In this document: one piece after another, positions 1-32,000 of the stretch
Position numbering within the stretch: position 1 is the first letter of the stretch
How the letters are laid out: each line of letters opens with the position of its first letter
Source of the DNA: Nanopusillaceae archaeon
GTDB taxonomy: Archaea; Nanobdellota; Nanobdellia; Nanobdellales; Nanobdellaceae
DNA length: 32,000 nt
Reading direction: 5' to 3'
Assembly: GCA_049974095.1 (NCBI GenBank)
Contig: JBMFJD010000010.1
Location: 1,590-33,589 of the forward strand
Program-made: the position numbers and the translations under genes
Notes under the pieces: model-generated
Seen by the model: only the letters and a program-made list of their open reading frames with translations
What the model was told of the DNA's origin: nothing
Database searches by the model: none

Positions 1-78
1 AATACTTGTATATCGCTAATATACATAAAATTTAAAATTAAAAGATAGTTCTATAAAATTTCCAATAAAAATATTTTA

Positions 79-1281
79 ATGCTAATTGGATTAACAGGTA
101 AGCCAAATGTTGGAAAATCAACGATGTTTAAGGCAATAACATTACAAGATGTTGCAATAGCAAATTATCCATTTACTACAATTGAACCAAATAAAGGAGT
201 TGGATATGTAAGGGTAGAAGATGTTGGACCAGAATTTGGAGTTCAATCTAATCCAAGGTATGGATATATTAAAGGAAAATATAGATTTGTACCGATTGAA
301 ATAATTGATATTGCAGGATTGGTACCCGGAGCACATGAAGGGAGAGGTTTGGGAAATAAATTCTTAGATGATGTAAGACAAGCAGATGCATTAATTCATG
401 TAGTAGATATTTCTGGATCTACAAATGAAGAAGGACAATATACAGGACCTGGAAATTATGATCCGATAAATGATATACAATGGTATGAAGATGAAATCAA
501 TTGGTGGTTTTTTAATATAATAAAGAAAAATCTGGAAAAAAATATAAATAAGATAAAGTTACAACATTTAGAATTGGATAAAGAATTAGCAAAATTAATT
601 TCTGGATTAAATGTAAAACAATATCATATAGAAAAAGCATTTAGAGAATTAAATATTTCTAATGAAGATTATGATATAATAAATGATGATAAGAAATTAT
701 TTGAATTATCATCAAAAATAAGAAAAATATCAAAACCAATCGTTATTGCAGCTAATAGAGTTGATATAAATATTGATATTGCAAAGAAAAATTTGGAAAG
801 ATTAAAAGAAAAATTTCCTGATAAAATTATTATTCCAACATCAGGTTATGCAGAATTAATATTAAAAGAATTGGATAGACAAGGAAAAATATATTATATA
901 CCTGGGGAAGGAAGTTTTGAAATAAAAGGAGAATTAAATGAAAAAGAAAAGAAAGCATTAGAATTTATTGAAAATAATATATTTAAAGAATTTAAAACAA
1001 CAGGAGTTCAAAATTTATTAGATATTACAGTATTTGATGTATTAAAATATGTTGCAGTATTTCCTGGAGGTATTGATTCTTTAGCAGATAAAGAAGGAAG
1101 AATATTACCTGATTGTTTTCTATTACCTCCAGAAAGTACAGTAATTGATTTTGCAGCAAAAATACATACAGATCTTGCAAAAAATTTTGTAAAGGCAATT
1201 GATGTTAGAACAAAGAAATTCTTAGGAAGAGATTATGTATTAAAACATAGAGATATAATACAAATAATTGCAAATGCATAA
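79..1281 (+). CDS. Obg/YchF-family (Ygr210/DRG-like) GTPase with TGS-like C-terminus
   Basis: 400-aa ORF. N-terminal P-loop GLTGKPNVGKST, G2-like YPFTTIEPN and G3 DIAGLVPGA. The long helical insert and C-terminal region are typical of archaeal YchF/Ygr210 GTPases. Confidence 0.8.
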   Translation: MLIGLTGKPNVGKSTMFKAITLQDVAIANYPFTTIEPNKGVGYVRVEDVGPEFGVQSNPRYGYIKGKYRFVPIEIIDIAGLVPGAHEGRGLGNKFLDDVRQADALIHVVDISGSTNEEGQYTGPGNYDPINDIQWYEDEINWWFFNIIKKNLEKNINKIKLQHLELDKELAKLISGLNVKQYHIEKAFRELNISNEDYDIINDDKKLFELSSKIRKISKPIVIAANRVDINIDIAKKNLERLKEKFPDKIIIPTSGYAELILKELDRQGKIYYIPGEGSFEIKGELNEKEKKALEFIENNIFKEFKTTGVQNLLDITVFDVLKYVAVFPGGIDSLADKEGRILPDCFLLPPESTVIDFAAKIHTDLAKNFVKAIDVRTKKFLGRDYVLKHRDIIQIIANA

Positions 1282-1312
1282 TTTATAAAAATAATTTATA
1301 AATATCATTAGA

Positions 1313-1510
1313 ATGATCGTACCAATTAGATGCTTTACATGTGGAAAACCAATTGGTCATTTATGGGAAAAATATATAGAATTATTAAATCAAGGTAAGT
1401 CACAAAAAGAAGCATTAGATGAATTAGGATTAGAGAGAGCATGTTGTAGGCAAGTATTTTTGGGACATGCACAACAAATAGAAATTATAGCCAAATTAAA
1501 GAAGTTTTAA
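1313..1510 (+). CDS. rpoN: DNA-directed RNA polymerase subunit N (Rpb10 homolog)
   Basis: 65 aa. MIVPIRCFTCGKPIG...ERACCRQ carries the CxxC...CC zinc motif and has the length characteristic of RpoN/Rpb10. Confidence 0.9.
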   Translation: MIVPIRCFTCGKPIGHLWEKYIELLNQGKSQKEALDELGLERACCRQVFLGHAQQIEIIAKLKKF

Positions 1511-1897
1511 TTTTTTAATTATTTTTCTTAAACTTAGAGAAAATAGAAAAATACCCCAGAATAATATTAGTGGATTTGGAAATATTCCATAATTTGATGC
1601 AACATTTCTTACTGCAATATCAATTATATTATTTTGATATAATGTAAATCCGGAATATAAAATTAAGATTGATAAAACAAAAGAAATTATATATCCATAT
1701 AAATTATCTTTATTTATTAAATGTAAAGAAATAATGGAAAAAATAAGAATAATTGATAAAAATATTTCAGCTTCTAAATTTATATATTCTGGAAATATTG
1801 ATGGATAAAAAATAAAAGAAGCTAAATCTAATGATGTTTCTAAAGAAAATAATAATAATAAAATATAAACAGATTCCTTTGTTATATCAATATCCAT
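1496..1897 (-). CDS. small multi-pass membrane protein, unknown function
   Basis: 133-aa ORF made of about 4 hydrophobic segments. Its 3' end overlaps rpoN convergently by 15 nt. No recognisable motif. Confidence 0.45.
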   Translation of the reverse strand: MDIDITKESVYILLLLFSLETSLDLASFIFYPSIFPEYINLEAEIFLSIILIFSIISLHLINKDNLYGYIISFVLSILILYSGFTLYQNNIIDIAVRNVASNYGIFPNPLILFWGIFLFSLSLRKIIKKLKLL

Positions 1898-1927
1898 TTC
1901 TTTTATTTTTCAATAAATTTTTTAAAT

Positions 1928-2848
1928 TTAATTTAAATTTAATTGAATTTTTATTTCACAGGCTCTACATATATCTCTTGTAGTAGGATAACCACAAATT
2001 TTACATTTCTTTAATTTTACCTTATTTTTCATTTTATATTCTTCCTTTGCCTTTAATAAAATTGGTAAGAAATTATTAATAAAATTCTCATGGAATTTAT
2101 TATATTTATTTTCTACTTCATATAATTTTGCCCTAACAATATCCCTAAATTGTCCTCTAATAAATGGACATTCTCCATATGGTGGTTCCAAATTATTTAT
2201 AACAGAATATAATAAATTTTCCTTTTCCCTATTAAAATAAAATGGTTTTATTCTAGGAATAAAATCTTCCTCAATTATTCCAACAAAAGGTCCTTCTTTT
2301 AATAAATCTTTTAAATTTCCTTCAAAGAAATTCATTAAAATTGTTTGTACTTCATCATTTATATTATGTGCAGTTGCAAATTTATCTAAATTTAAATCCT
2401 TTGCAGCTTTCCACATTAACCATCTTCTCCATACTCCACAAATTGTACATGCTCTATATTTTTTTGTTATTTTTACAGCATTATCTAATCTTATTTTAAA
2501 ATAATCAGTAAATTTATATATTTTAATATTCCAATTATATTTTTGAGCTAATTCTAATAATTTTTTTGTATCTTTATCTCTATATCCTGCAATTCCTTCA
2601 TCAATATGTATTCCATATACTTCTATATTAAAATAATCCTTGTATTTATTTAGAAAATATAACAATGCATTTGAATCTTTTCCTCCAGATACTCCAACTC
2701 CAATTCTTTCTCCAGGTTTAATTAATTTAAATCTTTCAATTGTATTAATTGCTTTTTCTTCAAAATATTTTATAAAATGTTCTTTACAATAATAATTTCC
2801 ATCACTATCCTTATATATTGCATTATTATTACAAAAAGAGCATTTCAT
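1928..2848 (-). CDS. TtuA/Ncs6-type PP-loop tRNA 2-thiolation enzyme
   Basis: 306 aa. N-terminal CxxC...CxxH finger (CSFC...CKEH), PP-loop SGGKDS, central CTIC plus GECPF cysteines (Fe-S ligands), and a C-terminal CKIC...CRAC finger. Confidence 0.75.
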   Translation of the reverse strand: MKCSFCNNNAIYKDSDGNYYCKEHFIKYFEEKAINTIERFKLIKPGERIGVGVSGGKDSNALLYFLNKYKDYFNIEVYGIHIDEGIAGYRDKDTKKLLELAQKYNWNIKIYKFTDYFKIRLDNAVKITKKYRACTICGVWRRWLMWKAAKDLNLDKFATAHNINDEVQTILMNFFEGNLKDLLKEGPFVGIIEEDFIPRIKPFYFNREKENLLYSVINNLEPPYGECPFIRGQFRDIVRAKLYEVENKYNKFHENFINNFLPILLKAKEEYKMKNKVKLKKCKICGYPTTRDICRACEIKIQLNLN

Positions 2849-3861
2849 TTATTTATTTCTCTTATAAAGTAATCTCTTATTGCAGGTACAACATCATAAA
2901 TAAATTTACTCTTAACCTTTGTTCTTACTAATAGTTTTGCTTCAACCATTCTTTTTAATATATTAGACAATGAATGTATTGTTGTATCAGAATATCTCTC
3001 TTTAAATAACTTTAATAATTCATTAACTCCTTTTGGTCCATATTTTGTTAATAATTCAATAATGTATCTTTGTTTTTCAGTTAATTTTAATATATCTGTA
3101 GGTGGTTTTTTATTTTCATATATTTTTTCAATTATTTCTCTATCAATTATATTTTTTCTTTCTCTATATGCAATTAATAATGATTCATATGAATATTTTA
3201 ATATTTCTCTTGGTAATCCTCCAGATAAATGATATATTTCTTCAATTGCATCATCTGTAAATAAACCAGGATTTCCTGCTAATTCTAATCTTTTCTTAAT
3301 TAATAATTTTCCACTTTCAGGATCTAAAGATTTTAAATATATTTTTGTTAGAATTCTTTCATATAATGTTCTATGTTCTTTTATTAATTTTTCTTCAAAT
3401 TCTGGTAATCCTGCTAAAATAAATGTACATTTTGTTTGATCAGATAATATTTTTATCCATTCAATTATATCATTATTAAAAAATGTTGCTTCATCAATAA
3501 AAATTATCATTTCTTTTTTATTTAGATAATCTAATAGATTAAATTGTTTAAATTTATATATTATTTTTTCAAAAAAAGAAAATCCAGCCTTTATATATTT
3601 TTCTAATTCTTCTTTTTCATTAAAAGGTCTATAAATATATATTTTATTCTTTTTATCTAAATTATTAAATGTCCATAATAATAATGTAGTTTTTCCAGCA
3701 CCTGTAGGGCCAGAAACTAATATTATCTTTTCTTTATTATTTATTGCATTAATTAATTTTTCTCTTTCTAAATTATATCCTACAAATGTTTCTAAAATTA
3801 CTTCTAATTTAAATGGGTTATTTTTTAGATTAAAGAATTTTAACATTTCTTCATTATTCAT
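2845..3861 (-). CDS. ExeA/AAA_22-like AAA ATPase with C-terminal winged-helix domain
   Basis: 338 aa. N-terminal FFNLKNNPF (ExeA-like FGL..PF motif), Walker A GPTGAGKT, Walker B IIFIDEA, and a C-terminal helix-turn-helix-like region. A 4-nt overlap couples it to the downstream thiolase gene. Confidence 0.6.
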   Translation of the reverse strand: MNNEEMLKFFNLKNNPFKLEVILETFVGYNLEREKLINAINNKEKIILVSGPTGAGKTTLLLWTFNNLDKKNKIYIYRPFNEKEELEKYIKAGFSFFEKIIYKFKQFNLLDYLNKKEMIIFIDEATFFNNDIIEWIKILSDQTKCTFILAGLPEFEEKLIKEHRTLYERILTKIYLKSLDPESGKLLIKKRLELAGNPGLFTDDAIEEIYHLSGGLPREILKYSYESLLIAYRERKNIIDREIIEKIYENKKPPTDILKLTEKQRYIIELLTKYGPKGVNELLKLFKERYSDTTIHSLSNILKRMVEAKLLVRTKVKSKFIYDVVPAIRDYFIREINK

Positions 3862-4180
3862 CTTAATTTAATCATTGTAAAAAATATTATTAAATATTTT
3901 TAAATAAAAAAATTCTCTTAATATAAATAAATAAAACAATTTAAAATTTAAATGGATATTGCTATTATATATAAAAAGACATATAAAGATTTTTTATGAA
4001 AAGAAAAGATAAATTAAAAGATATTAAATGAAGAAAAGAAAAATTATGTGAAATGTTGAAATGATATAAAGGTTTTTATATAGATTTTTAATTAAGATAT
4101 AAATAAAATATACTCAAACTAATAGCTAAATAGTTTAAGATAAATTAATAAAATTTCTTAGAATAAAATATTTTATAAAT

Positions 4181-4253
4181 AGCCCCGTCGTCTAGTGGTC
4201 TAGGATGCAGGGTTTTGGTCCCTGTGACCGGGGTTCGAATCCCCGCGGGGCTA
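4181..4253 (+). tRNA. tRNA-Gln (anticodon UUG), no intron, CCA not encoded
   Basis: Hand-folded cloverleaf. Acceptor AGCCCCG/CGGGGCT, anticodon stem CAGGG/CCCTG, loop TTTTGGT, T-arm CGGGG-TTCGAAT-CCCCG, discriminator A. It forms a GC-rich island in an AT-rich spacer. Confidence 0.9.
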
Positions 4254-4285
4254 GTTTTATAAATAATCAAAATTTATATTTTGAT

Positions 4286-4906
4286 ATGATCGAATCATTA
4301 TCTTTAATTTTATCTCAAATATTCTCTTATGATTCATTAAAATTACTAGTAATTTTTGTTGTGATAATTATTATAGGATACTTTATTGGTAAATTGGTGG
4401 CATTTATATTAAAAATAATTCTAAATAAAATTTTGGGATTAGATAATTGGTTACATGAAAAAGGAGTATTACAAAATATCTCTCTTACACAAATTTTAAT
4501 CAATATAATTAAATTCTTTATATATTTTTACTTTTTTGGTTATGCATTTTATATAATTCCATATTTATCATTCATAGGAAAAATAATATTCCAGATTTTG
4601 AATTATCTATTATTAATAATTTTGTTAATGATTTTATCATTTGCAATGATGGAAATATTAATAAAATCTTCATTAGAACCTTTATTAGATAATTTAAAAT
4701 ATAAAGAATATTTATTAGCATTTATTAAATTTATTGTTTTGTTCTTTGTATTAATTTTAATACTAAGTTATCTTAATTTATTATCTCCAGTACTATTATA
4801 TCTTTTTGTTATATTATTTGTAGGAATTGTAATATCAATATCAATAGCAGTTGGGGTAGCATTAAGTGAAATATTAAAGAAGAAATTTAGAGAAATATTC
4901 AAATGA
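4286..4906 (+). CDS. multi-pass membrane protein, unknown function
   Basis: The track ORF 4205-4906 starts inside the tRNA. The first plausible start is ATG 4286 (MIESLSL...). The protein is highly hydrophobic with repeated long helices followed by basic stretches. Confidence 0.55.
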   Translation: MIESLSLILSQIFSYDSLKLLVIFVVIIIIGYFIGKLVAFILKIILNKILGLDNWLHEKGVLQNISLTQILINIIKFFIYFYFFGYAFYIIPYLSFIGKIIFQILNYLLLIILLMILSFAMMEILIKSSLEPLLDNLKYKEYLLAFIKFIVLFFVLILILSYLNLLSPVLLYLFVILFVGIVISISIAVGVALSEILKKKFREIFK

Positions 4907-6069
4907 ACTATAAGGAAAAGATAATATTAATAGCAAATAACTTATTTGGAAGTTTCTTAAATAGTTTATATTTTATTTATCCATCATATTTTAATTTTCC
5001 TTCATCAATATATTTTTCTTTAGTTGCAATATCTTATATTTCTTCCCTAATTAGTTCTGTATTTTTTGGAAATTTGAAAATAAATGAAAAAAATTATTTA
5101 ACTATTTCAATGATTGGGGTAATTGGTCCTTTTTTATCAATATTTTTCCTATTAATTCCAAATCCAATTTTATTTATTCTTTCATATTTCTTATTTAATT
5201 TTACATATTATTCAACATACTTTTCCTTTTTATTATATTATAAAGATGTTCAATTGAATTTTTACTTTAATATTTATTGGACTTTTGGATCAATAATTCT
5301 CCAATTTTCTTCATTAATTTTATCAATTTTTTATAATCTATATTTAGTTGCAATATTATTTTTAATTTCAATTATTATTATTCTTTCAAGGAATATTTAT
5401 CTATTTTTATTTACAGAAAAATATGAAATAAATTTACTAGAAAAGATAGATAAATTATTTTCTATAGCAGAAGGTAATATTGAAAAATTTGGATCTTTAC
5501 ATCCATTTTATGAAGGATTAATATTTCCAATAAATATAAAGAAAATAAAGATAGGATTTTTAGAATTATATAATTTATTTGTTTTAATAGGTTTTTCATT
5601 GATTTGGTCTTCATTAGTATATTCAGTTAATTTATTCTCTTTATCATTTATTTATCCATCCTTATTATTTATTAATGGTATTTATTCATCAATTTTATAT
5701 AGAATATATAAAAGAAGTATTAGTTTCAAGAATATAAAAATTGGAATAATATCTAGGTTATTAATGGGAATTGTTTTATTTATTATAATGATTTTGTTAT
5801 TATCAAATAAAACAATAAGTGCTATAATATTAACATTATTATTTATTTTAGCAGCATTTTCATGGACAATGTTTCAATATTTCTTTGATAATTATATAAT
5901 AAATTATTATCCACAAAAGTTTGGAAATATATATTTCTTTAGAAATATAGGAGGAGCAATTGGTTCTTTATTATTATATATTATTTCATTACAATATGGA
6001 TTAATTATTTCATTTTTAATTTTAAGTATTTCAATTTTCTTCTTAAATTATACTTTAAAGGTTAAATAG
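4903..6069 (+). CDS. polytopic membrane protein (possibly transporter-like), unknown function
   Basis: 388 aa with about 10-12 hydrophobic segments. It has an ATGA overlap with the upstream membrane-protein gene. No diagnostic motif recognised. Confidence 0.5.
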   Translation: MNYKEKIILIANNLFGSFLNSLYFIYPSYFNFPSSIYFSLVAISYISSLISSVFFGNLKINEKNYLTISMIGVIGPFLSIFFLLIPNPILFILSYFLFNFTYYSTYFSFLLYYKDVQLNFYFNIYWTFGSIILQFSSLILSIFYNLYLVAILFLISIIIILSRNIYLFLFTEKYEINLLEKIDKLFSIAEGNIEKFGSLHPFYEGLIFPINIKKIKIGFLELYNLFVLIGFSLIWSSLVYSVNLFSLSFIYPSLLFINGIYSSILYRIYKRSISFKNIKIGIISRLLMGIVLFIIMILLLSNKTISAIILTLLFILAAFSWTMFQYFFDNYIINYYPQKFGNIYFFRNIGGAIGSLLLYIISLQYGLIISFLILSISIFFLNYTLKVK

Positions 6070-6081
6070 GAAATATTTTAT

Positions 6082-7524
6082 ATGGAAATAAAATTAAGAA
6101 AAATATCTGAAAATATATATGAAATACCAAAAGAAGATAATATGAATGTACCAGTAAGGATTTATGCTAGTGATAATTTAATAGAAAAAATGAAACAAGA
6201 TAAAACATTAATACAAGGAAGAAATGTAGCAACATTACCTGGAATACAAAAATATGCAGTTATAATGCCTGATGGACATGAAGGTTATGGATTTCCTGTA
6301 GGTGGTGTTGCAGCATTTGATATAAATGAAGGAATAATTTCTCCTGGTGGAATAGGATATGATATAAATTGTGGAGTTAGATTATTAAGAACAAATTTAA
6401 AATATGAAGAAATTAAACCGAAGTTAAAGCAAATAGTTGATGAAATATTTAGAAATGTTCCTGCTGGTGTTGGAGAAACAGGAAAAATTTTATTATCACC
6501 TGGACAATTTAGAGAAGCTGTAGAGGAAGGATTGGATTGGAGTTATAGAGAAGGATATGCATGGAAAGAAGATTTAAATCATGTAGAATCTTATGGAAGA
6601 TTAAAGGATGCATCAATTGAATATGTATCAGATTTGGCAATAAGAAGAGGAATTGATCAATTGGGAACATTAGGATCTGGAAATCATTTTTTGGAAATAC
6701 AAGTAGTAGATAAAATATTTGATCCTGAAATTGCAAAAATAATGGGAATTGAGGAAGAAGGACAAGTTACAATATTAATACATACAGGATCTAGAGGATT
6801 TGGTCATCAAATAGCATCAGATTATATTGATTTAGGAATGAAAAAATATAGGGATATAATAAATAAGTTACCAGATAGAGAATTAGTATATTTACCATTT
6901 CAATCTGAAGATGGACAAAGATACTGGAAATCTATGAGTGCTGCAGCAAATTTTGCATGGAATAATAGACAAATAATAACATATTGGGTAAGAAAGTCAT
7001 TTGAAAAAGTATATAATCATCCTGCAGAAGATATTGGATTAAATGTTATATATGATGTTGCGCATAATATTGCAAAAATTGAGGAACATAAAATAGATGG
7101 AAAAAAGAAAAAAGTAATTGTACATAGAAAAGGTGCTACAAGAGCATTTCCTTCAGGATCTGAAGAATTGGTAGAAGAATATAGAAAAATAGGACAACCT
7201 GTATTAATTCCAGGTTCTATGGGTACTGCATCATATGTTTTATTAGGATTGGATGGATCAATGGAATTATCATTTGGATCTTCAGCACATGGAGCTGGAA
7301 GAAATTTATCTAGAGCTGCTGCTAGAAGACAATTTAATTATGGTAATATAATAAGAAATTTAGAAGAAAAAGGAATATTGGTAAAATCTACAACAAAAGA
7401 AGGAGTAGTTGAAGAAGTACCAGAAGCATATAAAAATGTTGATGAAGTTGCAAAAGTAACACAAGATCTTGGTATTTCAAAAATAATTGTAAGATTAAGA
7501 CCAATTGCTGTAATAAAAGGATAG
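6082..7524 (+). CDS. rtcB: RNA-splicing ligase RtcB
   Basis: 480 aa with RtcB signatures: GIGYDINCGVR, GSGNHFLE, HTGSRGFGHQ, HRKGATRA, PGSMGTASY, SAHGAGR. Confidence 0.95.
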   Translation: MEIKLRKISENIYEIPKEDNMNVPVRIYASDNLIEKMKQDKTLIQGRNVATLPGIQKYAVIMPDGHEGYGFPVGGVAAFDINEGIISPGGIGYDINCGVRLLRTNLKYEEIKPKLKQIVDEIFRNVPAGVGETGKILLSPGQFREAVEEGLDWSYREGYAWKEDLNHVESYGRLKDASIEYVSDLAIRRGIDQLGTLGSGNHFLEIQVVDKIFDPEIAKIMGIEEEGQVTILIHTGSRGFGHQIASDYIDLGMKKYRDIINKLPDRELVYLPFQSEDGQRYWKSMSAAANFAWNNRQIITYWVRKSFEKVYNHPAEDIGLNVIYDVAHNIAKIEEHKIDGKKKKVIVHRKGATRAFPSGSEELVEEYRKIGQPVLIPGSMGTASYVLLGLDGSMELSFGSSAHGAGRNLSRAAARRQFNYGNIIRNLEEKGILVKSTTKEGVVEEVPEAYKNVDEVAKVTQDLGISKIIVRLRPIAVIKG

Positions 7525-7554
7525 GTTTTAATTTATAAAATATAATTATTTTTT

Positions 7555-9966
7555 ATGAAAGTATTTGTTATAGATTTTGATCATGATAAAGAAAAAGTAT
7601 ATATTTATGGAAGAGATGAAAATGGAAAAAAGGTAAGAATTGAATATGATCAACCATATTATGTATATTTAATATTAAAAGATGAAAAATATTTAAATGA
7701 AATAGAAAATAAATTAAAAGAAGAAAAATATGTAAAGAAATATGAAATTGAAAAAAAGAATTTTATTGGAAAAGAATATACTGTAATTAAAGTATATTTA
7801 AACCAGGATGATTATGATAAAATAAAACAATTTGCAGATAAATTAAAAGAAGAAGGTAAATTAGTTGGAAAAAAAGAAGGAGATATACTAATTATTAAAA
7901 AATTCCAGATAGATAATAATATATATCCATTAGATTGGTATGATTTAGATTTAGAATTAATAAAAAAAGGAGATATTGACTATTATAAATTTAAAAAAAA
8001 TAATGGAAAAGTTGATGGAAAATATAATTTAAAAGTTGTTGCAATAGATATTGAAACTGTATCTGAACAAGCAATTCCTTCTCCAGATAAAGTACCAATT
8101 TATTTAGTTTCAATATATGATGGAAAAAATTATTATTCAATATATTGGAGTGGAAATGCAGAAATTGGGATAAAAGTAAATAATGAATTAGAATTATTAA
8201 AAAAGTTTAATGATATAATAAAAGAAATAGATCCAGATGTAATTGTAGGATATAATTCAAATAATTTTGATTTTTATTTCTTATATGAAAGAGCAAAAAA
8301 ATTAGGATTTAATTTTAATTTTGGATGGGATGGAAAAGGAATTATATATACAAAGAAAAGAGAAGAAGATAAAAAATATAAAATTACTGGAATACAACAT
8401 GTAGATTTATATGATATTGTATCAATATTATTTGCTCCTCAATTAAATTCAGAAACTTATTCATTAGATGAAGTTGCAAAAGAAATATTGGGAGAAGGAA
8501 AAATGGATATGGATATTAATAAAATGACAGATATAATTTATAATACAAAAGATTTTAATTATTTAATAAAATATAATCAAAAAGATGTTGATTTAACTTT
8601 TAGATTATATAAATATTTTGAAAATATTTTAATTGAAATTTCAAGATTGGTTGGAATAACATTATATGAATTATCTGGAAGTACATATGGAATATTAGTA
8701 GAAAATTATTTAATTAAAAAGGCAAGGGAATTTAATGAAATAATACCAAATAGACCAAAACCTGAAGAAGTTGAAGAAAGGAGAAAAATAACATATGCTG
8801 GAGCAATTGTATTAGAACCAAAACCTGGATTATATAAAAATATTGCAGTATATGATTTTAGGTCTCTATATCCATCAATAATTATTAGATATAATATTTC
8901 TCCAGATACATTAAAATGTGAACATGAAGAATGTAAAAAGGATAAAATAATTGCTGAAACAAGTTTAGGAAAAATTGAAGTATGGTTTTGTAAAAAGAAA
9001 AAAGGATTTATTTCTACAATATTAGAAAAAATATTTGAAGAAAGAGCTGAAATAAAGAAAAAAATGAAAAATATGGATAAAAATAGTGAAGAATATAAAA
9101 TACTAGATAGTAGGCAAATTGCATTAAAATATATAATTAATTCTACATATGGATATTTAGGATTTCCAAATTCTAGATGGTATTGTTTGGAATGTGCATC
9201 GTCAGTTACTGCTTTAGGAAGGAAACATATAACAGAAGTAAAAGAATTTATTGAAAAGAAAGGATATAAAGTATTATATGGAGATACAGATTCAATTTTT
9301 GTAATTGTAAATAATAAAGAAGATGCATTGAAATTATTAGAAGAAATAAATTCTATTTTACCAAAACCATTAGAAATGGAATTTGAAGATTATTATATAT
9401 CTGGAATCTTTGTTGAAAAAAGATCTGGAGAAGGAGGTGCTAGAAAGAAATATGCGTTATTATCTGAAGATGAAAGTATAAAATTGAGAGGATTTGAAGT
9501 TGTAAGAAGAGATTGGTCAGATATTGCTGGAGAAGTACAGGAAAATGTAATAAGATTAGCATTAGAAGGAAAAATAAATGAAATAAACCAATATCTTTCT
9601 GATGTAATAAATAAAATAAAGAATCATGTATATCCAAAAGAAAAATTTATTTTAAGGGAACAATTAAGGAAAGAATTATCTGAATATGAAGTAACAGCTC
9701 CTCATGTAATTGCTGCAAAGAAATATAAAGAAAGAGGATATAATGTTGGAAAAGGATTTATTGTAGAATATATTATTGTAAGAGGAGGAGAAAAGATATC
9801 TGATAAAGTAAGATTAGTGGATGAAGTAAAAGATAATGAATATGATCCAGATTATTATATAAATAAACAAATAATACCTGCAGTAGAATCTATATTAAGG
9901 GCATTAAATATACATATAGAAAATATTGGAAAGGTACAAAAAAATATTTTATCATTCTTTAAATAA
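7555..9966 (+). CDS. polB: family B DNA polymerase (contiguous, intein-free)
   Basis: 803 aa. Exo I VAIDIET, Exo II GYNSNNFDFYFL, Exo III YNQKDVDL, Pol A DFRSLYPSII, Pol B KILDSRQIALKYIINSTYGYLG, Pol C YGDTDS. Confidence 0.95.
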   Translation: MKVFVIDFDHDKEKVYIYGRDENGKKVRIEYDQPYYVYLILKDEKYLNEIENKLKEEKYVKKYEIEKKNFIGKEYTVIKVYLNQDDYDKIKQFADKLKEEGKLVGKKEGDILIIKKFQIDNNIYPLDWYDLDLELIKKGDIDYYKFKKNNGKVDGKYNLKVVAIDIETVSEQAIPSPDKVPIYLVSIYDGKNYYSIYWSGNAEIGIKVNNELELLKKFNDIIKEIDPDVIVGYNSNNFDFYFLYERAKKLGFNFNFGWDGKGIIYTKKREEDKKYKITGIQHVDLYDIVSILFAPQLNSETYSLDEVAKEILGEGKMDMDINKMTDIIYNTKDFNYLIKYNQKDVDLTFRLYKYFENILIEISRLVGITLYELSGSTYGILVENYLIKKAREFNEIIPNRPKPEEVEERRKITYAGAIVLEPKPGLYKNIAVYDFRSLYPSIIIRYNISPDTLKCEHEECKKDKIIAETSLGKIEVWFCKKKKGFISTILEKIFEERAEIKKKMKNMDKNSEEYKILDSRQIALKYIINSTYGYLGFPNSRWYCLECASSVTALGRKHITEVKEFIEKKGYKVLYGDTDSIFVIVNNKEDALKLLEEINSILPKPLEMEFEDYYISGIFVEKRSGEGGARKKYALLSEDESIKLRGFEVVRRDWSDIAGEVQENVIRLALEGKINEINQYLSDVINKIKNHVYPKEKFILREQLRKELSEYEVTAPHVIAAKKYKERGYNVGKGFIVEYIIVRGGEKISDKVRLVDEVKDNEYDPDYYINKQIIPAVESILRALNIHIENIGKVQKNILSFFK

Positions 9967-10289
9967 TGGATGAGATAGAGGAATATGAAAAAATATTAGA
10001 TGAGTTAGAGAAAAAGATAAAAAATTTAAAAGAAGAATTAGAAAAAAATAAAAGATTAAATTTAGAATTAAAAGATAAGTATTTTAAATTAAAAATGCTT
10101 TTGGAAGATAAAAAGAAAGATTATAAAGAAATATTAGAAGAATTAAAGTACTTACTTCTTAATATAGATCAAAAACTGAATGATATTGAGGATATTAAAA
10201 AAAGAGTTTATAACCTAGAACTTAGGGTAGATTTGTTATCAAAAAATATAGAAGAGATAAAGAAAGATATGATAAAAGAAAAGATATAA
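9966..10289 (+). CDS. small coiled-coil protein, unknown function
   Basis: 107 aa, K/E/L-rich with a heptad-like pattern throughout. Its ATG overlaps the polB stop (TAATG). Confidence 0.5.
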   Translation: MDEIEEYEKILDELEKKIKNLKEELEKNKRLNLELKDKYFKLKMLLEDKKKDYKEILEELKYLLLNIDQKLNDIEDIKKRVYNLELRVDLLSKNIEEIKKDMIKEKI

Positions 10290-10321
10290 AATTAATAAAG
10301 ATATAGGTTGATAGTTTATAT

Positions 10322-11473
10322 ATGGATATAAAAGAAAATTTTAATATAATAGAGGAGTTCTATACCTATGTAAAAAAGTTTAATGATAAGCTAATAGAAC
10401 TAAATAAGGCATTAAATAAATATGTAGAAAAAACAGAATTTTATGATCAATTAGATGGATTAAGAGAAGAATTAGAAGAAGTTAAAAAATCATTAGATAA
10501 TTATAAATCATATTTAAATGAAGATGTATTAGAAAAAATAAGATATATACAAGATATCAAATTAAAAGTAGATGTATTAGAAAATAATCAGAAAAATTTT
10601 GTTGATTATTCATATTTAGTAGATATAAAATCTAAATTAAATAAATTGGAAGGAGAAATAAATGATTTATTAACAAAAGTATCAAATTCTGAAGAAAAAA
10701 TTAAAGAATTCGAAGAAGAAAAAGAAAAAATATCACAAATAGATAATAAATTAGAAGAAATAAATAATAATTATGTAAATAAAGAAGAATTTGAAAAAAT
10801 AAAACAAGAAATAAATAAGGTTACTGAAGCTGTTTCAAAAACATTAGAAAAAATATCCTCAGATTTAATACAATATAATAAATTGTTAGAAGATGTATCA
10901 GAAATAAAAGAAAAGGAACTATTTCAAATAAACAATAAAATAGAAGAATTAGAAGAAAAATATAAGAAAATAGATAAAGATTTTGATAAAAAAATTGGAG
11001 AAATGAGTTATTTATTAGAAATAAAAGAAGAAGATATAAAAAATATTAAAAATATAAAGATAGCAGAAGAATTGTATAATAAATATGTTAATTTTGAAAA
11101 TAGATTAAATGGTATGTATACATTATTTGAAGATCTTCAAAATATTGTAAATGATATAAAAAATAAAACACAAGATATAGAAAAGGTAAAAGAATTTGAA
11201 AATAAAATGAATGAATTAGAAAGTAAAATGGGAAATCTTAGAAATGAGCTAAATGATTTGAAATATGAAATATTGGATTCAAAAGATATTGTAGAAACAG
11301 TATTAGCAGATTATGAAAAAATGGAAAATAGAATAAAAAGAATAGAAAATGTTTTACAATTAACGAACTTTGATTATATTGTTGGAGAAGTTGAAAAGAT
11401 TAAAGAATTAGAGAATGATATAGAGAATATAAAAAGGGAATTATATGAAAGAAGAATAAGTACTAGATCTTAA
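10322..11473 (+). CDS. long coiled-coil protein, unknown function
   Basis: 383 aa, almost entirely K/E/N/I/L heptad-like sequence with recurring ..K(L/I/M)(N/E)EL(E).. units. No P-loop or other enzymatic motif. Confidence 0.55.
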   Translation: MDIKENFNIIEEFYTYVKKFNDKLIELNKALNKYVEKTEFYDQLDGLREELEEVKKSLDNYKSYLNEDVLEKIRYIQDIKLKVDVLENNQKNFVDYSYLVDIKSKLNKLEGEINDLLTKVSNSEEKIKEFEEEKEKISQIDNKLEEINNNYVNKEEFEKIKQEINKVTEAVSKTLEKISSDLIQYNKLLEDVSEIKEKELFQINNKIEELEEKYKKIDKDFDKKIGEMSYLLEIKEEDIKNIKNIKIAEELYNKYVNFENRLNGMYTLFEDLQNIVNDIKNKTQDIEKVKEFENKMNELESKMGNLRNELNDLKYEILDSKDIVETVLADYEKMENRIKRIENVLQLTNFDYIVGEVEKIKELENDIENIKRELYERRISTRS

Positions 11474-11826
11474 TGAATATTCTTTAATTTTTCAATAATA
11501 TTGATCATTTTATCAATAATATTATATAATTTTAATATTTTTTCTTTTGGTATATCTTTTATATTTTCTTCATTTAATATATCTATAAAATCTAATAATT
11601 GATTTTGTTTTATAATATATAATTCATCAAAGTATCCTTCTTCTTCTAATCTATATAACATAGAAATTAATTTTACAGCATCATTTGAATTACTCAAATC
11701 AACTTCTTTTTTTAATATAACATTTACTTTTCCCTTACTTTTTTCTCTAGCTTCTTTTATTTTTTTATCCAATTCTAATATTTTTCTTCTCTTGCTATAT
11801 TCTGATGAAGGAATTATTAATGGCAT
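11470..11826 (-). CDS. hypothetical protein
   Basis: 118-aa ORF starting 31 nt downstream of the C/D sRNA on the same strand. A TATA-like TTTTTAAATT (minus strand) lies about 25 nt upstream of its ATG. No family recognised. Confidence 0.45.
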   Translation of the reverse strand: MPLIIPSSEYSKRRKILELDKKIKEAREKSKGKVNVILKKEVDLSNSNDAVKLISMLYRLEEEGYFDELYIIKQNQLLDFIDILNEENIKDIPKEKILKLYNIIDKMINIIEKLKNIH

Positions 11827-11854
11827 AATAAAATATGATTTTTAGAAATTTAAA

Positions 11855-11908
11855 AATCAGCAGCTACTCCAATCATCATTTTTCAGGGGGTGTCCACATC
11901 ATCATAAT
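11855..11908 (-). ncRNA. C/D box sRNA (2'-O-methylation guide)
   Basis: Minus strand reads cuauu-AUGAUGA(C)-UGUGGACACCCC-CUGA(D')-AAA-AUGAUGA(C')-UUGGAGUAGCUG-CUGA(D)-uuuuu. It has two 12-nt guides and a 3-nt D'-C' spacer. The C box is at 11905-11899 and the D box at 11860-11857. It forms a GC-richer island in the spacer. Confidence 0.85.
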
Positions 11909-11910
11909 AG

Positions 11911-11918
11911 TTTATAAG
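11911..11918 (+). promoter_or_regulatory. TATA-like box (TTTATAAG) for the FlaK-like gene
   Basis: Centred about 26 nt upstream of ATG 11940, consistent with a leaderless transcript. Confidence 0.35.
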
Positions 11919-11932
11919 AATTTATTTTTTTA

Positions 11933-11941
11933 ACTTTATAT
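11933..11941 (-). promoter_or_regulatory. TATA-like box (ATATAAAG on minus strand) for the C/D sRNA
   Basis: Centred about 27 nt upstream of the sRNA 5' end. It overlaps the ATG of the divergent peptidase gene. Confidence 0.35.
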
Positions 11942-12920
11942 GTATGAAATAATTCCAATGCTAATTGTCGATTCTATTATTTTAGGAATATCTTCTTATC
12001 AGGATATAAAATATAAATCTGTTGATGATATCATTATTTATTCTTTATTTATTTTTAATATATTTTACTTTCTTTTTTTAATTTATTTAGGATATTATCC
12101 TCAAAATATTTTATTTTCTTATTTTATTCTTCTACTTTTTATAATTTTATATTCTCTAAGATTATTAGCAATTGGGGATCTATATGTATTTTTCTCTATT
12201 TTCTTATTATTATCATATTTTTCTCTAAATAGTCTATTTTTATTCTTCTTTTATTTATTTCTTTTTGGATTTATATTTCATAATCTTGAAGGGGCAAAAA
12301 TATTTTATAAGAATAATAATAAATATTTCTATTTATCTATTTTAGATATAATAATTATTTTGCTTTCTATTTACTTTATTTATAATTTCTTTTTCTCCTA
12401 TTCAATTCTTTATCTATTTATTTCTTTAATATTTTTATATATTTCATATTTTATCTTTAGAATATTTGAAAAAGAATTAAGGGAAAAATTAACATTTAGG
12501 AGAAAAGCAGAAGAGCTTGTTGAGGGGGATTGGATTGAAGATAATATTGAGTTAGAAAAAATAGAAGAAGAAGATATGAATTTATTATTAAAATATTTTG
12601 ATGTAGAAAGAAAAGAAAAATATATTTTAAGATTTAAGAAGGAAAAAATATATAATAAAATTTTATTAATAATTATCTCTATTTTACCAATTATTTTTTA
12701 TATAATCTCTCTTAAGTTCTTTATATTTTCAATTATAATAATACTATTATCTTTTCATATATTTCAAAATAAAATATTCAAAGGAAGGAAAGGTTTATCA
12801 AAAGAAGAAATTGAAGTTTTAAAGAAGGTATCTAAATATAATAAAATAGAATTTAATGTATATGAAGGAGCTCCATTTGTTCCACCAATATTCTTTGCCT
12901 TAATATTATTAATAATATGA
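11940..12920 (+). CDS. FlaK/PibD-type (A24 family) prepilin/prearchaellin peptidase-like membrane protein
   Basis: 326 aa, polytopic. SSYQDIKYKSVDDIII matches the first catalytic-Asp region of FlaK (ASVQDFRSREIEDYIW as I recall it). The second Asp, in LLAIGDL, lies 58 aa later (61 in FlaK). There is a charged soluble insert and a C-terminal APFVPPIFF. Confidence 0.6.
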   Translation: MYEIIPMLIVDSIILGISSYQDIKYKSVDDIIIYSLFIFNIFYFLFLIYLGYYPQNILFSYFILLLFIILYSLRLLAIGDLYVFFSIFLLLSYFSLNSLFLFFFYLFLFGFIFHNLEGAKIFYKNNNKYFYLSILDIIIILLSIYFIYNFFFSYSILYLFISLIFLYISYFIFRIFEKELREKLTFRRKAEELVEGDWIEDNIELEKIEEEDMNLLLKYFDVERKEKYILRFKKEKIYNKILLIIISILPIIFYIISLKFFIFSIIIILLSFHIFQNKIFKGRKGLSKEEIEVLKKVSKYNKIEFNVYEGAPFVPPIFFALILLII

Positions 12921-13927
12921 AATATAATATAATAGACAAAAAAACAATCAAAATTAATGCTGAACTAGATGAAGATTTAATATATTTGTATAAAATAATA
13001 AATCCTGGAGATATAATTGAAGGGGAAGATTATAGGGTAATAAAATTTGAAAATGAAAAAGAGAAAATAAAAGTAAAGATAAAAATAGAAGTAGAAGATA
13101 TAAAATTTTCTCAATATGGAAATTCATTAAGAGTATCTGGAAAAATATTGGAAGCAGATAAGGAAGTTGTTGGACATTATCATACATTTGATATAAAAGT
13201 TGGAAGCGAATTTAAATTATATAAAAAAGATGGGATAAAAAGTTATGAATTAAAAATATTGGAAAAATCTAAAAAAAGAAAAAATCAAATTTTTGTTGTT
13301 TCTTTAGATAATAATGAAATTGCAGTTGGAATAATTAATAATGGGGTAAAAATATTAAAGGAAGAAGAAATAAATATAAGTAAAGGAGATCCTGAAGAAG
13401 AATCTAAAAGAAAAAAGATATATTCTGAAATATTAAATATAATAAATGAATATAAATTAAAATATTTATGTATTATTGGCCCGGCATTCTATCCTGAAGA
13501 ATTTTATGAATATATAAAGGAAAAAGCAAATGTAGAAAAAATATTGACATTTAAAGTATCAAATGGTGGTGTAAATGGAATTTATGAATTTATTAGAAGA
13601 AAGGAATATTATGATACATTAAAAAATATTGAAATATTTGAATTAAATAAATTAATGGATGAAATATTATATTTAATCCAAAAAAATTTAATTGCGTTTG
13701 GATTTGAAGAAGTATATAAAAATGCATTATATGGGAATATAGAATATGTATTAATTACTGAAGAATTTTTTAAAAAAATGAAAGAAGAAAATATTAATAA
13801 ATTATTAGAATTATTTGAGATATTAGATAAAATAAATTCAGAAATCTATTTTGTAAATGAAAATATACAGAATTATGAATTAATAAATAAATTTGGTATT
13901 ATAGGAAAGTTAAGATATAAAATATAA
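12917..13927 (+). CDS. pelA: Pelota (Dom34) mRNA surveillance/ribosome rescue factor
   Basis: 336 aa. The N-terminus (KINAELDEDLIYLYKIINPGDIIEG) and the three-domain length fit archaeal Pelota. It has an ATGA overlap with the upstream gene. Confidence 0.75.
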   Translation: MKYNIIDKKTIKINAELDEDLIYLYKIINPGDIIEGEDYRVIKFENEKEKIKVKIKIEVEDIKFSQYGNSLRVSGKILEADKEVVGHYHTFDIKVGSEFKLYKKDGIKSYELKILEKSKKRKNQIFVVSLDNNEIAVGIINNGVKILKEEEINISKGDPEEESKRKKIYSEILNIINEYKLKYLCIIGPAFYPEEFYEYIKEKANVEKILTFKVSNGGVNGIYEFIRRKEYYDTLKNIEIFELNKLMDEILYLIQKNLIAFGFEEVYKNALYGNIEYVLITEEFFKKMKEENINKLLELFEILDKINSEIYFVNENIQNYELINKFGIIGKLRYKI

Positions 13928-13952
13928 ATTTTCAGATATGTCTATATAATAT

Positions 13953-15002
13953 ATGAAAAGAAGATATCAAACAATGGCAGTAGGTTTATTTTTTGTACTA
14001 TTAGGTCTTGCTTTATTAATATATTGGATTCTATTACCAGTTCCTTCTAAACAACAGCTCCTTCAAGAAATACTAAATCAAACAAATATTTCAATGCAAA
14101 CAAGTCAAATAACTACACAGATATCTCAACAATATCAATATGAAAATATTGAATTATCGACTTCTTCTATTTATTATTATATTGCTAATAATTATACTAT
14201 AGGAAATTATATTCCATCATATATAATTTATTTAGGAAATTCAAAATTTCAATCTAATATATTTTATGGTAAGATAAGTAAGGAATACTATTTTTATTTT
14301 TCTAATAATTCATTGGGAGTTAATTTAACAGCAATTTTTTCATGCAGTAATGGATATTTTGACATATACATTAATGGTCAAGAAATCTATTCTGGATGTC
14401 AAAACGGACAATTTAGTATATTTATTCCTTCTTCATATTTAATATATGGAGAGAATGGATTAAAAATAGAATTTGTACCAGATAGTATAATATTTAATGG
14501 ATTTGGAGAAATAAATAATTTAGAAATAACCTATTTACAACAAAATTCTTTATCTTTCTCTTATTATTATGTTTCTGGAAATGCATATATGTACTATGAT
14601 TTTTGTCCATATTATCCTCAAGATGTGGAATTAATAGTAAATAATTTATCCATACCTCTTTCTTCATGTTCTGGTTTATTTTATTTAACACCATATTTGA
14701 ATATTGGGGAAAATAATATTGAATTAATATCTTCATATCCAGTTAATATTAATCAATTATATTTACAATCTAATCAACATTTATTTTTTATATTATTTCC
14801 AAATAATATAGAAAATAATTTGCTAGAAGTTATAGTAAGTAAAGGAGAAGGAACTATGATATTAAATAATAACTGTGTTTATTATGTAAATTCTGAGCAA
14901 TCTGTATATGCAATCAATATTTCTAATTGCTTATTACCTGAAAATATTTTAGAAATAAGGCCAACAGGATATTTATATATTTCATATTTACAAATATCAT
15001 AA
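13953..15002 (+). CDS. exported/anchored surface protein 1 (unknown family), three Cys-pair modules
   Basis: 349 aa. N-terminus is MKRRYQT plus a hydrophobic helix. N/S/Y/I/Q-rich with few charged residues, 6 Cys and many N-x-S/T sequons. The unit C-x17-20-C...[GP]EN-x-[IL]-[EK]-[IL] occurs three times. Confidence 0.65.
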   Translation: MKRRYQTMAVGLFFVLLGLALLIYWILLPVPSKQQLLQEILNQTNISMQTSQITTQISQQYQYENIELSTSSIYYYIANNYTIGNYIPSYIIYLGNSKFQSNIFYGKISKEYYFYFSNNSLGVNLTAIFSCSNGYFDIYINGQEIYSGCQNGQFSIFIPSSYLIYGENGLKIEFVPDSIIFNGFGEINNLEITYLQQNSLSFSYYYVSGNAYMYYDFCPYYPQDVELIVNNLSIPLSSCSGLFYLTPYLNIGENNIELISSYPVNINQLYLQSNQHLFFILFPNNIENNLLEVIVSKGEGTMILNNNCVYYVNSEQSVYAINISNCLLPENILEIRPTGYLYISYLQIS

Positions 15003-15003
15003 A

Positions 15004-16230
15004 ATGAGAAAAAAGAGTGGTGCTGGTGCTGTCTTTCTTCTATTTATATTGGTAGCTATTGGTATTCTCTTTTACTTTTATGGGGGAAGAATTATACAAG
15101 CAGTTGAAGTATATATGTACAATCCAGGAAGTTCTAGTATTATTCAAGCTGGAGAAAATTTATTCAATGGATTTTACGGATCTTTGCAAGCAGTTTATAA
15201 TATTCTATCAAATCCTGAGCAATATGCAGAAAAACAATTAATGCAAACAGAACCTGCAAATCAACAGGTTTATTCTTATACCATAAATTTACAACCATTA
15301 CAGTCTCTACCAGGTTTAATAGAAAAAGATGGAAATACTACCCAAACAGAAGTAGAATATGAATTTGAATATTCTTTACCTGCAAATGAAATACAAAATA
15401 ATCAAGTAGAATTTATATGTAATAGTAGTTATCCTTCATTACTTAATGGATGTTTTATAGATTTTCCAACTACTTCTAATGTTCAACCATCTTCAACATC
15501 AATATCTAGTCCTTTTCAAGTTCAAACAGTAGTATGTCAAATTCCATCATTTCAAATAAATACGTCTAATTGTAATTCTATTTTATCATTAGGCTTTACT
15601 ATAGATAATAATATTAAAGCTATTATAAATGATGTTATGAGTAGTACTAAATATAATTTCTTGGCAGTAAGTGCTACAATTGCTGCATATGCGAATGCTA
15701 ATAATGAAAATATTTATACATACCTAAAAATAAATCCATCTGGATACGATGTTGGAATCTATAATGGAGTTTATAATTTACCATATATAGAAATTGGAAG
15801 AGCAGGAAAAGAAAGTGGATATCCTGTTTTATTAGAAAATAATCAAACTGCATATGATGTAATATTTATTAGTTTAGATTCTATTAATGGGATAAAAAAG
15901 ATTAATTCATGGACCCTTTCATTTATTTATGATCCGTCACAAATTAATTTAGAATATTTAAATGGAAATCAATGTACTAATTCTTATTCTTTTGGAAATA
16001 ATCGAGAATATGAAATATCATGCAATAATAATAATTGTAATATATATGTAAATTCAGATTTTTTGAAAATATTACAAAATAATGGACAATTGTTAATTTT
16101 AGCAATACCTTTATGTATGCAACCAGGTTCCAGTTTCCAAGGATATACAACAGTAACAATTATTTCAAATATTAGTTATAATTATTTGCTGTCATCTTCT
16201 GCTACTATAAATTATTATACATCTTCATAG
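15004..16230 (+). CDS. exported surface protein 2 (unknown family), class III-like signal
   Basis: 408 aa. MRKKSG/AGAVFLLFILVAIGILFYF resembles a type IV pilin (class III) signal. It has 8 Cys and is N/S/T/Q/Y-rich. There is a 1-nt gap to the upstream gene. Confidence 0.65.
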   Translation: MRKKSGAGAVFLLFILVAIGILFYFYGGRIIQAVEVYMYNPGSSSIIQAGENLFNGFYGSLQAVYNILSNPEQYAEKQLMQTEPANQQVYSYTINLQPLQSLPGLIEKDGNTTQTEVEYEFEYSLPANEIQNNQVEFICNSSYPSLLNGCFIDFPTTSNVQPSSTSISSPFQVQTVVCQIPSFQINTSNCNSILSLGFTIDNNIKAIINDVMSSTKYNFLAVSATIAAYANANNENIYTYLKINPSGYDVGIYNGVYNLPYIEIGRAGKESGYPVLLENNQTAYDVIFISLDSINGIKKINSWTLSFIYDPSQINLEYLNGNQCTNSYSFGNNREYEISCNNNNCNIYVNSDFLKILQNNGQLLILAIPLCMQPGSSFQGYTTVTIISNISYNYLLSSSATINYYTSS

Positions 16231-16265
16231 AAATGTTTATATTTTATTAAATAGAAAAATTAAAT

Positions 16266-17249
16266 ATGAAGACAAATAAAGTATTATCTATATTACCAAT
16301 TTTTCTTTTAGGAACAACCCTATTTTATTTTTCTTCATGTCCAACAGTAAATATTAATACTGGAAGCGGAGGAAGTTCTGGAAGTACAGTTCAATTCACA
16401 CAACCATCGTGGGCAATAAATCAGGCAGGAAATGTACAAATAACTATACAATCTCCATCTATGTTATTCTATAATCCAAATTTAGGATTATCATATACAT
16501 TACCAATGTCATATACAAATTCTATATATACTGAATCTAATAATCAATTAACAGTAACATATCAAATAGCTACCTATGGAAATATATCTCCATCTTCTGG
16601 TTCATTTACTCCTCAAACTCCTATATATAATCCATCATCAAAGTCTATTACTGTAATTACATATCCTTTACAAGCATTACAACTTAAATTACCTTCTGGA
16701 TTACAAGCAGTTCCATCTTCTCTCCTAATTGAGATACAATATAATATAAGTAATGTACAAACAAATATAGAAATACCATTAATATTAAAAAATACAAATT
16801 CTGGAATAACTCTTACAGAACCAATTTATTATTCTTCTTCTCCAGTTATTCCAACTTCTAATAGTATTCAGATAACAGAAGGTGGTGGATATGCAACATT
16901 TTCTCTTTCTCTAGAAGATGCTTTAGGATGTTTTAGTGCAATGAATCCTTCATTAGGAGAAATTCCAGAGATAAATATAGATAATACAGTACTTCAACTA
17001 AATGCTGGAGGACAATTAATTAATGTACAAAATGGTCAAAACGGATTTGATTGTGCACCAACAGGAACAATACCTTTGCAATCAGCAGCAATAGTATGTC
17101 AAATAAATATGAATCAATTAGCATCTTCCTATCCATCTATACAGAGCGCTTTAAGTTCTAATGTTGGTGTTATAGGAGGAGTATTAATTAATATAACATA
17201 TAACTGTGAAGAACAAACTTCCTTTAGTATACCATTAAATGAAACATAG
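16266..17249 (+). CDS. exported surface protein 3 (unknown family), lipobox-like signal
   Basis: 327 aa. The signal is MKTNKVLSILPIFLLGTTLFYFSSC. It has 4 further Cys and is S/T/N/Q/P-rich with few charged residues. Confidence 0.65.
   Translation: MKTNKVLSILPIFLLGTTLFYFSSCPTVNINTGSGGSSGSTVQFTQPSWAINQAGNVQITIQSPSMLFYNPNLGLSYTLPMSYTNSIYTESNNQLTVTYQIATYGNISPSSGSFTPQTPIYNPSSKSITVITYPLQALQLKLPSGLQAVPSSLLIEIQYNISNVQTNIEIPLILKNTNSGITLTEPIYYSSSPVIPTSNSIQITEGGGYATFSLSLEDALGCFSAMNPSLGEIPEINIDNTVLQLNAGGQLINVQNGQNGFDCAPTGTIPLQSAAIVCQINMNQLASSYPSIQSALSSNVGVIGGVLINITYNCEEQTSFSIPLNET
16287..16340 (+). repeat. 54-nt signal-peptide-coding repeat, copy 1
   Basis: tct-a-tattaccaatttttcttttaggaacaaccctattttatttttcttc-a-tgt matches 17257-17310 with 2 mismatches, including a 46-nt perfect core. 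Confidence 0.9.
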
Positions 17250-18117
17250 GATTTTTTCTGTATTACCAATTTTTCTTTTAGGAACAACCCTATTTTATTT
17301 TTCTTCTTGTATTTCTCTTAGTAATCAATCTTCTACTACGCAGTCTTCTTCTACATATTCTAAAGCTAGTTTTTATTTTGATGTTTATACAGGTCCGGGT
17401 TTTTCTCCCTATGTTTATCCAAATGTACCATTTCAGGTTCCAATAATTATTAGTACTTCTAATCCAAATTTTCAATGGACTATATGTTTAGCAAGTTTAC
17501 CAAATGGATTTGCAATAAGTGGAAATACATGTTATTCTTCATCAAATATTGCATATAATAATTATAATCAGACTCAAATATATTTACCATATAATGGAAA
17601 TATAACATTAACTGATCCTTCTCTTTTATCTTCTAATAACATAAATCTAAATATATATGAATGTTATCAATATGAAAGTTCTTATTATATACAAGGTTGT
17701 TTTGAAAATCAGCAATGTTCATATACTTTCCAATCTTTTACACAAAATGATCCTATACAAATAAATAATATAAATGCAATACGTACATCAAATGGATATT
17801 TATTAAATATTTATGTTAGTATAAATAGAGGATCATCAGTATTTGATATTACTACAAATAATATTATAAATAAATGTAATCCAAATAATATTAATTTATT
17901 GAATTATTCTTTATATTATAATCTAACTTTGTTTATTAATGGAAATTCATACTATTATAATGGTTATTTAACATTTCCTTCCAATTCGAATAATTATGAA
18001 ATCTCTATACCAATTAATTATCAAGGAACAAATGAATATATTTTTGGTAATTTGGCATTTTACTATTATATATTTGAAGAAAATACAATTGCAACATTAA
18101 ATGTACAAACTTCATAA
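17239..18117 (+). CDS. exported surface protein 4 (unknown family), lipobox-like signal, signal-module paralog of protein 3
   Basis: 292 aa. The signal is MKHRIFSVLPIFLLGTTLFYFSSC. It has 6 further Cys and, by hand count, about 6% charged residues. It overlaps the upstream gene by 11 nt. Confidence 0.65.
   Translation: MKHRIFSVLPIFLLGTTLFYFSSCISLSNQSSTTQSSSTYSKASFYFDVYTGPGFSPYVYPNVPFQVPIIISTSNPNFQWTICLASLPNGFAISGNTCYSSSNIAYNNYNQTQIYLPYNGNITLTDPSLLSSNNINLNIYECYQYESSYYIQGCFENQQCSYTFQSFTQNDPIQINNINAIRTSNGYLLNIYVSINRGSSVFDITTNNIINKCNPNNINLLNYSLYYNLTLFINGNSYYYNGYLTFPSNSNNYEISIPINYQGTNEYIFGNLAFYYYIFEENTIATLNVQTS
17257..17310 (+). repeat. 54-nt signal-peptide-coding repeat, copy 2
   Basis: Matches 16287-16340 (offset 970 nt). 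The rest of the two genes shows no comparable nucleotide identity. Confidence 0.9.
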
Positions 18118-18141
18118 ATTATTTGTATATAAAAATATAAA

Positions 18142-18918
18142 ATGTATAAGAGAAAGGATTATCCAAAAGAAAATGATTATGTAATATGTACTGTAAAAGA
18201 AATATCAGATATGGATGTAAAAGTAAGTTTAGATGAATTTGAGAATTTTAATGGAATAATCCCAATTGATGAATTATCTAATAGAAGGATAACAAATCCA
18301 AGAATAATTGTTAAGGAAGGTAAAAAAATAGTTTGTGTAGTATTAGATGTAGATATAAATAATAGATTAGCAACATTATCTTTGAGGAGAGTAGATAAAA
18401 ATAAACAAAAGGCAAAGGTGCTAGAATATAAAAGAGAAATTGTTGCTTATAATGTATTAAAAATTATGGGTGAAAAAGAGAAAATTGATATGAAAGAAAT
18501 AGAAGAAAAGATTATATTTAAAATAGTACCTAAGGAAAAATTATATAATGTATTTTTGAATGCATATATAAATGGAAAAAAAGTATTAGAAGATTATGAA
18601 ATAGATAAAAAATTAATAGATAAATTACATAAATATATATTAGAATATTTGAATCCTCCAAAATATCAGTTTGCATACATTTTACAAGCATATAATATAG
18701 AAGGAGATGGAATAAATAAGTTAAAGGAATTCTTAAAAGAAATAAAAGATATTGGGGTAAATATTACTTATTTAGGTTCTCCATCATATTTAATTAAATA
18801 TATTACTATAGATCCTTCAGATTTGCAAAAAAAGGAGAAGAAATTGATGGAAACAATTGAAGAAAGTGCTAAAAAATATAATATAATTTATGAAATAAAT
18901 AAATATGAAAGAGATTAG
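18142..18918 (+). CDS. eif2a: translation initiation factor aIF2 alpha subunit
   Basis: 258 aa. N-terminal S1 domain (YPKENDYVICTVKEISDMDVKVSLDEF...GIIPIDELS) and typical length. It is followed by nop10, as in many archaea. Confidence 0.9.
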   Translation: MYKRKDYPKENDYVICTVKEISDMDVKVSLDEFENFNGIIPIDELSNRRITNPRIIVKEGKKIVCVVLDVDINNRLATLSLRRVDKNKQKAKVLEYKREIVAYNVLKIMGEKEKIDMKEIEEKIIFKIVPKEKLYNVFLNAYINGKKVLEDYEIDKKLIDKLHKYILEYLNPPKYQFAYILQAYNIEGDGINKLKEFLKEIKDIGVNITYLGSPSYLIKYITIDPSDLQKKEKKLMETIEESAKKYNIIYEINKYERD

Positions 18919-19081
18919 AAAATGTCCAAATTGTAAAACATATACATTTAAAGAAATATGTCCAAAATGCGGGACAAAAACAGTTAGAGTTATCCCTCCA
19001 AAATTTTCTCCAGAAGATAAGTGGGGTGATTATAGAAGAAAAATGAAAAGGGAAATTTTATATAAAAAAGGATGGCTATAA
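18905..19081 (+). CDS. nop10: H/ACA RNP protein Nop10 (58 aa, not in ORF track)
   Basis: Hand translation gives MKEIRKCPNCKTYTFKEICPKCGTKTVRVIPPKFSPEDKWGDYRRKMKREILYKKGWL. This has the CxxC...CxxC zinc ribbon and the PPKFSPEDK..YR signature. It overlaps the aIF2-alpha 3' end by 14 nt. Confidence 0.85.
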   Translation: MKEIRKCPNCKTYTFKEICPKCGTKTVRVIPPKFSPEDKWGDYRRKMKREILYKKGWL

Positions 19082-19087
19082 TATTAT

Positions 19088-19888
19088 ATGGAATTTATAT
19101 TAAATAAAAAAGAATTTGAAAATATAGAAAATGGTATATTTTTATATTCAATTGGAGGAGGATTTGGGAATATAGCAAGAGTAGTTGGTCAAAAAATAAT
19201 AAAAACATTTAATGGAAAAATAGTTGGTAGAATAATAACAGATTTTTTCCCAGATTTTGTTAGAATTGGAAAAAACGGATTGGTTTCTGATAATATTAGT
19301 TATAAATTATATAAAGCAAGAGTTGGAAATTATGATTTTATTATTTTATATGGAGATTTTCAAATATCTATTTTAGAAGATCCTGGATTTTCGTTATATC
19401 TTAGATATAAGTTTATGAATAAACTATTTAGAAAAATGTATCCTTATAATATAAATGAATATATTATACTTGGTGGATTGGGAGTTGCAAATCAATTGGA
19501 ATCTGAAGATCCGAAATACATGTTTGCTTTTAATAAATATTATGATCAAAATAAGATAAAGCAAAAATTGGGAGAAATAAATATATTTAAGTCAGAGAAT
19601 ATAATTGGGATGAGTGGTTTGATATTATATTATTCTCAAATATTTAAGAAACCAGCTTTTCTTTTATTAGTAGAAACTTATTTATCTAACCAAATAAATG
19701 GATATTTTGCATCTGCAAAAGCATTAGAAGTGTTGAGTAAAATATATGAATTTCAGATAGATGTATCAGATTTAAGAGAAAAAGGAAGCAAATTAAAAGC
19801 AGAGTTACAAAAAGATATTAATAAAATAAAAGAGTTAGAAGAAAAGAGAAAGAAAGAAGAAGAAAGAAGAGAATATTACTTTGGCTAG
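19088..19888 (+). CDS. PAC2-family proteasome assembly chaperone-like protein (COG1938-type)
   Basis: 266 aa. GGGFGNIARVVGQ near the N-terminus, IILYGDFQ, and a charged coiled C-terminus. Its position after aIF2alpha-nop10 matches the conserved archaeal neighbourhood. Confidence 0.55.
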   Translation: MEFILNKKEFENIENGIFLYSIGGGFGNIARVVGQKIIKTFNGKIVGRIITDFFPDFVRIGKNGLVSDNISYKLYKARVGNYDFIILYGDFQISILEDPGFSLYLRYKFMNKLFRKMYPYNINEYIILGGLGVANQLESEDPKYMFAFNKYYDQNKIKQKLGEINIFKSENIIGMSGLILYYSQIFKKPAFLLLVETYLSNQINGYFASAKALEVLSKIYEFQIDVSDLREKGSKLKAELQKDINKIKELEEKRKKEEERREYYFG

Positions 19889-20367
19889 CTTTTTGGTATT
19901 TTTAAATCTGTAGGTGGTTTTTGTTGACCTTGTTGAGCTTGAGCATTTCTAGCTTGTACTAAATATGTATTTACTAATGCAGTAACTTTTGTAAATATTG
20001 CTTGAGATATTTGATTCAATAAAAGATTTATCTTTTCTTTATTAAACTTTATTTCTTCATCTTTTGTATATATTCTCATTTCTTTTATGTCCTCTATTTC
20101 AATTCTTGAAGGTGTATAAAATAATACAAAATCTATTAATGAATCGAAATCTTTGAAGTCTGCATATAATTCTAAATAGGAAGACCAACCTTTTAATGTC
20201 TTTCCATCAGGTGTTTTTATTTCTTTTTCAATTAGATCTGCAGTTTTCTTTTCTATTATTTGAAAATTCTTGAATTTAGATACATTGTCATATAATGTTT
20301 TATCTAATACTTCCATTAATTTATCTTTATCATTACTAAAAGCCTCAAAATATAGTCTAGCCTTCAT
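19885..20367 (-). CDS. hypothetical protein translationally coupled to rpl44e
   Basis: 160-aa ORF whose start overlaps the L44e stop by 4 nt. Q-rich tail (AQAQQGQQKPP). No zinc ribbon and no recognised family. Confidence 0.5.
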   Translation of the reverse strand: MKARLYFEAFSNDKDKLMEVLDKTLYDNVSKFKNFQIIEKKTADLIEKEIKTPDGKTLKGWSSYLELYADFKDFDSLIDFVLFYTPSRIEIEDIKEMRIYTKDEEIKFNKEKINLLLNQISQAIFTKVTALVNTYLVQARNAQAQQGQQKPPTDLKIPKS

Positions 20368-20678
20368 TTTATTGCAGTACTAAATTCTACTTTCTTGTAT
20401 CTTCCTTTTATATTCCATATACTTTGTTTTTTACATACTTGGCATTCAATTCTTATATCTAATCCTTTTGATGTTTTTATAATTCCTCTTTTTCTTTGTG
20501 AAAGTGGTCTTTTACTGTATTTTCCTTTATTTCCAATTCCCTTTTTTCCTTCTCTTGCTCTTCTAGCACCCCAAACTAAACCAGTTCTTGCTTTTACAGT
20601 TTTTATAATTATTACTTTATGAGGTGTAACTTTTCTACAATATGGGCAATACTTATTTACAGTCTTTGGAATTTTCAT
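20364..20678 (-). CDS. rpl44e: 50S ribosomal protein L44e (eL42)
   Basis: 104 aa. KYCPYCRKVTPHKV...ECQVCKK is the four-Cys zinc ribbon, and the basic composition is typical of L44e. Confidence 0.9.
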   Translation of the reverse strand: MKIPKTVNKYCPYCRKVTPHKVIIIKTVKARTGLVWGARRAREGKKGIGNKGKYSKRPLSQRKRGIIKTSKGLDIRIECQVCKKQSIWNIKGRYKKVEFSTAIK

Positions 20679-20710
20679 TAGAAATAAATAGATAAATAAT
20701 TTTATAAGTC

Positions 20711-21310
20711 TTAAGAAATTCTTTTTCCTATTTTTACATTTTCCATCTTTTCGGCTAAACTTTTTTCTAATATTAATATATCTCCAATCTTAAAAGGTCC
20801 ATATATTTTTCCATTTGGTCCTACAATCTTAGGTAACTCATTCTCTATTATTAATATTTCTTTATCTATTTTATTTTGAGTTATAGTAACGTTTTTTCCA
20901 ATATCTTCGTAGAATTTATTTATATTTGTTTCTTCTCCTTCAACAATTTTATTTTCTATATTTTCTTTAAAAGAATTCAATAAATTTTTAACTATTCTAT
21001 AAAATATTTTTTCTTCTTCTTCTAAATTTTCTTCAGGTATAGCATTTAAATTTTCTCTAACTTCTAATAATGCCATATTAATTATTTTTTCAATTCTTAA
21101 GTTAATTAATTCATAAATTGCTTCTTTTATTTTATATATAGTAGAATTTAATTCTCTATATTCCTTACTATCTATTTTATATAATTCTAATTGTTTTTTA
21201 TATTTCTTTATCATTTCAGAAACTTTAATATAAAAATCTTTTTGTAATTTTTGAAGATTTTTTCTCTCTTTTTCTCTTTGTAATTGTGTAAATATATCAG
21301 AAATATCCAT
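20711..21310 (-). CDS. GINS complex subunit (Gins51/Gins15-like)
   Basis: 199 aa. The N-terminus (LQKLQKDFYIKVSEMIKK) and the C-terminal B-domain motif LPKIVGPNGKIYGPFKIGDILIL resemble archaeal Gins51. Confidence 0.65.
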   Translation of the reverse strand: MDISDIFTQLQREKERKNLQKLQKDFYIKVSEMIKKYKKQLELYKIDSKEYRELNSTIYKIKEAIYELINLRIEKIINMALLEVRENLNAIPEENLEEEEKIFYRIVKNLLNSFKENIENKIVEGEETNINKFYEDIGKNVTITQNKIDKEILIIENELPKIVGPNGKIYGPFKIGDILILEKSLAEKMENVKIGKRIS

Positions 21311-21316
21311 AAAAAT

Positions 21317-21328
21317 AATTTATAAATT
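21317..21328 (+). promoter_or_regulatory. palindromic TATA-like box AATTTATAAATT (reverse gyrase gene promoter)
   Basis: Perfect 12-bp palindrome centred about 26-27 nt upstream of ATG 21349, within a 38-bp divergent spacer. Confidence 0.4.
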
Positions 21329-21331
21329 AAA

Positions 21332-21339
21332 TTTTAAAA
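21332..21339 (-). promoter_or_regulatory. TATA-like box TTTTAAAA (GINS gene promoter)
   Basis: Centred about 25-26 nt upstream of the minus-strand start at 21310. Confidence 0.35.
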
Positions 21340-21348
21340 TTAAGAGAT

Positions 21349-23112
21349 ATGGAATTTGTTCCATTATATATTAAAAATTTATGCTTCAATTGTGGAGGAA
21401 CCATATCATCTTATAGATTATCTAATGGTTTACCATGTAATGATGATTTAGATGATAATGATATAAAAGAATTATTAAATATAAAGGATGAAAATGAATT
21501 TATAGAAAAATTATATGAAAAATTAAAACAAAAAGGAAAATTAAAGAACTTTGATGAAATATATAAATTATATAAAGAAACAAAAGAATTTAAAGAATTT
21601 TTTAATAAATTAATTAAAAATGATCCTTGGAGAATACAATTAATGTGGTTTAAAAGATTGTATAAAAATATAAGTTTCTCTATGATCACTCCAACAGGAA
21701 TTGGAAAATCTACATTTATTATAGTTTCTTCAATATATTTTGCTTATAAGTATAAAAAGAAGATAATAATTGTTTTGCCTACAAGGTTATTGGTAAAACA
21801 AGTATTGGATACATTTAACAAATTTTTATCTGAATTACAAATTAATTTAGAAATAGCATATTATTATGGAAAAGAAAAGAAGGGACAAAAAGAAAAAATA
21901 AAAGAAGGAAATTATAATATTTTGGTTATATCTAATCAATTTTTATCAAAAAATTTTGAATTATTAAAAGATAAAAAATTTGATATAGCGTTTATTGATG
22001 ATGTAGATTCATTTTTCAAAGGATCAAAGAATATAGAAAGAATATTTATTTTGTTAGGATATACTCAGGAAGAAATAGATATTGCTAAAAAGATAATTGA
22101 TTTAAAATTATCTGGAAAATTAAATTTTAATAGCGAATTGTATAAAAAATTTTTAGAAATTAAAAATAAAAAGGCAGGAATTATTATATTATCTTCTGCT
22201 ACTGGAAGTTTAAGGGGTAAAAGAGTATTATTATATAGAGAATTGGCAAACTTTACTGCAGGAACTGGTACTTCTAAAATAAGAAATGTTATAGATGTAT
22301 TTTATTATCCTAAAGATGATATAAAGAAAGAAGTATTAAAAATTGTAAATTTGCTAAAAGATGGGATATTAATTTTTGTTCCAAAAGATAAAGGTATAGA
22401 ATTTGCAAAAGAATTATACGAATATTTAAAGAATAATAATGTAAATGCTGAATATGTATCAGCAGAAGTTAAAAATATCGATGAGATAATAAATAATTTT
22501 AAAGAAGGAAAGGTAAATGTATTAATTGGAATTTCAGATCCATATGGAATATTGGTTAGGGGTATAGATATACCAGAAAGGATTAAATATGCAATATTTG
22601 TTGGAATTCCTAAGATAAGGATTAATATCTCTAAATTAGAAAAAAATATAAATAATCTTTTAATATTAGCATCTTTAATAGCACCAGTATTACCAGAACT
22701 TGAAAAAATAGAATTATCAAGAAAAGTTGAAATAACTAGGAGAAATTTAAAAAGATTATCTTCAGAATCTTTAAAATTAATTAATGAATATTTATCTGGA
22801 AATAATGTAAATCTAAAAGGATTTAACAAGAAAGTTGCAGATGATTTATTATTATTATATAATAGAGTAAATGAGTATTTAAAAAATAAAGAAATAATTG
22901 AAAAAATAAAGGAAAATCCTGAGGTGTCTACAGAAATAATAAATAATGATATTTATGTTAAAATTGCAGATCTAAAATCATATATTCAAGCATCTGGAAG
23001 AACTTCTAGATTATATGCTGGAGGGATTACAAAAGGTCTTTCTATTATTTTAGTTGATGATGAAAAACTGTTAAAATCCTTAGATTTAAAGTTAAGATAT
23101 TATCTGTTGTAG
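21349..23112 (+). CDS. rgy: reverse gyrase, helicase-like N-terminal half only (split gene)
   Basis: 587 aa. N-terminal finger CFNCGG...LPC, FKEFFNKL...WRIQLMWFKRL, Walker A TPTGIGKST, DDVD box, SATG, VRGIDIPERIKYAIFVGIPK and YIQASGRTSRLYAGGITKG. The ORF stops where the TOPRIM/topoisomerase IA module would normally begin. Confidence 0.88.
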   Translation: MEFVPLYIKNLCFNCGGTISSYRLSNGLPCNDDLDDNDIKELLNIKDENEFIEKLYEKLKQKGKLKNFDEIYKLYKETKEFKEFFNKLIKNDPWRIQLMWFKRLYKNISFSMITPTGIGKSTFIIVSSIYFAYKYKKKIIIVLPTRLLVKQVLDTFNKFLSELQINLEIAYYYGKEKKGQKEKIKEGNYNILVISNQFLSKNFELLKDKKFDIAFIDDVDSFFKGSKNIERIFILLGYTQEEIDIAKKIIDLKLSGKLNFNSELYKKFLEIKNKKAGIIILSSATGSLRGKRVLLYRELANFTAGTGTSKIRNVIDVFYYPKDDIKKEVLKIVNLLKDGILIFVPKDKGIEFAKELYEYLKNNNVNAEYVSAEVKNIDEIINNFKEGKVNVLIGISDPYGILVRGIDIPERIKYAIFVGIPKIRINISKLEKNINNLLILASLIAPVLPELEKIELSRKVEITRRNLKRLSSESLKLINEYLSGNNVNLKGFNKKVADDLLLLYNRVNEYLKNKEIIEKIKENPEVSTEIINNDIYVKIADLKSYIQASGRTSRLYAGGITKGLSIILVDDEKLLKSLDLKLRYYLL

Positions 23113-23115
23113 TAA

Positions 23116-23171
23116 CATTAATTTAACAAAATATTAACTTATATATTTAACAATTTAACATATTTTAACAT
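23116..23171 (+). repeat. 56-bp direct repeat block, copy 1 (five TTAAC cores)
   Basis: The first 26 nt (cattaatttaacaaaatattaactta) are identical to 23222-23247. Beyond that, the cores stay aligned while the spacers differ. Confidence 0.85.
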
Positions 23172-23221
23172 TTAATTAATTTTTATTTTTAACATATTAA
23201 CGTCGCATAATCTTTATTTTT

Positions 23222-23277
23222 CATTAATTTAACAAAATATTAACTTACTAATTTAACTCTTTAACACTACTTAACAT
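23222..23277 (+). repeat. 56-bp direct repeat block, copy 2 (five TTAAC cores)
   Basis: Offset of 106 bp from copy 1, with the same internal core spacing of 11/13/8/10. Confidence 0.85.
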
Positions 23278-23340
23278 ATGTTTAACGAATTTTTAACATG
23301 TATAAAATAAATTCTTAAATACTCTCTAGAATTCATAATT

Positions 23341-25653
23341 ATGGATCTAAAAAAAGATTATGATAAATTATTATGTAAAATAATAAAAAATAATCATAGA
23401 GGAATAATAGTAATATCTGGAAGTAATTATTTTGATATAATTTCAGATTTAATTAATAGGTATTATGAAATAATAAAGAATTTTAGACAAGACATAAATA
23501 TATTATATGTTACAGAGGATTATTATGGAGACTTTTTATATAGATTTGAAAAATTGGAAGAAAAGTTAAAAGATTTTAATATAACAAAAATAAAATATAA
23601 AGATTCTAGAAAAATATTAGGAAAGACATTTAATATAATAATTTTGGATATGTATAAATCTTTAACGCCAGATCATTTAGGAAGGATAATAGAAACATTA
23701 TCTGGTTCAGGAATAGCATTTTTCTTAATAAAAGATTTTGAAAATTTTGAAAATATTACAACAACATTTCATGAGCATTTATTAACTCCTCCATATAAAA
23801 TAGAAGATGTAAGAAAATATTTTGAATATAGATTTAAGCAAAAATTATTGCAATACGATAATATAATAATATATGATACAGAAAAAGGATTAATAAAGGG
23901 AATAAATGAAGAATGCAATGTAGAGGAAGCAGTTCCACCAGAAAGGAAAAAGTTAATATTAAATGAAAAGAAAATTTTTTCAGATAGAATATATAAATTA
24001 TGTTTAACACAAGATCAAGCAAATGTATTAAGTATGTTAGAAGATTTGTTAAATAATGAAAAATCAATATTTTTAATAATTGCTGATAGAGGAAGAGGAA
24101 AAAGTGCATCTTTGGGATTAGCAATTGCAGGATTAGTAGAAATATTATTGGAAAAAAATAAAATATATGATATTGGGATAACTGCTCCAGAATTTGAAAA
24201 TGTGGAAACATTATTTGAATTTTTAAAAATAGGATTAAATGGAAATAATATAGAATATAAGGAGATTAAAAACAAGAAGATAATCATAAAAAATAAAATA
24301 TATATAGAATATAGAAAACCTTCAGATATATTAAGAAAAAAGTATGATATTTTATTTGTAGATGAAGCTGCAGGTATTGGTATATTATTTTTATATCAAT
24401 TTGTAAATAAATATAGAAAAGTAGTATTTTCTTCGACAATCCATGGATATGAAGGAGCTGGAAGATCTTTCTCTGTAAGATTTCTAAAATATTTGAATAG
24501 TCTAATTGGTATAAAGATATATAAATATAATATGATTGAACCTATTAGATATGGAGAAGGAGATCCAATAGAAAAATGGCTATATGATACATTATTATTA
24601 GATTCGGAGCCTGATGAGATCAATGAGGAAGATAAAGAATTGATTAAAAATAAAGAAACAAGATTTTATAAAATACCATTAAAAGATTGGTTTTATAATG
24701 ATGATCCTAAATTAAAGAATTTTGTAGGAATTTATATTTTAGCTCATTATCAAAATAAACCAAATGATATTGCAATGCTTGCAGATGCGCCACATCATGA
24801 TGCTTTTATATTAGAATTAAAAAATGGAAAAATTGTTGATGGAATACAAGTTGCATATGAAGGAGGGATTGATGATGAAACAATAGAAAGAATGTTAATG
24901 GATTATAAACCAAAGGGAAATATAATACCAGATATAATTGTAAAACATTATAGATTAAAAGAATTTGCAAAATTAAAGGGATTGAGAGTTATAAGAATTG
25001 CAACAACACCAGAAATACAAGGTATGGGATTAGGATCTATTTCATTACAAGAATTAACTGAATGGGGAAAGAAGAATAATTATGATTGGTTAGGATCTAG
25101 TTTTGGTGTTACACATGAATTATTAAATTTCTGGCAAAAGAATGGATTTGTTTTAGTTCATTTATCTCCTGAAAAAAATAAGGTATCCGGGGAATATTCA
25201 GGAATAGTATTAAAACCTTTAAATGAAGAAACAGAAAAAATTGTTAAAAAATTAAATTATGAATTTAGATGGAGATTAATAAATCAAATATCAGATGTAT
25301 ATTTTGATTTAGAACCAAAATTAATATTAAAAATGTTAGAAACTCCATATAAATTTAAACCACATTTTAAATTATTATTAACAGAAAATCAAATTGAAAG
25401 ATTAGAGGGATACTTAAAATCTCCAATGACATATGAAGCTGCTGCAGATGTTGTTAAATTATTATATCTATACTATTTAGTATATACTGATAAAGATAAA
25501 CCAAAGATTGAAGATGAAGAGATAATGGTTTCAAAATTTTTATTATCATGGAGCTTTAATAAATTATCAGAATATTTTAATTTAAAGAAATTTGAAGCAA
25601 GAAGAAAAATAAAGAAAAATGTAAAAATAATATATAAATGGTTATTTAAGTAA
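23341..25653 (+). CDS. tmcA: tRNA(Met) cytidine acetyltransferase TmcA (NAT10/Kre33 homolog)
   Basis: 770 aa. Helicase-type Walker A ADRGRGKSASLG, Walker B-like LFVDEAA, STIHGYEGAGR, and the GNAT acetyl-CoA motif RIATTPEIQGMGLGS. Confidence 0.85.
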   Translation: MDLKKDYDKLLCKIIKNNHRGIIVISGSNYFDIISDLINRYYEIIKNFRQDINILYVTEDYYGDFLYRFEKLEEKLKDFNITKIKYKDSRKILGKTFNIIILDMYKSLTPDHLGRIIETLSGSGIAFFLIKDFENFENITTTFHEHLLTPPYKIEDVRKYFEYRFKQKLLQYDNIIIYDTEKGLIKGINEECNVEEAVPPERKKLILNEKKIFSDRIYKLCLTQDQANVLSMLEDLLNNEKSIFLIIADRGRGKSASLGLAIAGLVEILLEKNKIYDIGITAPEFENVETLFEFLKIGLNGNNIEYKEIKNKKIIIKNKIYIEYRKPSDILRKKYDILFVDEAAGIGILFLYQFVNKYRKVVFSSTIHGYEGAGRSFSVRFLKYLNSLIGIKIYKYNMIEPIRYGEGDPIEKWLYDTLLLDSEPDEINEEDKELIKNKETRFYKIPLKDWFYNDDPKLKNFVGIYILAHYQNKPNDIAMLADAPHHDAFILELKNGKIVDGIQVAYEGGIDDETIERMLMDYKPKGNIIPDIIVKHYRLKEFAKLKGLRVIRIATTPEIQGMGLGSISLQELTEWGKKNNYDWLGSSFGVTHELLNFWQKNGFVLVHLSPEKNKVSGEYSGIVLKPLNEETEKIVKKLNYEFRWRLINQISDVYFDLEPKLILKMLETPYKFKPHFKLLLTENQIERLEGYLKSPMTYEAAADVVKLLYLYYLVYTDKDKPKIEDEEIMVSKFLLSWSFNKLSEYFNLKKFEARRKIKKNVKIIYKWLFK

Positions 25654-26886
25654 TTTTTTTAATACTTCAAAGAAATAATCAATTTCTTCCTTTGTATTAT
25701 AAATATATAAACTTGCTCTAAATGTTCCTCCTAAATTAAATAAATTATTATTGAAGATCTTAATGTTTTTTAATAATGGATGCGCACAATGAAAACCAGA
25801 TCTTACTTCAATTCCTTCTAGATCTAATAATTTTGCAATTTGATGTGAATTATATTTTTTAGTATAGAAGGAAAATGTTGGAGTTCTATCTTTATAATCA
25901 TTTGGTCCTATTAAAACCAAATCTTTTAAATTATATTCATTATATTTTTCAATAAAATATTTTGTTAAGAATTTATTGTATTCTTCTATATTTTCTATAC
26001 CAATTTCATTAATATATTTTATTGTTTCTCCAAATACAATTCCTCCAGCTATATTTGGTGTACCTGATTCAAATTTCCATGGTAAATCATTCCAATATGC
26101 TTCATATAAATCTACATCTTTTATCATATCTCCTCCCCTTAAAAATGGTTCTATTTTTTCTAATATTTCTTCTTTTCCATATAGTACTCCAATACCATCT
26201 GGTCCCATCATTTTATGAGCACTAAATGCTAAAAAATCTATATCATACTTTTTAACATCAATCTTCATATGTGGAATACTTTGTGCTGCATCAATTAATA
26301 CAATTGCTCCTCTTTCATGTGCAATTTTAATTATTTCTTCTATTGGATTTATCGTTCCCAATACATTTGAAGCATGAGTTATTGCAACAATTTTTGTTTT
26401 ATCATCAATAATTTTTTCTATATTATCTAATTTTAATCTATAATTATTATCAAAGTCTATATATTCTAATTTTGTACCTATCTTCTTCGATACAAATTGC
26501 CACGGTACTAAATTTGCATGATGTTCCATTTTTGATATTACAATTTTATCTCCATGTTTTAAATTATTTAATCCATAAGAATATGCAACTAAATTAATTG
26601 ATTCTGTAGTATTTCTTGTAAATATTATTTCTCTCCAATCTTTTGCATTAATAAAATCTGCAACTAATTTATGTGCTTCTTCATATTTTTCAGATGCTTC
26701 TTGAGATAATGTATGTATTCCTCTATGAATATTTGCATAATAATTTGTATATACTTCTAAGAATTTATTTATTACACTAATTGGTTTTTGAGTTGTTGCT
26801 GCATTATCAAAATATATTAAATTCTTTCCATTTACTTTTCTTTTTAATATAGGAAAATCTTCTCTAATTTTATATGGATCTATCAT
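25642..26886 (-). CDS. sufS: cysteine desulfurase SufS (class V aminotransferase)
   Basis: 414 aa. YFDNAATTQKP, PLP-lysine region FSAHKMMGPDGIGVLYG, and active-site region RSGFHCAHP. It lies immediately downstream of sufB. Confidence 0.9.
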   Translation of the reverse strand: MIDPYKIREDFPILKRKVNGKNLIYFDNAATTQKPISVINKFLEVYTNYYANIHRGIHTLSQEASEKYEEAHKLVADFINAKDWREIIFTRNTTESINLVAYSYGLNNLKHGDKIVISKMEHHANLVPWQFVSKKIGTKLEYIDFDNNYRLKLDNIEKIIDDKTKIVAITHASNVLGTINPIEEIIKIAHERGAIVLIDAAQSIPHMKIDVKKYDIDFLAFSAHKMMGPDGIGVLYGKEEILEKIEPFLRGGDMIKDVDLYEAYWNDLPWKFESGTPNIAGGIVFGETIKYINEIGIENIEEYNKFLTKYFIEKYNEYNLKDLVLIGPNDYKDRTPTFSFYTKKYNSHQIAKLLDLEGIEVRSGFHCAHPLLKNIKIFNNNLFNLGGTFRASLYIYNTKEEIDYFFEVLKKLLK

Positions 26887-28271
26887 TATCCAAATCCTCC
26901 TATTTCTTCTAATTCTAGATCTATTAGCCTTTTAACTTCTAATTTATAAGATTCTGGGAAATTATATAATATATCATCTAAAAATCCCAATAAATACAAT
27001 CTTTTTGCTTCTTTTTCTGATAATCCTAAAGATCTTAAATAAAATATTTTTTCATCATTTATTTTTTCCATTTTTGCTTCATGATTATAATATCCTTCTT
27101 TACTATATTTTTCAACCCTTGGTATAGAAATTGCTTCTCCATTTTCTTCAATTAAAGAATCACATTTTGATAATACTTCACCATTTTTATTTGTTTTTAT
27201 ATCAATTCTATTTACAGATATAGCTTTATCTTTTTTTCCAATTGAAATTGATTTAGATATTATATATCCTTTAGAATTTTCTCCAATAGCAAATATTCTT
27301 CCCCCAGTATCAATTATTTGTCCATCTGTTGCAAACCCTATTGTATATATTTCTCCTCTTGCATTATCATCTAATATTAATCCTGGATATAGCATAGTAA
27401 CTTTACTTCCCAATTCTAAAGATATCCATTTTACTTTTGAATTCTTTCCAACCTTTGCTCTTTTTGTTACTAAATTATATACATTCTTAGACCAATTTTG
27501 AATAGTTCCATATGTTACTTCACTATTTTCTTCAGCAAATACTTCTACAACTGCAGCATGTAATTGTTGAGAAGAATAAATTGGAGCAGTACATCCTTCA
27601 ATATATGTTACTTTTGAATTTTTTTCTGCAATAATTAATGTTCTTTCAAACTGTCCCAAATTATCTAAGTTAATTAAGAAATATGCATGTAACGGAAGAT
27701 CCAATTTTACATTTTCTGGTACATAAATAAATACTCCTCCACTCCAAACTGCAGTGTTTAATGCAGCAAATTTATTATCTCCTGGAGGAATGATTTTTCC
27801 AAAATATTTTTTAACAATTTCTGGATATTCTCTTACTCCTTCATCTAAAGATGTAAATATAACTCCTTCTTGATCTAAATATTTTTTTATTTCTTTATAT
27901 ATTGGTATAGAATCATATTGTATATTTAATCCAGATAAGTATTCAAATTCTCTTTTTAATCCCAATTTTTCTATTGTTTCCTTCATATATTCAGGTAATT
28001 GTTCCCAATTAATTGGTTTGGGGTATCTTAATATTGATCCATAATAAATAATATTATCAAAATTAATTTTTGATAAATCTGGTCCAAAATCTGGTAAAGG
28101 TAATTCTTTGAAATATTTATATCCTTCTAATCTTTTATTTAACATCCATTCAGGTTCTCCTTTTATTTCAGATATCTTCTTTATTTTTTCTTCATCTAAT
28201 GGTCCCTTTATTATTATATTGTATTTTATATTTTGTTTTTCTAAATTTATTTCCTTTTTTTCCATTTCCAT
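26886..28271 (-). CDS. sufB: Fe-S cluster assembly scaffold SufB
   Basis: 461 aa. FERTLIIAEKNSKVTYIEGCTAP and the beta-helix-type repeat region are typical of SufB. There is a 1-nt overlap with sufS. Confidence 0.88.
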   Translation of the reverse strand: MEMEKKEINLEKQNIKYNIIIKGPLDEEKIKKISEIKGEPEWMLNKRLEGYKYFKELPLPDFGPDLSKINFDNIIYYGSILRYPKPINWEQLPEYMKETIEKLGLKREFEYLSGLNIQYDSIPIYKEIKKYLDQEGVIFTSLDEGVREYPEIVKKYFGKIIPPGDNKFAALNTAVWSGGVFIYVPENVKLDLPLHAYFLINLDNLGQFERTLIIAEKNSKVTYIEGCTAPIYSSQQLHAAVVEVFAEENSEVTYGTIQNWSKNVYNLVTKRAKVGKNSKVKWISLELGSKVTMLYPGLILDDNARGEIYTIGFATDGQIIDTGGRIFAIGENSKGYIISKSISIGKKDKAISVNRIDIKTNKNGEVLSKCDSLIEENGEAISIPRVEKYSKEGYYNHEAKMEKINDEKIFYLRSLGLSEKEAKRLYLLGFLDDILYNFPESYKLEVKRLIDLELEEIGGFG

Positions 28272-28274
28272 AAT

Positions 28275-28287
28275 ATAACATTGTTAT
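28275..28287. promoter_or_regulatory. 13-bp palindrome ATAACA-T-TGTTAT in the sufB / 79-aa ORF divergent spacer
   Basis: Perfect 6-bp arms, located 4 nt upstream of the sufB start codon. Confidence 0.25.
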
Positions 28288-28320
28288 CTCTTTTTAAAAA
28301 TATATCTATAATATAATAGT

Positions 28321-28560
28321 ATGTATAGAATATATGAACTATGTGGAAAGAGCGATTATAGTATAAGATTTGATAAAAAAATAGATGTTAAAAAGGTAAA
28401 GGAATATTTTAAAGATTATGAAATAATAGATGAAAATGAAGAAACAATAAGTTTAAGAAAAGAAGAAAAAAATGTTATAGGATTTTCATATGGAGAAGTA
28501 ATTTTGGTTAATTTTAATATTGAAGAAGTTGAAAAAATAGCTAAATATATAGATAGTTAA
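28321..28560 (+). CDS. small hypothetical protein
   Basis: 79-aa ORF with composition similar to the other cytoplasmic proteins in the window. No family recognised. Confidence 0.4.
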   Translation: MYRIYELCGKSDYSIRFDKKIDVKKVKEYFKDYEIIDENEETISLRKEEKNVIGFSYGEVILVNFNIEEVEKIAKYIDS

Positions 28561-28563
28561 ATT

Positions 28564-28573
28564 TTTTAAATTT
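28564..28573 (+). promoter_or_regulatory. TATA-like box TTTTAAATTT for tRNA-Glu
   Basis: Centred about 26 nt upstream of the mature tRNA 5' end. Confidence 0.35.
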
Positions 28574-28594
28574 AATTTATTTTAATCTTTAATA

Positions 28595-28669
28595 GCCCCC
28601 GTCGTCTAGTCAGGTCTAGGATACAGGGTTTTCGTCCCTGTGACCCGGGTTCAAATCCCGGCGGGGGCA
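28595..28669 (+). tRNA. tRNA-Glu (anticodon UUC), contiguous, no intron, CCA not encoded
   Basis: Acceptor GCCCCCG/CGGGGGC, anticodon stem CAGGG/CCCTG, loop TTTTCGT, T-arm CCGGG-TTCAAAT-CCCGG, discriminator A. Confidence 0.9.
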
Positions 28670-28696
28670 TTAGTTAACGATATTGATTAACAAATC

Positions 28697-28706
28697 TATA
28701 TAAATT
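28697..28706 (+). promoter_or_regulatory. TATA-like box TATATAAATT for the archaellin gene
   Basis: Centred about 26-27 nt upstream of ATG 28728. Confidence 0.4.
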
Positions 28707-28727
28707 ACGAGATTGTTTATTTTTAAC

Positions 28728-29318
28728 ATGAAGGGCCAAGGTACAGGTTTTTCATCGATGGTATTATTTATAGCAGCAGCATTGACAGCAGCAATAGCAG
28801 CCTTTGTAATTATTGGTGCAACAACAAGTGCACAAGGACATGCAGCAGCAGCAGCACAACAAACAGTACAAACATCAGGTACAACTGTAGAAATAGTTAG
28901 AGTAGAAGGAATAAATGTAAATACAACAACACAAGCAGTACAAGAATTCTTAGTATATACAAGGTTAGCACCAGGATCACAACCAATATTATTAAATCAA
29001 ACATCAGTAATATTATATGCACCAGCTGGAAGAGAAGTATTTGTATATGGAGGAGCTGTAGCAGATTCATCATTAGTAACCAGTTATACAGGATACTACT
29101 TTATTGATCAACAGGATTCTGTAGATAATTCAGGATTGTTATTCAATGGTGTATTAGGTCCAAATGATCTAGCAGCATTATTAGTATATGCAAATGTAAC
29201 ATTAGGAACATCACAAACATGGGAAATTTCAATTATACCACCAAATGGACAACCATATGATCTATCAGGAATAACACCGGCTGCAATGGTATATCCAACA
29301 GTAGTATTATACGGCTAA
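28728..29318 (+). CDS. flaB: archaellin (FlaB/ArlB-type) with class III signal peptide
   Basis: The track ORF begins at TTG 28713. ATG 28728 gives MKG/QGTGFSSMVLFIAAALTAAIAAFVIIG, followed by ...VEIVRVEG...FLVYTRLAPGSQPILLNQTSVIL, which is typical archaellin-domain sequence. It has no Cys. Confidence 0.7.
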   Translation: MKGQGTGFSSMVLFIAAALTAAIAAFVIIGATTSAQGHAAAAAQQTVQTSGTTVEIVRVEGINVNTTTQAVQEFLVYTRLAPGSQPILLNQTSVILYAPAGREVFVYGGAVADSSLVTSYTGYYFIDQQDSVDNSGLLFNGVLGPNDLAALLVYANVTLGTSQTWEISIIPPNGQPYDLSGITPAAMVYPTVVLYG

Positions 29319-29319
29319 A

Positions 29320-29928
29320 ATGAAAGGGCAAGCTTTTCAAACCCTTTTTCTTTTTATATTTCTTGTTGCAATTGCAACAATAAGTAGTTATATATTAGTT
29401 GATGTTTATTTAAAAGGTGCTGGAGCAACATTAACAAAATTAGAAGTAAATCAACAACAATCTGCAGTACCTCAATTTGCAATTCATGATATTGAATATT
29501 CAGAATATGGTAGTACTGCAATAGTTACATTTACTTTATATAATTTAGGATCTACAAATATTCTACTGAGAGGATGGATGATTGATTTTACAGATCAAAA
29601 TGGAAATATAATATGTAGTACTCCAATTTTTGAAAGTACAGCAGATGCAGCAAATATTGGAGTATCAGAATCTGTATATGATGCTGCATATAATCAAACA
29701 TTAACTTATGGAGAAGCAATACCTGCTCATTCAGTTGCAGAAGTTAATTTAACATTCATTGGAGGAAATTGTTTAAACACAACAATTGATTGGTCTACAA
29801 CACATTTACAAATGGGATTTAGAGTAGTAATTTCACCAACACAATATTTTGATATAATGCAATGTGCTGTAAATCCATATACAGGATATGCCTCTTGTAG
29901 TTCTTTAGGCTATCAAGCTTATCAATAG
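29320..29928 (+). CDS. second class III-signal (pilin/archaellin-like, possibly ArlF/G-like) protein
   Basis: 202 aa. MKG/QAFQTLFLFIFLVAIATISSYIL shares the MKGQ signal with the archaellin. It has 4 Cys and a beta-rich, low-charge mature part. There is a 1-nt gap to the archaellin gene. Confidence 0.55.
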   Translation: MKGQAFQTLFLFIFLVAIATISSYILVDVYLKGAGATLTKLEVNQQQSAVPQFAIHDIEYSEYGSTAIVTFTLYNLGSTNILLRGWMIDFTDQNGNIICSTPIFESTADAANIGVSESVYDAAYNQTLTYGEAIPAHSVAEVNLTFIGGNCLNTTIDWSTTHLQMGFRVVISPTQYFDIMQCAVNPYTGYASCSSLGYQAYQ

Positions 29929-30082
29929 TTTTTTGACTAATAATTTTTGTTAAATAAAATAATTTTGACATAATTATAATAAATATAGGTAAAAATATGC
30001 TAAATTTCAATATTGATTATCAATGATGGTTTAAAATATGGGAAATCAAACTCTTTTATTTATCAAAATTCCATATTTTTTC

Positions 30083-32000
30083 ATGAGTATTAAATCTATT
30101 AAAAAATATATTATAATATTATTAGCTTTAGGTTTATTAGTAAGTAATTCTATTCATGCACAAGTCGGAGCAGTTTTAATAGGAAGTAGTACAACAACTA
30201 CAACTACATCTATAACATTACCTTCTGCAAATAATTATTTTTGCGTTGCAGGAGCAAATGGAGGTACAATTACCATCCCTAGCATTACAGAACTTGTAAA
30301 TAATGGTGGTTATGCAGTTATTGGTAATTCTTCTACAAATAGTTGTTCTATCACTACTACTGCAACATCTTATGCTCTAGGAGGGATAAGTATAAATAAT
30401 TATTCTGTATTTTCTATAATAACAACTTATACAAATACATATAAAAAATCTGCTACTGGTAGTTTTTCTTTTACTTTATCAGGACAAAATTATACTGTAT
30501 ATATTTTAATTGCTGCAGGAGGTAATAAAGGAACAGCATATGTAAGTACAGTTACTCCGCCTTCCGGATGTACTCAAATATTTAATACTCCTTCAGGAAC
30601 TGCAGCATCAGTATATGCAGCAGAATGTAAGGATTTGGCCCCAGGAACTTATTCAGTATCTTTTAAAGTTGTTCAAGGTGGAGGTTCTACAGTTTATGTC
30701 TCTGCTTTGGTTGTAGGATATCCTATATTTACGTTTAATCTAACTCCTTCTAATAATTCTATAGTAAATATACCTGGTAAAACATCAAATACAACAATAT
30801 ATGTTACTCAATTAACCGGTAATACTCCTTTACAAGTTAATTTATCTTGTTCTACATCTAATGCAAATTTAGGTTGTTATTTCTCTTCTAATTCTGTAGT
30901 ACCAAACAATTCAGTAACTTTATATATAAATTCTACAACAGGTATAGCTCCAGGAACTTATACAGTTACTGTAAATGGTATAGCCGAAAATAATGCAACT
31001 AATTCTACAACAATAACTGTTACAGTTCCTCCAGAAACAATAAATGTATCTGCTAATCCAAATCAAATAACACTAATTCCTGGAGAATCAAAATCTTCTA
31101 CAATAACAGCATCAGATAATTATGGAAATAGTTTAAATATATCCGCATCTTGTCCATCTCAATTAATATGTTCATTCAATGGACAAACTTCTGTAATAGT
31201 ACCAAATGGAGGATCTACAATATTAAATATTACAGTTCTAAATTCAGCTTCTCAAGGTACATATACGATAAATGTTACAGCAACAGATATTGTAACAAAT
31301 CAAACACAGGTTAATGTAATAGTCGTAATAGAAAGCGTAATTATAACATTAAATCAATCTTCTGGAAATGTAAATCCAGGTCAAAGTGTTTCAATAAATG
31401 TTAGTGCAAATAACACATTAGGAAATAATATGACATTAGAATGTTTATCACCTTCTGGAGTAACATGTTCTCCAATTCAAGTTAATATAACTTCTGGAAG
31501 TAGTTATATATTTACAATAACTGCTCCATCAAATGTAAATAATTATCAACAATATAATATAACCTTTTTAGGAATAGATGTAAATACTGATGTATTAAAT
31601 TCTTCAATATTTACATTAAATGTATATCCTTATCCACAAACATATATTATTTCTCCATCAAATAATACTGTCAGTAATTATTATGCATTAAATATAACAT
31701 TCTATACAAATAGTCCAACAGTAAATGTAACAATAAATGGAAATACATATACAATAAATGTAACACCAGGAAACAATTTAATACAGTTATTATATAATAA
31801 TTCTTCATATGGATTGCCAGGATTGCATAATATTATACCAAATGGTGGTAATTTAACAATACAAATAGTAGCATTTAATCCATTGGGAGAAGCAAATTCA
31901 ACAGGAGTTTATGTATATACATTACCTGCACCAGTATTAAATGTTTCATATATTCCTCCAACTCCAGCAAATGGAACAGTATCAAATTATTGGTTATTAC
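30083..32000 (+). CDS. large secreted repeat-domain surface protein (S-layer/adhesin-like), 3' end outside window
   Basis: This frame is open to position 32000 (hand-checked at several points). It is absent from the track because no stop falls in the window. Sec-type signal MSIKSIKKYIIILLALGLLVSNSIHA/Q, with an alternative ATG at 30038. T/S/N-rich, many sequons, and tandem domains of about 100 aa with paired Cys. Confidence 0.7.
   Translation, partial: MSIKSIKKYIIILLALGLLVSNSIHAQVGAVLIGSSTTTTTTSITLPSANNYFCVAGANGGTITIPSITELVNNGGYAVIGNSSTNSCSITTTATSYALGGISINNYSVFSIITTYTNTYKKSATGSFSFTLSGQNYTVYILIAAGGNKGTAYVSTVTPPSGCTQIFNTPSGTAASVYAAECKDLAPGTYSVSFKVVQGGGSTVYVSALVVGYPIFTFNLTPSNNSIVNIPGKTSNTTIYVTQLTGNTPLQVNLSCSTSNANLGCYFSSNSVVPNNSVTLYINSTTGIAPGTYTVTVNGIAENNATNSTTITVTVPPETINVSANPNQITLIPGESKSSTITASDNYGNSLNISASCPSQLICSFNGQTSVIVPNGGSTILNITVLNSASQGTYTINVTATDIVTNQTQVNVIVVIESVIITLNQSSGNVNPGQSVSINVSANNTLGNNMTLECLSPSGVTCSPIQVNITSGSSYIFTITAPSNVNNYQQYNITFLGIDVNTDVLNSSIFTLNVYPYPQTYIISPSNNTVSNYYALNITFYTNSPTVNVTINGNTYTINVTPGNNLIQLLYNNSSYGLPGLHNIIPNGGNLTIQIVAFNPLGEANSTGVYVYTLPAPVLNVSYIPPTPANGTVSNYWLL
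30734..31633 (+). repeat. three tandem ~100-aa domain repeats (coding) inside the surface protein
   Basis: The units are 30734-31033, 31034-31336 and 31337-31633. Each has PG(K/E/Q)(T/S)..., then (S/E)C-x(4-8)-C, and two end in GTYT(V/I)(T/N)V. Confidence 0.6.

Follow-up and report, generated by a model that had tools for sequence, protein, structure and literature searches.

Four co-directional genes, A to D, in a 32,000-nt stretch of a Nanopusillaceae MAG (JBMFJD010000010.1:1590-33589; hereafter the window) appear, from profile matches and gene order, to be a trimmed version of a previously undescribed five-gene envelope module that is common to distant Woesearchaeota relatives and that has undergone repeated reduction. 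The closest cultured relative of the MAG is strain YN1, the PolB proteins of the two being 92% identical. We tentatively propose, at a little under an even chance, that A to D form a disulfide-stabilised, membrane-tethered envelope complex that may bind glycans and has been inherited vertically in Nanobdellota, the phylum that in the GTDB sense includes Woesearchaeales; it is the shared synteny that points to physical association of the four proteins. A search of the literature found no paper describing the module, which has no Pfam or NCBIfam family. A sequence-only reading of this DNA had reported proteins of no recognisable family, and this stands as far as sequence searches of Pfam, NCBIfam, and PDB go, none of which gave a family match for A to D, but it does not stand at the level of fold and synteny. 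Foldseek comparisons suggest lectin-like or adhesin-like folds for two of the four proteins (A and C), as expected of the surface proteins proposed in that reading.

Genes A (13953-15002, 349 aa), B (15004-16230, 408 aa), C (16266-17249, 327 aa), and D (17239-18117, 292 aa) all lie on the plus strand and are genuine ORFs; A and B are 1 nt apart, B and C are 35 nt apart, and C and D overlap by 11 nt, as described previously. Upstream are the plus-strand genes for Pelota (12917-13927) and an A24 (FlaK/PibD-type) prepilin peptidase homologue (11940-12920), which overlap by 4 nt, the latter ending 1033 nt before A, in agreement with the reported distance of about 1 kb; downstream is the eIF2-alpha gene (18142-18918, plus strand), followed by Nop10 and PAC2. 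These form a nine-gene co-directional array (11940-19888) in which no gap exceeds 35 nt, the largest being the one inside A to D, so the limits of an operon, such as the "four-gene operon" of the earlier reading, are not definable from the sequence; the co-directionality of the four genes is confirmed. The Pfam match of the peptidase ORF is weak (PF01478, 19 bits), although its orthologue in lineage L036 matches PF01478 cleanly, and its position just upstream of Pelota-A is conserved in Nanobdellales; it could process proteins with a "KGQ" signal.

The order Pelota-A-B-C-D-eIF2-alpha, in which Pelota and eIF2-alpha serve as the upstream and downstream anchors of synteny, is complete in Nanobdella aerobiophila, with orthologues of 349, 408, 328, and 284 aa, and in lineage L011, and is reduced in Nanopusillus, Nanobsidianus, and YN1. 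Whereas Nanobdella retains four genes, Nanopusillus retains A and C together with a short B, and YN1, having lost C, D, and the B ectodomain, only A and a short B; A is found in every related locus. On at least 10 Woesearchaeota-type contigs, Pelota, here divergently oriented, is accompanied by an A-like gene with a "KKGQ" N-terminus, a polytopic B-like gene, and three paralogous lipobox lipoprotein genes. Between these and the Nanobdellales loci stands a bridging lineage, L033, with five genes between Pelota and eIF2-alpha; its B-like protein (L033_449) matches both the B profile of the nanoarchaeal loci (1e-17) and the Woesearchaeota-type B-like profile (1e-8), and its lipoproteins match lipoprotein profiles at 1e-6 to 4e-14. 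By these profile matches, L033 links B and D firmly, and C weakly, to the wider module. Since the module is present in Woesearchaeota-type lineages, A to D are no private invention for host attachment, and the earlier idea of an operon dedicated to a reduced thermophilic symbiont gives way to one of descent from an older module. The repeated loss of the B ectodomain, C, and D indicates that they are dispensable in some lineages, which is awkward for an essential housekeeping role.

Protein A consists of a basic N-terminus, one transmembrane helix ending in a conserved Y-x-x-L-L-P, a short helix, and three jelly-roll repeats of the galactose-binding-domain type. The transmembrane helix is highly conserved, Y24 and P29 being invariant. 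The repeats (plus strand 14205-14543, 14544-14783, and 14784-14999; residues 85-197, 198-277, and 278-349) are homologous to one another (hhalign P of 1.6e-7 for 1 vs 2, 8e-7 for 1 vs 3, and 1.9e-7 for 2 vs 3) and each has one invariant cysteine pair (131/149, 218/239, and 308/326, respectively); of these, only the 218/239 pair is retained in all members of the A superfamily, those of Woesearchaeota type among them. Repeat 1 is the best-modelled part of the protein (pLDDT about 80 for residues 85-195, against a mean of 60), and repeats 2 and 3 are modelled poorly. The best Foldseek matches of the A model are to the sugar-binding domains of GH2/GH35 enzymes and to BcsB (probability 1.00). A distant A homologue matches Pfam BcsB at 8.8e-8, over the family's curated cut-off (31 bits), and there are weaker matches to Glyco_hydro_2_N, CBM-like, and GBD-like families, although the window A itself has no significant match to BcsB or other known families in Pfam and PDB sequence searches. 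A may bind glycans, although a galactose-binding-type fold alone is no proof of this.

Proteins C and D share the N-terminal sequence LPIFLLGTTLFYFSSC, as the sequence-only reading had noticed, and the leader-coding DNA is a 70-nt repeat with 87% identity between its two plus-strand copies (16271-16340 in C and 17241-17310 in D); the protein similarity ends with the leader. In C, a Sec-type leader ends at an invariant Cys25-Pro (F-S-S-C-P), followed by four invariant cysteines and two predicted Ig-like beta-sandwich domains (residues about 57-174 and 181-326; model pLDDT 76, pTM 0.73), and D has the same leader as C, with an invariant Cys24 at its end, and six further invariant cysteines. An iterated profile of the module's lipoproteins reaches the window D at E 8.4e-21, hhalign of D against the lipoproteins gives P 7.3e-5, and the cysteine spacing of 12 in D (+118/+130) matches that of the lipoprotein family, to which D belongs. 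The spacing in C (+197/+238/+253) is that of the last three cysteines of the family, and with weak profile links (E 0.03-0.4; hhalign P about 0.05), C is probably a divergent member. No thermoacidophilic orthologue of C or D has a canonical lipobox in its leader (these read F-S-S-C, F-S-T-C, F-A-V-C, or F-S-I-C), whereas 19 of the 25 orthologues from L033 and Woesearchaeota-type loci do (LAGC, LSSC, and similar), and the canonical motifs in these less derived proteins make lipid anchoring the likeliest mode for C and D. In archaeal lipobox lipoproteins (Haloferax AliA/AliB pathway; PMC12462473), as in C and D, the leader is made up of an n-region and an h-region and ends in an invariant cysteine, although the F-[SA]-[STVI] preceding the cysteine in the thermoacidophilic proteins is outside the canonical motif. 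Lipoproteins are predicted to be widespread among DPANN, where the lipidation enzyme AliA occurs (PMC12462473). Among structures, the C model matches tandem Ig-like adhesins (Cnm at E 1.3e-6), and its two-domain beta-sandwich architecture is like that of Cnm/CNA collagen-binding domains, RbmA, and FimC-type chaperones; however, with TM-scores of 0.15-0.19 and 6-13% identity to tandem Ig-like adhesins, this is a match to a generic fold, and C lacks LPXTG or any other defining motif.

In protein B, the first ~85 residues form a transmembrane anchor and a juxtamembrane helix that is conserved, and an ectodomain of ~320 aa with eight cysteines follows. In Nanopusillus, Nanobsidianus, and YN1, the N-terminal module persists as short ORFs of about 90-170 aa, and the ectodomain is kept in N. 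aerobiophila, L005, L011, and L033. A class III/type IV-pilin signal had been read at the B N-terminus, but neither B nor any of its orthologues fits the FlaFind pattern, and in polytopic homologues its helix has its counterpart in the final transmembrane helix; a pilin-type signal on B is thus unsupported. The signal had been attributed to the wrong protein, and it is the relatives of A that carry the KGQ class III-type motif: N. aerobiophila A begins with MSKGQTVL and fits FlaFind, and all eight Woesearchaeota-type A-like proteins examined begin with [KR]-[GA]-[QD], mostly "KKGQ". In the window A, the motif has decayed to RRYQ, and the glycine at -1 is replaced by Y, L, or S in YN1, Nanopusillus, and L005, making cleavage unlikely in the window A.

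We envisage that all four proteins would be inserted or exported by the Sec pathway, with B as the membrane base, which has four to six helices in Woesearchaeota-type relatives and here would be trimmed to the last helix plus a cysteine-rich ectodomain. A would be anchored by its N-terminal helix, projecting three tandem galactose-binding-type jelly rolls as a glycan-binding arm, and C and D would serve as tandem beta-sandwich "struts" attached to the membrane by way of the invariant cysteine at the leader end. Such an assembly may bind glycosylated envelope material, which could be S-layer glycoproteins from the cell itself or from a partner cell.

An unlikely alternative is that A is a type IV pilin-like protein whose class III signal is removed by the A24 peptidase, the product of the gene two positions upstream, and that it forms a short pseudopilus or membrane-proximal array presenting sugar-binding domains, with B to D as accessories. 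The KGQ starts of A relatives, the MKGQ starts of the archaellin and the pilin-like protein encoded in the window, the conserved linkage of the peptidase gene, and the conserved A helix with its invariant Y24 and P29 are all compatible with this, as is a likeness to the Sulfolobus bindosome (Albers/Zolghadr), in which PibD reportedly processes the class III (pilin-type) signal peptides of sugar-binding proteins; A is similarly a predicted surface ligand binder, its relatives have a KGQ signal and hydrophobic helix, and a gene for a PibD/FlaK-type peptidase lies nearby. The domains of A, however, are jelly rolls rather than periplasmic-binding-protein folds, there is no linked ABC transporter and no Bas-type ATPase or platform gene in the module, and the cleavage motif has decayed in the window. 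The pilin Pfam families are unmatched, and a conserved Pro or Pro-Pro stops the A helix after ~20 residues, such that it is not the long, uninterrupted helix by which pilins form filaments. No assembly ATPase (ArlI/PilB-type) or platform gene (ArlJ/PilC-type) was found between Pelota and eIF2-alpha or adjacent to the module, in this locus or among the listed flanks of ~30 related loci, and the proposal of a filament system thus finds no support. Still less probable is a role for A as a BcsB-like accessory that guides or holds nascent glycan or glycoprotein from a membrane glycosyltransferase or AglB during construction of the cell's own envelope, with B to D as scaffold. Surface glycosylation is a major investment for Nanoarchaeota (PMC4935971), and A resembles BcsB (PF03170), the periplasmic subunit of bacterial cellulose synthase, in being membrane-tethered and extracytoplasmic with repeated carbohydrate-binding-type domains, the relationship being one of fold for the A repeats and of sequence for one homologue. 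But the likeness is confined to a very widespread jelly-roll fold, also common to the GH2/GH35 N-terminal domains; A has three repeats without the flavodoxin-like domains of BcsB and is anchored N-terminally rather than C-terminally, and in none of the loci examined does the module have a linked gene for a glycosyltransferase or synthase.

A host-contact apparatus, in which A to D belong to a structure gripping or recognising the crenarchaeal host, such as the "attachment organelle" seen by cryo-tomography, is about as doubtful as the cleaved-pilin arrangement. It would accommodate the predicted surface location, the lectin-type fold modelled for A and adhesin-type fold for C, non-synonymous change 3-4 times faster than in neighbouring genes, and the differing gene content of lineages with different hosts; the proteins of the organelle are not yet known (PMC11420986), and "hypothetical external" proteins of Nanoarchaeota have an excess of non-synonymous SNPs (PMC6142677). 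However, the module arose before the thermoacidophilic symbionts did and has been conserved in lineages of Woesearchaeota type, and dN/dS (0.22-0.27 for B, C, and D vs 0.04-0.11 for neighbouring genes) is well below 1, showing that B, C, and D evolve faster than their neighbours, yet under purifying rather than diversifying selection. The organelle is documented in both YN1 and N. aerobiophila (PMC11420986), yet the YN1 locus has only A and a short B, and thus C, D, and the B ectodomain are unlikely to be core organelle components. Predicted surface proteins of N. aerobiophila (bioRxiv 10.1101/2023.10.27.564410) and the "hypothetical external" class (PMC6142677) are from the same organisms and of the same general class as A to D, in that they have a helix at the N-terminus, take Ig-like or lectin-like folds, and evolve faster, but the main texts of these studies name other genes (MJ1_0160, 0179, 0707, and others), that of the N. 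aerobiophila study makes no mention of A to D, and neither reports the synteny with Woesearchaeota-type lineages; a literature search with the probable Nanobdella orthologue tags, MJ1_0466-0469, found no paper. The notion that A to D are spurious or decaying ORFs, their odd composition reflecting non-coding or pseudogenised sequence, would explain the lack of database family matches and a first protein search with B that returned B alone; it is refuted by the orthologue lengths kept in N. aerobiophila, the invariant cysteines, the dN/dS values, and the confident fold prediction for C, and we give it virtually no weight. In N. aerobiophila, 735 of the 736 CDSs are transcribed (bioRxiv 10.1101/2023.10.27.564410).

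The composition of the proteins fits the envelope complex that we favour, which in the thermoacidophilic lineage may have been re-tuned to acid by stripping out charged residues and gaining extra disulfides. The earlier claim of exported or envelope proteins with paired cysteines is borne out, each protein having a single hydrophobic segment, which is N-terminal, and an even number of cysteines outside the leader (6, 8, 4, and 6 in A to D), every one of which is invariant in the orthologue alignments. The claimed abundance of N-x-S/T sequons does not hold, as they are no more frequent than expected from composition: there are 7, 5, 4, and 5 in A to D, compared with 5.3, 7.7, 6.6, and 8.5 after shuffling of the same sequences, placing three of the four (B, C, and D) below expectation, and the richness in N, S, and T accounts for those present. 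Charge depletion is as pronounced as reported, with K+R+D+E making up 9.2, 10.5, 5.8, and 5.8% of A to D (17 of the 292 residues in D, exactly as counted by hand) vs 27-40% in cytoplasmic neighbours, and orthologues from neutrophilic lineages have 18-28% charged residues. It is not peculiar to these proteins, being shared by the window's archaellin (7.7%), its pilin-like protein (9.9%), and a large surface protein encoded at 30.1 kb (3.2%).

The four neighbouring ORFs between Pelota and eIF2-alpha lie on the forward strand as A (13953-15002; 349 aa), B (15004-16230; 408 aa), C (16266-17249; 327 aa), and D (17239-18117; 292 aa), with a 1-nt gap between A and B, a 35-nt gap between B and C, and an 11-nt overlap of C and D, exactly as a sequence-only reading had placed them. 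That reading described a four-gene operon; the tight packing is real, but A-D sit within a run of nine co-directional genes at 11940-19888 (an A24 peptidase gene, Pelota, A-D, eIF2-alpha, Nop10, and PAC2) in which all gaps are ≤35 nt, so the sequence establishes the packing and cannot delimit an operon. Each protein has one hydrophobic segment, at its N-terminus, and the numbers of cysteines outside the leader (6, 8, 4, and 6 in A-D) agree with those reported earlier; the orthologue alignments show no variation at any cysteine position. Over 70 nt, the leader DNAs of C and D are 87% identical.

The composition of these proteins is striking, with K+R+D+E at 9.2, 10.5, 5.8, and 5.8% in A-D versus 27-40% in their cytoplasmic neighbours, and the hand count of 17 charged residues among the 292 of D is exact. 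Although this contrast with the cytoplasmic proteins holds, it is not peculiar to A-D, as the window contains a second surface-protein cluster that is equally or more charge-poor. It comprises an archaellin (28728-29318; PF01917 at 1.7e-19), an adjoining pilin-like protein (29320-29928), both of which start MKGQ, and a large surface protein (about 30110-32000, running off the window end; >630 aa) with a Sec signal, a T/S/N-rich composition, paired cysteines, and a charged-residue content of just 3%. In lineages of ordinary composition, the orthologues of A-D have 18-28% charged residues, and the cultured relatives of the window organism are thermoacidophiles (PMC4935971, PMC11420986). The low charge is thus best read as an acid hot-spring adaptation common to all exported proteins of the organism rather than a family trait, and this would account for the unusual composition of A-D. 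The supposed abundance of N-x-S/T sequons does not survive comparison with shuffled sequences, which give 5.3, 7.7, 6.6, and 8.5 sequons against the 7, 5, 4, and 5 present in A-D; these follow from the N/S/T-rich composition. The window as a whole is ~22% G+C (78% A+T), with TATA-like strings everywhere; its sequence is identical to that of a 32-kb JGI contig from a hot spring, deposited at NCBI too as a Nanopusillaceae archaeon MAG.

Searching species-representative genomes with Pelota as the query identified nine Nanopusillus and Nanobsidianus loci with conserved flanking gene order, and individual homologue look-ups added Nanobdella aerobiophila, strain YN1, and a metagenomic relative, L011 (82% identical). 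A word-indexed search had matched B alone, as if it were an orphan; locus-based searches then found its orthologues. The content of the Pelota-eIF2-alpha interval varies among these relatives. N. aerobiophila has all four genes at lengths as in the window (349, 408, 328, and 284 aa), L011 has a partial B, C, and D, and the locus L005 has A, B, and C, after which the contig ends. The Nanopusillus and Nanobsidianus loci retain A and C together with an ORF of ~90-120 aa that corresponds to no more of B than its first ~80 residues, and in YN1 the interval contains nothing beyond A and a short B; A is kept in all of the thermoacidophilic loci examined. By housekeeping identity, YN1 is the closest to the window (PolB 92%, eIF2-alpha 88%), followed by Nanopusillus and Nanobsidianus, with Nanobdella outside. 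Because of the tree implied by these identities, the four-gene state appears to be ancestral here, with repeated losses of the B ectodomain, C, and D. Between the window and L011, dN/dS is 0.27 for B, 0.22 for C, and 0.25 for D, compared with 0.04-0.11 for six neighbouring genes, indicating that B, C, and D are genuine genes, held under purifying selection and evolving more rapidly than those around them. The YN1 short-B ORF (9046-9552 of its locus), as called, has ~80 extra N-terminal residues, made up of Tyr and Asn runs, ahead of the conserved helix; its start may have been mis-called, or the extension could be a low-complexity tail in the cytoplasm.

Neither A-D nor their family profiles have significant matches in Pfam, NCBIfam, or PDB sequences. 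The earlier statement that they belong to no recognisable family therefore stands for these searches, but it fails at the level of fold, with jelly rolls in A and Ig-like domains in C, and at the level of synteny. Among themselves, profile-profile comparison finds the leader of C and D as the sole significant similarity, A and B sharing only weak transmembrane-helix similarity. The predicted structure of C (pLDDT 76, pTM 0.73) contains two Ig-like beta-sandwiches, for which the best Foldseek matches are tandem Ig-like adhesins, Cnm and CNA among them; the TM-scores are low, so this match reflects a generic fold only. The predicted structure of A has a mean pLDDT of 60, rising to ~80 for residues 85-195, and Foldseek against the PDB matches it with probability 1.00 to jelly-roll sugar-binding domains from GH2 and GH35 enzymes and to the carbohydrate-binding domains of BcsB. 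Three A segments (residues 85-197, 198-277, and 278-349) are mutually homologous repeats (hhalign P 1.6e-7 to 8e-7), each with one cysteine pair.

Exhaustive searching with an A-family profile recovered only 19 cluster representatives, 14 of them close relatives and five distant. The distant homologues are 389-423 aa long, have normal charge, and have N-termini such as MRKKGQAAS; one of them, P0032, matches Pfam BcsB (PF03170) at 8.8e-8, above the curated cut-off, and weaker matches within the A family include galactose-binding-type domains too. The carbohydrate-binding jelly roll is thus common to A and BcsB at the fold level, whereas at the sequence level it is seen only in P0032, with window A itself lacking any Pfam match. 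The architectures also differ: BcsB has two carbohydrate-binding domains alternating with flavodoxin-like domains and a C-terminal anchor, whereas A is anchored N-terminally and its only domains are three jelly-roll repeats, and no GT2 synthase, the BcsA-type partner of BcsB, is encoded in its neighbourhood.

On the contigs of all five distant A homologues, Pelota, PAC2, and Nop10 are again neighbours, and in one (L018) genes for a polytopic membrane protein and then for canonical-lipobox proteins (FLASC, LAGC) come after the A-like gene. Scanning metagenomes with three distant A-like proteins gave 14 more loci. One of these loci is annotated as Candidatus Woesearchaeota by NCBI, and we refer to all of them provisionally as Woesearchaeota-type. 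Wherever the flank sufficed to read the order, it is Pelota in divergent orientation; an A-like gene, whose product has KKGQ, small residues, and a helix followed by YILFLPP[DG][DE]R; a B-like gene coding for 480-745 aa with 4-6 predicted helices and a Cys-containing ectodomain; three lipoprotein genes (~305-445 aa); and the RFC small subunit gene. The three lipoproteins are mutual paralogues (E 1e-14 to 1e-64), typically with one lipobox cysteine and six others at conserved spacing, and none of the Woesearchaeota-type module proteins belongs to a Pfam or NCBIfam family. There is also weak collinear similarity between the B-like ectodomain and the lipoprotein paralogues (hhalign P ~0.006, up to 186 columns; L019, L020, L023, L024, L026-L028, and L030); a common ancestry of the module's four ectodomain proteins is therefore possible.

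Window A shares with the A-like proteins a conserved helix ending in Y-x-x-L-L-P, three repeats, and an invariant cysteine pair in repeat 2. For window B and C, the direct profile links to the Woesearchaeota-type families are non-significant, as expected for weak comparisons across such a compositional shift, and their homology rests on two bridge loci, L033 and L036. The flanks of L033 are those of the window itself, with Pelota on one side and eIF2-alpha, Nop10, PAC2, an MJ0538-family gene, and L44e on the other, and the interval between them contains five genes of ordinary composition (356, 449, 343, 311, and 352 aa). Its 449-aa protein is matched by both the window-type B profile (1.1e-17) and the Woesearchaeota-type B-like profile (1.2e-8), and through this transitive link the B ectodomain is homologous to that of the B-like proteins; the direct comparison is borderline (hhalign P 0.0065 over 265 columns). 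The last three L033 proteins have FFAGC, LAGC, and LAGC leaders and match the lipoprotein profiles at 1e-6 to 4e-14. An iterated profile built from the Woesearchaeota-type lipoproteins recovers Nanobdella D first and then window D at 8.4e-21, and hhalign gives P 7.3e-5 for D against the lipoproteins. The evidence for C is weaker, with a best E of 0.03-0.4 against the lipoprotein family and hhalign P ~0.05 over 164 collinear columns; however, its cysteines at +197, +238, and +253 from the leader cysteine coincide with the last three of the family, and a bridge protein (L036_270) matches both the C profile (3.3e-5) and LP3, one of the lipoprotein profiles (1.3e-4). From these profile and synteny links we conclude that A, B, and D are members of the module, and C is probably one as well. 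The module is thus no special invention of thermophilic symbionts, being already present in Woesearchaeota-type lineages.

The leaders of C and D are of the Sec type and terminate in a cysteine. C25 of C and C24 of D directly follow the hydrophobic region, at +1, and are invariant in all orthologues. Neither window protein has a canonical lipobox, defined as a signal peptide ending [LVI][ASTVI][GAS]C, as both read F-S-S-C, and the orthologues have F-S-T-C, F-A-V-C, or F-S-I-C. L033 has the canonical form (LAGC twice, and FFAGC by a PROSITE-style rule), as do 19 of the 25 Woesearchaeota-type lipoproteins, and the three residues before the leader cysteine of C and D have drifted from it. A high prevalence of lipoproteins has been predicted for DPANN, where the archaeal lipidation enzyme AliA is reported "with some gaps" (PMC12462473).

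The sequence-only reading saw a class III/type IV-pilin signal on B and noted the nearby peptidase gene; this A24 prepilin peptidase gene (11940-12920, forward strand) is two genes upstream of A and is conserved in Nanobdellales; the Woesearchaeota-type loci have a divergent Pelota with other genes on its far side. The FlaFind pattern requires a short basic N-terminus with [KR]-[GA] at -2/-1 directly before the hydrophobic helix, and in its strict form is conservative, missing the window's own archaellin (MKGQG...). Neither window B nor any of its orthologues matches this pattern, and the B helix is equivalent to the final helix of the polytopic B-like proteins, so B is a signal-anchored membrane protein. 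Matches are found in A of N. aerobiophila (MSKGQTVL) and in one Woesearchaeota-type A homologue, with seven others having KGQ-like motifs outside the strict pattern, so the class III-like motif belongs to A and not to B. Window A (RRYQ) has no match: Tyr, Leu, or Ser stands in place of the glycine before the glutamine in the window and in YN1, Nanopusillus, and L005, and pilin-type cleavage is therefore unlikely in the window. Neither A-D nor their distant homologues match the pilin and archaellin families PF01917, PF07790, and PF04021 at E values up to 1. A filament system is itself unlikely, because at all related loci with listed flanks there is no assembly ATPase or membrane platform gene between Pelota and eIF2-alpha or beside the module genes, and because the A helix ends in a conserved Pro or Pro-Pro. 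Nanoarchaeal S-layer proteins of the NEQ300/MJ1_0160 type are large, multi-Ig-domain, and very highly expressed; A-D are 292-408 aa. The N. aerobiophila S-layer has been assigned to genes other than the A-D orthologues (bioRxiv 10.1101/2023.10.27.564410).

The best-supported reading is that A-D would form a membrane-tethered, disulfide-stabilised envelope complex, in which A would be a glycan-binding arm, B the membrane base, and C and D beta-sandwich struts that may be lipid-anchored or leader-anchored. Its biological role we infer rather than observe. The host-contact role proposed earlier is possible, but such a role cannot require the B ectodomain, C, or D, which are missing at the YN1 locus, unless YN1 encodes them elsewhere in its genome. 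The earlier observations were largely right, and their interpretation partly so. A bolder proposal, which we think improbable though worth stating, is that the window holds a reduced copy of an undescribed Nanobdellota-wide envelope machine—a pilin-signal lectin-like arm, a polytopic base, and a lipoprotein trio, always beside Pelota—that would be the ancestral device of these ultra-small archaea for binding glycosylated surfaces, host cells included. If so, the cultivated strains would represent a natural deletion series, with four genes in Nanobdella, A, short B, and C in Nanopusillus, and A and short B in YN1.

To our knowledge, all cultivated DPANN archaea live attached to a host cell, and the contact proteins are largely unknown. 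The proteins of the attachment organelle are explicitly described as unknown in the YN1 study (PMC11420986). The main text of a preprint on Nanobdella surface proteins names other genes and does not mention the A-D orthologues (bioRxiv 10.1101/2023.10.27.564410), a literature search on their probable locus tags, MJ1_0466-0469 (the name has been confirmed for just one of them, MJ1_0467, which is the orthologue of C), found no paper, and searches for any description of the module found nothing. Jarett et al. reported that the class of "hypothetical external" proteins carries an excess of non-synonymous SNPs (PMC6142677), and Wurch et al. noted that K/R-poor surface proteins, Nps760 being their case, escape tryptic proteomics (PMC4935971); by analogy, A-D would be expected to escape it too.

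The outcome is a conserved, unannotated Nanobdellota envelope module, along with reduced forms of it that occur naturally, as a series, among the cultivated strains. Four orphan hypothetical proteins thereby become parts of a defined syntenic module with assignable folds. The range of the module extends from the Nanobdellales of hot springs to Woesearchaeota-type lineages of groundwater and the sea. We rate it as resembling known surface-protein clusters built of lectin-like, Ig-like, and lipoprotein parts, with a putative function. It offers several handles: A, as the lectin-like subunit retained throughout the thermoacidophilic loci; a candidate lipoprotein set for testing the recently found archaeal lipidation pathway in DPANN; and three cultured strains that naturally differ in module retention.

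Several other features of the window are of note. A tRNA-Gln gene (4180-4254) overlaps the 5′ end of a called ORF (4205-4906), and as relatives of the ORF product align only from residue 28 onward, its true start is probably downstream of the called one. This ORF and its neighbour at 4903-6069 code for membrane proteins without a Pfam family that are 58-70% identical to Nanopusillus-type orthologues, the 388-aa one being polytopic and charge-poor. A tRNA-Glu gene is at 28595-28669. Split reverse gyrase occurs in Nanoarchaeum, and a 587-aa helicase (21349-23112) with a reverse-gyrase zinc finger (PF17915) and DEAD/ResIII domains, without the topoisomerase part, looks like the helicase half of such an enzyme. 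Two coiled-coil proteins just upstream of the A24 peptidase gene (9966-10289 and 10322-11473; 52% and 41% K/R/D/E) are kept in all relatives and have weak, sub-threshold matches to FlaC_arch and other coiled-coil families. In N. aerobiophila, an IS605 OrfB/TnpB-like gene with a Cas12f1-like_TNB domain (2902-3564 of its locus, L012) occurs as an insertion on the upstream side of the A24 peptidase gene, and the window has no counterpart of it.

Follow-up and report, generated by a model that had tools for sequence, protein, structure and literature searches.

The window analysed here, a 32,000-nt stretch of DNA from a Nanopusillaceae archaeon with an overall G+C content of 23%, contains an intergenic spacer in which the pentamer TTAAC recurs 14 times in the same orientation (Table 1). 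The gene upstream of it, rgyN, encodes the helicase half of a split reverse gyrase. Rather than being truncated, as the initial annotation had it, rgyN represents one of two separate genes, the topoisomerase half lying elsewhere; in Nanobdella aerobiophila and in one Nanopusillaceae metagenome-assembled genome (MAG), it is found as a separate Toprim/Topoisom_bac protein of 634 aa. The gene downstream of the spacer is tmcA, whose product is 75% identical to the N. aerobiophila protein and 78% identical to those of Nanopusillaceae MAGs. The gene order GINS51, rgyN, spacer, tmcA, sufS is kept in N. aerobiophila (L001/L012) and in the MAG contigs L003 and L004/L025, and also in the more distant L005 and L006. 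The spacer itself has stop codons in all frames and no ORF that would suggest a coding function.

Table 1. Features of the rgyN-tmcA region, in window coordinates.
Feature	Coordinates	Strand	Description
rgyN, helicase half of split reverse gyrase	21349..23112	+	Pfam zf_Rg, DEAD, Helicase_C; conserved gene order
Two reverse-oriented cores, GTTAA at 23070 and 23091	23070..23095	-	Inside the 3' coding end of rgyN
Whole rgyN-tmcA intergenic spacer	23113..23340		228 bp; 15% G+C; + strand 28 C vs 6 G
TTAAC core array (14 cores)	23123..23297	+	Extended consensus tTTAACa; helically phased
Unit 1, five cores, gaps 6-8-3-5	23123..23169	+	Exact pattern match
Unit 2, degenerate	23165..23211	+	TTAAC, TTAAT, TTAAC, TTAAC, ATAAT at standard unit offsets; 3-mismatch match; repeat family
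Unit 3, exact five-core unit	23229..23275	+	Inside recent 106-bp-offset duplicate (23222-23277) of 23116-23171
Tail, three cores at 11-bp spacing	23271..23297	+	Last core (23293-23297) abuts TATA-like element
TATA-like element TATAAAAT	23301..23308	+	About 36 bp before tmcA ATG; read from sequence; putative core promoter
tmcA, RNA cytidine acetyltransferase, Nat10/TmcA family	23341..25653	+	Pfam and homologues; directly downstream of array

The cores start at 23123, 23134, 23147, 23155, 23165, 23189 and 23197 (cores 1 to 7) and at 23229, 23240, 23253, 23261, 23271, 23282 and 23293 (cores 8 to 14), the first of them 10 bp past the rgyN stop codon. Their successive spacings of 11, 13, 8, 10, 24, 8, 32, 11, 13, 8, 10, 11 and 11 bp agree exactly with the initial annotation, and no reverse-oriented core (GTTAA) occurs inside the spacer. 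When the 228-bp spacer was shuffled 20,000 times at the mononucleotide level, TTAAC appeared 0.9 times on average and never more than 6 times, consistent with the earlier estimate of less than one copy in this span. Elsewhere in the window, the highest same-strand count per 176 bp was 3 on either strand, as compared to 14 in the array, and over its whole length the pentamer is slightly depleted (87 observed versus 102 +/- 9 expected from dinucleotide-preserving shuffles). Since TTAAC is not enriched window-wide yet occurs 14 times in the spacer, the cluster is local. The TTAAC array is thus real, non-random and local.

The spacing of the cores follows the helical repeat of DNA. For the window array, the best-fitting period is 10.5 bp (R = 0.78), and on a helix of 10.5 bp per turn, 13 of the 14 cores face the same side to within 0.2 turn; the phasing proposed earlier therefore stands, while its count of about 11 of 14 cores was too low. 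Scanning periods from 7 to 24 bp, we obtained a best period of 10.5 to 10.75 bp, with vector strengths of 0.65 to 0.95, in all eight arrays considered here, that is, the one in the window and seven in relatives described below. The phase survives insertions and deletions, as seen from the 106-bp duplication in the window and from L021, where an inserted core sits 11 bp from each of its neighbours.

One reading of the locus is that it is nothing but DNA with intrinsic curvature, or else an AT-rich minisatellite that evolves neutrally, without sequence-specific function. The spacer is indeed very AT-rich, and the 106-bp duplication shows that the array has grown by duplication. Nevertheless, we consider this reading highly improbable. 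As for curvature, which the initial annotation had offered as an option, a wedge model, with parameters reportedly those of Bolshoy et al. from 1991 and with controls behaving as expected, gave an end-to-end/contour ratio of 0.963 for the array versus 0.32 for phased A-tract controls, a result to be taken as indicative only. By the same model, 77% of the 190-bp stretches of the window are more curved than the array, which is also devoid of phased A-tracts.

The array has an internal order beyond its phasing. A 56-bp block at 23116-23171 recurs at 23222-23277, as had been noticed initially, with 47 of 56 positions matching. The first 26 nt are identical, and so are all 25 core positions, with 6 of 15 non-core positions matching in the diverged part. 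A template of five cores separated by gaps of 6, 8, 3 and 5 bp fits exactly at 23123 and 23229 and, with 3 mismatches, at 23165. The third, degenerate match suggests that the whole array is a series of units of ~42 bp, with core offsets of 0, 11, 24, 32 and 42, followed by a tail of two 11-bp steps. Such an 11, 11 tail is also seen in Nanopusillus relatives. In addition, the two reverse-oriented cores near the 3' end of rgyN lie 21 and 32 bp from their neighbours, that is, in helical phase, within a stretch that is invariant in a sequence alignment. They may be members of the array, or may reflect only codon constraint.

Similar arrays are present in related genomes, where the initial annotation had suggested looking for them, and in the same rgyN-tmcA spacer. 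We found them in seven related species or MAGs with 7 to 12 cores each: N. aerobiophila, Nanobsidianus stetteri Nst1, three Nanopusillus MAGs and two other MAGs. Including the window, the eight arrays hold 7 to 14 copies of TTAAC and 0 to 3 of GTTAA. The homologous spacer is 167 to 224 bp long in these relatives, and the distance from the rgyN stop codon to the start of the array is 0 to 10 bp in each species. A counterpart of unit 1 follows this stop codon in L009, L012, L019, L020, L021 and L025. The arrays repeat an uneven 11-13-8(-10) pattern, of which 11-13-8 is kept in seven of the eight; in L003, the exception, the 21-bp sum is preserved by way of a degenerate TTAAT. With respect to the immediate flanks, T precedes the core (position -1) in 49 of 74 cores and A follows it (position +5) in 48 of 74, with the bases after that unconstrained.

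For a column-by-column comparison, we aligned five spacers of the Nanopusillus/Nanobsidianus type. Pairwise identity was 93.5% in core columns versus 67.1% in non-core columns, and 56 of 65 core columns were invariant versus 50 of 137 others. A near-identical strain, with 26 differences in 8.3 kb, has a single SNP in the spacer, which lies outside any core. At some conserved core positions, TTAAT stands in place of TTAAC. Judging from these comparisons and from the retention of the 11-13-8-10 spacing across species, the cores as well as their spacing are under purifying selection, in agreement with what the duplicated block had suggested at the outset. Neutral decay of a minisatellite cannot explain a difference of 93.5% versus 67% in identity, nor can it explain a spacing that is conserved across genera whose TmcA proteins are only 75 to 78% identical, or cores that are kept at 60 to 64%.

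To see how widely this geometry occurs, we scanned 185,579 species-representative genomes with a 37-nt four-core unit, TTAAY-N6-TTAAC-N8-TTAAC-N3-TTAAC. The scan returned 24 stretches. Six of these belong to Nanopusillaceae (Nanobsidianus stetteri Nst1, N. aerobiophila, three Nanopusillus MAGs and KM4331-16), and all six fall in the rgyN-tmcA spacer according to tblastn. The other 18, about as many as chance would yield, are single matches in organisms that are not related, 17 of them bacteria and the last a Bathyarchaeia MAG. The complete chromosome of N. aerobiophila (668,961 bp) contains just one match to the four-core unit, in the array at AP019769.1 394,378-394,592; such uniqueness within a genome refers to the strict four-core unit only, as L034 carries a differently spaced array at another locus. 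A metagenome search with TmcA yielded one irrelevant locus only.

Cores also accumulate in the same spacer of more distant clades. In L005, L006 and L035, whose TmcA proteins are 60 to 64% identical to that of the window, the spacer measures 94 to 197 bp and holds 5 to 7 cores versus 0.5 to 1 expected (P between 5e-5 and 3e-3), here in both orientations. Each of these three spacers contains one TAAC-N5-GTTA palindrome (P ~0.003-0.008 each). In its longer form, TTAAC-N5-GTTAA, it is present in L005 and L035, and with one mismatch in L006, directly after a TATA-like box, ATTAAATATA or ATTAATATAT. Exact xTAAC-N5-GTTAx is found in L005, L009, L019-L021 and L035, and arrays of the Nanopusillus type also hold TTAAC-N5-GTTAAC. 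The window has only one-mismatch versions of the palindrome, five in number, all of which are direct-repeat pairs 11 bp apart. Because TTAA is self-complementary, the direct pair TTAAC-N6-TTAAC is itself a one-mismatch version of TTAAC-N5-GTTAA. In a relative at 50% identity, where tmcA follows a GTPase gene and not rgyN, the spacer is 29 bp long and contains no cores.

The array of a second type, found in the relative L034, lies behind a TRM methyltransferase gene; its six ATGTTAA(C) repeats recur every ~11 bp, the first of them 6 bp past the stop codon. A neighbour gene common to this locus and the window array was considered and rejected; the 160-aa and 166-aa neighbours are unrelated.

These comparisons bear on the question of whether the repeats act as DNA or as RNA. 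UUAAC repeats in the rgyN 3' UTR or tmcA leader might bind a protein, or might pair with the mRNA for the other half of reverse gyrase. Within the Nanobdella/Nanopusillus clade the array is confined to one strand, and the C-rich, G-poor + strand is predicted to be unstructured and therefore accessible. Yet phasing by the DNA helical repeat would be meaningless for RNA, and distant clades as well as L034 have cores on the other strand. The spacer has no Rfam match, and neither of its strands folds better than shuffled sequences (z = +0.74 and +0.85). As to pairing between the two mRNAs, the gene for the topoisomerase half (rgyC) is part of a gene string, with a start overlapping the upstream gene and a 31-nt gap downstream, and no GTTAA/TTAAC cluster was seen around it in 42 kb from two species. 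A tight gene string without a core cluster means that a complementary partner array is absent, and we rejected mRNA pairing on these grounds. The mixed orientation of cores and the palindrome next to a TATA-like box in distant clades likewise indicate recognition on DNA, not RNA, and we regard an RNA-level element as very unlikely.

On its tmcA side, the array runs up to the putative promoter. In each of the four lineages whose sequences we inspected, a TATA-like element follows, by our reading, immediately on the last core, so that the array would stand where a sequence for upstream activation or gating is expected. An alternative TATA-like element for tmcA, TTAAATAC, is present at 23316-23323. 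Being read from the sequence of a genome with 23% G+C, the TATA and BRE assignments for tmcA are weak. We also considered TTAAC as a general promoter (BRE) element and rejected this idea, given that other upstream regions in the window lack the pentamer, with the exception of the archaellin promoter, in addition to its slight depletion window-wide.

On the rgyN side, the immediate start of the array after the stop codon in every species, in a single orientation, raises the possibility of a protein roadblock that terminates or insulates transcription of rgyN, or of a polar replication-fork barrier. Eukaryotic parallels for roadblock arrays are the Sal-box/TTF-I and Reb1 systems, whereas we know of no archaeal precedent. 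An intrinsic terminator was rejected, as the spacer contains neither a hairpin nor a conserved oligo-T tract, and this would leave room for a protein-based mechanism; the array of L034 similarly starts shortly after a stop codon. However, the L034 cores have the opposite orientation relative to the upstream gene, and other co-directional gene pairs in the window show nothing similar. A roadblock would moreover require the same putative protein as the explanation we prefer, with which it is compatible rather than exclusive. As an account in its own right, we judge it quite improbable.

Taken together, helical-repeat phasing, selection on both the pentamer and its distances, and tolerance of strand flips point to cooperative recognition of double-stranded DNA from one face. 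The explanation we favour, and to which we would assign about even chances, is that the helically phased cores serve as binding sites for a sequence-specific protein which oligomerises along them, the array ending at the BRE/TATA region of tmcA. One tTTAACa core would be read by a single protomer or by half a dimer. With cores recurring once per helical turn, the bound proteins would be aligned on one face over ~17 turns, arranged in 42-bp units of four cores each (offsets 0, 11, 24 and 32), and the array would extend from the rgyN stop codon to the BRE position directly upstream of the tmcA TATA-like element. Binding upstream of BRE/TATA is known from archaeal winged-helix regulators such as TrmBL1, which activates from there and represses from downstream (PMC4706686). 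Here, it might favour recruitment of TBP/TFB, that is, activation, or might amount to a chromatin-like gating of the promoter; the bound complex could also block read-through from rgyN. As for its origin, a likely ancestor would be a few TTAAC/GTTAA half-sites, including a TTAAC-N5-GTTAA operator, which then expanded to a one-directional array in the Nanobdella/Nanopusillus/Nanobsidianus lineage, the last step being the duplication of a further 106 bp in the lineage of the window. Binding of a protein, its identity and the sign of its effect on tmcA are what we infer in this model. Pfam and NCBIfam searches of the window ORFs revealed no DNA-binding regulator.

Phased multi-site protein-binding arrays are well known in bacteria and phages. 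Proteins of the OmpR/PhoB family, for example, bind head to tail to direct repeats 10 to 11 bp apart upstream of promoters. The closest architecture to the one described here is that of the oligomerising winged-helix proteins P2 Cox, 186 Apl and lambda Xis, with which the array shares phased direct repeats. P2 Cox has at least 6 boxes, mostly direct repeats with starts 10 to 11 bp apart that cover at least 70 bp, and the protein forms a filament that wraps DNA (PMC3936717); the direct repeats bound by 186 Apl are set one turn apart (PMC7498355). Whether a promoter is repressed or activated depends on where the Cox and Apl boxes lie relative to it and on which way they point (PMC3936717, PMC7498355). 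The cox-box, TTAAA(G/C)NC(A/C) (PMC3936717), starts like tTTAACa, but has only the TTAA part in common with the array consensus. Further differences are the number of sites (14), the archaeal host, the housekeeping flanks and the conserved 11-13-8-10 geometry in place of uniform spacing. Pfam and NCBIfam searches of the window ORFs identified no Cox/Xis-like small wHTH gene and no integrase, and no att site was found near the array. Membership in the Cox/Apl family, as judged from sequence, therefore fails on the box consensus and on the absent cognate gene. It also counts against our preferred explanation that the conserved spacing is uneven, which differs from the uniform 10 to 11 bp of Cox- and OmpR-type arrays. 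The likeness to another bacterial motif is literal: the CtrA box is TTAA-N7-TTAAC (PMC7200025), and this is exactly what TTAAC-N6-TTAAC of the array spells. CtrA, however, is a bacterial response regulator of Alphaproteobacteria, and the identity is probably coincidental.

The phasing could alternatively serve chromatin. That is, flexible TTAA sites with their TA steps, set in phase, might fix the position of a histone multimer or nucleoid protein without any dedicated factor, insulating tmcA or tuning its promoter. A 10.5-bp phasing of TA-containing tetramers over ~176 bp would suit wrapping, for which static curvature is not required, and as TTAA is palindromic, orientation would be partly irrelevant, in keeping with the mixed orientation in distant clades. 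Against this, the full pentamer is conserved including its C, with preferred flanks, the cores point one way in eight species, and there is no clear reason why a positioning element should occur once per genome. The conserved pentamer with its one-way orientation, together with the conserved uneven 11-13-8-10 spacing, rather suggests base-specific reading by a defined complex, and we find a chromatin-positioning element rather unlikely.

Phased direct repeats are also a hallmark of sites for replicon maintenance. In plasmid iteron centromeres (R1 parC/ParR, pSK41) and in the origin iterons of plasmids and phages, they provide a cooperative, helical protein scaffold; iteron centromeres occur once per replicon, sometimes flank or abut a promoter, and change in copy number by duplication. 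The mini-ORB arrays at Orc1/Cdc6 origins of euryarchaea such as Methanothermobacter bring together many short repeats in one intergenic region. These repeats have a G/C-containing consensus of ~13 bp, and the arrays adjoin orc1/cdc6 and flank an unwinding element. By analogy, the array could be a unique chromosomal maintenance site, either an iteron-type origin or a centromere-like partition site, possibly derived from a mobile element, on whose repeats an initiator or partition protein polymerises. Several observations would fit: the strict four-core unit is found once per genome; direct repeats phased by one turn resemble plasmid and phage iterons; GTTAAC repeats with 11-bp spacing are common in viral contigs (65), in one case beside DnaA boxes; GINS51 and PolB lie 1.8 kb and 13 kb upstream, respectively; and the duplex stability of the spacer is low, within the lowest 4% of the window. 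We searched for an annotated phage relative of the contigs with GTTAAC iterons, which gave no match.

Other evidence makes origin and partition functions, both suggested in the initial annotation, weak candidates. Neither the 32-kb window nor the matching 22-kb locus of N. aerobiophila contains a gene for Orc1/Cdc6, a WhiP-like protein, Rep or ParA/ParB/ParR, and no parM, parR, parA or rep was detected near the array. Nearly all members of the phylum have a single copy of orc1/cdc6, next to which the origin is by convention assumed to lie (bioRxiv 10.64898/2026.05.13.725050). An origin beside the AAA+ gene at 2845-3861 (AAA_22) was considered and rejected, as this protein matches no Orc1/Cdc6 model. 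The cores are unlike ORB or mini-ORB, with no ORB-like dyad and no inverted arrangement around an unwinding element, such that the likeness to mini-ORB arrays amounts to a short repeat being present many times between two genes, with the other mini-ORB features not found here. Iteron centromeres differ as well, having whole-unit repeats of 11 to 22 bp as opposed to cores of 5 to 7 bp with free spacers. In addition, the spacer is only 94 to 228 bp long, and several other regions of the window are less stable. The GC3-skew offset changes sign at the array, from +0.065 on the left to -0.06 on the right, which is the direction of a terminus and not of an origin, although this sample is too small to count, given a large variance and no more than 6 genes to the right, of which two lie on the minus strand. 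We therefore consider a maintenance site rather improbable. A somewhat broader idea sees in the array a nucleoprotein landmark that Nanopusillaceae have once per chromosome, be it a polar fork barrier, an iteron-type origin or a centromere, and not an ordinary gene-specific operator, its TTAAC repeats being phage-iteron-like and read by a protein family so far unrecognised in archaea; this, too, we think unlikely, though not negligibly so.

The initial annotation knew of no described archaeal element with this motif, and the literature we searched on archaeal TTAAC repeats, N. aerobiophila origins and Nanoarchaeota promoter motifs likewise contained no description of it. What is new here are the 7 to 14 sites, their conservation across genera and the fixed 11-13-8-10 geometry, as is the setting in one of the most compact archaeal genomes, between reverse gyrase and an RNA acetyltransferase. 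Members of the DPANN/Nanobdellota have tiny genomes with little intergenic DNA and almost no characterised regulation. That a spacer of 170 to 230 bp with 7 to 14 phased sites has been kept across genera despite this scarcity of intergenic DNA is a strong sign of an important DNA-protein assembly. The array offers a defined bait for capturing the group's first sequence-specific regulator or chromosome-organising protein, with N. aerobiophila, which is cultivated, as a practical experimental handle, and its conserved geometry sets a structural constraint on any binding complex.

Because the array lies between genes for reverse gyrase and an ac4C RNA acetyltransferase, both connected with life at high temperature, it could reveal how a minimal symbiont controls thermoadaptation. 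Archaeal winged-helix regulators with AC-N5-GT operator cores are HSR1, Phr of Pyrococcus, and TrmBL1, with its TGM TATCAC-N5-GTGATA. In heat-shock promoters of Archaeoglobus, the HSR1 operator CTAAC-N5-GTTAG lies downstream of BRE/TATA (PMC2396416). The TTAAC-N5-GTTAA of L005, L035 and, with one mismatch, L006 is HSR1-like in its sequence and in its position downstream of a TATA-like box of unproven function. In contrast, the window has 14 direct repeats upstream of its TATA-like element, and the HSR1, Phr and TrmBL1 regulons consist of chaperone or sugar genes, whose promoters have a single site or two each. The resemblance to HSR1-type operators, along with two flanking genes for heat adaptation, is a lead by analogy. 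An idea as novel as that of a chromosomal landmark, and likewise improbable, is a temperature-sensitive nucleoprotein switch that couples expression of reverse gyrase and RNA acetyltransferase. A TrmB-family gene is present in L102.

Besides the phased TTAAC cores that fill the rgyN-tmcA spacer, two further cores, in reverse orientation, lie within the 3′ end of rgyN, the gene for the helicase half of reverse gyrase. Their distances to neighboring cores are 21 and 32 bp, and they therefore share the helical phase of the array. Across the four species compared, the nucleotide sequence of this 3′ end is invariant.

A pair of TTAAC-type sites was seen upstream of the archaellin gene, directly after tRNA-Glu and 5 nt before TATATAAA. 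Its second site reads TTAAC, TTAGC or CTAAC in relatives (consensus ~TTGATTArC). This pair may be a further target of the putative DNA-binding factor proposed for the array, or else a separate site for an archaellum regulator. Another type of array is found in a relative with 61% identity (L034), at a locus different from the rgyN-tmcA spacer; here, the repeats occupy a convergent spacer of 238 bp, and the first of them lies 6 bp past a TRM methyltransferase stop codon. Neither an Rfam search of this repeat locus nor a Pfam search of the adjoining ORFs gave a match.

Coordinates of TTAAC-type sites and associated features
Feature	Location	Context
Two GTTAA cores, reverse orientation	window 23070-23095	final 45 nt of rgyN
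GTTAAC + TTAAC pair, 13 bp apart	window 28673-28691	5′ of the archaellin gene (28713-29318)
Six ATGTTAA(C) repeats, ~11 bp apart	L034 3534-3600	DQUP01000054.1
rgyC, topoisomerase half, 634 aa	L102 10001-11905; L103 10001-11905	away from rgyN locus
TrmB-family winged-helix protein, ~277 aa	L102 6806-7639; L103 6691-7521	
Spacer, 318 bp, very AT-rich, unusually long	window 3862-4179	divergent AAA_22 ATPase gene to tRNA-Gln

Similar repeats also occur in viruses: GTTAAC-N5-GTTAAC-N5-GTTAA is present in 65 IMG/VR contigs (L037-L101), by a rough estimate ~10 times as often as expected by chance, and the majority of these carry 11-bp iterons in tandem. Some of them (L046, L087, L099) resemble the archaeal array in that the TTAAC cores are conserved while the spacers vary, and in L037 the repeats adjoin DnaA boxes. 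For one group of these contigs, an annotated phage relative was sought and not found.

As in Nanoarchaeum equitans, reverse gyrase in the lineage of the window is split into two separate genes, with the helicase half at 21349-23112. In two species (L102 and L103), the topoisomerase half sits in the gene string aS21 - EF1-beta - rgyC - TRAM, its start overlapping the preceding gene. A TrmB-family gene lies 3 kb upstream. Because recognizable regulators are few in these loci, and because proteins of this family read N5-spaced palindromes, we consider its product a candidate TTAAC binder.

Within window genes, the strand offset of third-codon-position GC skew (1-32000) appears to flip sign across the array, from ~+0.065 left of 23113 to ~-0.06 on the right, where the value depends on very few genes; this shift would be interpretable only in the context of the whole genome. 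Elsewhere, the AAA_22-tRNA-Gln spacer contains a tandem repeat of 27-bp period (3878-3953), and its duplex stability is among the lowest in the window; the adjacent ATPase did not match any Orc1/Cdc6 model. Since the mechanically called ORF 4205-4906 overlaps tRNA-Gln (4180-4254) by 50 nt, its true start is probably farther downstream. Both tRNA genes are preceded by a TATA-like AT-rich sequence ~25-30 bp upstream of position +1.

Follow-up and report, generated by a model that had tools for sequence, protein, structure and literature searches.

A likely major-archaellin locus of a nanoarchaeon, with a divergent archaellin-like partner and motor genes apparently elsewhere

An archaellin gene with no motor genes beside it raises the question of whether its filament is still a swimming organelle. 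Such a gene lies near the end of a 32,000-nucleotide stretch of DNA, here called the window, from a Nanopusillaceae archaeon (GCA_049974095.1 JBMFJD010000010.1:1590-33589), where it is followed by a second gene with the same N-terminal signal and by the gene of a large surface protein. The original prediction offered two readings of this arrangement: either the archaellum locus is fragmented in this genome, or the filament works together with an adhesin or S-layer-type protein as a tether rather than for swimming. Our analysis favours the former. The genes are likely to belong to a conserved major-archaellin locus, in a nanoarchaeal relative of strain YN1 and Nanobdella aerobiophila, that serves a swimming archaellum with motor genes elsewhere. 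The features discussed below are:

28595..28669, + strand: tRNA-Glu(UUC), found with ARAGORN, directly upstream of gene 1
28681..28693, + strand: promoter-proximal element TATTGATTAACAA, 4 nt upstream of the putative TATA box of gene 1
28728..29318, + strand: gene 1, major archaellin ArlB, 196 aa (PF01917 match)
29320..29928, + strand: gene 2, divergent archaellin-superfamily protein, 202 aa (hhalign, AF2, synteny)
29929..29936, + strand: T-run (TTTTTTG) directly after the gene 2 stop, putative oligo-T terminator, read from sequence
30011..30023, + strand: second element copy TATTGATTATCAA, a near-palindrome TTGAT-N-ATCAA, about 10 nt upstream of the putative TATA box of gene 3, TTTAAAATA
30086..32000, + strand, running off the window: gene 3, Sec-signal surface protein, N-terminal 638 aa (orthology, sequons, signal)

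The window has a GC content of about 23%, homologs of its proteins bear the names Nanopusillaceae and Nanopusillus, and its source is a nanoarchaeon of the Nanobdellaceae/Nanopusillaceae. Housekeeping proteins of the window are 58-84% identical to those of N. aerobiophila MJ1 and 74-91% identical to those of YN1, and its species differs from both. In these two complete genomes (MJ1, locus L007, AP019769.1; YN1, locus L021, AP031373.1) genes 1, 2 and 3 stand in the order seen in the window, within the series tRNA-Glu, archaellin, gene 2, the large protein, a Trm5/TYW2-type tRNA methyltransferase, a 283-aa archaellin and the tRNA-splicing endonuclease EndA. The products of genes 1, 2 and 3 are 90%, 63% and 61% identical to their MJ1 counterparts, to which we assign the tags MJ1_0453, MJ1_0452 and MJ1_0451, mapped from the identity of protein P0035 with MJ1_0452 together with gene order; the gene 2 ortholog of YN1 is YN1_0210. 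The position of tRNA-Glu 5' of the archaellin is kept in every relative examined (ARAGORN; L001, L007 and L021).

Gene 1 is a true archaellin. It extends from an ATG at 28728 to a TAA at 29316-29318, and its product, which begins MKGQGTGF, matches Pfam Arch_flagellin (PF01917) with 71.3 bits against a cut-off of 29.5, residues 6-177 covering profile positions 3-158 of 162, which bears out the archaellin call of the original prediction. A profile of the archaellin family (A2) also aligned over near full length with archaellum subunits in the PDB, namely 5z1l (E 5.2e-12, residues 4-185), 7ofq_A (E 3.4e-10, residues 7-190), 5o4u (E 3e-9), 8rh5 and 9eq7. The N-terminus is of class III type, MKG/QGTGFSSMVLFIAAALTAAIAAFVIIGA, in which a short basic leader ending in Gly precedes a hydrophobic helix and the slash marks the cleavage predicted from the sequence; across all six reading frames of the window MKGQ occurs in only two places, the starts of genes 1 and 2. 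The protein has three N-glycosylation sequons and no cysteine. It is 90% identical to the archaellins of N. aerobiophila and YN1 and is the most conserved protein of the neighbourhood, with 88-90% identity across genomes compared with 58-91% for the housekeeping neighbours. By locus-tag mapping its ortholog in MJ1 would be MJ1_0453, the major archaellin, which ranks second in transcription in MJ1 (bioRxiv 10.1101/2023.10.27.564410). The gene 1 product would be the major archaellin of a rotating, swimming archaellum.

Where, then, are the genes that would turn it? When every ORF of 100 aa or more in the 32-kb window was scanned against Pfam and NCBIfam, none of ArlC to ArlJ turned up, as had been predicted for the surroundings of the archaellin. 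Within 10 kb on either side of the orthologous loci of MJ1 and YN1 there is no arlH, arlI or arlJ, and an arlCDEFGHIJ cluster directly downstream, looked for in these closest complete genomes, is not present. The reading of a fragmented archaellum locus holds up well with the same trio in both relatives, and scattered arl genes have already been described for the terrestrial Nanoarchaeota clade. ArlB, H, I and J are present in MJ1, whose annotation lists only these four (bioRxiv 10.1101/2023.10.27.564410), and an ArlH/ArlI/ArlJ core is reported elsewhere in the MJ1, YN1 and Nst1 genomes (bioRxiv 10.1101/2023.10.27.564410; PMC11420986; PMC3655853). Nst1 is described as having all archaellum components, its arl organisation being set beside canonical operons in a Fig. 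5 (PMC3655853; PMC4858521). The arl assembly and motor genes of the window's organism appear to lie elsewhere in its genome, as is normal for the clade.

For the filament itself, the suggested role as a tether is contradicted by motility in the relatives. Free N. aerobiophila MJ1 cells bear archaella and swim (PMC11104419), and strain YN4 swims, its ArlB being a glycoprotein and the second most expressed gene in the transcriptome (bioRxiv 10.64898/2026.06.04.730037). In Nanopusillus and Nst1, moreover, no large protein follows the archaellin pair. The layout of the window is largely ordinary for the nanoarchaeal group, as cultured swimming relatives share it and have their motor genes elsewhere. 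The archaella of N. aerobiophila carry 'thorn-like densities' and a corrugated proximal segment, and free MJ1 cells have a second type of appendage (PMC11104419). The corrugated segment measures 76 nm, and the second appendage is a rough, 15-nm structure.

Gene 2 begins with an ATG at 29320, one base past the stop of gene 1, and its product starts MKGQAFQT. It adjoins gene 1 in the window and in all nine of the relatives' loci fetched, with a 1-nt gap or, where an upstream ATG is called, an 8-nt overlap. The product has four cysteines (residues 99, 151, 182 and 193), all conserved in the family together with an N125-x-T sequon. The original prediction had the spacing, the shared MKGQ and the cysteines right, but took the mature part to be unrelated to archaellins; comparison of the gene 2 family (A3) with the archaellin family (A2) by hhalign (probability 92.7%, E 4.3e-7, 141 columns) instead identifies it as a remote archaellin homolog. 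Scored directly against PF01917, the window protein gives 13.6 bits (E 0.088) and its MJ1 ortholog 25.3 bits (E 2e-5), short of the 29.5 required, and sub-threshold matches are found in 6 of 16 family members (best E 1.3e-5). There was no match to the NCBIfam archaellin models, and none of the 16 members matched the NCBIfam ArlG equivalog NF052591 at E <= 1, a model to which gene 1 and the 283-aa archaellin show weak matches confined to the N-terminal helix; gene 2 passes no curated model for archaellin, ArlG or Pilin_N. Its best sequence matches in the PDB are 8fk7, a 'Flagellin' (E 0.019), and then the 7ofq archaellins.

The AF2 model of gene 2 (pLDDT 84.2) is lollipop-shaped, with a predicted 47-residue N-terminal helix (3-49) and an Ig-like beta-sandwich head (strands within 53-194). 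A Foldseek search of the PDB with this model returned nothing at E <= 1e-3 and no solved archaellin in its list, the top matches being Ig-like sandwiches of a generic kind (adaptin ear, Fab, CBM; TM-scores 0.2-0.37). The composition is of extracellular type, with 1.5% Lys compared with 12% in cytoplasmic proteins. In distant members of the family, too, the cysteines are retained and a hydrophobic helix comes after an N-terminal MKGQ, MKAQ, MRSQ or MRGY. Identity across genomes is 63-74%, against 88-90% for gene 1, and the window protein is nearer the Nanopusillus type (74%) than YN1 or MJ1 (63-67%); this much faster evolution argues against a stoichiometric core subunit. Gene 2 is probably a minor filament subunit, placed for example in a specialised segment or at a surface-exposed position. 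It would be translated from the mRNA of gene 1, probably leaderless, as a fast-evolving archaellin-superfamily protein with two probable disulfides, and since its leader MKG/Q is identical to that of gene 1, the two probably share the machinery for processing and insertion. A prepilin peptidase was not found in two nanoarchaea by Makarova et al. (PMC4858521); the window contains a candidate class III signal peptidase, an A24-like sub-threshold match. The MJ1 preprint does not discuss MJ1_0452 as archaellin-like (bioRxiv 10.1101/2023.10.27.564410), and this family of conserved remote archaellin relatives with four cysteines seems not to have been described before.

The sequences around the three genes suggest how they are transcribed. 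The putative TATA box of gene 1, TATATAAA, lies at 28697-28704, about 24-31 nt before the ATG, a distance that fits a leaderless or near-leaderless mRNA. The 13-nt element upstream of it is likewise conserved ahead of the archaellin gene of MJ1, YN1 and Nanopusillus. The window has two exact copies of TATTGATTANCAA where 0.13 would be expected, and none of 100 shuffles contained as many; the motif was picked out post hoc, and the genome is very AT-rich. The copy before gene 3 has a counterpart at the orthologous place that matches exactly in MJ1 (L007 10649) and differs by a single base in YN1 (L021 10647). A run of six to seven T immediately past the gene 2 stop is kept in the window, MJ1 and YN1 and is a putative end of the gene 1-gene 2 transcript. 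From spacing and motifs, genes 1 and 2 are probably co-transcribed, and gene 3 probably forms a separate unit, which would be transcribed from its own promoter past the oligo-T terminator. Of the three-gene cluster first proposed, the adjacency of gene 3 stands, but a single unit is improbable with a T-run and a second TATA box in between. Because the near-palindromic element is common to both promoters, the two units may switch on together, in the free host-seeking stage, and gene 3 may be co-regulated with the archaellin unit.

Gene 3 runs for 638 codons from an ATG at 30086 to the window end and opens with a Sec-type signal, MSIKSIKKYIIILLALGLLVSNSIHA/QV, in agreement with the predicted Sec-signal surface protein. 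An upstream ATG at 30038 is a less likely start, as the alignment with the N. aerobiophila ortholog begins at residue 5 counted from 30086. The product is collinear with a 1132-aa MJ1 protein (L007:10720-14118; 61% identity over 654 columns), which by locus-tag order would make it the ortholog of MJ1_0451, described from structure prediction as pectin lyase-like with Ig folds (bioRxiv 10.1101/2023.10.27.564410). It carries 33 sequons in 638 aa, or 5.2 per 100 aa, compared with 0.2-0.5 per 100 aa in cytoplasmic proteins. Pfam gave weak Ig-like matches only; by eye the sequence divides into three Ig-like modules, divergent and each about 100 aa long, so that the predicted 'repeat-domain' protein is modular but has no tandem sequence repeat. 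The C-terminal half of the N. aerobiophila ortholog is a predicted parallel beta-helix; orthologs match PF13229 (Beta_helix) weakly (22.2 bits versus 25.9 in L009), precomputed matches to this model exist for P0046, P0047, P0049 and the YN1 ortholog, and the window stops before this part. The full product would be exported through Sec, carry heavy N-glycosylation and combine Ig-like modules with a beta-helix. Like gene 2 it is fast-evolving, and its family has several paralogs per genome, 909 to 1219 aa long. The S-layer role was given by Kato et al. to MJ1_0160 and MJ1_0707, not MJ1_0451; with NEQ300 these are the proposed nanoarchaeal S-layer proteins.

The gene 3 ortholog of Nanopusillus, N. 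acidilobi and Nst1 has another setting: it comes straight after split FlaJ/TadC-type platform genes and a pilin-like ORF of 228 aa (with a hydrophobic stretch behind its MKSQSWIEV start), and a tRNA-Lys directly precedes the Nanopusillus gene. This candidate type IV filament neighbourhood seems not to have been described previously, and the same appears to hold for gene 3 as an MJ1_0451 ortholog with its own promoter and the archaellin-promoter element. The shared promoter element and this second, independent neighbourhood lend some support to a looser association of gene 3 with type IV filament genes, and a functional link with the filament is possible.

Other identities for gene 2 have to be weighed against that of a minor filament subunit. 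It might be a divergent ArlF/ArlG-type periplasmic stator or anchor protein kept beside arlB. In ArlF and ArlG, as in gene 2, a hydrophobic helix at the N-terminus is joined to a beta sandwich of archaellin-like form. Makarova et al. grouped both with archaellins as 'minor archaellins' (PMC4858521), the MJ1 annotation leaves F and G to be placed (bioRxiv 10.1101/2023.10.27.564410), and gene 2 is under less constraint than the archaellin. We nevertheless consider this improbable: the ArlG model is left unmatched by the gene 2 family while archaellins match it weakly, single FlaF and FlaG genes of Nst1 are already assigned elsewhere in its genome (PMC4858521), YN1 has an annotated FlaF (PMC11420986), the archaellin's own leader MKG/Q is kept in distant family members, and the long predicted helix is as in filament subunits. 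That gene 2 is instead the pilin of a different type IV filament, for example the rough appendage of N. aerobiophila, and merely shares the archaellin promoter seems to us a slim prospect. Nanoarchaeota are reported to have two T4P systems besides the archaellum whose cognate pilins are not identified (PMC6142677; PMC4858521), free MJ1 cells do bear a second type of appendage (PMC11104419), and gene 2 is too divergent for archaellin thresholds; against this, its gap of 1 nt or overlap with arlB in every genome examined suggests a shared fate, and its best remote matches are archaellins rather than Pilin_N-type pilins.

For gene 3 the alternatives pull in opposite directions. All three genes might form one module in which the filament, through gene 2 as adaptor, carries or cooperates with gene 3, the archaellum doubling as a host-recognition or adhesion device; the 'thorn-like densities' of N. 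aerobiophila could, for example, be the gene 3 protein. The trio is kept in three lineages (window, MJ1 and YN1), the near-palindrome is common to both promoters and conserved in MJ1 and YN1, the Nanopusillus-type ortholog adjoins other type IV filament genes, thorns and a corrugated segment do occur on archaella (PMC11104419), and fast evolution of genes 2 and 3 is expected of host-facing proteins. Yet we judge it unlikely: in Nanopusillus and Nst1 the pair stands directly before Trm5, so that gene 3 does not require adjacency to the archaellin; gene 3 carries a Sec signal and is preceded by a TATA box of its own and a T-run resembling a terminator; small compact genomes make chance adjacency more likely; and the authors who described MJ1_0451 proposed host cell wall degradation, not filament association (bioRxiv 10.1101/2023.10.27.564410). 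Alternatively, neutral rearrangement of a compact genome could have brought gene 3 there by chance, without any link in function or regulation, a serious possibility although we lean against it. Gene 3 sits at a different locus in Nanopusillus and Nst1, tRNA genes flank both contexts, and its paralogs are several per genome; but both alternative locations adjoin type IV filament genes, and the 13-mer, with two exact copies in the 32 kb where 0.13 would be expected, is also kept in two further genomes.

What emerges above all is a clear negative: an 'archaellin without a motor' is normal and already published in the Nanobdellaceae/Nanopusillaceae, whose archaella drive swimming. Three leads relevant to research on DPANN symbionts come with it, namely an unannotated, conserved archaellin-like partner that could account for the odd segments or decorations on N. 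aerobiophila archaella, a candidate promoter element common to the archaellin and a fast-evolving glycoprotein, and a candidate, sub-threshold class III signal peptidase in a lineage without one identified. It is conceivable, as a long shot, that the gene 2 family is a clade-specific archaellum component, forming the 'corrugated' proximal segment or attaching the 'thorns', that a co-regulated gene 3 makes the filament a device for finding and binding the host, and that TTGAT-N-ATCAA is the operator of a free-stage regulon.

The window resembles the canonical euryarchaeal and crenarchaeal arl (fla) operon (arlB-arlC/D/E or arlX-arlF-G-H-I-J) in opening with archaellin genes that carry class III leaders, and differs from it in that no accessory, stator, ATPase or platform genes follow them. 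Such operons commonly include minor archaellins that are co-transcribed with the major one, examples being FlaB3 in Methanococcus and, in Methanocaldococcus villosus, a pair of alternating ArlB subunits (PDB 7ofq). Gene 2 is built like archaeal type IV pilins and ArlF/ArlG, with a short positive leader that ends in Gly, then a hydrophobic helix and a head formed by a beta sandwich, and is set apart by its four conserved cysteines and by passing no curated model. Nanopusillus acidilobi and Nanobsidianus stetteri Nst1 resemble the window in having tRNA-Glu, an archaellin (197 aa there) and a gene 2 ortholog of 202-205 aa, and further on, as in MJ1 and YN1, come Trm5 and a 283-aa archaellin; the 197- and 283-aa proteins are the two Nst1 archaellins (arCOG01829) of Makarova et al. 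(PMC4858521). Unlike the window, both have Trm5 directly after the archaellin-gene 2 pair, with no large protein between, and lack SufS in the upstream region. The loci of MJ1 and YN1 match the window in order and spacing, from SufS/SufBD through tRNA-Glu, archaellin and MKGQ partner to the large protein.

Three consecutive plus-strand genes occupy the last part of the window, two of them with an MKGQ start and the third running off its end, and were read in the sequence at the following positions.

28595-28669: tRNA-Glu, just upstream of gene 1
28728-29318, plus strand: gene 1, archaellin (ATG 28728, TAA 29316-29318; 196 aa, N-terminus MKGQGTGFSSMVLFIAAALTAAIAAFVIIG)
29320-29928, plus strand: gene 2, MKGQ partner (202 aa, N-terminus MKGQAFQTLFLFIFLVAIATISSY; Cys 99, 151, 182 and 193)
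30086 (ATG) to window end, plus strand: gene 3, large surface protein (638 codons, Sec-type signal MSIKSIKKYIIILLALGLLVSNSIHA/QV)

A single base separates the gene 1 stop from the gene 2 ATG, a spacer of 157 nt lies between genes 2 and 3, and MKGQ is restricted, in all six frames of the window, to the starts of genes 1 and 2. When the other window ORFs of at least 100 aa were scanned against Pfam and NCBIfam, no archaellum accessory, ATPase or platform gene was found. With the three genes as described and no motor gene in these scans, the original prediction of an archaellin cluster lacking motor genes nearby is confirmed as an observation. The scans recovered housekeeping genes, among others Obg-like GTPase, RtcB, PolB, aRF1, eIF2-alpha, TmcA, SufS and SufBD, in a stretch that is very AT-rich throughout (18-30% GC per kb). 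Two weak matches were rejected: an ArlC candidate at 10322-11473 (FlaC_arch) is a generic coiled coil with SMC/Rad50-type matches, and in an ArlI candidate at 2845-3861 the T2SSE match covers the Walker A region only of an AAA_22/PEP-CTERM-type ATPase. Predictions of sigma-70 promoters and intrinsic terminators were disregarded, as the model is inapplicable to archaea.

Gene 1 is a genuine archaellin. It matches the Pfam archaellin model at 71.3 bits (threshold 29.5) over nearly the whole domain, and a profile built from it and its homologs matches the solved archaellum subunits 5z1l, 7ofq, 5o4u, 8rh5 and 9eq7 over almost the full length. Close homologs of genes 1 and 2 carry the names Nanopusillaceae, Nanopusillus, Nanobdella aerobiophila and 'Nanoarchaeota archaeon YN1'. 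The archaellins of these relatives are 88-90% identical to gene 1, against 58-91% for housekeeping proteins.

Orthologous loci of relatives were used to stand in for the downstream context of the window. The upstream order TmcA, SufS, SufBD, a 79-80-aa ORF and tRNA-Glu is common to the window, N. aerobiophila MJ1 (AP019769.1) and strain YN1 (AP031373.1). In both relatives the tRNA precedes an archaellin (196 aa), the gene 2 ortholog (205 aa) and a large protein (1132 or 1219 aa). Farther along lie genes for a Trm5/TYW2-type methyltransferase, another archaellin (283 aa, above the PF01917 threshold), a tRNA-splicing endonuclease and an aminoacyl-tRNA synthetase. In MJ1 the gene 2 ortholog is named MJ1_0452; by gene order, the archaellin would be MJ1_0453 and the large protein MJ1_0451. 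SufS (25642-26886, minus strand) and the conserved 79-aa ORF (28321-28560, plus strand), present in the window, MJ1 and YN1, are missing at the same place in two Nanopusillus loci (L001 and L003).

Neither complete genome, MJ1 or YN1, has an arlH, arlI or arlJ gene within 10 kb on either side of the orthologous locus, so that the fragmented archaellum locus proposed originally is borne out. A contig search with a T2SSF protein had a reach limited to Nanopusillus and Nanobsidianus stetteri (Nst1). Nst1 has all archaellum components and two archaellins of 197 and 283 aa (Podar et al. PMC3655853; Makarova et al. PMC4858521). A fragmented locus is already known for the clade; the finding is real, and its main puzzle is thereby already explained. 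The other proposal, that the filament serves for tethering in place of a swimming organelle, is contradicted by experiments on organisms with an archaellin that shares 90% identity with gene 1. Free N. aerobiophila cells bear 9-nm archaella and about a quarter of them swim (Gaisin et al., PMC11104419); strain YN4 swims as well, and its ArlB is a glycoprotein encoded by the second most expressed gene in the transcriptome (bioRxiv 10.64898/2026.06.04.730037).

Gene 2 is annotated in databases as hypothetical or 'LTD domain-containing', and its MJ1 ortholog is absent from the ArlB-like proteins of the Kato et al. preprint (bioRxiv 10.1101/2023.10.27.564410). It directly follows the archaellin in the window and in nine of nine fetched loci of relatives, where the two are spaced by 1 nt or overlap by 8 nt if an upstream ATG (MAKMKGQ) is called. 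Alone, gene 2 falls under the archaellin threshold (E 0.088 for the window protein, 2e-5 for the MJ1 ortholog). An exhaustive profile search brought in distant family members of 152-210 aa, of which those of full length start with MKGQ, MKAQ, MRSQ or MRGY and continue with hydrophobic residues; C99, C182, C193 and N125 are retained, and C151 nearly always. Comparison of the extended family profile with the archaellin family gave 92.7% probability (E 4e-7) over 141 columns, an alignment that extends well past the N-terminal helix, and the suggestion that the mature part is unrelated to archaellins does not hold. The best PDB sequence matches of the family are the archaellin-type structures 8fk7 and 7ofq, with weak scores. 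An AlphaFold2 model based on a deeper alignment (pLDDT 84) has a 47-residue N-terminal helix and a beta sandwich, for which Foldseek found generic Ig-like folds only; a first model from close homologs only (pLDDT 63) gave meaningless matches to adenovirus knobs (TM about 0.2) and was discarded. We place gene 2, as a divergent member, in the superfamily of archaellins and type IV filament subunits.

The composition of gene 2 is of the exported-protein type for this organism, with 1.5% Lys against 12% in cytoplasmic proteins and about five times their sequon density. It evolves much faster than the archaellin, being 63-74% identical to its relatives as compared with 88-90% for gene 1 and 58-91% for housekeeping proteins. 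Most likely, gene 2 is a minor, partly exposed component of the filament. An ArlF/G-like role is a weaker alternative: the ArlG model matched none of the gene 2 family members, FlaF and FlaG of Nst1 have been assigned to other genes (PMC4858521), and FlaF is annotated in YN1 (PMC11420986). That gene 2 is the pilin of a separate appendage is likewise a weaker reading than that of a minor archaellum subunit.

The part of gene 3 within the window contains 33 N-glycosylation sequons in 638 residues. The description of gene 3 as a giant repeat-domain surface protein stands in part: inspection by eye shows three modules, each about 100 aa long and bearing two Cys close together, with only weak matches to Ig-like Pfam families, while self-comparison by BLASTP detected no significant internal repeats. 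Over the first 659 residues of its MJ1 ortholog, gene 3 aligns collinearly at 61% identity, and the full protein would therefore probably comprise about 1100-1200 aa, with the part beyond the window probably forming an asparagine-rich parallel beta-helix C-terminal half as in the orthologs. With the YN1 ortholog it aligns only partially (51% over 473 aa). Gene 2 of the window is closest to the Nanopusillus type (74%, L001), followed by YN1 (67%) and MJ1 (63%), unlike the flanking housekeeping proteins, which are closest to YN1 (74-91%). These patterns suggest recombination or diversifying selection in the two surface genes.

Genes 2 and 3 probably form separate transcription units. A run of T6-7 right after the gene 2 stop is kept in the window, MJ1 and YN1, and gene 3 has a TATA-like box of its own. 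Just upstream of the TATA boxes of both the archaellin and gene 3 lies the 13-nt element TATTGATTANCAA, which contains the near-palindrome TTGAT-N-ATCAA; two copies occur in the 32 kb against 0.13 expected, and none of 100 shuffles reached two. MJ1 retains the element at both orthologous positions. YN1 has an exact copy at the archaellin promoter, shifted upstream by about 12 nt relative to the window and MJ1, and a copy with one mismatch ahead of the gene 3 ortholog. This sharing suggests common regulation of the two units, by an element that was noticed post hoc.

In Nanopusillus, N. acidilobi and Nst1, Trm5 directly follows the archaellin-gene 2 pair, and the gene 3 ortholog (63% identical to the MJ1 protein over its C-terminal 620 residues) lies at a separate locus, where it comes after two divergent T2SSF genes, a 228-aa ORF starting MKSQSWIEVLITLAVFLYIV and tRNA-Lys. 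The T2SSF genes correspond to the two halves of an ArlJ/TadC-type model.

L009 4986-7809; L011 and L017 9117-11940: split FlaJ/TadC-type platform genes of Nanopusillus, N. acidilobi and Nst1
N half, minus strand: 282-288 aa, model positions 16-248
C half, plus strand: 418-426 aa, model positions 270-543

The C half overlaps by 4 nt the 228-aa ORF, whose start MKSQSWIEV is pilin-like, with Glu at +5 if cleavage occurs after Ser. A split ArlJ was set aside: Nst1 has an intact 549-aa FlaJ (Makarova et al. PMC4858521) and four FlaJ/TadC homologs are attributed to Nanoarchaeota; the split genes are therefore probably part of a type IV filament system other than the archaellum. About 5.5 kb downstream of the Nanopusillus gene 3 ortholog is a 165-166-aa protein with a weak Pilin_N match (L009 16546-17046; L020 7447-7944), whose length suggests that it is the 166-aa Nst1 paralog listed as 'Flagellar protein G' (arCOG03871) by Makarova et al. 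The large protein thus neighbours type IV filament genes in two distinct gene orders, which hints at a functional link without proving it.

Elsewhere in the window, 11940-12920 (plus strand) encodes a polytopic membrane protein of 326 aa that matches two Pfam families below threshold and in the correct order: Peptidase_A24 (E 0.0016; residues 12-113, profile positions 4-102 of 104) and the archaeal A24 C-terminal domain Arc_PepC (E 0.0099). Its Asp22 in SSYQDIKYKSVDD and Asp80 in AIGDLY stand at what we take to be the places of the PibD/FlaK catalytic aspartates, making the protein a candidate divergent class III signal peptidase, an enzyme not identifiable in two nanoarchaea (Makarova et al. 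2016, PMC4858521). Four consecutive ORFs at 13953-18117 (plus strand; 349, 408, 327 and 292 aa) have no family match and an extracellular-type composition (K 1-2.7%; per protein, 4-7 sequons and 5-8 Cys). The second has a class III-like start, MRKKSG/AGAVFLLFILVAIG, and the last two are paralogs with a common lipobox-like signal (..ILPIFLLGTTLFYFSSC).

What novelty is left rests with gene 2 and its unannotated family, with the promoter element common to both units, and with the repeated occurrence of the Ig/beta-helix protein beside type IV filament genes. Two features not known from other archaella mark those of N. aerobiophila: a 76-nm corrugated proximal segment and occasional thorn-like densities (PMC11104419). 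It is a rather improbable extension that genes 2 and 3 would account for this segment or the thorns in nanoarchaeal archaella and link swimming with recognition of the host.
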